Positions 1 through 64,000 of a stretch of 64,000 nt of DNA are shown here, one piece after another. The notes beneath the pieces were generated by a model. It did not search any database, was not told the DNA's origin, and saw nothing but the letters and a program-made list of their open reading frames with translations. The DNA comes from Stegostoma tigrinum (taxonomy: Eukaryota), in contig NC_081366.1 in the NCBI RefSeq assembly GCF_030684315.1, forward strand, positions 45,980,078-46,044,077, given 5' to 3'. The translations under genes were made by a program, and so were the position numbers. Position 1 is the first letter of the stretch. The number at the start of each line of letters is the position of its first letter.

Positions 1-2414
1 CTATAAACATCTATTCTCTTAGAGAGCTCAGCACAAATCTTGGGGTCCAAAAGTCCAGAAAACATTCTTAAGTTTTGCCTCCTATCTGTGTTGTGATTAT
101 TCCTTGGGTAGGCTCCATGAAGTCTTGCTGATGTGTTCTTTTAATACTGAAATCTTGTGTTACCTACTATATGGAAATGTTAATGCATATTTATGGGCAT
201 GTCATGAAGAAATGAATAGAAAGATGAGTAAAATCTAAACTTTAGATCCTTAGCTGAGGTGGTTTTAGGTAGTGAGGCAAGAAAGGAATAGGTTCCAGAG
301 TTGACAGGATATGGAGCAAGACAATATGGATGCAACCTTGAGTCTAAGGGTATAATTAATTATTCCAGTACAAAGTAGGAGGAATGTAAAATATTCACCT
401 GCAGTTTGACTGAAGCAGAAACCAGGCCAGGTTTTAAGAACTCCTTGAAGGAAAAGGAATACTTCTTTGAAATGGCTGAGATCATGTCAACTAATCATCC
501 AATTTAAATGCTACATAAACTTTTCTAGAAAAGTACCAGACTTATTCCATGTGGTTTTCATAGATGAGCAAAAACCTTCATCTTTAGCTAAATTATTGCT
601 GACTTGGTGCTTCTGCCATCTAGAGTGGGAAGGAGACTTATGGACAATAACGTGGATAGTGTTGGTTTTGGTGTTTGCTTTTCCAATTTGAAAAAATACC
701 ACTGGCAAAACAAAGCTGAAGAAATGTTTGAAAGCCTGTAGCAAAGGTCACATTGAGAAATGCAGAGCTGAAAATATTCAAATGCAAGTGTAAACCAATA
801 TTGAAATGACAAGACTATGCTTGGAACTACCTCAGTGCACAAGAATTTAAGAAGTTATCAGTAGATGATTTTTACACTAAGCTATAAGAAATCTAATACC
901 TGAAGAAATTCAATTTGGCTTCATGTCACCACTAATCTCTGGTCTGGTTCTAATGCTTTTCTGCCTAACTTTGTATGTTTCTGTAGTAGAAGAAATGTAA
1001 TTTTCTATTCTAGATCTCAATGACTTCTGTCTGCATTTCATTTTAATTTCTTCATGCTCCAGTGAAAGTAAATCAGGATGCATTTGACCCACTTGTCTGA
1101 ATGTGAACCAACTCCACCCATTCATTTCAGTTTGGTTCATCATGCTGTAACCCTGAAGTGTTTAACCTGTTAATCTGCTTTCAGACGCATCTGTCCAAGC
1201 TGAACTTCACCCTCCTGACAATGAGTGGAAAGGATATTAGCTTGTGATTTCAGTGGAGTAGTGAAAGTAAAATAATTCCATAGTCTTGATGGGTTTGTAC
1301 TGGTCTCCAAATGCAATGTGTAGAATCTTTCACCTTGATTGAGGTTTGGCTTTTTGTTGAAATTTGCTTGTTATCGTGCCTAATTACTTAATCTGAGAAT
1401 TTATCTAGCCAAGTTTTTGTATAGGAAAACAATGGGATGAAAGTAGAATTTGTCTACATAGAAATATTTCTTTAGAGGTGAGAGAATTGTACAAATTAAT
1501 GGTTAATTCTGAAATAAACACTGAAGAGGTCAAATTGAATTTGAATTTTACAAATGCTGCTTTTAAAAAGCCTCAGCAGTAGCCTGAATTATCTGATTTC
1601 TTACCAGTCACTAAAAGAGAATAAACGAATCAGTTTTGGTTCTCATTTATGTTGCAGGGGGGAAAGCTCACTTGAAAGTTGTTTTAAAGGCTTATTTTAA
1701 ATGACATAGCAAATCACAATGCAGTTCTGTTGAGAAAGTGATTTTACACAACTGAAAGCTTACTGTTTTGTCTTGGTGATGACATTTGTCTGAAGCTGAA
1801 CTGTTAGGCCTCAAATTTCTGCCTGGTGTATGGTTCCTTCATTAAGACAATGAACTTTGAAACAAGTAATTTGCAACATCTTTGAAGCCTTGGTTACTGC
1901 ATATGGATGGTTAGTCAGCTAAACTTTGGCCCATCTCCAGATTTGTGGCTTGGTGCTGAGCCATTCTGATGAGATTCTAGATTCAATTCTTGGTCTTTCA
2001 ACGTGGCTAATCTTGAAGTGCTGAATAAGATTACTGCAAGTTATCTTCGGCTGAACATTTGGAACCAACCAACACTAGTGTTCCTAAAGGCACTACCCAA
2101 AATTGCTAGAACAACCTATTGAGGATCTAATGGGTTGTGGTCTGGAGGAAGAGTGCAGCATATGTTTAGTCATATGTTCCTGAATTAATGGGCTTTTAGC
2201 CTGTCAGCTCAGTGTTGATAGCTTTTAAAAGGTTTGTGGAACCTTGGTCCTGCTATTGGCAACTGTGCCAGATATGGGGTAGAGTTTGCTATCACTTTTC
2301 AGCTGTAGAAAGTAAGCATCCAAATGAACATGTCTCCCAAGTCCAGTTTTGAAATTTACTGATTATAATCAAAAGTGCATATTTAGTGCTTCATCTGTGT
2401 CTTTGCTATTTCAG

Positions 2415-2586
2415 AGCTGCTGAAGAGGCCTTTATCCAGGATTCTAACGAAGATTCACCTGGAACAGAATGGGAGCGAGTAGCACGTCTTTGTGATTTCA
2501 ATCCCAAAACCAACAAGCAGTCAAAGGATGTATCGCGTATGCGTTCTGTACTGATATCACTTAAACAGTCACCATTAGTCCGCTAG
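2415..2586 (+). CDS. CLTB: Clathrin light chain, last coding exon (CLTB by synteny; upstream exons lie outside the window)
   Basis: Acceptor tttcAG at 2413-2414, phase 2. Translates (R)AAEEAFIQDSNEDSPGTEWERVARLCDFNPKTNKQSKDVSRMRSVLISLKQSPLVR*, the conserved clathrin light chain C-terminus. The symbol rests on the neighbours HIGD2A/NOP16/ARL10; the residues themselves look more CLTA-like. Confidence 0.88.
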
Positions 2587-2948
2587 ACAGATGTTAATAA
2601 CACTATCATGTGGGCTTCCTTACTGGCTCTTTGGATCCCACAATGACGGCCATTAGAATAGAAGGATGAGTGTTAGTCATTCCTGTTTGGACCAAACCAT
2701 TGTAAATTACCAGATCTGAAATGTTTATGATTTTTCCTCTTTGAATTGTTTGTGGTTCATTGTCCAATAACTCAAGTAATTGGCAGTCCTTTAAACAATT
2801 CCCTTCACTCCAGAATTTCAATGTTTAACTTTCTCAATTACTGATATCCCTACACTGTCCTTGTGTTGCATCACATGACTATTTATGCATGAATTATGAG
2901 TGCAATCTATTGGCCTTTGTTTAAAAATCATGTTGACTACACTTATGC

Positions 2949-2968
2949 ATTAAAGGTTACATATTAAA
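2949..2968 (+). terminator. Candidate polyadenylation signals (two ATTAAA) for the clathrin light chain mRNA
   Basis: ATTAAA at 2949-2954 and 2963-2968, ~370 bp after the stop codon, followed by T/GT-rich sequence. Confidence 0.4.
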
Positions 2969-3269
2969 ACACTTGTTCTCTTCAGTCTGTTTTAAAGCAA
3001 CAACCATTGTTTGAATCAACTTTGTCATTTAAACAGCCAAAAGATTCAGCCCATTTTATGATCTTGCCACCTTTTTAAAACACTTTATTCCATTCTGTTG
3101 GAGACAGGAACCTGTGATAATTAGGTTTAATTAAGTTTTTTTCTGGTTCTGCAGCTCTTGACCCAAGATAGACTTGGACTTTAATTTTCCACAGTACAAA
3201 TGTGTTGCTTTTCCAGCCCTCTTGTTCTAATCTGCCATACTTTACTAAACAGTACAGAAATATTTGTCA

Positions 3270-4340
3270 TCTAAGCATGGTTGAGAACTGGAGAATGGCT
3301 AATGTTATGCCATTCCTTAAAGCAAAGGAAAGCTTGGGAACTATAAATCAGTCTGACATCAGTGGTGGATAAGTAGGAGAGTCCTTCTGAAAGATAGATG
3401 TATTGAGAGGAAAATAATGATTAGGGATAGTCAGCACGGTTTTGTGCAAAGATGTTGTTTACTTGGACTTTTTGTAAAGCCTTCTACAAGGTTTTGCATG
3501 GTAGACCAATTAGTAAAATTGAATCACATGGGGTTCAAGGTGAACATGCCAATTGGATTCAAATTAGCTTTGTTAGGAGACATGGTGAAGGGTTGTTTTT
3601 AGGTTGGAGGCCTGCAACCAGTCATGTTCCATGGCAATCAGTACTGGGTCTACTTTTATCACATGGTTTGTATGCAAATGAGGTAATGTTTGAATGACAG
3701 AAATTAGTGATAGTCAACAGTCAAGATTACAAAGATTTAGATCCATTGGCTTAATGGGCTAGAGAGTGGCAGATGGAGTTTAATTTTTGGATGCATGCAA
3801 GGTATTGCACTTTCTTGCTTAAAAACAAGGGCAGGACTTGTACAATTGGTCAGGCCCTAAATAGTGTTGAACAGACTTGGGGGCTCAGGTATAAATCTGA
3901 AATTTGTGACAAATAAAATGTTTGGGATGCTTTCCTTCATTGCTCAGTCCTTTGGGTATAAAAGTTGGTATGTTGAGGTTATACATGGTGATGCCTGAGA
4001 TATTTTCATTGTAGGTTGAGTGAGTTCTTATTGGAGTTTAAATTCATGGGGGTTGCATAGATAAGTGAATAGCAAAGGCCTTTTCTCTTGAGGTGGGGGC
4101 ATTCAAGAATAAGGGGCATATTTAAGGGTACGAGAAGAATGTCCCAAAGGAAATGTGGGACAACCTTTTTTTAGACCATCGTTGGTCTAGAATCCACTAC
4201 CAGAGGAAGTGGTGGATGGATGTAATTACAAAATAAGTGCCATTCAGACAATTACACAAATGGGTAAGATTTCCAGGGGGTAAAGGCCAAGGTCAAGTAT
4301 GTAGGACTAGTTTATTTGGAACATGATTGGCCTGGACTAA
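3270..4340 (+). mobile_element. Degenerate CR1-type LINE, 3' part of ORF2 (RT)
   Basis: Remnants ENWRMANVMPF, IRDSQHGF, WRPATSHVP-QSVLG, EWQMEFN; many stops and frameshifts. Confidence 0.8.
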
Positions 4341-5094
4341 ACTCCCCATTCAGTTTGTGGTTTGGAAAAAATCTCATCTGTGCTCAAGATTTGAGCTTGC
4401 ATTATTGATCTTTCTTTCTGGTTGGTTCTCTTACAGTTAGGGTAACTGGATACCCAGTTTTTAAAATCCTTGTCCCAATAGTTTGCTAAATAGATCAAAT
4501 CCTGATGTTTGCCCTTTCCCCTCTCAAATACTGTCTGTCTGGGCCTAGGTAGTGGGTGAAAACTAAGCTCATCCTTCATGTCACAACTGTCTCAGACCTA
4601 ATGTCTTGCCTCTATGATCCCTTTAAGGGAGTTACTCTGCCTTGGTTGAGTTTTAAATAAATGCAGTGAAACCATTCACATAAGCTTGCCAATTTTGGCT
4701 GGGCAAATTACAAGAAAGTTGCGATGTTTCCATCTTCAGCTACCTTACTTGGATTCCTGTAACTACCTTCTATGAAGGAGTATGATCCAAATAAATTCAG
4801 TGGATTTGTCATATGACCTTGTGATGACTCATCATTCATATGAACTTCAAAAATCACAGGCTTCCAGCATGTTACTGACTTCCACTGAAATAGTGATGCC
4901 TTTTAAATAGCAGTCCAGCCACCTGGATTGCTACCCCTTTGTTAAGGGTTCAATCTGGGAGGTTGATTGAGGCTAATAATTTAGTTCCACCTCTGATTAC
5001 AAAATAGCACTACAGTGCAGACACAAATTGTTGTGGTTTTGGTCAGGTTTGAAAATAGGACTGCTTTTGACACTGGACAAGTGGAGGAAAAGTG

Positions 5095-5212
5095 TCTGAG
5101 GGGTCTAGGCCTGAAATGTCAGCTCCTAAGATGCTGCTTGGCCTGCTGTGTTCATCTAGCTCCACACTTAGATATATGTGATTCTCCAGCATCTGCAGTT
5201 CCCATTATCTCT
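5095..5212 (+). mobile_element. Short PLE 3'-end copy (family A) with a degenerate hammerhead
   Basis: ctgaggggtctaggcctgaaatgtcagc...gatgctgcttggcctgctgtgttcatc...ccagcatctgcagttcccattatc matches the terminus of the PLEs at 19050 and 29660. Confidence 0.8.
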
Positions 5213-7196
5213 CATTCTACTTCATTCCATTGGCAGGTCCAGACTTGCTTCAGTCTCCACTTCCTATGCATTGTTTCTGCCTGAGGTGGATGTTTTCTTG
5301 CCATTTTGTGCTGCTTCCAGTTGATTGTATCACTTGATAGCTGCTTCTAACTCCAAGTGATTCCACCTTTAATTCAACTTGTGGTTTAACTTTTTCCCCA
5401 CATAGATGTGCCTCAATCATTTGTATAGGGGCCTGCCAGTTTTGCTGTATCTCCAAGGTGTTTGTTTGGAAAGTGAAGCTGCACTTTAGTTATCCCTTAC
5501 ACAGTTCACCTATCAAACCTGTTTTTTTTAAGTCTCCAGCTGTCTAATGGATAGCATTTTGCCTCCTAAGGGTGCACAGAAGAATGCATGTTACTTCAAA
5601 CGGGAAGGGTTCATTTCAAAGGTTAAGCTCTTACCCAACCAGTTTGGTTTTTTCCCTTCCCATCAAGATTGTCATCCATCCTTCTGATTTTGGAGTGTGA
5701 GGGCCATGATTCCTGCTATGCTTGTTTAGCAAACACCATGTTCCAGAGTAACTTGCTCAGATATTTATGAATATTTGCACAGGAATTTGGTTTTGTAACT
5801 TTTAAGTATTGCAATGTAAATGTGCACACCTTTCCAAAAAAGACAACACCCGCAGACAACACCCTTCCTTGAGCTTAATGTTAATACAGCCAGAGTGTGC
5901 TGATTTTCAGAAGGTTAAGTGGGGGGTGGTGTGGTTAAATTATCTTTGTTGCATTTCTTATGTTTGAAAGTAGATTTTTGCCTCAACACTTAAGTTGCTG
6001 AATTTCTAACGTCTCCCATGGAGATCAGATATCTGGGTAACAGCAATGCCTTGAGTGTGAACTGAAATGTTTCTTAAGTATTGTGTAGCCACTCACTTTG
6101 AAAGATGTTTAGAGTACCTTGCATTCAAAGAAAATTTTTAGTATTTTTGTCTTCAAGCACTCATTTCTCCCCCCTCTCCCCCCCCCCCCCCCCCCATCAA
6201 AAAAAATTAACCAAATTTTTTGTTTTTACATTTGAGGTACCTCAAGCAATGATTGTGTTCATTTTTGGTAGAAATGTTAATTACCCATCCACCTTTTTGT
6301 AATTGGATTTATGTAGTGAATTAAATGATTTTAATGCAATAATTGTTTGAGGACAAACACCACCTCATCTCATGCCATGTATTCGTATTTGTGGAGTTGG
6401 TATGTAAACAGAAATGTTGGAAAACATTTCCACCATTGCACTAAGAGTGCCCTTTGATTTCCTGAGGATAAATGTTAAGCAGATCTTTGGAAGTCAGATT
6501 ATTGTGATCTACTGACCAAGTAGACGTACATTTATTTCATGTTGGTGCTATACTTCGTCTAGGTGTGGAAACATTTGATCTACCATACCTGATTTACAAT
6601 TTGATTTCTTCCATCATTCCTGTTGTAGCAGATGGAAGATTTAGTAATATGACCAGGAACTCAAGTGCTGTCCACTTTTTTATGCTTCCTTTTTTTTGGT
6701 TTACTGTTTTTTTTTGGGGGCAGGCTGCATTGCCTGTTAATACTTGGCACAGTTTAAATACGTAGAGTGACTCCTCCATATCTGCACCAACCAGATATCC
6801 TAAACTGACCTAGTCCCATTTTCCAGCATTTGATCCATATCCCTTTTTACCTTTCCTATTCATTTGAAATAAAAGGGTATTAGTTTTAAATACAACAGCT
6901 TGTGTTCTGACAGTGTCACTTACTAATTTGGTAATGCTATTTATAGGTTCTATTTTTTTAGCGTGAGACTGGATGTCAATGGCGAGGCCAGCACTTACAC
7001 CCAATCCTTAATTGCCTAGAGGGCAGTTAAGTCAGCCACATTGCAGTGGGTCTGGACTTATATTTGGGCCATATCAACCAAGGTGGCAAAAGGGGCAATG
7101 CTATTTTAAATCTACTGTCCTGCAATGAGAGGATTACTTGTAATGTCATAATAAAATGACAAATAGCGATCATAGCTATTTGCTCTTGGCAAATAG

Positions 7197-7320
7197 TGAT
7201 AATGGGAACTGCAGATGCTGGAGAATCCAAGAACAAAGTGTGAAGCTGGATGAACACAGCAGGCCAAGCAGCATCTCAGGAGCACAAAAGCTGACGTTTC
7301 GGGCCTAGACCCTTCATCAG
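7197..7320 (-). mobile_element. Solo PLE 3'-end/pLTR copy (family A) with tail
   Basis: Reverse complement matches the family-A terminus, including the tail gattctccagcatctgcagttcccattatca. Confidence 0.85.
7293..7320 (-). ncRNA. Minimal type-I hammerhead ribozyme motif, intact core
   Basis: Minus strand reads CUGAUGA-A-GGGUCUAGGCCC-GAAAC-GUC: both core boxes, stem II, a palindromic ACGU stem III and a GUC cleavage triplet. Confidence 0.75.
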
Positions 7321-8544
7321 CGATCACTTTGTTCGGTGATCATGATATAATTGAGATCCATGTTTATTTTGAAAATTTTCTTGTTGAATTTTAAACTTGT
7401 TTTCGAAATGTTAGTGTTGCAGTGATCTGACATTAATGACTTTAGGCCTAGGATGCATTTGCCATGATCATGTGGAATGGTGGTAGTATTGGCTTATCTG
7501 CATTCCTATTCCTTATGTAATTGATGTTTTGAGGGGAGACTGGGCCAAGGTTGAGTAAATAAACTGAAGTGTTTGGGCCATAATTTAAATTGGTTTCACA
7601 TGTTTCCCATCAGTGACCAATGCATTCTGATCAAATTGAATGTGAATCCTCAAACTATGGCTTTAGTTGAAGGATTATGGCAAACTTAAGTTGAAAGTCT
7701 GGCAAAAAAGACTTGAATAGAAGATTGGTTAGTAAGGTGGACAAGAGGACCTGTAGATGTAATACACTCGCATTTCCAGAAGGATTTTAATAAAATGTCA
7801 CTATATTCATATTCAAGTTGCAACTTGTGGAATTGGAGTCGGGGTGATGCTGATTATATTAGGTTCATTAACCAGAGTATGGATAAATGTTGATGTTGGC
7901 AGGTTGACTAGTGGAGTGCTGAGAGGGTCTTTACCTATTTACAGTCTACACTTACTGTCTGGCTTTTTGTCTAACTCCAATGAAGACTGCTGGGACTTGA
8001 GGCAAAATCAAGGTCAGATGGCATAAGCTGGTTCATACTTCTGAAACAAGATGGTTAAGGGCTGCTGTAATCAGTTTTTCCTAATAGAATAGATCTTCCA
8101 GTATTGCTGAAAGAGAAATTGCAAACACTTCTAATCAAATTTTGACTAGAACAATTTAAGTGAAGTTATGATTTGATTATAAAGCTACACACAATAACAT
8201 TGACCTTTTGTATCATGTGCCCAAAAAACCCATCTAGTTTGCCCTCCAAGTTTAGTAATCTGCTATCCTTACCTCATCTGGCCTGTATGGGATTTCTGAC
8301 CCATAACAATGTTGTGGTTGGCTCTTAACTGTCCTCTGAAGTGGCCTACTGGCACTGTTCAAGATCAATGCAGGGTGGGTAGTGATAACTTTCTGTGAAA
8401 GAAAGAACAAAGCCTCCCTGACTCCAAATCTCTGATTCCTCTCCTCTCCTCTTCTCTTCTCCCCTCCCCTCTCCCTGCAAACTCAGTTAAGATGGGGTTA
8501 TTTAAATTTTAACATCACTGGATTCATTTCATTTGATTAGGGCC

Positions 8545-10690
8545 TTTATGTCACTATATTGTGCTGAACATGACACCAAATGAAACTAAACCATTCTGCC
8601 TGTCCTTGATCCTTATCCTTCTATTTCTTGCACATTCATGTGCTTATCTAAAACTCCCTTAAATGCCCTTTATCTGCCTACACGAGCACCCTGGCAGTGA
8701 GTTCCAAACTCTTACTGCTTTTTTTTAAATAAAGAAAAAAGAAACTTGGCCCTTTGCATCTCATTTGAACTTCACTCCTCTCTCCTTTGCAGAGGCCCTA
8801 GTATCAGACATTTCAACTCCGGAAAAGATTCTGACTATCAACCCTGTGTATGCATTTCAATTTTATAGACTTTATCGAGTCTCCCTTCAACTTTTTGGTT
8901 GTTTTCTCTTGAATGATAGTGTTTCTAGCCTCTCCTTGCAGCTCATAGCTTCTATTCCAGGCAGCATGATAGTTAACTTGCTTTTTTTTTGTTTTTGCAA
9001 CATCTCAAGCTTCCACATTATTCCTGTAATATGGCAACCAGAACTGAATGCAATATTCTAGCCTAACCAAAGCCTTAAAACTGCATCACCCTATCCTGAC
9101 TCCTTTATCAAGTTCCCTGAGCAATAAAGGCAGGCAGGCATGCATGCAATATGCCATCTTTACCACCTTACCTATTTGTGTGACTGCTTTCAGGGAACTA
9201 TGGACTTGTATCCCAAGATGTGCTGTACAATGCTGTTCAAAGTCCAGTCATTAACTGTATACTTTTCCATTAACATTTGATCTACCAAACTGCAGCACCT
9301 CACACCCAGATTAAACTCATATCTGCCATTTCTCTGTCCCTATCTGCACCTGTGCAATATTCTACTGTATCCTTTTGACAATCTTCTACACTATCTGCAA
9401 CTCCACTGATCTTTGCATCGTCTGCAGATTTACTAACCTACCCATCTGTTTTCATCCATGTGATGTCACAAACAGCAGAGGTCCCAGCATGGATCCCTGT
9501 GGAACACCGCTAGTCACAGACCGACAGCCTGAAAAATACCCTTCCATCACTACCCTTTGCTTTCCATGGGCAAGCTAAATCTGAATCCCAGTAGCCAAGT
9601 CAGTACGGATCCCATGCATCTTAATCTTCTGGTTGGGGGAGCCTTGTCAAAAGCCTTACTAAAATCCACAAATGTTCACAGCTCTATCCCTCATCAATTA
9701 CCTTTGTCACCACCTCAAAATTCAATCAAGTTAGTATGCATGACCTGCCCTGCACAAAACTATGCTGACTGTGCTAATTAGACAATGCTTTTTCCACGTG
9801 TGTAAATTCTATCGCTAAGAATTCTCTCCCATAGCTTCCCAACCATTAATGTGAGACTCACCAATCAAGTGTTTCTTGGAAAATCTCTCTCTCACCAATT
9901 GATTAGTTTCTTGGAAAATCTCTCTCCCTCCTTGAACAGAGGAACACTATTAGCTACTTGTCACTCCTCTCAGACCTCTCCAGGGGACTAGTGAGGATTC
10001 AAAGATTTTGGTCGAGGCCACAACAATTTCCCCTCCTACCTTTCTCAAGAACCTGAGGTAGACAGTATTGGGCTTGGGGACTTATTACCTTAATGTTATT
10101 CAGGAGATCTAACACCACTTCCTCCTTGCTCTCAAAATGCCGTAGCCTATTACTATGCTCCACACAAATCTCACTATCCTCCATATCCCTCTGGAAAAAT
10201 ACTGATGTAAAGTACTTATTCAGGATCTCACACATTCTGTCTCAAAGCACAAGTTTCCTCTTTCTTCGAGTGGCCCTATCTTCCCCCTCATTATCCTCTT
10301 GTTTTTAATTTTTCTATAGAATGCTTAGGATTGTTTTTAACCCTACTTGACAAAGTCATTTTATGAGACCACCTTGCTGTGCTAATTTCCTGCTCAAGTA
10401 CTTTCCTTATTCTTCCTGGGTCTATCCAATTTTAGCTTCCTTACATATGCTTCATTTCTCCTTTTAAATTCACAACCTCTGTCATTATCCAGGGGTCCCT
10501 TACCTTGCCATCTTTGTCCTTCTTCCTTAGTGGAACATATCAGCCTTGAACTCTCATCAGTAATCTTTAAACAATTCCTACATGTCAAATGTGGACTTGC
10601 TTGATAACAGCTCCTCTCACTTAACACTCCCCAGCTCCTACCTAATACTGACGTAATTTGCCCTCCTCCAATTTCATATCTTCCCATTAA
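8545..10690 (-). mobile_element. Degenerate CR1-type LINE ORF2 fragment
   Basis: Minus-strand remnants such as CEILNKYFTSVF (ORF 9999-10235) and WLSVTSGVPQGSMLGPLLF at ~9470-9525, plus a CR1-type 3' tail. Confidence 0.8.
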
Positions 10691-11789
10691 TATTGATGGA
10701 TTGCAGTAAATGGAGCTGAGATGTACATTGTTCTAAGCAAATGGCTTGTGAGGCTAAATAGCCTATTAGTTGAACTTGTTAAAGTTATAGAACTGGGGCT
10801 TCTGATTCAGTGTGCCTACTTCAGTTTGTTATAACATCTCTGAACAATTGGAAAATATCTAAAATATAGGATTGGACTTCTTACACCATTTAAACTCAGA
10901 AGTAAAATGACATTTAAGAGGCAAGAAATATAGTCCAATTGAGACTTCATCAGGCCCCTCTTAAAATGCTACAAGTTGAGCGATGAGAAATTGGAACTGT
11001 GCATGGGTAAATGTGCACATGGCATATGCAGGGCTTGCTCCTGACACTAACCTAAGTTTGTGGTCTGCAAGCCTAACATTAGTACTGTTGTCCGAATGCT
11101 GCTTCAGTCATCATGTTTTGAGGACTGGTAAATTTGGATGTCATCCAAGTAAAGAGAGTCTCTGGAGCCATTAAAGTTATTCCACTTGGCAAGGGGGATC
11201 CACATTGCTCTCCATGTTCTTTTAAGTGTACACTTAATTTGTTTCTTCTACCACCCTTTTGGACAGTAGGTACTAAGTCTGGTACCACTACCTGTATTAT
11301 AGGTTTGGTCCTGTCATTCTGTCCGTTCATCCAAAATTTTGTTTCCTCATCCTTGTACTATTTGCAAACTTTGGCAGCATCTGTGGAGACAAGTTTATAA
11401 ACTTGAGTTGATAAAGAGTCACTGCATTTTTTTTTGTTTCCGCCCCTGTCACCATAGGTTCTGCTAGATATGTGTTTCTCCAGCTCTTTGTTTCAAGTTT
11501 CCAGCTGATTTCCCCCTCAATTTGTACACTTTTTTTAAGACCATTTGAAATGGCAATTTAGTAATAAAATCAACACTAGCAGAGGGATATCTTGTCTGCA
11601 ACTGTTTTTCCTCTCCCACCTCAAAGCTATGCTTTTGTTTGAAAGCATAAACTGTTTTTGTATTATACTATTTCAATGAATTTGCATTGGATGGAAATGA
11701 GACAAACCACCATGAATTTTTAAAATTACACTGTTTCTAAAGACCAGCTGCAAATATACAATGTTGTTTGCCAAGCACATTAGTCAGTG

Positions 11790-12064
11790 ATTACAGAACC
11801 CCTACAGTGGAAGCAGGCCATTCAGCCCCCTGACTCCACTCCAGCCCCCTGAACAGCATCACACCTAGACCCACATCACTATCATCCCTGTAACCCTGCA
11901 TTTCCTGGAGATAATCCACCTACTCTACGTGTCTTTGGACTGTGGGAAGAAACCCTTGCAGACATGGCAGATTATGTAAACTCCACACGATTGCCTGAGA
12001 CTGAAATCAAATGTGGGTCCCTGGTGTTGAGAGGTAGCAATGCTAACCATTAAGCCACCGTGCC
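11790..12064 (-). mobile_element. tRNA-derived SINE (HE1/V-SINE-like)
   Basis: Minus strand starts ggcacggtggcttaatggttagcattgct...cagggaccc (tRNA-like head); homologous to the copies at 33861 and 61028. Confidence 0.75.
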
Positions 12065-14684
12065 AAATACAAATGGGTACAAATACAAGAGACTCTCATG
12101 ATACTCAGGAGGGAATTTTTTTTTAAAGTAGTTAAACAATAGGTTAAAACATGAAGTAAGGTTATACAGTTATATATGGACTTCTAGAAAAGTGTTTGAC
12201 AAAGTGCCACATAACTACAAAATTTAAGTTTTAATAAAAATAGGACAGTAGCAGCACAGATGTAAAGTGAAAGGTGAAAAATAAAAGTATTGATGAATGA
12301 TAACACCTTCAGTCCAGAACAGATAATAGGTTTCCAGGTGCAAATATTAGAACGACTTAATATCAATGGCTCATAGATGTGGCTGAATTTGGAAAGTTAA
12401 ATTCACGCTTTGGCACAAAGACAGTACATTAGAGGAGCAAACAAAATCTCTGCAGCTATTTACTAGAGAAAAACACATGGCTAATAAGTATTAGATGAGT
12501 GGTTAGGATTGATATTCCATTGCTTGAAAATATGAAACCTATCATGCCTAAAGAGAGTGGGATAATTATACACAGAGGAGGAAAAAAAGAAGTCAAGGAT
12601 TACAAGATGATGAGAAACAGTGGCTGTATTAAAATTTCACAGGATGTGTGCATGACTAGCTAGGTCTTCATTTAATGCCCATCCTCAGTTGCCCTTGTAG
12701 AAGTACAAGCCTTCTTTGTGAACCACTGCAGTCCAGTGGTGTAGGTAACAGTGCTGTCAAGAAAACTTCCACTGTTTTCAACTAATGAGTGAACAAGTAA
12801 CAGTTTAATTCTAAGTCAGAATCATGGGGTTTGGAGATGCTCCAATGCATCTGCTGCCTTCATTTTTTTGCGTACTGAATGACCTCGTATGGTATAACTA
12901 TTCTGTAATTCAAATAACCATTGAACTGTAATCTTCAAATCTACTCTCTTCCTTCTGGATCAATTCAGTCACCCAGTTAGTCAGCTGTTGATTGCTATAG
13001 TGAGAAATCCAAATGCCAAAAGAATCACAGCAACTATCGTTGGAACCTGCACACAGTCTGATTTTCATGGAACATTTAGTTCACATTGCTGCGCAGTCAA
13101 AATGTTGCATACATTTATACAGAAGATCAGAGCAGGAGTAGGCATTCAACTTGCAGTCTGCCCTGTCATTCATTATCATAATGTCTGATCATTGAGTCCA
13201 TTACCCTAATACCCCCCTTCCTGTTATCCCTCAGGTCCGTAAGAGGTTTATTTATCACCTTCTTGAAAACACAATGGTTTGGTCTCAACCACCTTCTGTC
13301 GTGGTGAATTCCACAGGCTCACCACTCTCGGTGAAGAAGTTTCTCATCTCAGCCCTAAAAAGGTATGCCCCCTAACCCTTAAACTGTGAGCACTGGTTTT
13401 GAAGGGATAATTAAGGGCCTATTAGCAGGTCCTGCTCCTTTACTACAAGACTAGGACAAAAGTGTCAAGTGAAATTGTAGACAATGGTTCAGGCAATGTG
13501 TTGTCTCAACAGGATTGAGGTTTTTTGAACCTTCCCTTGAAATCAAGGTCTTGCTCAGTGTTTAATTATAAGCTTAGATTTTAGCATCAATACATCTAAA
13601 AGTTAAATACAAGCAACAAACCCAACTAATTCTGGCAGCACATTGCAATTTTAAGATACCAAAATATGGTCTACATGGGCTGTTGGAAGTGACAAAATCA
13701 GCTATTTTCTCCCCAGTTAACTTCTCTTATCTATTTTGTCTTGTTTACAAATCTTAAAAAATTTGGAATGCTATCTATATTCAACATAAAAAAACAACTG
13801 ATATTACCAAGTGGGCAGGTGTAACAAATTTGCCAGCAATAAGAAATAAGTGCACAGGTTTTATCAATGGGTAAACAAATATTTAATTATATAATCCATT
13901 GCATGTCTGAAACACCATTTCAAAACAATTTTTGAAGCACATTTCAATAAGATAGTTCGCTACAGAATTTTTTATGATTTAATAAAATATACATTACATG
14001 GTGTCTTAAAAAGGTACACAGACATTGTTTTTCATCTACCACTGCTGGTAGCTGCAGTTTACTCCTCAACAAACTTGTTTTATTTCAACTTTGTACATAC
14101 AATGGTATACATTGTTTTTTTTTAAAAAAAAAGTGCAGTAGGTTGGCATGTGGAAGTCCATATTTCCAAATAACAAAACCAAGCTTCAACTGTACAAAGA
14201 TGAGCCTAGCAGCTCCCCACAAGGTGAATCAGAAAACAGCAAGTCATCTCGAGCACAAGTCAGCAAAGGTTACAGGCAAAAAAAAAATTATCTCCTCAAA
14301 TGTGAATTGTGCATGGCAGAAGAAAATACACGTGAAAGGGTGGTGGGAAGAACAAAAAAAAAGACTGAGTGCTAAACTTGTTATTTGTTTATGGTCTAGG
14401 ACTCCAAATTTTACTTTACATTCTGCCTATCACCCCTTTGTGTGTTTTTCCGTTCAACAGAAATATTCAGTTATGCTGTAGCTTTGATTACTCACTGAAA
14501 TATGTTTGGTATTGAGAACTCCCTAAATGTAAATTATCAATACTGTGCTGAATTATATTTCTACAAAGAAGGTTTCAATCATATGCATGTTTGTCATTAA
14601 ACATGATGCAGAAAAAAATTCTCCATTACTATTTTGCATTTGTTGGTTTTGGATGGTCCTGGACCAATACAGCAGAAAAGCTAC

Positions 14685-14851
14685 TTAGACGTTGCGCTTC
14701 AGTGCAGTAGCTACCACACCCACCAGGATAGCAGCAACAGTGAAACCTTGGGCAAAGATACGTGCTCGCATTAATAGCTGAGATTGTCGTGTCTTGCCAC
14801 GTTTAAAGGCGATCAGACCATAAGTAAGAGCACCTGCTGTGCCTAACATTC
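14685..14851 (-). CDS. HIGD2A: HIG1 hypoxia-inducible domain family member 2A, exon 2 (last coding exon)
   Basis: Polypyrimidine tract + AG at 14853-14852. (G)MLGTAGALTYGLIAFKRGKTRQSQLLMRARIFAQGFTVAAILVGVVATALKRNV* carries the HIG1 Q-x-x-M-R-x-R-x-x-A-Q motif. Phase 1 matches exon 1; total 312 nt = 103 aa + stop. Confidence 0.95.
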
Positions 14852-15787
14852 CTACAAAAAAGAAAGAGAAAAAAATTATCTTCAGACATGTTAAAAAATT
14901 AACTGGGGATTTCAAACTTTGTCTTCACGCACATGAATCCTTGGGAATTATACAAAGTTAAAACTGTGTTCCTATTAATTTTTAGAAATCTGACGTTATT
15001 AACTTCAACAGATCTTGCTTTTTTTAAAAAAAAATTTGGCTACACCAATAAGGCAGCCGTGCTAAAACATATTCTTTGTATTTAAATTCAGGAGATTTAC
15101 AAAGATGAATAACCAGCTAACCTCAAATTTATCTAAGCTTCTGGTGTGACTGTTTTGACACCTTGGCAATAGTTTACATTATTTTAAGATATAACTTCAC
15201 ACCATTTAAAGCATTTTCCAGAAATTATTCAATACTGCAGCATAACTGACCAATTCAGCCATTTCCACAGGAAAAAATAATGGAGCTGATGTGCTATGCG
15301 TGTACTTCCTATATAGTGTTTTCTAAGTGCCACAGGAAAGGCTTGTCAACAAAGTTCAAACCCATTAAATATAAAAAGAGACAATAGTAGTATGGATAGG
15401 AAGTTGGCTGAGTAACAGAAAACAGTGGTGAATAAAGCTTTTTAAAAAGAAGTGCCAGGAGAAACTCGGCAGTTTTGGAAACATTTGTAGAGAAAGTGTG
15501 TTAAGTCCAATACAACTTTTCAAAATGATTGTTTTCTGCCTGGAGGAAGGTTGGTTTAAACTGATGACCAAGAATTTTCTGCAAATGACTGAAAACCTGG
15601 ATGTATTGAGAATTAGCAGAAGTTTGTAATAGACAACACAAACATGGGTGCAGCAGGAGGGCAGCTTGCAAATGTGCTGCACAGAGGTATTAAGAAATGG
15701 ATTCTGGTAGGAAGAGCAATGTGACATTATAAAGGATGTTGCGGCTCAGAAGAGATGGAGGTGTATATACATGTTCTCTCTTCTCTC

Positions 15788-15792
<5 letters not shown>

Positions 15793-15820
<28 letters not shown>
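15793..15820 (+). repeat. (AC)14 microsatellite
   Basis: Directly visible. Confidence 0.95.
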
Positions 15821-15825
<5 letters not shown>

Positions 15826-17175
15826 TGAAGACGGCAGGTTGGGGAAGTGGTTACTAATAAGGCATGTGGGATGTTAAGTACTTTGAAAACAAATGCATAC
15901 GGTATAAAAACACAGAAGTCAAGGTGAATCTTTATAACACACCATTTCAACTTCACTGGAGTAGCATGCAATTCTAGGCCCCATTTTGGAGGATGTGAAG
16001 CTATAGACGGTGCAGAAAATAATGAGATTATTTCAAGCTATGAGGTGACATGCATAGATTTAAAAAATGTTTGGGGCTATTCTCCTTGGAGAAGGTTGAA
16101 AAATGTGGTAGAAAGGGATAATGGGAACCACAGTTGCTGGAGAATCCAAGATAACAATGTGTGAAGCTGGATGAACACAGCAGGCCAAGCAGCATCTCGG
16201 GAGCACAAAAGCTGACGTTTCGGGCCTAGTCCCTTCAGAGAGGGAGATGGGGCGAGGGTTCTGGAATAAATAAGGAGAGAGGGGGAGGCAGACCGAAGAT
16301 GGAGAGAAAAGAAGATAGGTGGAGAGGAGAGTATAGGTGGGGAGGTAGGGAGGGGATAGGTCAGTCCAGGGAAGACGGACAGGTCAAGGAGGTGGGATGA
16401 GGTGAGTAGGTAGGAAATGGAGGTGCGGCTTGAGGTGGGAGGAAGGGATGGGTGAGAGGAAGAACAGGTTAGGGAGGCAGAGACAGGCTGGGCTGGTTTT
16501 GGGATGCTGTGGGGGGGGAAGGGGAGATTTTGAAGCTGGTGAAGTCCACATTGATACCATTGGGCTGCAGGGTTCCCAAACGGAATAGGAGTTGCTGTTC
16601 CTGCAACCTTCGGGTGGCATCATTGTGGCACTGCAGGAGGCCCATGATGGACATGTCGTCTAAAGAATGGTGTGGGGGGGGGGGGGGGGGGGGGGGGGGC
16701 GGGGGGAGAGTTAAAATGGTTCGCGACTGGGAGGTGCAGTTGTTCATTGCGAACCGAGCGGAGGTGTTCTGCAAAGCGGTCCCCAAGCCTCCGCTTGGTT
16801 TCCCCAACGTAGAGGATGCCACACCCAGTACAATGGATACAGTATACCACATTGGCAGAATGTGCAGGTGAACCTCTGCTTGATATGGAACGTCATCTTG
16901 GGGCCTGGGATGGGGGTGAGGGAGGAGGTGCGGGGGCAAGTGTAGCACTTCCTGCGGTTGCAGGGGAAGGTGCCAGGTGTGGTGGGGTTGGAGGGGAGTA
17001 GGGAGCGAACAAGGGAGTCACAGGGAGAGTGGTCCCTCCGGAAGGCATACAAGGGTGGGGATGAAAAAATGTCTTGGGTGGTGGGGTTGATTGTAGATGG
17101 CGGAAGTGTTGGAGGATGATGCGTTGTATCCGGAGGTTGGTGGGGTGGTGTGAGAGAACGAAGGGCATCCTCGTG

Positions 17176-18616
17176 TCTCAGCCTGTTCCTGCCCCACCGA
17201 ACTCATCTCCACCTATCGGGACTCCATTTTCTCCCCTTTGGTCCAGGAACTCCCTACCTACGTCCGTGACACCACCCACGCCCTCCACCTCCTCCAGAAC
17301 TTCCAATTCCCTGGACGCCAACACCTCATTTTCACCATGGACGACCAGTCCCTATACACCTGTATTCCTCAAGCAGATGGCCTCAAGCCCCTCCACTTCT
17401 TCCTGTCCCGCAGGGCTGACCAGTCCCCCTCCACCGACACCCTCATCTGCCTAGCCGAACTCGTCCTCACCCTCAACTTCTCTTTCGATTCCTCCCACTT
17501 CCTACAGACAAAGGGGGTGGCCATGGGCATCTGCATGGGCCCAAGCTATGCCTGCCTCTTTGTAGGTTACGTGGAACAGTCCCTCTTCCACACCTACACA
17601 GGCCCCAAACCCTACCTCTTCCTCTGTTACATTGATGACTGTATCGGCGCCGCCTCTTGCTCCCCAGAGAAGCTCGAACAGTTCATCCACTTCACCAACA
17701 CCTTCCACCCCAACCTCAAGTTCACATGGGCCATCTCCATCACATCCCTCACCTTCCTGGACCCCTCAGTCTCCATCTCAGGTAACCAACTAGAAACTGA
17801 TGTCCATTTCAAGCCCACCGACTCCCACAGCTACCCAGAATACACCTCCTCCCACCCACCCTCCTGCAAAAATTCCATTCCCTATTCCCAATTCCTCCGC
17901 CTCCGCCACATCTGCTCCCAGGATGCGGCATTCCACTCCCGCACATCCCAGATGTCCAAGTTCTTCAAGGACCGCAACTTTCCCCCCCACAGTGGTCAAG
18001 AACGCCCTTGACCGCGTCTCCCACATTTCCCGCAACACATCCCTCACACCCCGCCCCCACAACAACCACCCCAAGAGGATCCCCCTCGTTCTCACACACC
18101 GCCCCACCAACCTCCGGATACAACGCATCATCCTCCGACACTTCCGCCATCTACAATCCGACCCCACTACCCAAGACATTTTTCCATCCCCACCCTTGTA
18201 TGCCTTCCAGAGAGGCCACTCTCCCTGTGACTCCCTTGTTCGCTCCACACTCCCCTCAACCCACCACACCTGGCACCTTCCCCTGCCACCGCAGGAAGTG
18301 CTACACTTGCCCCCACACCACCTCCCTCACCCCCATCCCAGGCCCCAAGATGGCTTTCCATATTAAGCAGAGGTTCACCTGCACATCTGCCAATGTGGTA
18401 TACTGTATCCATTGTACTGGGTGTGGCTTCTTTTACGTTGGGGAAACCAAGCGGAGGCTTGGGGACCGCTTTGCAGAACACCTCCGCTCGGTTCGTAATA
18501 AACAACTGCACCTCCCAGTCGCGAACTATTTAACTCCCCCCTCCCATTCTTTAGACGACATGTCCATCATGGGCCTCCTGCAGTGCCACAATGATGCCAC
18601 CCAAAGGTTGCAGTAG
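17176..18616 (+). pseudogene. 5'-truncated, frameshifted PLE RT + GIY-YIG endonuclease ORF
   Basis: RT motifs LIFTMDDQSLYT, QTKGVAMG-MGPSYACLF, YIDD, FLD, KPTDSHSY; linker PCHRRKCYTC; GIY-YIG FTCTSANVVYCIHCTGCGFFYVGETKRRLGDRFAEH. Spread over three frames (ORFs 17238, 17800, 18008) with an in-frame stop at 18614. Confidence 0.9.
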
Positions 18617-19050
18617 CAGCAACTCATATTCCGCTTGCGAACCCTGCAGCCCAATGGTATCAGTGTGGACTTCACAAGCTTCAACATCTCCCCTTCCCCC
18701 ACCGCATCCCAAAACTAGCCCAGTTCGTCCCCTCCCCCCACTGCATCACACAACCAGCCCAGCTCATCCCCTCCCCCCAATGCATCCCAAAACCAGCCCA
18801 GCCCGTCTCTGCCTCCCCAACCTGTTCTTCCTCTCGCCCATCCCTTCCTTCCACGTCAAGCCGCACCTCCATTTCCTACCTACTAAACTCATCCCACCTC
18901 CCTGACCTGTCCGTCTTCACCACACTGACCTACCCCCTCCTGACCTCCCCACCTATACTCTCCTCTCCACCTATCTTCTTTTCTCTCCATCTTTGGTCCG
19001 CCTCACTCCCTCTCCCTATTTATTCAAGAACCCTCTCCCCATTCCCCTCT

Positions 19051-19078
19051 CTGATGAAGGGACTAGGCCCGAAACGTC
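19051..19078 (+). ncRNA. Minimal hammerhead ribozyme motif, intact core (antisense to HIGD2A)
   Basis: CTGATGA-A-GGGACTAGGCCC-GAAAC-GTC. Confidence 0.75.
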
Positions 19079-19199
19079 AGCTTTTGTGCTCCCGAGATGC
19101 TGCTTGGCCTGCTGTGTTCATCCAGCTTCACACTTTATTCTCTTGAAAAATGTGGTAGTTTTGTTCAGATTAGTGAGGGGTTTAGATTGAGTTAGTAAG

Positions 19200-20530
19200 A
19201 CCATAAGAAATAGAAACAGAAACAGGAGTAGGCCATTTGGTTCCATAAGCCTTCTCCTCTATTCAATAGCATTGCACCTTATCCAACATTCCTCACAACC
19301 ACTATCCTCTAGGTTTTCCCTGTAATGCTCGATTCCTCTGCTGATCCACAATCTAACTATCTCATCCTTAAACATACACAAGGACACTATCTCCCTTCCT
19401 CCCCCAGCCCACCCCCACAGTTCTGTGGCAAGGAGTTCCAAAGACACACAACCCTCCGAAGGAATTCATCTTCATCTCAGTTTTAAACTAGCACTCCAAG
19501 ATTCTGAGACCATGCCCTCTGGTCCTAGGCTCCCCATCAGGGAAACATCTCAGCATTACCCTGTAAAGCCACCTAAGAATCCTGTACATTTGAATGAGAT
19601 CATTCCCCATTCTTCCAAATTATAAATGGATCCCAACTGTTCATACCTTGCTCGTTAGACAATCCATTCATACTGAGGATCATCCTAGTGAACTGTTTCT
19701 GAACTGCGTCCAATGAAATATCTTTCCTTAAAAAAATGGATCAAAACTACTGCAGATGTGGTCTCACCAGCACTCGTGCAGTTAGACTTGACTTCTCTAA
19801 CTCTTTAAATGATGGGCCAATTCCATTAGCCTTCCTGATAATCTTCTGCACCTATATGCTAATTTTCTGTGTAGTGCACAAGTGCCCCCAAGTCCCTTTG
19901 TGTTGCAGCTTTCTGCAATTTTTCTATTTAAACAGTACTGTTTTTTGTTCTCTTCCAAAAAGAAGAACTGCACGTTTTCCCACATTATACTTGACTTGCC
20001 AACATTTTGCCCACTCAATTTACCAACATCTATTTGTAAATAGTTAGTTTCAGCACTGATCCATGAGGAACACCACTGGTTACAGATTGCCAAATCTGAA
20101 AAAGAACCTCTAAACTCCATGCAGTTTCCTGTCTCTGCGCCAATTCGCTAACCATGCCAGTGTCCTACTCTGGACTCTTGGTATTTGATAAGACCAATCC
20201 TTTCTGGAAGTTCAAATGCAACACATCTACTGGTTCCCCTCTATCCAGTCTGGTTGAGACTGCTTCAAAAAAAGTCTTAAGTTTGTCAGACATGACTTCC
20301 ATTTCGCGAAGATGTGCCAAATCTGCTTGTTTAAGATTATAGTTTTCCAAGTGTGCTGCTGATACTTCCTTAATAAATGATTCCAACATTTTTCCAATAA
20401 AAGATGTTAGGCTAATTGGACTATAATTTTTGCCTCCCTTTTTGAATAGGCACATCACTGACACTTTTCCAGAATCCAAGGAATTTTGAAAAATTACAAC
20501 TCACGTAACTTTATCTCTGTATCTACATTT
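19200..20530 (-). mobile_element. Degenerate CR1/L2-type LINE fragment
   Basis: ORF 20165-20479 LFKKGG-NYSPISLTSFIGKMLES...FFEAVSTRLDRGEPVDVLHLNFQK is a CR1-type RT N-terminal region. Confidence 0.8.
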
Positions 20531-21214
20531 TTAAAGGTTCTAGCAAGAAACTGTTTTATAGAATACAGCATGGAAACAGATCCTTCAAACTCGTCCATGC
20601 TGACCAGATATCCTAAATAAATCTAGGTCTTTGGCCCATGTCCCTTTAAACCCTACCTATTCATAAAAACAAACATACAGATGCCTTTTAAATGTTCTAA
20701 GTGTACCAGTCTCTACACCTCTGACAGCTCATTTAGTACACGCACGACAATGTGTGAAAAAGTTGCAACTTAGGTCCCCTTTTAAATCTTTCCCCTCTCA
20801 CCTGAAACCTATATCCTCTCTGTCCTGAAACCAGTCCTAAGGCGATTGGCAAAAGAACTAGATGTGACATGAGAAGCCAGTGGTTAGGATCTGGAAGACA
20901 TCTTGAAAAGGTGGTAGAGACATGGTTTTCAAGGGGAAAATGTACATCTGAAAATAAAAACTGCAGAATGTAGTTAGTGGAGTGGAGGTAGCTGAGTTAG
21001 TTATAAGTAGTCCAGAAGTAGACATAACAGACTGCACAGTCACTGTCTTAAGGTGTAGTGAAACTGTGTTGTACAATAGGTTTTGTGAAATAGATTGTAG
21101 TGCCCCATTGTTGCACATTGCCCAAGTTTGACCTCTACAAGTAATTTTGATACATTACCATTTTCTTTATTGCCCAACAAAACTAAAGACCATCACAAAA
21201 TAAATTCACTAGTA

Positions 21215-21384
21215 ACAAAAACAAAGTTGCTGGAAAAGCTCAGCAGGTCTGAGGACCCTCCTCAGAATCACCAGACCCAAAATATTAACTCTGCCTTCTC
21301 CTTCACAGATGTTGCCAGACCGGAATTTTTCAGCGACTTTGTTTTTGTTCCTGATTTACAGCATCCGTAGTTCTTTCAGTTTTT
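21215..21384. mobile_element. Miniature PLE family-B fold-back remnant
   Basis: aacaaaaacaaagttgctggaaaagctcagcaggtctg is inverted relative to cagaccggaatttttcagcgactttgtttttgtt; imperfect flanking duplication ataaattcactagta / ataaatttagtagca. Confidence 0.6.
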
Positions 21385-21677
21385 ATAAATTTAGTAGCAT
21401 ATGGATAAGTGGCAATACTTTAAGACCATTCAGCCTGATTAAGCTAACCAATGTGATACAAGTCAGAACCTCAAATCGAAACAATATCACTGTCATTTTT
21501 AGATAAATGACTATCACAAACTTCTTTCTCATCACAGGCGCTACCAGACCTAATGAGTTACTCTAGCAATTTCTGTTTTTGTTTCAGATTTCCAGCATCT
21601 GCAGTTCTTTGATTTATTAAACTGTTGGAGAAATTCAGCAAGACTGGTAGTAGCTGTGATGAGAGAAACAAATTAGT

Positions 21678-21949
21678 CTGGATGAGAGTTTGCTCGCTGA
21701 GCCGGAAGGTTAGTTTTCAGACGTTTCGTCACCATTCTAGGTAAAATCATCAGTCAGCCTCCGACAAAGCGCTGGTGTTATGTTCGGCTTTCTATTTATC
21801 TGTTTAGATATGTTGTTATGTGATATTCTATGTTATCTGATGATGTTACCTAGAATGGTGACGAAACATCTGAAAACTAACCTTCCAGCTCAGCGAGCAA
21901 ACTCATATCCAGAACGTCAACCTGAGCTACAAATCTTCTCAAAACTCAC
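21678..21949. mobile_element. Miniature PLE family-C fold-back with two inverted hammerhead motifs, 12-bp TSD
   Basis: Arms 21678-21753 and 21837-21912 are inverted. Cores read CTGATGA-T-GTTACC-tagaat-GGTGAC-GAAAC-(G/A)TC. A 37-nt tail is present on the right arm only. AAACAAATTAGT at 21666-21677 and 21950-21961. Confidence 0.88.
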
Positions 21950-22359
21950 AAACAAATTAGTGTTTCAAGTGCAACGAGACACTTATTCCAAAGGGTCACC
22001 GACTCAAAACAGTAATGTTTCTCTCTTTACATGTGGTCAAACTTGCTGAGTTTCTATTTATGTAAGAAAATTTTGTTTCTTACTGGAGTACCTGCATTAA
22101 TGACCTTTATAAATGTTTTTCAAAATAAAAACTTACAGCAGTTTTCATTTATATTCAGTATACAGCAAAAGACTCGCATATATTTAAGAAGTTCCAAAGT
22201 CAACATGTTTTTACCATTTGAATTGCATAAGGCACACAAAGAAAGGTTAAATTCAACACGTAATGAGCAGTATTCATCTTTATGCTCCAACAACCAACTT
22301 CAGTTCTACGTGTCCCGTCAAATATAGTTTAAAATAGAATCCAAAATGAATTCCAGTCT

Positions 22360-22492
22360 AAATGAGGAAGGCTCAGCCGACCCGAAACGTTAACTTTTTT
22401 TTCCTTCACAGATGCTAGTAGGCCTGTTGAGTTTTTCCAGCAACTTGTTTTTGTTCCTGATTTACAGCATCCGCAGTTCCTTCAGTTTTTAT
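22360..22492 (+). mobile_element. Solo PLE family-B 3' end (degenerate hammerhead)
   Basis: tgaggaaggctcagccgacccgaaacgttaact...gttcctgatttacagcatccgcagttc; homologous to 23997, 50760 and 60125. Confidence 0.75.
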
Positions 22493-22562
22493 CCACTCTA
22501 AATCACCCCTGATCCAATCGCTGTCAGCTCGACGCCGTGCTCTAAACGCTTGTGGCACTTAC

Positions 22563-22707
22563 CGATTGGAACGAACGGGTTTTCTTTCGTCTTCCTAATA
22601 AACTTCTCTTGAAATCCTTCCTCCTTGAGTTTGGGTAACGGAGTAAAGCCCTCGACATCCGGAGGCTTCGTCAAATCGAGTACCGAGGCTGCAGAAAACG
22701 ACTTCAT
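22563..22707 (-). CDS. HIGD2A: HIGD2A exon 1 (coding part)
   Basis: ATG at 22707-22705; MKSFSAASVLDLTKPPDVEGFTPLPKLKEEGFQEKFIRKTKENPFVPI-G; donor G|GTAAGT at 22562. EKFxRKTxENPxVPIG is the HIGD2A signature. Confidence 0.93.
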
Positions 22708-23187
22708 CACTAGATCACTCCTCAAAGCCAGGAGCAATATCACGTGACCAGAACCATGGTGGGGTGGGGCCCAGTCTGAATGACGGTTAAAAAATACGGG
22801 CCCCTGCTCTCTAAAAACGGGTGGGTCTTATCTGTGATTGACAGTTGGCGGATGGAACGTTCCAAAGGGCGGGACCCATGCCTGTAATTGACAGCCAATA
22901 CAAACCAACCCCATTGAAGGGTGGGGCCTCCGTCTGTGATTGACAGCTAAAGCTATCCCGAATACACCCAAAGGTGACGTTTGTTACGTCTTCTAGTAGT
23001 CTTATCGCTAAACTATTTCATCAAAAATAGCATCAAGAGAACTAGTGGTCAGATTGTAAATAGGAATAAAATTTTTCATATTAATAAAGTAGAATTCAGG
23101 ACGAGGTTGGGGTTAGAGGGCAAACGTCAGAGTTCAGGTGGTGGGTGAGACGCGTGTTGCTGAGATCGCGTGGATAATTTCTGAAAG
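22708..23187. promoter_or_regulatory. Bidirectional promoter HIGD2A/NOP16 (CpG-enriched; E-box, repeated GC-box + TGATTGACAG, CCAAT, CRE-like site)
   Basis: Divergent ATGs 480 bp apart. TCACGTGAC 22740-22748; TGATTGACAG 22835 and 22937; TAATTGACAG 22885; CCAAT 22895; GGGYGGG boxes at 22762, 22819, 22867, 22919; TGACGT ~22975. Confidence 0.8.
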
Positions 23188-23293
23188 ATGCCGAAAGCAA
23201 AAGGGAAAAACAGGAGAAAAAGTTCGATTACAACTCCAATCGGAAAAAGCTCAAACGGAAGATGTTGAAGAAGGCGAGCCCGTTGATCGAGTG
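23188..23293 (+). CDS. NOP16: NOP16 nucleolar protein, exon 1 (apparent 1-nt frameshift at the A-run 23217-23221)
   Basis: ATG CCG AAA GCA AAA GGG AAA AAC AGG AGA (MPKAKGKNRR), then in a shifted frame KFDYNSNRKKLKRKMLKKASPLIE-C; donor TG|GTAAGT at 23294. Confidence 0.88.
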
Positions 23294-23996
23294 GTAAGTG
23301 TAAGAGACGCTGGGGCTCAGTCTTTGCTCCCCACAGAAATCTTGTCAACCACTCAATCTGAAATGGTTGGTGATGGTTTATTAAAAGCCATTACCGGGTA
23401 TTAGTTTAATTTTATTGAGATTTTACCTCCTCCCTCGTGTTTTTCTTGTGTTGGGTTGCCACTTATTTCTGTTTGAACTGATACCACGTTGTTAAAGGTG
23501 CCATGTTTGAATCAGGTGATATAGAAAAGTAGGGCATTTTCCAGTGTGAGGTAGACCGGGTTTTAAATCAATAACGGAATCGAGGGTTCTGTGGAAAAGG
23601 CAGGAAAGTAGAGTTCAGGATTATCAGATCAGCCTCTATCCATTGAAGGCCAGAACAGATACGATCGACCGAATTGTCGACTTTTGCTCCTATATCTTCG
23701 ATACTAAACTTGTTCATGGGATGTGTGCATTGCTGACTCAGAAGGCCCTTTATATTGTCATTCCCTTCATCCAATTTGCGGTGGATCTGGAAAAAGTAGA
23801 TTTGCTTCCCCAAATGATGTTGGTGAAACAGGCGATTCTGTAGTGTCCTACTCATTACTCAGAAGGCCACCGAGCTTTTAAAAGGACGGAAGGGATATGT
23901 ATATGTGGTTGGGGCAAAAGGAATTTAGGACGTGTAAAAACAATGGGAGGAGGCTCATGGCAAGTGTAAATAAATGTTCTGTAAAATCGATTTAAA

Positions 23997-24128
23997 ACAG
24001 TTTTGAGGAAGGGTCACCGGACCCGAAACATTAACTCTTTCTCCTCCACAGATGTTGCCAGACCTGCTGAGCTTTTCCAACTTTGTTTTTGTTCCTGATT
24101 TACAGCATCCACAATTCTTTTGGTTTTT
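23997..24128 (+). mobile_element. Solo PLE family-B 3' end (mutated hammerhead)
   Basis: cagtt-TTGAGGA-agggtcaccggaccc-GAAAC-ATT-aact: stem I agtt/aact, core C3>U and GUU>AUU. Confidence 0.8.
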
Positions 24129-25447
24129 AAAATACAAAATCAATCCGTTACCTCGGCTATGTTCCAATCATTTGTATTCTGATTGTGTGGTGTTACAGTA
24201 AGCGCCCTATTTTCTGCAAATTGCCTGTTTCATCTAACAAAAACCTCCACTGTCTTGTTCTCCCTTAATACCACTGCTTCATGTCAGTCTAAATTATTTG
24301 CTCAAATCTTGCATCATATCCAGGCAATGCAGACTGTGCAGAATTGGGGAACTAAACTGATGGCTAAATTCAGACGTTAAGTTATGAAGTGGTGTTGAAG
24401 TCTGTGGAGTTGCTTATTTTGTCTGAAATGATTAGATTAAGTTTTAATCAAGATTGCTAAGGAACAGAAAATTGGATAATACTGCATATTTAAAATTGAC
24501 ATAAATTTCAGACTGAAGCATTTAGATTTAACTACCCGATATAGAATGTGGAATTGTGGGGCAGATGTTCTTTTTCTCGAGTACTGGGCCTGAAGGCAGG
24601 TCCTTTAGGGTTATTTCCTGAATCATAGCTAAATGCTGTAGTATTTTAGTACAGGTGGGGTGGGGAAATAGGCCTCAAGTCAACTTCCACCAGAACAGGG
24701 ATTCAACATTGTGCTGTTGGTACTAATCTGATTTTGACATGCCAGCAGCCTAGTTATCCAGGGCCCTTAGAAACATTAGAACTAGAAGCAGGAGTAGGTC
24801 ATTTGGCTCCTCAAGCCAACTCCACCATTTAAAACAATCATGGATAATCTAATTTCAGCCTCAACTTCACTTTCCTGCCTGTTTTCCATGATCCTTCAAC
24901 CCATTAATAATTTGTTTTGCTCCTCCATAAATTTACCCAATGCTCCAGAAAACACCACACTCTGTGGTAATGAATTCCATGGATTTACGACCATTCAAGA
25001 GAAGGAATTTCTGTCCTCTTTAAAATTACCTACCCCTTACCCTAAAACTGGCCTCTTGTTCTAGATTGCTGCACAAGAGCGTGCATCATCTCCACATCAA
25101 CTTTGTCAATCCCCTTTAGTGTCTTGTATATCTCAATTAAAGACAAATGTTGTGGGGGAAATATAGTAACGAAAAAAGATATTTGTGCACAGAATTGACG
25201 TAGCTTTGCAACAGGCTGTTTAAATTTCAGCACTGCCTGGTGCTGTACATTCTTGCCATGATTAATAAAATGTTCACTCTTACAAATATGATAAATTATC
25301 CTGTTGTAATGCTAATTTGCAGTAATTGCCAAATTATTTTGTTGGAATGTCCGAGATAATATTCTTTTGTGACAAGTCACACGGGTGTTGACAAGCATTT
25401 GTTTAATAATTGAGAAAAAAATGTCTAATTCAATTTTTTTTATGAAG

Positions 25448-25556
25448 TGCACAGATGAGAAAAGTATGGGACGACAAGAAATCAGTTGCTCAGAATCTAG
25501 CTGACATGGGTTTGGCATCTGACCCAAACTGTGCAGTTCCCATTAAGAAGAACAAG
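25448..25556 (+). CDS. NOP16: NOP16 exon 2
   Basis: T-rich tract + AAG acceptor; (C)AQMRKVWDDKKSVAQNLADMGLASDPNCAVPIKKNK; GT donor at 25557; 109 nt, phase 2 to 0. Confidence 0.93.
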
Positions 25557-28500
25557 GTGTGTACAACTGTGATTCTGTTTTAAAGCTAAGGACAATTATA
25601 CCATGAAATGCAGTGACAAAAATAGTCCATTCAACCTATCGTATCTGCTATCTAATATAGTATATTTATTGTTATGTGTAGTTATGAAAATACAGTAAAC
25701 ACATTATCTGTATCCCTCTGCAGACTGTCTATCGTCCTCAGCACTTCCACTCATTTATTTGTGTTATCTGCAAACTTGGCAATAATACATTCACTTTCTT
25801 TATCCAAGTCATTGTTATGTATTGTAAATAATTGTGACCACAGCACTAATCCCCATGGAACCCTGCTAGTTACAGGTTGCCATCCTGAAAATGCCCCAAT
25901 GCCATCTATCCGTGCTCATACTCTACCTCCAACACCATGCGCTCTTGTGTTATTAAATAAACTAATCAAACGCCTTCTGGAAGTCCAAATATATTATATC
26001 CACTGCTTCTCCTTTATCTATCTTACTTAAAAAAAATTCTAAGTTGTTAAACATGATTTCTCCTTAGTAAAGGTATTCTGACTCTGCTGTTATATATTTC
26101 TAAATGCTCTGCCATTACATCCTTTCATTGTGACATGGAGACAGACAACCAAAGCACATTAGTCTATAGAGATTGTAGGAGAAAGGTCTAGACCCCAAAC
26201 ATCAGCTTTCCTGCTCCTCTGATGCTGCTTGGCCTACTGTGTTTATCTGGCTCGACACCTTGTTATCTGACATCAGACTACCCCTGTATTTGCAACATAG
26301 TAAAATTGAGACTTTCAAAGACCCTCAGAATTGACCCCAACGGTTCCTAATCAGACTTTTGAATAACTAATTTGATACTTTGCAAATAAACAATTCCAGC
26401 CACTTGTTTGTATCTCAAACAAAAAAGGTAGCAATTTATTAACAATAATAGTAACTTCAAGCAACAAAGTAGTCTAACTGGTCTAACCTACAGATTCAAA
26501 AACATTTATCTTTTGTGTGAATGGTGCTGAAAACAGACAAACAACAGTTAAGAGATAAAAGAAACCAACAAACCTGGCAAGATTACTTCAATGGCTTTCA
26601 CGATGCATTGTTCCACAGGCACTAATGATGGTTACTCGGTTGAATTTTCTGAAGATGTAGGTCAGGGTCACCTTGAATAGTTCACTCAAAAAAGATAGTA
26701 ATACAGTACTTATGACTTAATTTTCTATTCTGAGCTTCCAAGAACTGCAAATGAGAGGCTAAGCAGGGAGTTTCAAATCTCGTGCTGTAAGCATCAGCAG
26801 CAAAATTTATTTTTCCCTGAAAGTACAAAATCCAAAAATTGAAAACCCCCCAATTCACACTCCAACCACTTCAACAGACTGATCATCTCCTCCAAGATGT
26901 CCCAGTTAACATTTAACATGTGCCATCTTCTTGGCAATAACGTCTTTTCTAGACTTGCTGGGACCAAATGTACTGACCTCATTGCTAGCTACATTCTGCT
27001 ATCTGTTTGAACATAATGCTCTTCCCTGGTGATGGTGTCTTCTGAACCTTTTGACAGGGACCAACCTGCAATTAACTTCCAGGCCTGGCCTCACAAATAA
27101 ACAAAAGCTCGATTTGGTCTGTTTTCCTTCTATCATATGCTGCTGCCCACAGTCCAAAATCTTTAGCTTTATCTTTAGCTCATAGTTCCAAACTAAAACT
27201 GATAAAAGAATAAAATAAATGAAAAATCAGTGCGGGTTCTAACATGCCTCCATCCTTTCTGTAAAAAAGGAATTCCATGACAAGGTTAGTAATACTTAAA
27301 TAACAAACAAAACTCAGCTATTCATTCTTGCTCCCCCCAGAATCTTAATCACTATTCAACTTCCTTGATCATATCCTCAAATTTACAACAGTTTAGGACA
27401 AGTTATCAGCAATTGCATTTCTTTCGTGGAAATATGTATAAGTTTTATGTTAAAATGCTGCAGATCTAAGCTCCATCTGAACAATCTTAGAGTCTTAAAT
27501 TTTTTAATTTATCAGTAAAAGTCAGTGGATTGTGAATTGTAAACGCCATAGTTTCAAAGCTCCCATGTAGAGCATAAACTTTGAAACGTTAAAGAGCTTC
27601 TATCATAGCTAGTGCTTCCTTTAAAATACCACGTCCAAGACGATTTCCAACCTTTTTCAAAAGTTAGCTATGGGCTTCTCCATTCCAGCCTCGTCATCCT
27701 GTAAGAGAACTGCTTCATTCCCCAAATTGCTAACATCTACTGCTAATTTAAATAGTTTGTCAGAGTCAGGTGCAGCTAACACACATTCATTTGTTAAAAT
27801 TGTTTTTAACTTTTCGAAAGCTTTCTGGTCACATCATTTTACATTTTTTTTGAAGCAAATTAGTCATTATTGTACTAAAATTCAGTACAAACTTCTGATA
27901 AAATCTCTACATTCCCAAGAACCATATTATCTTGCATTTTATTTGTCAATTAAGAAAGTCAGTTAAGGCTTTTACTTTTGCCATTTTGGGTGACGCCTGC
28001 CCATGTCGTACAACACGTCCTACAGTATATCGCCTTGGCTTTTAGTAATTCACCTTTTGCTAGATCTAACATCAACTCGGCTGACTTCTATATTACTTCC
28101 GTGTGGTACTAAGTACTATGATGCGATACAAGTAAACTGAACAATGAAGTACTTCAACCATAACAGATTTCATTAATCTTTGTAGTATGGCTGGGGCATT
28201 CTTAAATACAAATGGCATAACCCAACGTTGTACAATCCATTAGAAATGACAAATGTGGTAATTTCCTGAGCTGTCTTTTACAGTACTTGCCAATGTCTTT
28301 CAGCAAATCAATTTTAGATCAGAAAGGTGCGATATAAATCCTATCAATGCAATCCCTAGTATGGGAATAGGTTATGAATTCACTTTTGTGACTGCATTCA
28401 CTTTCCTGTAATATACATACAATCGAAGTGAACCATCTGATTTAGAAACCAATATTATGGGAGAACTTCAATTACTCTGGCTTGGTTCAATCAATTGATT

Positions 28501-28604
28501 CTCCAATATGTATTGAGTTTCCTTTATTACTTTTTTGGGATTTTGTGGGTTTAACCAAAATGGTTTTTATTTTATTGTGTCTGAACTATGAATATTGATG
28601 TTCA

Positions 28605-29790
28605 AGATAACCAAGTGTGAAGCTGGATGAACACAGCAGGCCAAGCAGCATCTCAGGAGCACAAAAGCTGACGTTTCGGGCCTAGACCCTTCATCAGAGA
28701 GGGGGATGGGAAGAGGCAACTGGAAAAAATAGGGAGAGAGGGGAGGCGGACCGAAGATGGAGAGAAAAGAAGATAGGTAGAGAGGAGAGAGGTCAGTCCA
28801 GGGAAGACGGACAGGTCAAGGAGGCAGGATGAGGTGGTAGGTAGGAAATGGAGGTGCGGCTTGAGGTGGGAGGAAGGGATGGGTGAGAGGAAGAACAGGT
28901 TAGGGAAGCAGTGACAGGCTGGGCTGGTTCTGGGATGCAGTGGGGGCAGGGGACGAGCTGGGCTGGTTTTGGGATGCAGTAGGGGAAGGGGAGATTTTGA
29001 AGCTTGTGAAATCCATGTTGATACCATTGGGCTGCAGGGTTGCCCCGGTGTGGCTTCCTCTACATTGAGGAAACCAAGCGGAGGCTTGGGGACTGCTTTG
29101 CAGAACACCTCCGCTCGGTTCGCAACAAACAACTGCACCACCCGGTCGTGAACCATTTCAACTCTCTCTCCCCCCCCCCCCCCCCCCCCCCCCCCCCATT
29201 CCTCAGACGATATGTCCATCATGGGCCTCCTGCAGCGCCACAATGATGCCACCCGAAGGTTGCAGGAACAGCAACTCATATTCCGCTTGGGAACCCTACA
29301 GCCTAATGGTATCAATGTGGACTTCACAAGCTTCAAAATCTCCCCTTCCCCCACTGCATACCAAAACCAGCCCAGTTCTTCGTCTCCCCCCACTGCATCC
29401 CAAAACCAGCCCAGCCTGTCTTTGCGTCCCTAACCTGTTCTTCCTCTCACCCATCCCTTCCTCCCACCTCAAGCCGCACCTCCATTTCCTACCTACCACC
29501 TCATCCCGCCTCCTTGACCTGTCCATCTTCCCTGGACTGACCTATCCCCTCCCTACCTCCTCACCTATACTCTCCTCTCTACCTATCTTCTTTTCTCTCC
29601 ATCTTCGGTCCGCCTCCCCCTCTCTCCATTTATTTCAGTTCTCTCTTCCCATCCCCCTCTCTGAAGGGTCTAGGCCCAAAACGTCAGCTTTTGTGCTCCT
29701 GAGATGCTGCTTGGCCTGCTGTGTTCATCCAGCTCCACACTTTGTTATCTTGGATTCTCCAGCATCTGCAGTTCCCATTATCACTGATAC
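28605..29790. mobile_element. Penelope-like element (family A), inverted fold-back insertion, 14-bp TSD
   Basis: Left arm 28605-~29041 (-), right arm ~29043-29790 (+, GIY-YIG C-terminus CGFLYIEETKRRLGDCFAEH). AATATTGATGTTCA at 28591-28604 and 29791-29804; tail on the right arm only. Confidence 0.92.
28670..28697 (-). ncRNA. Minimal hammerhead ribozyme motif, intact core (antisense to NOP16)
   Basis: Minus strand CUGAUGA-A-GGGUCUAGGCCC-GAAAC-GUC. Confidence 0.75.
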
Positions 29791-32700
29791 AATATTGATG
29801 TTCAGTTCAGTTAATGTGATACGTCCAAGTGTATCCTTTGCAAATACAGTTGTATTTTCTGAGCAACCTACTGTATCTTTCAGTCTTTCTCCAGATACAA
29901 AAATACAGTGATTGAATTCTCTAATATCCAATCCTTGTAATCAAATAATCTATTCTTGGTAAATTATCTTTTCCTCCTTGGCTGTCATCCTTGTTTTACA
30001 CCCTCCTCTACCACCCTAACTACTTCACTCACCTGTACATTCTCTTCTTCTTCTCTACAATAGCTGAGTGGTGTCACTATCTGATGCACAACCAACCATT
30101 CTTCATCGGTAGGTCTATGAAGACAGCACTTTGTTCTTAAGACAAGAACACCTTCGGCTTCTAACTCATTATGAGCTGACTGAGCTATAATTCAGGATTT
30201 GTTTTCTGTGCTGCAATTGGGGACATAGTACCAAACACTCCACTTGGATTGTCTTCACTGTTTAGGAAGGTTTCAGCTATCCTTTCGCTTGCTTGTGATG
30301 TCACATCAACCCTTATTCACAGATTTTGTTTGACTCTGGTTACTGCACACGAAGGAAATATATCAGGAACCTGTTCCTGTAATTGTTCTGTTTCTTGTGC
30401 CTCCTTTGGGCATTCTGTGATTATGGATGAAGCTGCTACCTTTAGTCCTGCTAAATCATTACCCAGACGGAACACTTTTACTACTCCAAGAATTGTTTCT
30501 CCAGCTAAATCCTATTCCATTTGTACTGTACATCATGGAACTGGGATATATTTTTCACCAATCTTGTTTACTTAGCTCCCATTGAACTCCAGAGGGAAAA
30601 TCAAGTCTTTTTCCAACAGAAGTAATTGATTTGCCCATGTACCTCTTGGTATGGTTATAGGTTTAGCTACCACACCTGAAGAAAAAGGAGTCACCTTTTT
30701 TTTTCATCAAAAATCCTGCATACTTCTTATCTGTCGTACACATTTCTTTACGAATAACTGAATTTACCTCTGGCCTTTTCATTATAGTTAGAGCTAAAGC
30801 CTGGTCTGTGGTGTCTTTGTGTTCCTTTCTCCCTTCTCATTTTATTCCTTTAAGTCCTTCTTCACAATTTCCAAAATTCTGAACACATGGACCAACTTAT
30901 TACAGTAGAAACATTTAAGATTCTGAACTTCACCTCCACCCTCGGCAATTTCCTTATTATTCTGAAGAGGAGTTCTTGGGGCATGCCCTCTGTTCATTCT
31001 CTACCTGCCTTCCTTTCACTCTCTTTATCTTGTTTTATTCTTCTCAAATTTCTGGAAGGATGTGAAAAACAATGTTTCATGGTTTGGTTCATAATCTTCA
31101 GCCATTGTAGCAGCTTATTTTGCCGTTGGTACCCTTTGGTCTTCTACATGAGTTCTGATTATGAAAAGTAAGAAAATTCTGAATTCTTCAAAAAGAATAA
31201 TTTCTCTGAGAGCACAGTAGCTATTCTCATCCTTTAATGCTCTTGTCCAACCATCAAAATTCTTCCCTGGTGACAAATTGTCAGCAGAAACTTATCTGAA
31301 ATTAACTTCTGTGGTCTGTTTTCCTTTTAACACAAGCTGTTAAATATAGTCCAGAGAGTCATTTTTACCTCGCGGTTTTCAGTTTTCAGCTCCAAACCAA
31401 AATGGACAAAAGAATAAAGTTAAAATAATGAAAAATCAGTGAGGGCTCAAAGCTACATGATCTATAATTAATTTTGTAAACCTCTTCCCTTTCTAAATAA
31501 AGGTATTACATTAGCAGTTTTCAAATCCTTTGGGACTTCTCTACAATCTACAGACTAATGGAGGCCTACTGCCTGTGATACACCATCTCGGTAGTTCCTT
31601 CTTTGAATATGCTATCATGCATCCTATCAGGTTTGGAGGACTTACTGATCTTCAACCTGATTAGTTTCCACAGTACCTTTTAATCAGGTGATAATTATTG
31701 TGTTTGTTTCTCTCCCCTTTTTACCCTTTGATTATTTAATAATTTTGGAATGCTATTAGCATCTTCTACTTGAAGCTTAGTGCAAAATGTTTATTTAACT
31801 CTTCTGTCATTTCCACTTTCTTCATTATTATTTCGTCAGCCTCATTCTCTAAGCGGCCTATGTCTACTTTGGCCTGTCTCTTCCTTTTTATACATTTAAA
31901 GAAGCTCTTACCATCTTATCTGATTTACCTATTCATTGAAATACTCCTGATATCTTTGTAGTGCGCATAAAATGTGCACATCATGCCTTGATGACCTGTC
32001 TATGTAACCTACTTAGTGACTTATTACTTGTCCTTAAGATGAAAAAAGTCTTCTAAGCTACAATCTCCTGTTTATGTTGCTCATTTTTGAGTGCCTGACA
32101 CTTAGGGATTGGCTGGATGGCTGATTCACACTGCAGAATGACATCAACAACGAAGGATCAATTTTTGTACTGGCCGAAGTCATGAGGGCTTCACCTGCTC
32201 AACCTCTCCCTTGCCAGGGGTACGGTGACTATCAGGAAAAACTCACCACCAGTCATCATCTCTCTAAAGAAAATAATTTTTGTTCTCTGGGACCGTCATG
32301 ACTTACAAATTACTTTCCATAGTATGAAGATGGGAATAAAATTGTGACACTACTGCAAAACTAGAGGAGATGGTGAGAGATCTTTTTTAAAAGGTCAGTA
32401 AGAGGTTGAGGATCAGACTAGCCCAGGTTTTTAGTAAATGAATGTTGAAGTATTTCAGGGCAGTTACCACTCTTTCCTGGGGCTTACTACAATTTTCCCT
32501 TGGCCACCCCATGAAACAGCTATAGTACAAGTCCACTGGCAGCAGATTCACTGAGGAGCTGGGCCTTTCTGCTGTCAACATTTTATGCAGAATATATTTA
32601 TGATGTTGGTATGAGCAGCAGATAGAGAAATGTAGATCAGCCATATAGTGGTAGGCATGACCGTCAGAAGTTTGTATTTTTCTTTCTTTGAAGCTATCCT

Positions 32701-33006
32701 GTCAACTTTCAGGGGAAGATGATAAGCAGATAATCAAGGTAGTTTCCCTCATCTGTATTCCCAACAACTCTGCCACATTGTCGAAAGAATTGCAAAATGA
32801 GAACACTTTTTTTTAAACTAGCTTCTCCACTCCATGAGGACAGTTACACCAGCTCCACTTAAGGATAATGGAAATATCCCACTTTCTCTAGGCTTCAGTG
32901 ATTGTTGGTTGATTCATGAGTTACTTTTAACAGAAACAAAATAACTGCTTCTAATGCTATTCCATTCCATGTGAACAGCTAGTTTAGTGGATAATCTTGT
33001 TTCAAG

Positions 33007-33115
33007 GATAGGAGGAACTGCTGATGCTGGAGAATCTGAGATAACAAGGTGTGGAGCTGAATGCTCCTCTGCTGCTTGACCTGCCGTGTTCATCCAGCTC
33101 TACACCTTGTTATCT
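33007..33115. mobile_element. Miniature family-A-related fold-back remnant
   Basis: agataacaaggtgtggagctgaatg is inverted relative to catccagctctacaccttgttatct; tail on the left; ttagtggat(a/t)atct at 32984-32997 and 33115-33128. Confidence 0.65.
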
Positions 33116-33726
33116 TAGTGGATTATCTGTCATTTTTTTAAACTCCCCCAAGCCAGTGCATATCAGTGCACATGGAAGATTTGTTCTTTTCTCTTGCCAG
33201 CCCTTTGTTTGTGACATAACTGTTTTACGATATGAAATATTGGTTGACTGAAGCTGGATTGTGGCTTTACCTGGCTTGTACATGTTATGAGAGCTAAATC
33301 TTGGTGAAAGTCTTGTCTTTAAAGTGGTTCTATGGAAATGTCCTTCTAAGTGCAGCTAGGCAGACTTGCTTTTCAGTTTTTAAACTGTGATCCTCAGTTA
33401 GTGCTGACTTGGTTCAGTTACAAAAACTTCTGCCTCTGGGTTGATTGCAGTAATTAAGTAAAATTCAATCTGCTTTTCCTGCTGTCCAGCAATTGTGAGA
33501 AATGCTGATCTGTCGTTAAGATTTCAAACCAGGCCTCTACCTGCCAGTTGGGATGGCTCCTCAAGGACCCATGACACAGTTCAAGGAACCTGAGAACTCC
33601 TTTCACCTATCCAAAATTTATACATGAGTAGACATTGTCCAACACAAGTAACTAGTCATTCATCTCATTTGGTTTTGTGGATATTTTTTGTCTGCAAATT
33701 AGCGGTGACTTTCACCTATGTTAATG

Positions 33727-34507
33727 CAGGTATTTCTGCTATAACACATGCTTCGTTAACACGATTTGGCTGTAATGCGATTGAATGGTGGATATTGTTT
33801 GGATAATGCCAATGTTCTACTGTATAGTGTAGCGATTTTCCTATAACGTGATTTTCTATTCAATCAATCATAGAATCCCTATAGTGTGGAAACAGGTCCT
33901 TCGGCCCAACGAATCCACACTTATCCTCAGAGCATCCCACCCAGAACCATTCCCATATAACCCACCTAATCTACACATCCCTGAACACTATGGGCAATTT
34001 AGCAAGGCCAGTCCACCTAGCCTGCACATCTTTAGACTGTGGGAGGAAACCAGAGCGTCCAGAGGAAACCCACGCTGACACGGGGAGGTTGTGCAAATGC
34101 CACACACACAGTTGCCGAGGGTGGAATCGAACCCGGGTCCCTGGCTAGGTGAAGCAGCAGTACTGACCACTGAGCCACCGTGCCATCCAAAAATGCCATC
34201 TCTCTTGGAATGCGGGATGTTGGGGCCATATGTACATAGCAAGATCCCACCAAAAGCAATGCAAGAGTGACCTGTTTATGGGTGATACGGAATCAGTGTT
34301 AAATGCTGGTCAGGAAAGACCCTGGGGATATCTCCATTGTTCTTTAAACACAAACACCCCTGAAACATTCACATGCAGCTGAGAGGGCAGTTGCAGTCTC
34401 AGTTAGTAACATCTTGACTGAAATGCAGCCCCTCAGTACTCACCCCCCCAACAGTTTGCACGAGGTTGCACAAGAACACAACTATTGTGTTATAGGAGAA
34501 ATACCTG
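33727..34507. mobile_element. Non-autonomous Tc1/mariner (pogo/Tigger-like) MITE with nested SINEs
   Basis: 22-bp TIRs CAGGTATTTCT(G/C)CTATAACACA at 33727-33748 and 34486-34507; TA on the right flank, TG on the left. Confidence 0.7.
33861..34188 (-). mobile_element. tRNA-derived SINE (HE1/V-SINE-like), well preserved
   Basis: Minus-strand A box TGGCTCAGTGG and B box GGTTCGATTCC; CR1-like 3' tail ending in (TGAT)n. Confidence 0.85.
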
Positions 34508-34652
34508 TACTATCTAACTTGATCCCAATAACTTAAAACCTTGTGCTTGCTTATGTTTAAATCACAGTTTGTCCGATCTGAATTTTGTGAATCTGCATAT
34601 AGTGACATTGTGCAAGTTAATCTTAGTTGCCTCTGTTTCATTTGTTTTACAG

Positions 34653-34719
34653 CAGTATAAAATGAAAACAGCGTTGATAAATAGAAAACCAGTCGTTATT
34701 AAGCCATATGTAATCAATG
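34653..34719 (+). CDS. NOP16: NOP16 exon 3
   Basis: ttttacAG|CAG acceptor; QYKMKTALINRKPVVIKPYVIN-(E); donor G|GT at 34720; KPYV motif; phase 0 to 1. Confidence 0.85.
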
Positions 34720-34889
34720 GTTTGTATTCAGTCGTCATTTTAGATATCTTTATCAGTCCTACTGTATCCTCACTTTGTTTTCTGCATTTCTTTACTTTTG
34801 CAACTGTTCATCATTTCATCAGGGAGGTTGGGACTGTTTCTGTATGAATTAAAGGATACAACTAAAAGATGCAAGAACATATGTTTTAT

Positions 34890-35209
34890 GAGGTTGTAGA
34901 AATGCTCACTGAGCCGGTGGGTTTGGTTGCAAACATTTTGTCACCCTACTAGGTAACATCGTCCATGTGCCTCTGATGAAGTGTCAATGTTCTATCCCGC
35001 TTGTTATTTATATGCCTCGGTTCACTGGGGTCGTTGACATTACTTCCGGTTTTGTTTCTTAGTGGTTTGTACACAGGGTCTAATTCAGTTCAACCAGAAG
35101 TGCACTGACATTGTTACCAAGCAGGTGAGAAAGCATTTGCAATCAAACTCACTGGCTTGGTGAGCATGTCTACAACCTCACCCATAACTCAAGCTACAAA
35201 TCTTCTCAA
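34890..35209. mobile_element. Older PLE family-C fold-back retaining the endonuclease C-terminus
   Basis: Inverted arms (gaggttgtaga...gtcaccctactaggtaac vs gttaccaagcaggtga...tctacaacctc); same tail as 21913-21949. Minus-strand ELDPVYKPLRNKTGSNV. Imperfect TSD aacatatgttttat / aacatgtattttat. Confidence 0.75.
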
Positions 35210-35259
35210 AACATGTATTTTATAGTTTCCATATTTTAGTGGTGTTCATACGTGGACAT

Positions 35260-36940
35260 TTAGAACAAAGAAAAGTTACAGCACAGGAACAGGCCTTTGG
35301 GCCCTCCAAGCCTGCACCAACATGCTCCCCATCACAACTTCAACCCCCCCCCCCCCCCCCCCCCACCTTTCCAGGGACCGTAAAACCTCCATTCCCATCC
35401 TTTTCATGTATTTGTCAAAATGTCCTTAAAATGTCACTACAGTATCTGCTTCCACTACCTCCCCCAGCATCAAGTTCCGGGCAACCACAACCCTCTGTTT
35501 CTTACAAAAAGAATTGCCTTGTACATCACCTTTCCTCTCACACTTTAAGCCTATACCCCCTAGTAACTGACTGTTCGACCCTGGGAACCAGCTTCCGACT
35601 GTCCACTCTGTCTATGCCCTTCATAATCTTGTGGACTTCTATTAGGTCTCCCCTCAACCTCTGCCGTTCTGGTGAGAGCAACCCAAGTTTCTCCAACCTC
35701 TCCTCGTAGCTAATGCCCACCGTACCAAGCAACATTTTGGTATATCTTTTCTCTACCCCCCCCCCCCCCCCCAAAAAAAAACCCATCATATCCTTTTGGT
35801 AGCGTGGCAACCAGAATTGAACAAAATATTCCAAATGCAGCCTAACTGAGGTTCTATAAAGCTGCAACATGACTTGCCAATTTTTAAACTCGGTGCCTCA
35901 GCTGATAAAGGCAAGTGTGCCTTATGTCTTGTTGACTACCTTCTTCACCAGTGTTGCCTTTCACCTGCGTTGCCACTTTGTTACCTATGTACCTGTACAC
36001 CTGATCCCTCTGCCTATCAGTACTCTTAAGGATTCTGCCATTTACTGTTTATTTTATCCATCTGGATTAGACCTTCTGAAATGCATTACCTTACATTTTT
36101 CTGGATTAAACTCCATCTGTCATCTATATCCTGTTGTATCCTCTGATGGTCCTCGTCACTCTGCACAATCGCAACAAACTTAGTGTCATCGGCAGACTTG
36201 CAAATGAAACCAGTTATGTTTTCCTCCAAATCACTTTTACATATATTATAAATAGCAACGGTCCCAACACTGATCCCGGAGGAATGCCACTATTCACAGC
36301 CTGCATTCAGAAATGCACCCTTCTGTATCAGTCTGCCATGACTGACGTTGTCAAAGGCCTTACTGAAGTCCATGCAGACAACATCCGCTGCCCTACCCTC
36401 ATCGATCATCATCTTCACTACCTCAAAAAAACTCAATCAAGTTAGTGAGACACAATCTCTTACTCATAAGACCCTGTTGCCTCTTGCTATCAGGCCCACC
36501 TATTTCCAAGTGGGAGTAAATTCTGTCTCAAAGAATCCTGTCCAATAATTTCCCTACTGTAACGCTTACTGGCCTGTAATTAACTAGATTATCCCTGCCA
36601 CCTTTCTTAAAGGAACAACATTGGCTATTCTCCAATCCTCTGGAACCACTCCTGTAGCCACTGAGGAAACAGATTTCTTTCAAGGCCCCAGCAATTTCCT
36701 TCCTTGCCTCTGTCAGTATTCTGGGGTATATCCCATCAGGCCCTGGGGACTTGTCTACCTTAATGTTTATCAAGACCCCAATACCTCCTCTCTTGATCTC
36801 AACATGATCCAAACTATCTACACACCCTTCCCCACCAAGACCTTCTCTATAATGAATGCTAACTCATTTAATATCTCACCCATTTCCTCTGGTTCTGCAC
36901 GTAAATTCCCTTCTCTGTTCTTGAGTGGGCCACCCTCTTG
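35260..36940 (-). mobile_element. Degenerate CR1-type LINE ORF2 3' part
   Basis: IKVDKSPGPDGIYPRIL; LQLYRTSVRLHLEYFVQFW...SYEERLEKLGLLSPERQRLRGDLIEVHKIMKG. Confidence 0.85.
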
Positions 36941-37055
36941 CTCTTTATATATATGTATAAAAATGATAATATATTAGATGATCTTGCCTAGTTTTGTGAA
37001 TTTGAAATTTTGGAAAGTAAGATATAAACTACTTCCAAACCTTACCCCATTTTAG

Positions 37056-37162
37056 AGCTTGAAGCAGAAGCTAACCTCCCAGAAGTAAAAAAGACTACTC
37101 TATCCAGAGAATTAATTAATTATGTTCGGCATATGATTGAGAACTACAAGGACAATTACAAG
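37056..37162 (+). CDS. NOP16: NOP16 exon 4
   Basis: tttAG acceptor; (E)LEAEANLPEVKKTTLSRELINYVRHMIENYKDNYK; donor |GTATGA; 107 nt, phase 1 to 0. Confidence 0.95.
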
Positions 37163-38169
37163 GTATGAAATATATATTGAAGTAGTTTAACACTGCTCAG
37201 CTTTAAGAAGGTGGAGTTGGCTGGATACAAACCTCACCAACAAAATATTAAACATAACTCCTTGACACAGACAAAGAAGTGGTGGGATATAGTGTTTCAT
37301 ATCAGCATAAATAGTTCCCATATTTCACAAACTAAGTTAAGATTGGAGCTAATTTTCTTCATTTAAAAAAAATAAATTAAATATTGGAACTGCACACATT
37401 CAGGCAAGTGGAGAGTATTCAATCACATTCCTGACTTGTACTATTACAGATGTATTTCGGGGAGACTGGAGGGGAGTTACATGCCACAAAGTTCTTAGCT
37501 TTTGATCTGGTCTTGTAGCCACAGTATTTTCTTAAGTCATTTGTGGGATCTGGGCATGCTGGCTAGGTTGACATTTATTGTCCATCTCTGATTGTCCAAA
37601 GGGCAGTTAAGAATCAATCACATTGCTGTGGGTCTGGAGTCAAATGTAGGACAGACCAGATAAGGACAGCAGATTTTCCTACGCTAAAGGACACTAGCGA
37701 ACCATTTGAGCTTTTACAACAATTAACAATGGTGACATAGTTCCCATTAGGTTAGCATTTTATTCCACATTGTTCTCTTATTGATTTTAAAATTACACAG
37801 CCTGTCATGGTGGGAGATTTGATCAAGGATGTCAGCATAGCTTTGTCAGAGGGATGATATGCCTTAAAAAAAATGATTGAATTTTTTGGAGTAGATGAGA
37901 TTAGTACAGTTGATGTAGTTTGTATTTTTATTTCTTTATTCATTAATGGGATGAGGGTGTCACTGGCTAGGCAGCATTTGTTGCCCATTCCTAATTGCCA
38001 AGAAGGCAGTTCAGAGTCAACCACATGTAGGCTAGGCCAGACCAGGGAAGGATGGCAGTTTCCTTCCCTAAAGGACATTAATGAACTAGAGGGGTTTTTA
38101 CAACAATCCACAATGGATTGATGGTCATCATTAGATTCTTAATTCTAGATATTTTATTGAATTCAATTA

Positions 38170-38870
38170 CTGAGTACTCTGAATGGCAGTACACTAGGAA
38201 GCTCAGAAGGACAGAGCAATAGTGAGTTGCTTGCCCACAGAGCCTTGTAGGCAGAAAGACAGGTTAGTTGGGTCGTTCAGAAGCTATATTGGACACTTGC
38301 CTTCATCAGTCATGACACACATAATAAGATCAGAGATATCAAATTAGAGCTGTACAAAACTTGTTAGGCCACAGCTGGGGTGCATTTCTGGTCACAGTAC
38401 AATGGTAAGGACATATTTGTACAGGATGGGATGGGATGGATGAGAGGAGATTCTCCAGGATGTTGCCTGGGATTGAAGACTTAAACTATGAGGAGAGGTT
38501 GGATATGTTTGGGTTGGTTTCTTGAGAACTAACTGATATGTAAGATTATAAAGGGGCGTAGACAGGTTGGATAGAAAGGAGCTATTCATCATAGTTAAAA
38601 AGGTCAAAAACAAGGAGTATAATTTTATGGCAAAAGGTAGGAGGTTTAGAGGGGATTTGAGGAAAAGAAACTTCAGAGATTGGAGAGAATCTGGAATGCA
38701 TTGCCTGGGAGGGTAATTAAGGCAGGAAATCTCACAACCTTTAAATAATACTTACGTGAGCACTTGAAATGTGACTGTATTCAAGACAATGGGTCAGAGA
38801 TTTGAAAGATGTAGATTTAATTGTTTTTGCCAATGCAGACTTGGTAAGACAAAAGGCCTTGTTTGTACTG
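38170..38870 (+). mobile_element. Degenerate CR1-type LINE 3' fragment
   Basis: LELYKTC-RPQLG / NYEERL remnants and a CR1-type 3' UTR. Confidence 0.65.
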
Positions 38871-38984
38871 ATTTTGAATAGATTGGGGTTTGGAGCTTGA
38901 ACTTTACATAAAGTATTTTTTAGGCACAGATGTAACTTTAAAAATCCAAGCCATTGAATAAATGCTTTTCACTCTCCTCTTCAG

Positions 38985-39125
38985 GCAATGGCAAGAGATG
39001 AGATGAATTATTACCAGGACACACCAAATCAAATCAAGAGAAAGATTGAATCTTACAAACGTTTTTATCCAGATGAATATAATGCTTTGGTGGATTCTGT
39101 GCAGGAAAAGATGGATGTATCTTAA
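38985..39125 (+). CDS. NOP16: NOP16 exon 5 (last coding exon)
   Basis: cttcAG acceptor; AMARDEMNYYQDTPNQIKRKIESYKRFYPDEYNALVDSVQEKMDVS* (MARDxxNYYQxTP Nop16 motif). Gives 176 aa if one A is restored in exon 1. Confidence 0.95.
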   Translation, partial: AMARDEMNYYQDTPNQIKRKIESYKRFYPDEYNALVDSVQEKMDVS

Positions 39126-42100
39126 ATGGCTTTTTTAAAGCAAATGGACTGTAGTATTCAGCAAACGCATTATCAGCCTCGAAAGGAATTTCTTCTGTAA
39201 TTCAATTCTTGCATACCATTCCAGCTGTAAATGACATGTGCATTCTCCAATGGATTATTCTTGTAACTTTTGAGGGACAGAACCTATTTCTCAATTTCTG
39301 TTCCCGGGAGTGGTATAGCCTGTCAGTTACCATTAAAATTATGGCTCTACAATTGCTTTCTTCACTGATTGAATTCTTTGAGACTTATAAATGTATTTTG
39401 AGAAACAATAGTATATAAAACCATAATGAAATTGTTCATAAAGTAATAGTTCAGTTTTTACATTGCATAAGTAGAAGGTTTTACCTCCATGTGTGGCCTG
39501 GCAGTTAATATCACTAATCATCATAAACTGTCAAGATCAGGGAGGTATTTCCTGGATTGTCTATTGTTGACTTTCAAATTGCTAACTTTAAATCTAGTTT
39601 GATGTTTTCTCCCAACAAAGATGAGAAGTAACCAGATGGCCTTTAGAATTAAAAAATGTGCTGATGGATACCCATAGATGATTTAAGGGCCATAAACAGG
39701 AGCCATGTGTATCATTATAAAATCCGATGTGGAATTGGGGTGAAACTTCACCTGAGAAAATGATTAAAATGTGAAACTTGCTGTCATGAGTAACAGAATT
39801 AATTTTGAGACATTTAATTTTTAGGGGGGAGAAAAAAAGAGAAACAAGTGCAACAGGAATACAAGAATGTGTGGTTAGCTTTAAAGAAGAGAAAGCTACT
39901 GTGTAAGCACAAACCATGTCGTAGATTTGCTGGATAGTATGGATTGTTACTGTGTCATACATACTCTTGTGAAAGAAAGCACAATTTAGCACCTTCAGCC
40001 TGCTCTACTACTCAACAGGATTAATCCAGATCACATTACAGCCTGAACTTCTTCACTTGCCTGTCCCCTATCCATAACCCTTCAACCTGTCATTAAGTCT
40101 GCCTCTCTCCTCGTATTTACTCAATGTGGCAACATCCACTGCATTCCAGAGATTCTTGACTCTTAAGAGAAGTAATTTCTCTTCAACTATCTTTCATCTG
40201 CTACCCCTTATCCCAAAGCTATTCTAGATTGTCTCAATAACAGGAAACATCCTCTCGACATCTAAATTTGTCAATCCCATTAGCATTTATTCTACCTCAA
40301 ACAGATCTCGTCATTCTTCAACCTCCAGAGAGTACAGACCTAAAAACTTACCATTCTGGCTGAAGATAAACCCCTTTTTTTTGGAATCAATCTAGTAAAC
40401 GACCTCTGAACTGCCCTCAATACAACCATATCCCTCAAGGGGACCAAAATTCTACCCAGTACTTTAGATGCAGTCTCACTAATGATTTGCATTGGTGCAA
40501 CTGTACTTCTTTATTTTTATGCTTAGTGATAAATGCCAAGATTCAATTTCCTACTTATCCACATTACACCATCTGCCAAATAAGGCCCCTTCACCTAACT
40601 TATACACATGCATTTCTAAATTTCTTACTACTTCAATGCAATTTACTTTCCAACTATTTTAGTATCATCTGCAAGTTTGGCCAAAGCATCTTCTATCCCT
40701 AATTAAAGTAACTTAATAAAGATTGTAAATAGTTGAGGTCCAACCTGTGGCAGCGCACTAGTTATGTCTTGCCAACCAGAAAAAGACCCCCAGTTTGTCC
40801 TGATCTACTTTCTGTTGGTTAGCAAATCTTCTAACCAAGTCAGAAGCTGCTCTATAGCTAGAGTTCCACAAAAACCCTCTGAATTAGCTGCAAGTCATCC
40901 AAGCAGCCAAGATAATAAATATCTAAAATTAGAAGCTTTAGAATTGCAGCTACAGAAAGCCTTACCGAGAACCTTTTGCTTTGCCAGAACTTCACTCAAA
41001 CGTTAAAGCATCTAAGAAATCACAGATCTGTCACAAAAAAAGACAATTTAGTCTTTTCATTGGAGAGATGAATGAGTGATACATTATTTTTGGGATGAAT
41101 GAGTGAGAATAAATATCCTTTGTCAATAAATATGGCTTAATGCATAAGAAACTTGCTATTTGAATAACTTAATTGGGACACTTACTCCAAGGGTACCTCT
41201 TACGTACAAAAATACTGATCATAAGCAGTAACAAAATCAGTCTGCCAGCATCTTGTTGAAATTGTCAATGCCATTAATTTAATTAGAACAGGTAGTTACT
41301 TGAATCCAGATACATTACAGGTAATGATATATTGAAATTGAATGTTATGTCAGAAAATCCAATTCTTATAAAGTCATTAATTCCAAATACATATTGTTAT
41401 GAGCAAATACCTTTTTTGAACTTGTGGAACTTTTATAATTGAAAATTTTTATTCTGCTATCAAAGTAAGCAACTTGTCAACTTTGGTAAACCCCATGTTC
41501 TGTATTGTGAATACGAATTTTGTTCAAGTTCATAAAAACATGTTTTTCATTTAAATTACTGTCACCTGGCAGTTCCACAGAAATCTACTACTATCTACAC
41601 ATTTGATTATCAGACAAAAATATTTTATATCAATGAATATTGTAAGAGCCTGGTAGAAAGACTGAAGCTTCAATAATACAACAAACACTGAGTAAAGTAG
41701 TATGAATTCTGACCCCAAATTGGAAAACAATGGGTAAGTCAAGATATGGAAGAAGGCTGACAAAATTTGTCAAATGATTTGCATTTTCCAAAATATTTGC
41801 ATTATTTGAAAGCTGTCGCTTTCACAATATTGTCACAAAGTATTTCAACTGTCATTGATTTTTATTTTTGAAGTTAAAAGGAAAGCACAGCACCCTATTT
41901 GCTGTATCTAATATAATCAAAGAACGTAGGTTAAACAAGTGATATTAATTTCACCAAATAATTCTTTAACATTAAGATTGCCAAAACTGTAACTTTACAC
42001 TTAAAAATGCTGAACTCAGTTGCCACAGAAGGTAGTTGTACCCAAGGACTGAAGAAAGTTCAGTTATGCATACTGGTATACATTTCTTATAAAGGTAAAT

Positions 42101-42228
42101 CTGTCACTTTCTTCTCATTTGCAATCTAAATAAATTATGAAAATGCAGATTAATTGTAGTTAAGTATTATGGTGCTATCTAGTAAGTAGATTTCTAACAA
42201 CCCTCTAGAAACATTAATTGATGTTTGT

Positions 42229-42408
42229 TCAGCTTTTCTGTGAAATCAATTGAATAATAAGTTCCTTAACATTGTGAATACTTTCAGGGATCTCCGTTCC
42301 ATCCTCAGTGACATTAGTTGCCATGAGGAAAAGCTTTTGTTCATAATTCCTGTCATGGAGTAGTAGTTTTCTATGAAGATCAGACATAGTAAGAGCTCCA
42401 TCAAGGTC
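42229..42408 (-). CDS. ARL10: ARL10 exon 4 (last coding exon; not in the ORF track in this frame)
   Basis: ttctccatAG acceptor at 42410-42409; DLDGALTMSDLHRKLLLHDRNYEQKLFLMATNVTEDGTEIPESIHNVKELIIQLISQKS*; supplies the D of the G4 motif. Confidence 0.88.
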   Translation of the reverse strand, partial: DLDGALTMSDLHRKLLLHDRNYEQKLFLMATNVTEDGTEIPESIHNVKELIIQLISQKS

Positions 42409-44849
42409 CTATGGAGAACATGAGAACAGTGACTGAAATATTTCAAAGCTATTTACTGAAGTGGTTGATGAATACAGCAAGTCTTCAGTGATTGGAAGAA
42501 ATGTGGAATCACAAGTCAAAATGTGTAATAAACACTAATAAGTAAAATACAAATTTATGTTATAATACAATAGTCAGCAAGATTTCAAAAGGAAAGGTCA
42601 TGCAGGATCAACCTTGAACTCATAATAGAACGTAAATAATGATAATGCAATAGATGTAATTGATTGGGATTTTCAAACAGCCTGACTTATGGTCAAGTGA
42701 ATAATGAGCTGGCTTAGACAAGTGAGAAGGGGGAAAATAGCTATTTCAAATCGCCACATTATGGGTTTCTTTCCACATGTCACACAACTGCATTGCATAT
42801 CCTCGATAAGGACTGGTGCCAAGACCACTTGTTCAAAAATTTACACGTACAATTTTAAAATTTATCAAAGATACCAATTTGGGATGATGCACAATAGAAT
42901 ACAGGCAACTATATCAGAGTGATATAGTAGTTTATAGAAGAAAGGGAGCTAACTGAGGATGCATTGGAATAACTGAGTTTAGAATTAGTAAAATTATAAG
43001 TGAGGGTTTCAACAAAAGGCGGAAGAACCTAAGTAATAGCATAGAAATAGAAGTAGGTAGTCTTTGTAATGAAGAAGATTTGAGATGGAAAGTTATCTTC
43101 AGTGTTGAATAGATCATCAGGTTTGTAAACTGTCTGGCTCTGTACTGGAGGAGGGATTTGAAGCAGTCATAACAGTATGGAACCTGAAGCAGAAGATGGA
43201 GTCGATGGGTTAGGACTTCCTAATATTTAGATGGAGGAAATGAATGCTCTTCAAAAATTGGCAGTCAAATCACATGGAGGAATTGAGTATGCTCTAAGGA
43301 AGTGGAAGCTGAGCCTTCTGTTATGGATGATGATAACAAAAGACAACAAAGATCAGGAAAAGGATAAGACCAAGGATGACATTTTAGGGCATGTCTCAGA
43401 AATTTTGTAGGAATGAGGGAGGAAAGCTCAATATAGAATTGATAGGTAAAAACAAAATTAAACAAAGGAATGCTTTAAAAGGACAGGGAATGTTAAGCAA
43501 AATCTTTCCAGAAACTGGAACACAAACTACACCATTTTTCCACAAAATCCGATAGCGAAAGTATTTTCACCAGTGAAATACAATTTATAGACATGACATG
43601 GATAATTCAATTAAAAATTGAACAAAATAAATAAAACAGGACAAGGAACCTCTTACTTACGATGATTGTAAATCTGATTATTTTATTCTTTCATGGGATG
43701 TGGGCATCGCTGACAAGGCTAGTATTGCCATCACCAATAGGATTGGAAGGTAATGGTGAGCTAACTTCCTGACCTGCTGAAGGCACACTCAGAGTCATTA
43801 GGAAGGGAATACCAGAATTTTAATCAGGGATAGTGAAAGCATGGTGATATAATTCCAAATTAGGATAATGCGTAGCTTGGAAAGAAACAGGTAGTAATGT
43901 TTCCATGTTTCTGCTGCACTTGTACATCTTCCTGGTAGAGGTCTCAGGTTTGAAAGGTGCTGTTTACAGAGCTTTGATAACTTCCTGCAGTACACTTTTA
44001 AAAACAAAACACACACACACACCAAATCAGTGGTGAAGGAATTAGAAATATTTTAAATTGATATCTACAGGGAGTGGGTGCAGATGTGGTATCTCCACCT
44101 GAGTTTAAAACAAGGGACAGAAATTCAGACTAATCTCAGTACAAGAGGTAGACAATACTGAGATGAAGGGGAATTTTATTGCTGAGAGTTGTGAATTAAA
44201 AGAATACTCTACTCTAGAGGGCTGTGTGAAAGTTTAATGTGTATGTTGAAGACACAAGTAGATAAATCTCTGGAGACTAATGATATCAAGGGATATGGAG
44301 GTAGATGTTCCGCCATAATCTAATTGAAATGCAGGGCAGTCCACAGATTGAGTAGCCTACTCCTGCTCCTGTGTTAAGTTGGTAGATGAGTGCAGGTCCA
44401 ACAGGCTGCTCTGGATGTTATGAACCTTCTTGAATGTTTTTGGAGCTGCACTCATTCCAGACAGATGGAAAGTATTCCATGATACTCTGGACTTGTGTCT
44501 TATATGATGGATGGGCTCTTGGCAACAAGGAGTGATTTTCGTTAGAACTTCTGGACCTGTTCCAAAAGGCACAGTATTCACATGGCCAGTCCAGTTCAGT
44601 TTCTAATCAACGGTAAGCCTAGGATGTTGACATTAGGGAATCAGCGATGGCACACTACTTAGTATCGAAAGGTGATGGTTAGAAATTCTCTTGTTGGAGA
44701 TCATTATTGCCTAGAATTTGCATGGCGTGTGCTGTGATGTCAATAATCAGTCCAAACCTAAATGCTGTCCATGTCTTGCTGCATTCATACATGGACTGCT
44801 TCAGTTCTGTAAATAGTGCTTCACATGGTGTATTCATCATTTAACATTT

Positions 44850-46460
44850 AACAAATAGTGATATCTTGAAACATGTCCATATTACAGAGGAGATGCTGGA
44901 TGTCTTAAAATACATAGCAGTGAATAAATCCCCAGGACCTGATCAAGTGTATTTCCAGAACTTTCTGGGAAGCAAGGGGAGAGATTGCTAGGCCTCTTGC
45001 CAAGATATCTGTATCATTGATAGCAACAGTGGAGGTGCCAGAAGAGTGGGAGTTAGCTAATGTGGGACCATCATTTAAGAAAATGATAAAGAAAAGCCAG
45101 AGAACTATAGACCAGTGAGTTTGAGGTCAGTGGATGGATTTTGAGGGACAGAATGTACATATATTTGGAAATGCAAGGACTGATTAGGGATAGTCAACAT
45201 GGATTTCTGTATGGGAAATCATGTCTCACTAATTTGATTGAGTTTTTTGAAGAAGCAGCAAAGAACATTGATGAAGGCAGAGCGGTGGACTATGTCTACA
45301 TGGACTTTAATAAGGCATTGGACAAGGTTCCATATGGTATATTGGTTAGCATGGCTAGATCACATGGAATACAAGGATAACTAACCATTCAGATACAAAA
45401 TTGATATGCCAGTATGAGACAGAAGGAAATGGTGGTGGGTTGCTTTTCAGACTGGAAGCCTGTGACCAGTGGTCCACCACAAGGATCAGCACTAGGTCAA
45501 CTACCTTTTGTCATTTACATAAATGATTTTGATATGAATATAGGAGGTGTGGTGTGTTTGCAAATCAAAATTCGTGATGTGTGGACAATGAAGGCTATCT
45601 CAAAATACAATGGGACCTTGATCAGATGGTCCAACGGGCTGAAGAGTAGCAGACAGAGTTTAATTTAAATAAATGTGATGTGTTGCATTTTGGGAAGGCA
45701 AATCAGGCCAAGAGTAATACACATTATGGTAAAATCCTGGGGAGGATTGCTGAACAAAGAGACCTCGAGTTACAGGCTCATCGTTCCTTGAACGTGGAGT
45801 CACAGGCAGACAGGGTAGTGAAGGCAGTATTTGGTATGCTTGCCTTAATTGGTTAGTGCATTGAGCATAGGAGTTGGTATGTCATGGTGCAGCTTTCCAG
45901 GACATTAGTTAGGTCACTTTTAGAATACAGTGTACAACTCTGGTTGTCTTTCTATAAGAAGGATGTTGTTCAGATTAAGAGAGTGTAGAAAAGATTTCCA
46001 AGGATGTTGCTGCGACTGGAGGGTTGGAGTTACAGGGAGAGACTGAATAGGCTGGTACTGCTTTCCCCCCGAAGTGGAGGCAGAGGGGTGATATTATAGA
46101 GGTTTATGAAATTATGGCAGTCCTGGATAGGGTGATTAGCCAAGGTCTTTTTCCCCCTCAGGATGCGGGAGTCCAAACTAGAGGACATAGTTTAAGGTAA
46201 GAGGGGAAAGATCTAAAAAGGGACCTAAGTCGCAACTTTTTCCACACAGAGGGTGGTACATGTATGGTATGAACTTCCAGAAGAAGTGGTGGAGGCTGGT
46301 ACAATTTACAACATTTAAAAGGCATCTGGATGGGTACCTGAATAGGAAGGGTTAGAGGAATTTAGGCCAAATGCTGGCAAATGGCACTAGATTAATTTAG
46401 GATATCTGGTTGACATGGATAATTTGGACTGAGGGTCTATTTCCAAACCGTATAACTCTA
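44850..46460 (+). mobile_element. Degenerate CR1-type LINE ORF2 3' part
   Basis: KSPGPDQVY; LIRDSQHGFLYGKSCLTNLIEFFEE...VYMDFNKALDKVP; WKPVTSGPPQGSALG-FVIYINDF. Confidence 0.88.
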
Positions 46461-46954
46461 TCCCTCTAGCATGAGGTCTAATGAAGGAAATGTTACTGAT
46501 GAAACAACTGAAGATGTTTGTTCCTTGGGCATCACTCTGAGGAACTCTTGTAACTGTGCTCCGTACGAGAACTGGTTTTCAATAACCACTCCATCTTCCT
46601 TTGTCGCAAGTATAGTTTGAATCAATGCAAAAATTTCCCCCGAATCCCACTAGCTTCAGTTTTACCAAAGGTCCTTGATGATGCACTTCGCAAAACACTG
46701 TTTCAATGTGAAGGGCAGTCACTCTCATGGCTCTCTCTCTTCAGAACGTACCAGCCACTAATTTGGAAAGTTGAAGAGATTCTCAGCCGATATAATGTGT
46801 ATCATACATTCGTGTCTTCTGGGAGAACAAGTCACGATTCCTCAAGATTAATTGCTTTCAGCGTGCGAGGCAAGGAAGCTTGCTGCTCATTGGTCCATTC
46901 TCATTTCTCCTAACCTTCTACCCACACACAGAACACCTCAGACAAACAAGTTAC

Positions 46955-47130
46955 CTGTTTGTGTGCTAATAGCAGTAGTGGCACCATTGGATCTTCTTTG
47001 AGCAGCCGATGCAGCTCCTGCCGAGCAAGAGGCAAACGTTCCTGGTCTGCAGAATCCACCACGTAAATCAACATTTGTGCTTTGTTCAGGTATAGATTCC
47101 AGTACGAGCGTAAATTGCAGCTACCACCAA
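46955..47130 (-). CDS. ARL10: ARL10 exon 3
   Basis: tttatAG acceptor; (I)GGSCNLRSYWNLYLNKAQMLIYVVDSADQERLPLARQELHRLLKEDPMVPLLLLAHKQ; donor CAG|GTAAC; 176 nt. Confidence 0.95.
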
Positions 47131-47829
47131 CTATAAAATAAAAACAGATCTTCAAGAAACAAATGCTGCAGTTTTCGGTTGAACAATAAAAAAAAGAAGA
47201 TAAAATAGGATAAACCAAAATATGTAACTCAAGTATACAGGTTTTCAAACATGGTAAAATATAAGCCTATTAATTGCTAAAAAAGGGCTTTACAATAGTC
47301 GTACCAGAGTGAATTCCCTTGTCTTTTCACGTCAATTTTGCTTAATTTAACTCTGCCTGCAAAGTCACATCTTGAAAATCTGCTAGTCTGCACTCAATGT
47401 ATAAAGACTCCAGGAAGAGGCTTTCTGAACTTCAAAATAAATCCTTCAAGGTTTTAACCAAACACTTCTGGTCTGAAACCTTTAAACTAAGCTCCTTATA
47501 ATGAAGTAACCTCTTTCTCAAACTATTCAGTGTAGGAGTCAGCATGCCACATTGCAACAGCACCACCCTAATTATTAAGTCTGCCGATAAAGTTAGGGTT
47601 GAATCTAAGCACACGGAGGGCAATCAGTTCAGAAGGAGATAACCTCTCCCCTCTTTAGTAAACTATCTTCCTTTCTCAGAAGTGAACGTTTTAAATCCAG
47701 CTTTAGCCAAGGCTCCTGCAAAACTGCCCAAACTGAAACTGAATAGGTTTTTTGTTCCCCTCCCAAATATGAAAAAAAGATCTGATTTTGTAAACCGAAC
47801 CTAACGTAACGTTCTTTCAATTTTTATTT

Positions 47830-50800
47830 AGTATTTAACTCACAGCCACATCTCTTCTAGGCATGCACACCTTGAAGTTCCGCTCCTCTGACAAGATTTC
47901 CATTTCAATCTTTCTTCTTGTCCACCAACATTGATTTCACCGTCACGCCAGGTGTTTGACCAGGTATTTGCTAAAACATGTTTCCACAGCCATATTACAT
48001 TCCTCAGTGACTGCCTCCGGGTCAGATTCACCCCAAACAGATTCCAACTGAAGTTTCACCTCTCGTGCTTTGAATCCAAACAAGATCACAGATCTCTCTG
48101 TGATGCTCAATGTTCTACAGACAGCTGCTCTTGCTGCATCCCGAGATCTACACTCAGTGCCATGTGGCATCACACGCACACTCTTGACCTCTCTCCAACA
48201 TCATCACATCATGCTGGCTCAGGGTCGCACCACTCCCCAGTTCCACTTCAACTTCAAAATTTCCAGCTCATTCGACAGGCTAACAAGAAACTTTTTCTTC
48301 TTTTCCTTTCAGGCATCAGGAGCCAAAGGTGCAACAACTCAGAGATACCCATGGCCCTCTGGAACCTTCCTCCCCTCTCAGTCCACCCCCTCTCCCAACC
48401 CCACCTCTCTAACCTTCCGCTCTCCAATGCTGAGCATTCTGTACTCAGCTAAGGTCTCAGCTTTATCCATTTGCAAACGCTACTTAAGGAATTTTGGGCA
48501 TGATATGACATGGAACTCTTCTGTCATTCTCGTCTCCATGCCCATTCTTTCGGACAAGAGTCCTCTCCCTGTCCCACAGACCCCTTCACCCCATTCTGAC
48601 AATCTCTCCCTCTGGCCTTTTACCTGTATTCGATCTGTTCACTGAGCATTGTCAACATGACGTTGGTTGCCTCTATTTCTCTGCCTCCCCCTCACCAACC
48701 TTTCTCCCTCCAAATTGACTGCACTCTTGTGCACTTAGCTCTAACCCTGAATTTGTTATTAAGCTTGCTAATAGGGTGGTGCTGTTACAGTCTGGCGTAC
48801 TGCCTTCTACATTGCAGAGGCTGAGTGACAGCTCTCAGGTGCCTCCTCTTATCTTCCCCTGGACCATGACCCTAACGTGGCACATCAGGCCATTGTATCA
48901 ACAATGGTAACTGACTTCATCTTCTCTGGTGTTCTCCCTTTAACTGCCTCCAACCTGATATACCCCAGCCCCCACATTGTTCACTTTTATCTCCTTCCAA
49001 AAATCCTTAAACAGGACTGCGTGGGCAGACTGATTATTTCTGCTTGCTCCTTCCCCACAGAACACATCTCTTCCTACTTTGAACCAGTCTTTTCCACCCT
49101 GCTCCAATCCCCCAACTCATACATCTGTGATTCCTCTGACACTCTACACCAGATGCAGAATTTCCAGTCTGCAGGTTCCAGCCTCCTCCTCTTGACCATG
49201 GACATGCAATCCCTTTACATGTCCATCTCCCTCCAGATGGATTTCAGGGCTCTCCACTTCTCCTTGGAGCAAAGGCATCAACCGACCCCACTCACTACCA
49301 CCTTCCTCCACTTGACTAAGCTTGTCCTCACCCTCAACAACTTCGCTTTTAACTCTTCTCATTTCCTTTATGTCAGAGGCGTGGCCATATGTACCTGCAT
49401 GGGCCCTAGTTATGCCTTTCACTTCATGGGGTATGCATACCTAGTTCCAGTCCTATTCTGGCCCCCATCCACAACTCTTTATCCATATAAAATCAACGAT
49501 ATCAGCAGTGCTTCCCTCTCTCATCCAGAAATGGGAAAGTTCACCATTTTGCTTCCAACTTCCACCTTGCTCTCACTTTCACCTAGTCTATGTCTAACTC
49601 CTACCTTCTCTTCCTTGACATCTGTTTCCATTTCCAAGGATGGTCTAGACACCAATATCCACTATAAACCCACTGACTCCCACAGCTACCTGAATTTTAC
49701 AGGAAGCAGAGTGCAAGGATGTAAAAGATTCCATTCCATTTTCTCAGTTCCTCCGTCTCAAATGTTCAGAAGAGGCCAACTTCAACAAGGAGCCTCCAAA
49801 ACGTCCACCTTCTTCCTCAACCAAGGATTCGCCAGCACCATTGTTGACAGGGCCCTCAACCAAGTCTGATCTGTCTCCCGCACTTCCGCCCTCACCCCTT
49901 CTCTATCCTCCGCAACAGCGTTTGGGTTCCCCTTGTCCTTACCTACCATCCCACCAGCATCCACATGAAAAAGATCACTAGCTGCCATTTTCACCACCTC
50001 CAGTGAGATGCCACAACCAGACACATATTTCCCTCCCCTCCTTTGTCCACTTTCCGCAGAGACCGTTCCCTCCTGGACACCCTGGTCCGCTCTTTTCCTT
50101 TACACCCAACAGCTCCCTCCCCTCATCCCCACAGCACCTTTTCCTGTAACTGAAGGTGCAGCACCTGCCCGTTTACCTCCTCCTTCCCCAGTATCCAAGG
50201 GACCAAACATACCTTCCAGGTGAGGTAGCACTTCCCACAATCTCGTGTCCTCTATATTGGGGAAACAAAGCATAGGCTTCACTGGACATTTTCATTTTGC
50301 TTGCAAAAAAGACTGAGCTTCCAGTTGCCTGCCACTTTAACACACTACCCTGTTCCCTTGCCAATATCTGTGTCTCTGGCTTGACACAGTATTCCAGGGA
50401 AGCTCTGCACAAGCTGGAAGAACAAATACCTCATTTTCCACTTAGGGACACTGCAGCCCTCTGGACTCAAAATCAAGTTCAATAATTTTATGGCCTGAGC
50501 TCTCTCACGTCCTAGCCCCTAACTTGCACACCAGGCCTTACTTATCACTCAGCCTGCCATTACACACTAACTATTATTAGCCACTAATGGTCTTGATTAA
50601 CAGCTATTCATCTTCCTAGCTAGATCATTATCAACTCCTTTGTCTGTCCAACTGTTCTTCTCTCTCTTTGAGCTCTATCCCCAACTATCATTTACTCCTT
50701 AGCCAGCACCTCACCTTGCTATTTTTGGTATATAATACCACATTTTCCTAGCTAGCATAAGTTCTGAGGAAGGGTCACTGGACCCAAAATGTTAACCCTG

Positions 50801-50865
50801 GATTTTTCTTTACAGATGCTGCCAAGCCTGCTGAGCTTTTCCAGCAACGTCTGTTTCTGTTCCTA
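47830..50865 (+). mobile_element. Near full-length, decayed Penelope-like element (family B)
   Basis: N-terminal FHSHITFLSDCLRVRFTPNRFQLKF; RT FYLLPKILK, GRLIISACS, LLTMDMQSLY, GVAI-MGPSYA, TNIHYKPTDSHSYL; decayed endonuclease LPVACHFN; ends in a family-B hammerhead-like terminus at ~50763. Confidence 0.85.
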
Positions 50866-52919
50866 ATGCAAAACTGTTCACTTTGTTAGCTCTTCAAAAC
50901 TCTTAAAGCTCTCCCAATGTAAACAAAACTCCATTATGCTCCAAGAAGTTTCTCTCTTTCATACTGTTTTAAACATAAAAATCACAATTGGCTACAGAAA
51001 TACTTAAATTAACCATTAAACCCCTACAGACACAGAAAATCCACTAGTTCAAGTCCAGATGCTGAATAAATAATATTAAAATATATAGGTAAATCACAGT
51101 TTACATCACATTGCATTCAGGGATGTCAAGGTGCATCAGTCTGAGCAGAGATACAGCCAGTTGAATTTTGGATGAACTGAAATTTTTGGGGACTACAAGA
51201 TAGGAGGCTGAGCAAGACAGCAATGGAATAACTGAGCCTGCAGTAAAGTATGAATTTGAAACTCATGATCAAAAAGTATGAAGGGCTCTGTTCAACTTGA
51301 TACATTTACCAGGGACGAGAATGGAATTGTTGCTGAATAAAAGCACTGACTCCTAAATCTTCCCAATGTTTACTGGAGAACTTCAGTGATCTCTTAGTAC
51401 TCATTGGAGACAGAGGTTAACACACTTTTAGATAATAGAGAATGATAGAATAATGGAGCCTAGATTTGTCATTCAGGTTGATCCTACAGTAATGGCCAAT
51501 TTTGAGAGAAGATACTGAAGACTCAAGCTTGAGAGTTTACTATGACAAGGACAAGTCTGGCTAAGCTAGCTGTTTGTCAATATATTGCAATGTTAGCCTT
51601 CAAATGCGACAGAACTCTTGTATACAGCAATTTTTCATAAACCTACAATGTAACTGATGAGAATAACCATATTAAAAAGTTCATTTCAATGTAGATAAAT
51701 ACATAGGAATAACCCAGGTTTTGATTTACTGCGTTAGACATGTTTTATGTTGCAGCTGTCTTTTGAAGAATAAAATCTTAAAAATTCAACAAGACTCACA
51801 CTCCTTACTACCAGATGTTAACTGTCTTGCTTTCAAATGCTTCCCATAATGGTTTAAATGATCCAAGAAATCAAAGTTGGATATTTCCTACATCTGTTGA
51901 CTGGCATACACGAATATTTCACATGGATCACTCTAGTCAACTTTAACTTGGTTCACTTCTGAACGCAAGCAAAGGCATTAATAGCATCAATTTTGGAAAA
52001 AAAAATCTTCAGTTTGACAGAATGGTTCAGTTATTTGTACTGACAACAACTGCCAAAGAGATGATTGTTGTTTGCCTGAAAAGGTACAGGTTGAAACCGA
52101 TTTTTAAATAAAGCTTATTCTGTTTGTACAGATCAATTGAAATTATTAATCAGAGATTCTTATTTTGCCACAAAGCTAACTACAATTTACTTGAAGGAGA
52201 TCAGCCACTTTTTTCCCCCCACTCCTCAAACAGACCTACTTCTTTTATTCAAGTCAAAAAACTGCCCTTTAACTACTTCTCTATCCTCGGTCAATGCTGA
52301 TAACACAACTTAGAGTTGTAGAGATCTACAGCAGAGGAAAAAAAAGTATTTGGCCCATTGCTTCCACGCTAATCCCATTTTCTAACACTTGGCCTGTAGC
52401 CTTGTATGCCTTGGCAACACTAGTGCACATCTAAATGCTTCTTGCATGTTAAATGGTTTCTGCCTCTGCCATTCTTACAAGCAGTGGGTTCCAAACTGCC
52501 ACCACTCTCCAGATGAAAAAGCTTTCCCTCACATTTCCTCTAAAACTTCTGCCCGTATGTCAAATTGATCCCTCCATCAGTGGAAAAAGAGTTTTCTTCC
52601 TGTATACCCTATCTATGCACCTCAATTTTATACTTCTCAATTTCCCTCTGCTCCAAGGGAAACAAACAATCTCAGTCTCTCCGATCTCTCTTCATAACTG
52701 AAATGCTCCAGCCCAAGCGACATCCTGGTATATCTCCTATGCACCCTCTCCAGTGTTGTCACATCCCTCTTACAACATAGACTTGTACTAACAGACAAGC
52801 TGACCCTCACTTTTTGACTGAATAATAATGATAAACTTCATACAAACAGTATCCATAAAGCTCAACTGTTGCATGAAAAAACAAACCCATCTGCATAAAG
52901 AAATTTATAGGTATAATTA

Positions 52920-54930
52920 TAGAACATAGAACAGTACAGGCCCTTCGGCCCACGATGTTGTATCAAACATTTACCCTAAACCTAAGGTCTATCTAACCTC
53001 CACCCCTACCTTATACTATCATCCATATGCCTATCCAATAGGCACTTAAATGCCCCTAATGAGGCCAACTCCACTACCCTCTCTGACAATGCATTCCACA
53101 CCCTGACTACTCTGAGTAAAGAACCTACGTCTGACATCTCACCTATAATCTACCGCTACTCACTTAAAAAACTCTGCCCCCTCATAATAGCTACCTCCAC
53201 CCTAGGAAAACATCTCTGGCTGTCCACTCTATCTATACCTCTGATCATTTAGTACACCTCTAACAAGTCACCTCTCATCCTTCGTCGTTCTAAAGAGACA
53301 AGCCCTGGCTCTCTCAACCTTTCCTCGTAAGACCTTCCCTCCATTACAGGCAACATCCTGGTAAATCTCCTCTCCACCTTTTCTAATGCTTCCACATCTT
53401 TCTTGTAATGAGGCAACCAGAACTGGACAATACTCCAGATGTGGCCAAACCATGGTGGTGTATAGCTGGAGCATAACTTCACAGCTCTTGAACTCAATCC
53501 CTCTATTAATGAAAGCTAACACACCATACACCTTAACAACTCTATCCACCTGGCTGGCAGCTTTTAGGGAACTGTGGACATGAACACCAAGATCCCTCTG
53601 CTACTCCACACTGCCAAGAATCTTTCCATTAACCCTGCATTCTGCTTTCAAGTTTATCCTTCCAAGATGAATCACCTCACACTTTTCAGGGTTACACTCC
53701 ATCTGCCACTTCTCAGCCCAGCTCTGCATCCTATCAATGCCCCTTTGTAACCCAGGACAGCCCTCTGCATTATCCACAACTCGACCAACCTTTGTATCAT
53801 CTGTGAACTTACTAATCTGCCCTTCCACTCCTTCATCGAAATAATTTGCAAAAAAAACCCCAGCACAAATAGATGAGGACCCAGAACAGATCCTTGTGGT
53901 ACACCACTCAAAACTGAGCACCACGTTGAATATTTTCCATCCACTACCACACTTCATCTTCTAAAGGTCAGCCAATTCTGAATCCAATCTGCCATGTTCC
54001 CCCTATCCCATGCCTCCTTACCTTCTGCATGAGCCTGCCATGGGGAATCTTATCAAATGCCTTACTTAAATCCATGTATACCACACCCACTGCTCTACCT
54101 TCATCCATGCAGTTTGGGCACCTCTTCAAAGAATTCAATAAAGGTTTGTGAGGTATGATCTACTCCTCACAATCCATGCTGACTACCAAAACCATGCCTA
54201 TCCATGTGATCATAAATCCTATCTTTCAGAGCCCTTTCCAATAATTTGCCCACCACTGAAGTAAGACTAACTGGCCTGTAATATCTGGGGTTATCCCTAT
54301 TCCCTTTTTTGAACAAGGGAATGACGTTTGCCACTCTCCAATCTTCCAGCACTATACCCATGGACAGTGAGGATGAAAAGATCATTGTTAAAGGCCCTGC
54401 CATCTCTTCCCTCACTTCCCATAGAATCCTCAGATAAATCCCAACAGACCAGGGAGGGGGGGGGGGGGGGGGGGGGAAACTTATCTATTTTCAAATTCCT
54501 CAAAATTCCTAGTACATCTTCCTTACTAACATCTACCTCATCTAGCCTACCATCCTGTTTCACATATCTGCCTCCCATCTGCTCCTCTGCAACTATTAGG
54601 GGGTCTGTTTAAAAAAAAACCCAAAGTGACTGCTCCTTTCTTGTTCCTGGCTTCAAACCAAACTGACTCTAATCATTCTCAAACTGCCTTTCAGTAGCTG
54701 CTATATTAGCCCTGACTAGCAATGCCACTCTGCCACCTCTTTTACCACTATCCCTGTTTCTTTTAATGCATCTAAATCCTGGAACTTCTAACAACCATTC
54801 CTGTCCCCGAGTTGCCCAAATTTCTGTAATGGCCACAACATCATAGTTCCAAGTACTGACCCATGTTCTAAGTTCATCCGCCTTATTTCTGATACTTCTA
54901 GCATCAAAATATACACACTTCAAACCATCC
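52920..54930 (-). mobile_element. CR1-type LINE ORF2 with APE endonuclease start and RT, internally deleted
   Basis: LKCVYFDARSIRNKADEL...YDVVAITE (APE); DWRVANVIPLFKKGNRDNPRYYRPVSLTSVVGKLLE; SGVPQGSVLGP; SKFTDDTK; SYEERL...RMRGDLLEVY. Confidence 0.9.
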
Positions 54931-57206
54931 TTGTGTCCACAAATATGTTCCATTGACCGTATTTCCTCATTAGCAACCTCAATTAACAATTATGCCATCA
55001 GAAAGACCAACACAATAAAAACTCTGTACAATGTGCAAATCTTTATTGATTGGTTCCACACACTGTTGTTTGTATATTTCGATAAAACATATGATTGCAT
55101 GGCTATATGTTATACAAATAAAAAGCTGCATTTATTAAAAGGGTAAACTCTTTAAAGTGGTGGTCCTATCTCCATAATTATAAAAGGATATTTCTCCAAT
55201 GTCTCTTCAGTATTTACCTAAATATTTATTTTTTCTAGATCTGCGGGTTCGCCAAACATCAGTAGGAGTCCTGCCTTTCATTATGCAACATATTCCAAAT
55301 AGAGTGTCATGATTCATCTGTATATGTGCAGTTGTAATTGTGATGTTCTATTTTTTTCAAGACTAAGCTCCTATTATCTGTTTAAGTTTTTTTTTAATTC
55401 AGAAGATTCAATTAAATCATTTGATATCAGAGTGAAAGAGAAAATGTGATCATCTACAGATTATCTGTTCACAACAAAAAAGGTGCTTTAAATAATAAGA
55501 AATCATAAAGCTGCCTTGCACAAACAGCAAAAAACTTCATGCACGAAGAATTACTGGCATAGGCAATCCCCTGCTTTTCATTCCCCGGTTATTTCTTTTC
55601 AACTTTATAACAGATTAGGATCTCAGCAATGCCCTGCAACACACAGCAAAAGCTTGGATACCATCTTTACCATTGTAATCATCCCAAGAAACTTTGCAGA
55701 AATATAATTAGAAACAAACACACATTGAAAAAGCTACTACTTTGGCTCAACAGATGTAAGGTTGATTTCACCGGATGGTAGCCACAGATGCAGCTTATAA
55801 AGACCAACTAAATTAAAAGTTCTATGCCAATGATCTTTAGCTTGCTTAATTTCAGACATTCTTATTCGGGAAGTTAGACACCTCATAAATATTCTAGTGA
55901 ATAAGCCTTTACTGTTTTAGACATCTCCAAAGCCTCTGACAACACTTGACATTGTGCACCTCAAAATAATATTACCATCATGTAGGTCTCTAATAATATT
56001 CTAATTTTTTAAAAAAGGCACTGTGGATGCTAGAGATTGGAAACAAAATTCTCCTTGACACTAAATGCACTGTAGTATTCCTTCATCTTTTTCATTCAAT
56101 TAACTCAATGAATCTTTCCATTTTCATTCCTAACAACTTCCCAAATTCAAAATCTAACTCATTCAACACTTTTTTCTAAGGATTCAATATTGTATTCAGC
56201 AGCTCCCTTCACTGGCCAAACCTTCATTGTATGTAAAATATCCAATTCTCCCTCGCTACCTGAATCATTATATTTTGAATCTTGTTCTGCCTAATAGATT
56301 TGTGAAAGAAAACTGTCCTTCAGCAATTTAATTCCTTATCTCTCTCACTTGTGTTACAAGCATCTGCACTTTTGAAGCTCCACTGCTCCCTCTTCATTTG
56401 TGGTGTTTTCAGATATTTTCCAAATCAACTTGATCAGATGTGGTAATTACATACTTCTGGAGCAGGTAACCTTCCTATCAATTCTGACCTCAAAAAGTAC
56501 TCCCACCACTGGAATCTACAAGAAGCTGGTTATTTTCCTTTGTGCCTAGTACTTATTTTTTGTTCAAGACTTGAGAGTTTGCCAAGATATTGGAGCATCA
56601 TTCAAAATTCTTAGGCCTATGGCAAAAGCTGAAAAGTAATCTTTCTTTCCTCTCGGCTCTAATCTGTCTGTCAAAAATTTATTTGGCTAACTCTAATTTA
56701 TGAATATCACTGAGGATGAGGTTAACTGCTTCTTCTGTTCCTTTTAAACTGACAGTTTCTATTTTAATCAATTTTCCCTGCTCTTTAACATCAATGTTAA
56801 ATTAGTTAATGTAATATATATCATAAAAACAAAATATACACCATTTGCCTTCCTACAACCTCAGGCTTGTAAAGACATTTTGGCTTCACCTATCACCAGT
56901 ATTTTATCTCTACTTACTCTTCTCTGTATGATGTGATATAAATTTTCACATTGGCTTCTTAATTACATCTTGCGTCTTATTATCAATTTCACGTAGCAGT
57001 CTTGTCAAAACTCAATCTATTTTGATCCTATGAAAAAAGTTTTCCAGCAGATGACATAGTAAACCAGTACGTCATATAGAAGATATTAGGCCAGGTGAAT
57101 AAACGCTTGGACAAACAAACATGTCCCAAGAAAAACTATTTGAAAAATAAATTTCTTCTAGACTTTGTATCCTGTAACAACGTTGAATGAAAAATATTAT
57201 ACTCAC

Positions 57207-57375
57207 TTTCAAGGAAGTCTAATTTACAACCTTCTGTGTGAACGCAGACAGCATTAAAGCCTTGAGTAGGTGACGTACTATGCTTCACTGTGTGAGTGGC
57301 CAAACAGTTGAGAATGCTAGATTTCCCAGCACCATCTAAACCAAGAACCAGAATTTGTTTTTCTCTAGGCTGGCT
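57207..57375 (-). CDS. ARL10: ARL10 exon 2
   Basis: aaacAG acceptor; SQPREKQILVLGLDGAGKSSILNCLATHTVKHSTSPTQGFNAVCVHTEGCKLDFLE-(I) with P-loop GLDGAGKS and switch I PTQGFN; donor A|GTGAGT. Confidence 0.95.
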
Positions 57376-60124
57376 CTGTTTGAAAAATAAAAGCAAACCA
57401 TGCAATCAAATGAAAGCAATTCAATTAAACTACAAGATATCATACATAAAAACTAACTGGGTAACTAGGGCACAAAGCTCAGCTGAAAAACGATGCTTCC
57501 AGAAATTGGTTCTTCCATCAATATCCCTTTGAATCGCCAACCTTAATATACCTGATGTGAAATGCTTTAAAATTTACCCAACTTTCTGCCACCATGACTT
57601 AACTTTCCATTCCCTTAGAGGTAATGAGTATTCAATGCTGTGAAATGTTTTGCATCATTTTGTATCCAACAATTTAGAGATTTGTACAAAAGTCTCTGTT
57701 CAGCCACGTTTAAACTGATTAAGTCGAACATTGCATGGATTTGTTCTGCAGGTCTATCTTCATGAACAGTAAGGAGGAAAATACCCTAATGTTACTGTTT
57801 GCTATTCTCTCACTATTGAAGTTATATTAAGACTGTTCTAATCCACACCTTACACCTCCCCCTGCCATTTATAAAAGGCAAGCAATAAAAAAAAGACCAA
57901 AAAGTGTATGAGAATCAATAAATTTAAATTAAATGACAGAAAGCAAGATGTTATAGAGGACACCTGCCAGAATGGTTCCAAGGATGTGGGAATTGAGCTG
58001 TAAAGGCTAAGTTAGAGAAGCTGGAGCTGTTTTGCTTGAGTGAAGAAGATTGAGAGTAGCTCCAATACAGGTAAATAAGATTATGACAGATTTAAGTAAT
58101 ACAGACTAAACAAAAATATGTTTCTCTTAGCTGATTGTACAAGTGTTATGGGACAGAGATTTGACTTTTTGGGTAAGAGATACAGAAGGATGTGCAGAAT
58201 ACTTGTAAGAACTAAATGGTACTGACCTGGAAATCCAATCAGTTGGGCTCATGGAAGTGGGGCAGATAAACGATTTCAAACAGAAATTGGAAAGAAGTAA
58301 ACTTACAGGGCATAAGGGACGGAGGAGGGGATTGGGACTAAGTGAATCTTTCTAGAGAGAACCATCAGGGCCTTAATGGATCAAATGGCCTCCCTCTGTG
58401 CTATAATGACATTATGGTATTTAAATAACTCAAATAGAAAGCAAGTTTATGTAGCAGAGTATGAAAAGAAAATTAATCCATTTAAAAATATAACTAGACA
58501 GATGATGGGTCATAGACTTTCAATTTCTCCTCAGCTTCTCTATGATCAATTTATTGCAAAGGATATTTTCCACCAGTAGTTAAGCAGAACAAAGAAAAAT
58601 GTGAGAAAGGAAGTCAAATTACTTCTGAAATAAAATTTTCCTGAAAGCAAGAGGAGATGCTGGAAGCTGCGGAGTTGAAGCATAGGCATGAATATTTACA
58701 ACAAAGACTGACAACTGACTGAGTTTGAGCTCTAAAAACTGCTCTGGTGGTTCAATTCAAAACTGTGTTGCTTCATGCTGAACTAGGTGACTGAGATTTT
58801 CCCTGATCCAATCCCTGTTTTTTTTTGGCCTTATAGAATCAGCCCATTGTGTCCGTTCCAGCTCTCTGCAACAGCAATTCAGCTGGACCCACTTCCAATC
58901 GGCTCCTAATCTAGTTCTGTTTTGAAAGTCATGATTAAACCTGCCTCCTGTACTCTCCAAGACAGTGCATTCCAGAATCTGTGCGCTGTGGAGACAGTTT
59001 TTTCTCATGTGTTCATTGACAAAAGAACCAATCATCTTAATATTAATGTCGTTCCATTCCTGATGTTCCTGCCAAGAACAATTCTTCTCTATCTCATTTT
59101 TCATGACATTGAGCATTGTTCTATCAAATCTCCTCTTAATCTTCTCTTCTTTCCTTAATTTTGTATTCTATACCTCTACTTATGAAAGTTTCCCCAAGAC
59201 TTTTTAATCAGTTTATCAATCTGCCCTGTCCCCTACAATGATGTGTGTGTATCTCAAAGCCTCTGTTCCTGAAGACCCTTTCAAATTTGACTCTTTCTGT
59301 ATTTTATCTAAACCCATTCTTCCTACCAAATTGTGCTATTTTACACTTCTCTGCATTAAATTTCAACTGCCACACATCCACCCATTTGGCCAGTTTACAT
59401 CCACTGGAAGTTTGTCACTATCCTCCACACAGTTCACAATACTTCCAAGTTTTGTTTCATCTGCAAATGTGCCCTTTGCATCCAAGTAGAGGCAATTGAC
59501 TGGAGATTAAGAAAATAAATGGTGTATAGGACCCCAATACATACTTTCCTCTGGTCCAAGAAACAATAAATCATTCTCTACTCTCTTGTTTCCCGACAGT
59601 CAGCCACCTTCATATAATTGCTGCCATTGTCCCTTTTCCCCCCTTGGCTTGAAGACTATATATAACATAGAAACCTAATTACCCATGCAAATCTCATTAC
59701 CTCAAGAACTCAATCATGTTTGTTAAACACAATTTGCCCTCAATGCAGAGTTGATCACCATGTCGCATACCAGTGTCCTACGAGGTGGAAAGCTGTCCTT
59801 AACAAACTTGTGCTGGCTTTCCTTAATTGATATAGGCTGTCTAAAGTAAAACCATAGCTATCCCAGATTGTTATTTCTAAAACCTTACCCAAAGCTGAGG
59901 TTAAACTGTCAAGTCATAGTTGCTGGGTTTATGCTTACACCATTTTTTGAACAAAAGTGGAATATTTGTAACTGATAATGCTCTAGTAACCTTCCCACAA
60001 AGGGGCATTGGAAAATTATGGCAAGTATCTCCACAATTTCCTCCTTCATTCCTGTCAGTTTCCTCCAGAGCATCTCTTAAGTCCCAATGATTTATCAACT
60101 TATAAGTACAACCAGACTTTCTCA

Positions 60125-60220
60125 TACACAAAAACAAAGTTGCCGGAAAAGCGCAGCAGGTCTGGCAGCATCTGTGAAGGAGAAAACAGAGTTAACGTTT
60201 TGGGTCCGGTGACCCTTCCT
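60125..60220 (-). mobile_element. Solo PLE family-B 3' end (broken hammerhead)
   Basis: Minus strand gaggaagggtcaccggacccaaaacgttaactc...cagatgctgccagacc. Confidence 0.75.
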
Positions 60221-61027
60221 CCACCATTCAATACGACTATGGCTCATCGCATCTCACCCTGAACTCCACTTTCCTGTCAGCTCTCATAATCCTTGAGAGC
60301 ATTATTAAAAAAGGTCTCTTTCTCCTCCTTAAAACTATTCAATGTGCCAGCATCCATCACACATCAGATTCACAATCCTTTGGGAAAAGTAATTTCACCT
60401 CAGTTATGTTTTAAATCTGCTATTCTTTATCCTAAATCTATGATCTCTTGTTCTAAATTGCCCCATGAGAAAACATACTTGCTGTCAACTTTGGCAACTC
60501 CTTTTAGCATCTTATCTACCTCTATTACATTCTCCCAAGCTCCAGAGCTTGGACACCTAAACTGCTCATTCTGTCCTCACAAGACAAATCCGTCACCTCT
60601 GGAATCAAACCAGTGACCCTCCTGTGAATTGTCAAAAATACAACTACATCCCTCTGCAAGGAAGAAACCAAAATTGTACACTATACTCCAAGTGCAGTCT
60701 CACTAATACCTTGTACAATTGCAGCAACAAACCCTACTTTTATACCTTATTCCATTGAACAAAAAACATCTGAAAATTCCATTGCCTTGCTTATTACCCA
60801 CTTTACCTGTATACTTGTTTTCTGCAACTCATGCAGGAGCACACCAAGATTCGTTGGTACTGAAGCACTCAAATTTCTCTACGCTTATACAACAAGTTGC
60901 CTTTCTACTCCTCCAACCAAACTGGATAACGTAAACTTCACCAGCCAAATTTCGGCTCATTGATGTAACTCGATCCTCATTTGCAAACACTGTTTCATCA
61001 TTATTGCTAAACTGTTGTAACTTTCGT

Positions 61028-61369
61028 AGAATTCCTAGAGTATGGAAGCAGGTTCTTCAGCCCATTGAATCCATACCGACCCTCCGGACAGCATTCCACC
61101 CAGACCCACCCCTCAATCCAAAAACCCTGCATTTCCCATGGCTAACTCACCTAGCCTGTATACCCCGGACACAATGGGTAATTTAGCATGGCCATTCCAC
61201 CTAACCTGCACATCTTTGGACTGTGGGAAGAAACCCGGGCACCCCGAGGGTTTCCACACAGAGAGAATGCGAAAACTGCACACAGACAATCATCACCCGA
61301 GGATAGGGTCGAACCCGGATCCCTGGTGCTGGGAGGGAGCAGTACTCACACCTGAGCCACAGTGCCGCC
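61028..61369 (-). mobile_element. tRNA-derived SINE (HE1/V-SINE-like)
   Basis: Minus strand gcggcactgtggctcagg...cagggatccgggttcgaccc; homologous to 33861-34188. Confidence 0.8.
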
Positions 61370-61816
61370 TCTCATGATTTTTAAAAAATTCGAAATCAGC
61401 AAAACCGTTTTACTCTAAATATCGGTAAGCCAAAACACCATTATTTACACAACGTACACTTTCAAACGGTTTCTTCATTCCTCACGAGATCAGAGCATGA
61501 CATTCTTTACATCACTTTCTGTTTGAGCCTACAAATGTGATCGGAGGAGTGGCTGAGAAGGTTGTTCGGTAAACAATGCCTGTCCTACCTCTTTAATAGG
61601 GCATTTCAAAAGCATCTCTCTGTTCAATTGTTTAACCATCTCTTTAAATGAATAACATCCGCCTCGAGTTACTCTTTGCTGCAAACATTTAACGTCCTAA
61701 TTTTCTGCAAAAAAAAACACATACGCTACAAATCACATAATCTTAACAGGATTTGATATCGACAGCTGCCAGTTCCTGTTTCCTCCTTACACGCAGGCTA
61801 AGTACACCCACCCTAC

Positions 61817-61969
61817 CAGCTCTCTGTCTTTCACCTCTTGAATAAAACTGTACTCTTCCTCAGAGTGTCGCCTGCTGCCGTTGAAATACTTCCACGAGAT
61901 GAACACAATGCTGCCCAAGATTGCAACCAGAGTCCCTATTGCAGCTCCGATTTGCCGCAGGTGTGACAT
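61817..61969 (-). CDS. ARL10: ARL10 (ARF-like GTPase 10) exon 1 with an N-terminal transmembrane segment
   Basis: ATG at 61969; MSHLRQIGAAIGTLVAILGSIVFISWKYFNGSRRHSEEEYSFIQEVKDREL; donor CTG|GTAGGG, phase 0 matching exon 2. The LGS-xFI-WK-YF motif is typical of ARL10. Total 225 aa. Confidence 0.9.
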
Positions 61970-62286
61970 TGCCCCACGCTGATCTGTGAGTAACCGGGAT
62001 AAGGAAGATTTCCTCGCTCTGTTTGCTGCCACCACTTAATTGCCTGTACGTCACGCCGCAAATTCACACCCAGTTCCAGTAGTGCGTTGTATCCCCTGTG
62101 TCAGCGATTTCACTTCAGTTTATAAACAGGTAATGCTTAATAACAACTTGACAGAAGTTTAGGTCTCCGTTTATGGTTTAAATGACCCGAACGAATAAGT
62201 GAATGAATGAATGAAAGAAACACCTTCAGAGTAAGGAGGTGGAAGATTCAAACACTTTTGCAGCGAGACAACTCATTATTTTTGAT

Positions 62287-62375
62287 GATAATGAAATGTG
62301 AGGCTGGATGAACACAGCAGGCCCAGCAGCATCTCAGGAGCACAAAAGCTGACGTTTCGGGCCTAGACCCTTCAT
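62287..62375 (-). mobile_element. Tail-less solo PLE family-A arm, truncated inside the hammerhead core
   Basis: gtgaggctggatgaacacagcagg...gacgtttcgggcctagacccttcat, then an abrupt switch to CR1-derived sequence at 62376. Confidence 0.85.
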
Positions 62376-63750
62376 TGCTGTGAGAATGACTGACTTGTAG
62401 TTGCCAGGTTTATCCTTGGTCTTTTTTTTCCAAATAGAGACAAATTTGCAAACCTCTAGTACTTTGATATCACTTTGATTTAAGAGAAGATTTAAAGAGT
62501 TTGGCCATGCAAAATCTAAGTAGCTTCCACTCTCTGTAGCCTAGATCCATTCCATCTGAACTAAGTAATTTTTCTACTTTGAGGATTGTCAGACTTCAAA
62601 ATAAATTCTCTTTTCATCCTGTTCAGTATTGATTGATACTGCCTTCTTGTGTACCATTACATTGACAGAATCCTCTCCGGTGAAGGCAGAAGCAGAAGAA
62701 ACTAATTTAGCAACTCAGTCATGCTTTCTGTTTCCTTTTTGATGTCTCTGCCTTTCTATGGCTACTCTTTTAATAACTATATGTTTAAAAATTACTTTTA
62801 AGTTTGTTATGTTTGCTATTAATCTATTTTCTCCTAAACTCTCTTTTCACCCACATAGTTCCCTTTCCCTTATACTTTGTATATTCAAAATGCTTTTCTA
62901 CTAGCCATGAATTTTGCAATTGTTATAAGTCTTCTTTTCCTGTCTCATTTTAATTTCTATATCAGTCTTTCAGCTCTGGGTGCTCTTCCTTTACCCTTCA
63001 TAGGACAATATCTAATATGCAGGTGGGACTAGTTTGGGATTATGTTCGGCATGGATTGGTTGGACCGAAGGGTCTCCTTCCATGCTGTATGACTCTATGT
63101 AAAATCTTTCCTTGTTGAAAGCCTCCCATTGCAAAATTACTGTTTCAAGTACAAAACTCCAGTTCCAACCTTCTTAACCTAGTCTTTTTCAACTCACTAG
63201 AGTTAGCCCTTCTCCAATAATGTTTCTTTTCCTGACTGTATGTTTTACTTTTCATAATTATTCTAAAGCTAATGAATTATCTTATTTTTGATGTTCTCAG
63301 TGTATTATCAATGAATCCATGTTCCTGTTGCTTCATTTCATTGCCAGAACTAAATCTAGCACAGACTCCCTGTTTGGTTGGGTGGAAACACATCTCCCTT
63401 CCTTTACATGGTTACTATTCCATTTTACATTAAAACAACGGGAGTACCTTTGCTTTGTAATCTAGTTAATTCACTGAAAAATAGATGACATTCATCAAGA
63501 AATTGTATGTCATCTATTGATTCTATTTGAAGTCTGACAATCCTCAAAGTAGAAAAATTACTTAGTTCAGATGGAATGGATCTAGGCTACAGAGAGTGGA
63601 AGCTACTTAGATTTTGCATGGCCAAACTCTTTGATATCACTTTGATTTAAGAGAAGATTTAAAGTACTAGAGGTTTGCAAATTTGTCTCTATTTGGAAAA
63701 AAAAGACCAAGGATAAACCTGGCAACTACAAGTCAGTCATTCTCACAGCA
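62376..63750. repeat. 225-bp inverted duplication (62376-62600 vs 63526-63750) in a CR1 fragment
   Basis: The arms are exact reverse complements by eye, except for a 28-bp internal segment that has the same orientation in both. Confidence 0.92.
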
Positions 63751-64000
63751 CTGGTGGAAATACATCATCTTGTCTTTCTTAACAAAGTTGACTGGAACTA
63801 TGGAAAAGTATAGACTAGTAAATGAAAGATAGCACAGATTTATTGAAAGTAAATCATGTTAGACCCACATCATGCGTGAATGACTGATTAAATCCTTGAG
63901 GTAATGTTGAGGATTGCTTAGTGAGGCTGTTGTTTATGAGGAGTTTCAAAGAATTCCGGCAAAGTAGAATAGATTTCATAGAAGCCCTACGATACAGAAA

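Follow-up and report, generated by a model that had tools for sequence, protein, structure and literature searches.

The endonuclease-positive Penelope-like elements (PLEs) Pen2a/Pen2 of the rotifer Adineta vaga are organized as head-to-head units in which an inverted 5'-truncated copy abuts the 5' end of the element. A tail of 30-40 bp is optionally present at one end only, and the whole unit lies within a target-site duplication (PMC3846280; scheme in PMC8557442 Fig. 2). The origin of PLE inverted pairs and one-sided tails is described as still unresolved in PMC8557442. In Schistosoma, Cercyon-derived minimal hammerheads occur as opposite-strand pairs 100-700 bp apart, although most copies are single (PMC4209133). 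The Poseidon protein of an anole was reported to cleave and extend both strands, with its two initiation sites delimiting the tail; a dimer was predicted, and the steps beyond first priming were left unvalidated (PMC11167929). In the accessible portions of PMC12910113, PMC8969392 and bioRxiv 10.64898/2026.07.22.740005 we found nothing on inverted short forms.

We analysed 64,000 nt of the carpet shark Stegostoma tigrinum (GCF_030684315.1, NC_081366.1, positions 45,980,078-46,044,077, forward strand), hereafter called the window. At issue were six inverted pairs (E1-E6) assigned to families A (E1, E4, E5), B (E2) and C (E3, E6). Their layout is not novel, as it is already presented as typical PLE structure in PMC3846280 and PMC8557442 Fig. 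2. Because an inverted 5'-truncated copy, a one-sided tail, a flanking duplication and opposite-strand hammerheads have all been published, the shark case is a further example of a known arrangement, and finding it in a shark is unremarkable.

Results

Six PLE insertions consist of inverted pairs

E1-E6 are single-event insertions of PLEs, each consisting of two partial copies back to back. The shared architecture proposed in a preliminary description of this DNA was present in all six: every pair is head-to-head with its 3' ends facing outward. Five of the six sets of coordinates stood as given, whereas E5 starts at 32998 rather than 33007, since its left duplication ends at 32997. The list of six was incomplete, as two further decayed pairs and 11 solo arms were found in the window. 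PLE insertions cover about 9.4 kb (15%) of the 64 kb. Of about 19 events, 6 are clear and 2 are decayed pairs, which bears out the view that the inverted outcome is common here. In 200,000 random placements of 27 arms, same-family pairs abutting head-to-head numbered 0.046 on average and never reached four, compared to six observed (eight with the decayed pairs). Chance adjacency, which had been named as a possible source of the pairs, is thus excluded in the window. The four short pairs (E2, E3, E5 and E6) span 118-320 bp and fold strongly, and for these four the characterization as MITE-looking elements of retro origin holds.

Table 1. Coordinates of PLE-derived features in the window
Feature	Position	Strand	Remarks
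E1 left target-site duplication	16096..16111	+	16/16 with 19143-19158
E1 short arm, family A	16112..17175	-	38-nt tail 16112-16149, 3' UTR, GIY-YIG endonuclease fragment, predicted hammerhead core minus 3 nt
E1 long arm, family A, tailless	17176..19142	+	5'-truncated RT (YIDD), CxxC linker, GIY-YIG, 3' UTR, intact predicted minimal hammerhead core
E1 right target-site duplication	19143..19158	+	
E2 untailed arm, family B	21215..21267	-	Internal deletion of ~45 nt; extends just beyond hammerhead 5' edge
E2 tailed arm, family B	21268..21384	+	Tail 21349-21384; flanking 15-mers 21200-21214 / 21385-21399
E3 untailed arm, family C	21678..21836	-	Alignable to ~21802; left duplication 21666-21677
E3 tailed arm, family C	21837..21949	+	Begins at hammerhead core; tail 21913-21949; right duplication 21950-21961
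E4 untailed arm, family A	28605..29044	-	Intact predicted hammerhead core; left duplication 28591-28604
E4 tailed arm, family A	29045..29790	+	Begins within GIY-YIG; tail 29751-29790; right duplication 29791-29804
E5 tailed arm, family A variant	32998..33063	-	41-nt tail 32998-33038 plus 25 nt; left duplication 32984-32997
E5 untailed arm, 52 nt	33064..33115	+	Right duplication 33115-33128
E6 untailed arm, family C	34890..35096	-	Codes PLE-like endonuclease C-terminus; left duplication 34876-34889
E6 tailed arm, family C	35097..35209	+	Tail 35180-35209; right duplication 35210-35223
Decayed near-full-length Neptune-type PLE	47900..50862	+	Ends in family B terminus
Probable older family-B-like inverted pair	21620..22080	.	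Host of E3 insertion; no duplication detected
Probable very decayed family-B-like inverted pair	11352..11530	.	No duplication detected

Families A and B carry Neptune-type motifs

The E1 frame at 17154-18008 matched Pfam RVT_1 with an E-value of 8e-5, below the curated cut-off, and the E1 GIY-YIG region gave Pfam E-values of 0.012 and 0.002, also below the curated cut-offs. The long-arm ORF is broken by frameshifts and stops. The E1 protein had 291 homologues (best E 2e-147), and the full-length ones inspected contain both RT and GIY-YIG. Like Neptune (or Nematis) PLEs, E1 encodes a C-terminal GIY-YIG domain with two cysteines between its motifs (VYCIHC..C...YVG) and an upstream CX2-5CxxC linker, which is a mark of the Neptune/Nematis clade when situated between RT and EN (PMC8557442). 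The linker reads CHRRKCYTC and CNRRKCYTC in the E1 arms, has a decayed equivalent in the long family B copy, and is present in 77 of the 81 homologues that have the EN core. The long B copy aligns across the EN region, though decayed, and ties family B to an RT plus GIY-YIG ORF. Judged by motifs and cross-match, families A and B are endonuclease-positive PLEs that appear to be of the Neptune (or Nematis) type. Of the three families originally distinguished, C is separate, whereas A and B are related (cross-match E ~1e-8). No microsatellite target was seen at the family A and B insertions in the window.

Family C is represented in the window by 45 C-terminal residues that are 73% identical to two short proteins. 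These residues matched neither Pfam nor the family A profile, and an Atlas lead to GIY-YIG scored only 0.84. Family C may belong to the Penelope/Poseidon clade, whose members combine a PLE RT and EN but have no linker. E3 and E6 represent different subfamilies of it.

Hammerhead cores and 5' ends

The better-preserved elements had been thought to carry twin hammerheads; the CTGANGA...GAAA core was found on both arms in E3 only (1/6). E1 and E4 have one intact core each, and E2, E5 and E6 have none. An Rfam search at E-values up to 1 returned three weak matches, none of them a hammerhead. A strict hammerhead scan of both strands of the window found only E3R and one unrelated match, and for this reason the cores were read arm by arm. 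The pattern was intact in 5 of the 20 arms scanned (E1R, E3L, E3R, E4L and the solo arm at 7187), and these intact cores are predicted minimal hammerheads near the 3' end.

Eleven of 20 arms end at the hammerhead 5' edge. This count drops 7 of the 27 arms, all decayed B-like sequences with an alignment score of 34 or less; one of the seven fits the cluster and six do not, so that the count becomes 12/27 if all are kept. The low-scoring arms E2L and E5L were retained because the partner arm fixes their ends. The ends of all seven well-preserved short solos lie between -4 and +5 nt relative to core position C3.

Flanking duplications and tails

The flanking duplications are exact in E1 (16/16), E3 (12/12) and E4 (14/14) and nearly so in E5 (13/14), in agreement with the preliminary description; those of E6 (12/14) and E2 (12/15) are weaker. 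Against a null of 5000 random local site pairs (±3 nt slop, lengths 8-20), the p-values were 0 for E1, E4 and E5, 0.0002 for E3, 0.0018 for E6 and 0.0072 for E2. When position was left free in a looser test, significance was lost for E2 (p 0.13) and became marginal for E6 (p 0.038). The duplications adjoin both outer ends in all six pairs and have an AT content of 69-86%. None was found at the inner junction in any pair, and a single duplication encloses both arms.

Flanking duplications accompany 6/6 pairs versus 1/8 testable, better-preserved solos. The solo tally leaves out the long B copy, which was tested from the wrong left boundary (48800; true start ~47900); Fisher p-values of 0.0014 (6/6 versus 1/9) and 0.006 (6/8 versus 1/11) both count that invalid row. 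When solo flanks were compared with the sequence within 6 kb for duplications that were displaced or inverted, only scattered 12/14 matches appeared, of which the one at 22352 was the sole abutting match.

As previously described, the tail is one-sided: exactly one arm carries it in each of the six pairs, with lengths of 38, 36, 37, 40, 41 and 30 nt for E1-E6, respectively (p 0.016 under an independent choice by each arm at 0.5). The untailed arm is the longer one in five pairs (p 0.11, not significant).

Comparison of paired arms

Arms group by insertion. The E1/E4 comparison gave 7:0:0 informative substitutions over 401 columns, with one alignment-edge column removed, and E3/E6 gave 15:1:0 informative sites over 75 columns. 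Two indels run against the substitution signal, since the tailed arms of E1 and E4 share a 3-nt deletion in the hammerhead core and an expanded poly-C run. Another possible source of grouping within insertions is gene conversion between neighbouring arms.

In E1, E2, E3, E5 and E6 the arms are non-nested, as the untailed arm extends further 5' and the other arm has the tail. Each arm in these five pairs therefore contains sequence absent from its partner, indicating that neither arm copied the other. In E4 the long arm is tailed and the short arm is nested. The untailed arm of E3 also contains 34 nt (21803-21836) that could not be aligned to the E6 arm. The E1 arms have one versus three minisatellite units and 7 versus 22 private changes, with more in the long arm (p 0.008), which is what two templates, or else two tandem units, would be expected to give. 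To see whether the private variants of the E1 long arm occur in other shark copies, its 3' UTR reading frame was used to search for homologues, and 0 of 166 candidates were retained.

All six junctions are distinct, and the best nearby hairpin stems are 3-8 bp, including 5 bp across the E5 junction and 8 bp beside the E2 junction. The suggestion that the inverted forms are mobilized as units gained no support in this one window, as all six junctions differ and none recurs.

Discussion

The six inverted PLE pairs in the window each inserted in a single event, with one tail per pair and with separately templated arms in five of six. The most likely explanation for these results, one that we consider probable as a whole, is dual priming. 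A GIY-YIG endonuclease would nick an AT-rich site on both strands, with 12-16 bp between the nicks, and both 3'-OH ends would prime reverse transcription of the element 3' end. Initiation at a downstream RT start site would yield the arm that keeps the 30-41-nt tail, whereas an upstream start site would yield the tailless arm. End-joining would then connect the inner ends of the two 5'-truncated cDNAs, and the flanking duplication would result from fill-in. On this account each insertion would generate its MITE-like form from scratch, with no copying of the units themselves. We infer that the two primings take place in vivo at the same site and that the 5' limit of short arms marks the start of the RNA. 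The same geometry was named 'dual priming' in PMC2837659, as a speculation for L1. The biochemistry in this account is borrowed from a lizard Poseidon element, whereas families A and B appear to be Neptune-type, and the evidence base is one 64-kb window with six events.

The arms could instead have been produced by self-priming, in which one cDNA or antisense RNA folds and copies itself into the second arm. This has been proposed for rotifer PLEs with palindromic junctions, with an antisense template favoured (PMC3846280), and E4 fits such simple self-copying as well as it fits dual priming. The hairpins at E5 and E2 and the variants common to both arms of an insertion also point in this direction. 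However, the five non-nested pairs, junction stems of only 3-8 bp compared to 18-38 bp in the rotifer, and E1 arms that are unlike in repeat-unit number and carry private changes make self-priming unlikely. The 'fold-back integration' of the preliminary description is therefore supported as to inverted pairs formed in single events and not supported as to literal copying in five of six pairs, and fold-back is probably not the mechanism. We regard it as quite improbable that the short forms are non-autonomous retro-MITEs, themselves copied to new sites. Their size and strong folding would suit such units, and the PLE machinery is able to mobilize pLTR-flanked sequence in trans (PMC3846280), but no junction recurs in the window, E3 and E6 belong to different subfamilies, and with 11/20 arms ending at the same point, equal sizes could arise afresh.

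A second independent insertion, directed at or next to an earlier one, would account for the larger number of private changes in the E1 long arm, as if it were older, and the anole enzyme does cut AT-rich DNA close to the junction between its own ORF and pLTR (PMC11167929). This sequence of events is very unlikely given one duplication round both arms and none at the inner junction in all six pairs, the random expectation of 0.046 abutting pairs, and the grouping of arms by insertion. An assembly artefact from chimeric fold-back reads is hardly credible. Indel errors in the assembly may exist, as suggested by long homopolymer runs and a one-base frame change in the probable first exon of NOP16 (Pfam confirmed 0/4 of the NOP16 exons), but chimeric reads would give near-identical mirror images, whereas the arms differ at 69 of 994 columns in E1 and 30 of 438 in E4 and are asymmetric and enclosed by direct duplications.

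Dual priming might, more tentatively and with the odds against it, be the normal clean PLE route, coupled through a dimer with one subunit per start site. Such coupling would lead to one tail per pair and to duplications at pairs and hardly at solos, and strong-stop-like run-offs at the hammerhead 5' edge would produce uniform MITE-like palindromes afresh at each insertion. Solos would then be repair patches or half-deleted pairs. Neither the clustering of truncations nor the contrast in duplications was found stated in the accessible parts of the literature searched; Arkhipova 2006 lay outside that search, and Supplementary Fig. S2 of PMC11167929 (genomic insertion ends) may bear on truncation.

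Dense shark PLE insertions with clean duplications, rather than microsatellite targets, are suited to a comparison of dual priming with self-priming. Short inverted forms are prone to misannotation as MITEs, and long intronic hairpins such as E1 (1-kb arms, 93% identity) are candidate double-stranded RNA substrates.

The short pairs resemble MITEs in being short and non-coding, with terminal inverted repeats and a flanking duplication. Class II MITEs are marked by symmetric TIRs, a short duplication of fixed length, a uniform family in high copy number and a partner DNA transposase. A class II origin was rejected in view of the asymmetric tail, variable 12-16-bp duplication, unique junctions and arms continuous with RT/EN. 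A non-LTR retrozyme was likewise rejected, as hammerhead-bearing arms are single or inverted and never in direct tandem; no direct pLTR tandem was seen in the window. The predicted hammerheads resemble those of Cercyon in their position near the 3' end, a bulged base before helix II, a helix II that opens with a G-C pair, and a palindromic ACGT after GAA (PMC4209133), whereas only one of the six shark pairs retains both cores, in contrast to the Cercyon-derived pairs. For the latter, the accessible text describes no duplications, tails or truncation points. Compared to the rotifer PLEs, the shark duplications are longer (12-16 versus 8-10 bp; PMC3846280), the junctions are without long palindromes, and four of six pairs are only 118-320 bp. 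As in L1 twin priming and the hypothetical dual priming (PMC2837659), the proposed scheme would have both nicks prime, with an inverted product inside the duplication and an end-joined inner junction. Twin priming yields non-overlapping parts of one RNA, whereas the two shark arms share their 3' end apart from the offset made by the tail, and in this they match dual priming.

Inverted arms and flanking duplications

The inverted arms were identified in E1 and E4 by self-comparison of the window, and in the short pairs by terminus profiles. In each of these six insertions two inverted arms of a Penelope-like element (PLE) have outward-facing 3' ends, and exactly one arm carries a terminal tail (30-41 nt). 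Duplications were evaluated against 5000 random local pairs, with lengths of 8-20 and a slop of ±3 nt permitted. As the preliminary description had claimed, direct duplications adjoin both ends of all six insertions; however, those of E2 and E6 are imperfect, and in a free-position test E2 was non-significant (p 0.13) and E6 marginal (p 0.038). The start of E5, previously placed at 33007, has been corrected.

Features of the window (p from 5000 random local pairs; C3, a hammerhead core position)
Feature	Position	Family or source	Duplication	p	5' reach, untailed vs tailed
E1	16112-19142	A	16/16	0	1967 vs 1026 nt
E2	21215-21384	B	12/15	0.0072	-2 vs +11 relative to C3
E3	21678-21949	C	12/12	0.0002	at least 125 vs 76 nt
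E4	28605-29790	A	14/14	0	
E5	32998-33115	A	13/14	0	52 vs 25 nt
E6	34890-35209	C	12/14	0.0018	207 vs 83 nt
Short solo arm	5095-5212				
Short solo arm	7195-7321				
Short solo arm	26181-26268				
Short solo arm	62287-62375				
Short solo arm	22363-22490				
Short solo arm	24000-24128				
Short solo arm	60128-60225				
Clathrin light chain exon	2353-2583	Pfam			
HIG_1_N exon, minus strand	14688-14924	Pfam			
Arf exons	46913-47266 and 57139-57405	Pfam			
Probable first exon	about 22560-22700				

Random placement of the 27 arms in the window (200,000 trials) gave a mean of 0.046 abutting head-to-head pairs and never four, whereas six clear and two decayed pairs were observed. Chimeric reads could in principle yield inverted pairs, but the arms differ from each other at 69/994 columns in E1 and 30/438 in E4, a divergence that such an artefact would not produce. 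We conclude that the inverted pairs are real.

Element identity and hammerheads

E1 contains RT and GIY-YIG sequence with a CX2-5CxxC linker, in keeping with the PLE origin proposed earlier. The linker, common to 77 of 81 homologues having the EN core, is described as a mark of Neptune and Nematis PLEs (PMC8557442). Among 291 homologues, the named proteins nearest to the E1 RT fragment come from Stegostoma tigrinum (89%, with 54% of the query covered) and Chiloscyllium punctatum (73% and 71%), which points to a carpet shark as the host. The family B terminus closes a decayed near-full-length element (~47900-50862) alignable with the proteins that E1 matches. The termini of A and B also hit each other; thus, two of the three families previously proposed are related lineages. 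Family C is distinct: from its longest arm 45 residues can be read, which are 73% identical to a pair of unnamed proteins and gave no match to the family A profile. Family C may be Poseidon-like. In predicted proteins P0125 and P0126, HEAT/Arm and PDZ exons are joined with family C sequence; both are probably gene-prediction errors in which intronic PLE arms were taken for exons. The long decayed Neptune-type copy is preceded by a short inverted internal-ORF fragment (47514-47648 vs 48703-48825, 70% identity).

Of 20 arms scanned, 5 have an intact hammerhead core. Twin hammerheads had been attributed to the better-preserved elements, but only E3 retains both. As the two cores of a pair sit on opposite strands, a single transcript would never contain both ribozymes.

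Origin of the pairs

In each pair one duplication surrounds the two arms. Substitutions also place the arms of one insertion together (7:0:0 for E1/E4 over 401 columns, one edge column dropped; 15:1:0 for E3/E6 over 75 columns). Both points argue for a single event per pair, although conversion between neighbouring arms could mimic the grouping. In every pair except E4 the untailed arm extends further 5' while its partner holds the tail. Neither arm of these five pairs was therefore copied from the other, which speaks against the fold-back mechanism suggested in the preliminary description. Minisatellite units (1 vs 3) and private changes (7 vs 22, p 0.008) further distinguish the two E1 arms. 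One tail in 6/6 pairs has p 0.016 at 0.5 per arm. By eye, the junctions share at most a few bases (E4 and E5), that of E3 contains a 34-nt unaligned stretch, and hairpin stems at junctions are only 3-8 bp.

The anole Poseidon protein is reported to cut and extend both strands of AT-rich DNA, with a predicted dimer and two RT start sites that bound the tail (PMC11167929), and a 'dual priming' geometry was named for L1 as speculation (PMC2837659). Both nicks would prime reverse transcription, one per RT start site, and the cDNA ends would then be joined. Dual priming with end joining would account for the single event, the two template readings and the one-tail coupling, and we consider it the probable mechanism in place of fold-back. 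Against it, among six events, the longer untailed arm in 5/6 pairs has p 0.11, and two indels, a 3-nt hammerhead-core loss and a poly-C expansion, link the tailed arm of E1 with that of E4 across insertions. Recurrent slippage could explain these indels, as could a different tandem unit as the source of the tailed arms. A homologue search for E1 private variants in other copies found nothing.

A short C-rich stretch in the endonuclease ORF (16676-16705, 29170-29197) has grown to ~25-30 C on the tailed side of both E1 and E4 and is unexpanded in the untailed E1 arm. At all six untailed ends the first 1-3 duplication bases equal, by eye, the first bases of the absent tail, possibly as primer-template microhomology, although such a match is partly expected from boundary drawing.

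Solo arms and 5' ends

Duplications flank 6/6 clear pairs vs 1/8 testable better-preserved unpaired (solo) arms, the exception being the solo at 22363-22490, which has a probable 12-bp duplication (11/12, p 0.012); the two decayed pairs had no flanking duplication. Four of the seven short solos are tailed and three untailed. Aligned to long references, all seven, which are well preserved, have 5' ends -4 to +5 nt from C3. The cluster also includes the left and right arms of E2 (-2 and +11), the right arm of E3 (about 0) and the right arm of E6 (+7 by alignment, about -9 by eye). In total, 11/20 arms cluster at C3, leaving out seven decayed arms of 27, or 12/27 with these included. For 11/19 arms in a 25-nt window p was <=9e-5 (exponential truncation, means 60-400 nt), computed with n=19 rather than 20 and a window picked post hoc.

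By hammerhead numbering the expected self-cleavage site presumably lies ~30 nt downstream of the cluster, so the ends fit a splice acceptor or run-off at the 5' end of an RNA better than cleavage. A Drosophila virilis intron is reported to terminate at the helix I 5' end (PMC4209133). Uniform MITE-like sizes could form afresh at each insertion; recurring junction positions alone are therefore no proof that the pairs are mobilised as units.

Genomic setting

E1-E3 are intronic, as they lie between the HIG_1_N exon and the probable first exon at about 22560-22700. We take the exons of the window to belong to CLTB, HIGD2A, NOP16 and ARL10; Pfam did not confirm NOP16. A probable NOP16 first exon at ~23190-23290 has a one-base frame change inside an A-rich run, which suggests an assembly indel error.

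Three decayed family-B-like arms (+, -, +) occupy 21462-22080; the first two adjoin tail-to-tail with variants in common, and E3 is inserted into the second. The solo at 62287-62375, an untailed family A arm, adjoins a 228-bp inverted duplication (62373-62600 / 63526-63753, 925 bp apart) whose copies are near-identical save for a ~30-bp central micro-inversion, with a 12-bp hairpin at the opposite breakpoint (about 63482-63520). The region 62287-63753 looks like an inversion within a LINE, presumably CR1-like, in which a PLE patches one of the breaks. Since the 228-bp copies have diverged much less than the PLE, the structure could be due to a recent event, to conversion or to an assembly error.

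Comparison with known layouts

Shark-directed literature listings contained no article dedicated to the structure of PLEs in these fish. The layout itself is not new: PMC3846280 describes inverted pLTRs, an optional one-arm tail and a flanking TSD as the typical Penelope structure, known also from flies and fish, and PMC4209133 describes hammerhead pairs on opposite strands, 100-700 bp apart. The value of the finding lies mostly in testable patterns, less in the layout. The window hammerheads, with helix II, a bulged base and the palindromic ACGT, match the minimal motif of PMC4209133, and the six pairs are a fresh instance of a known published layout.
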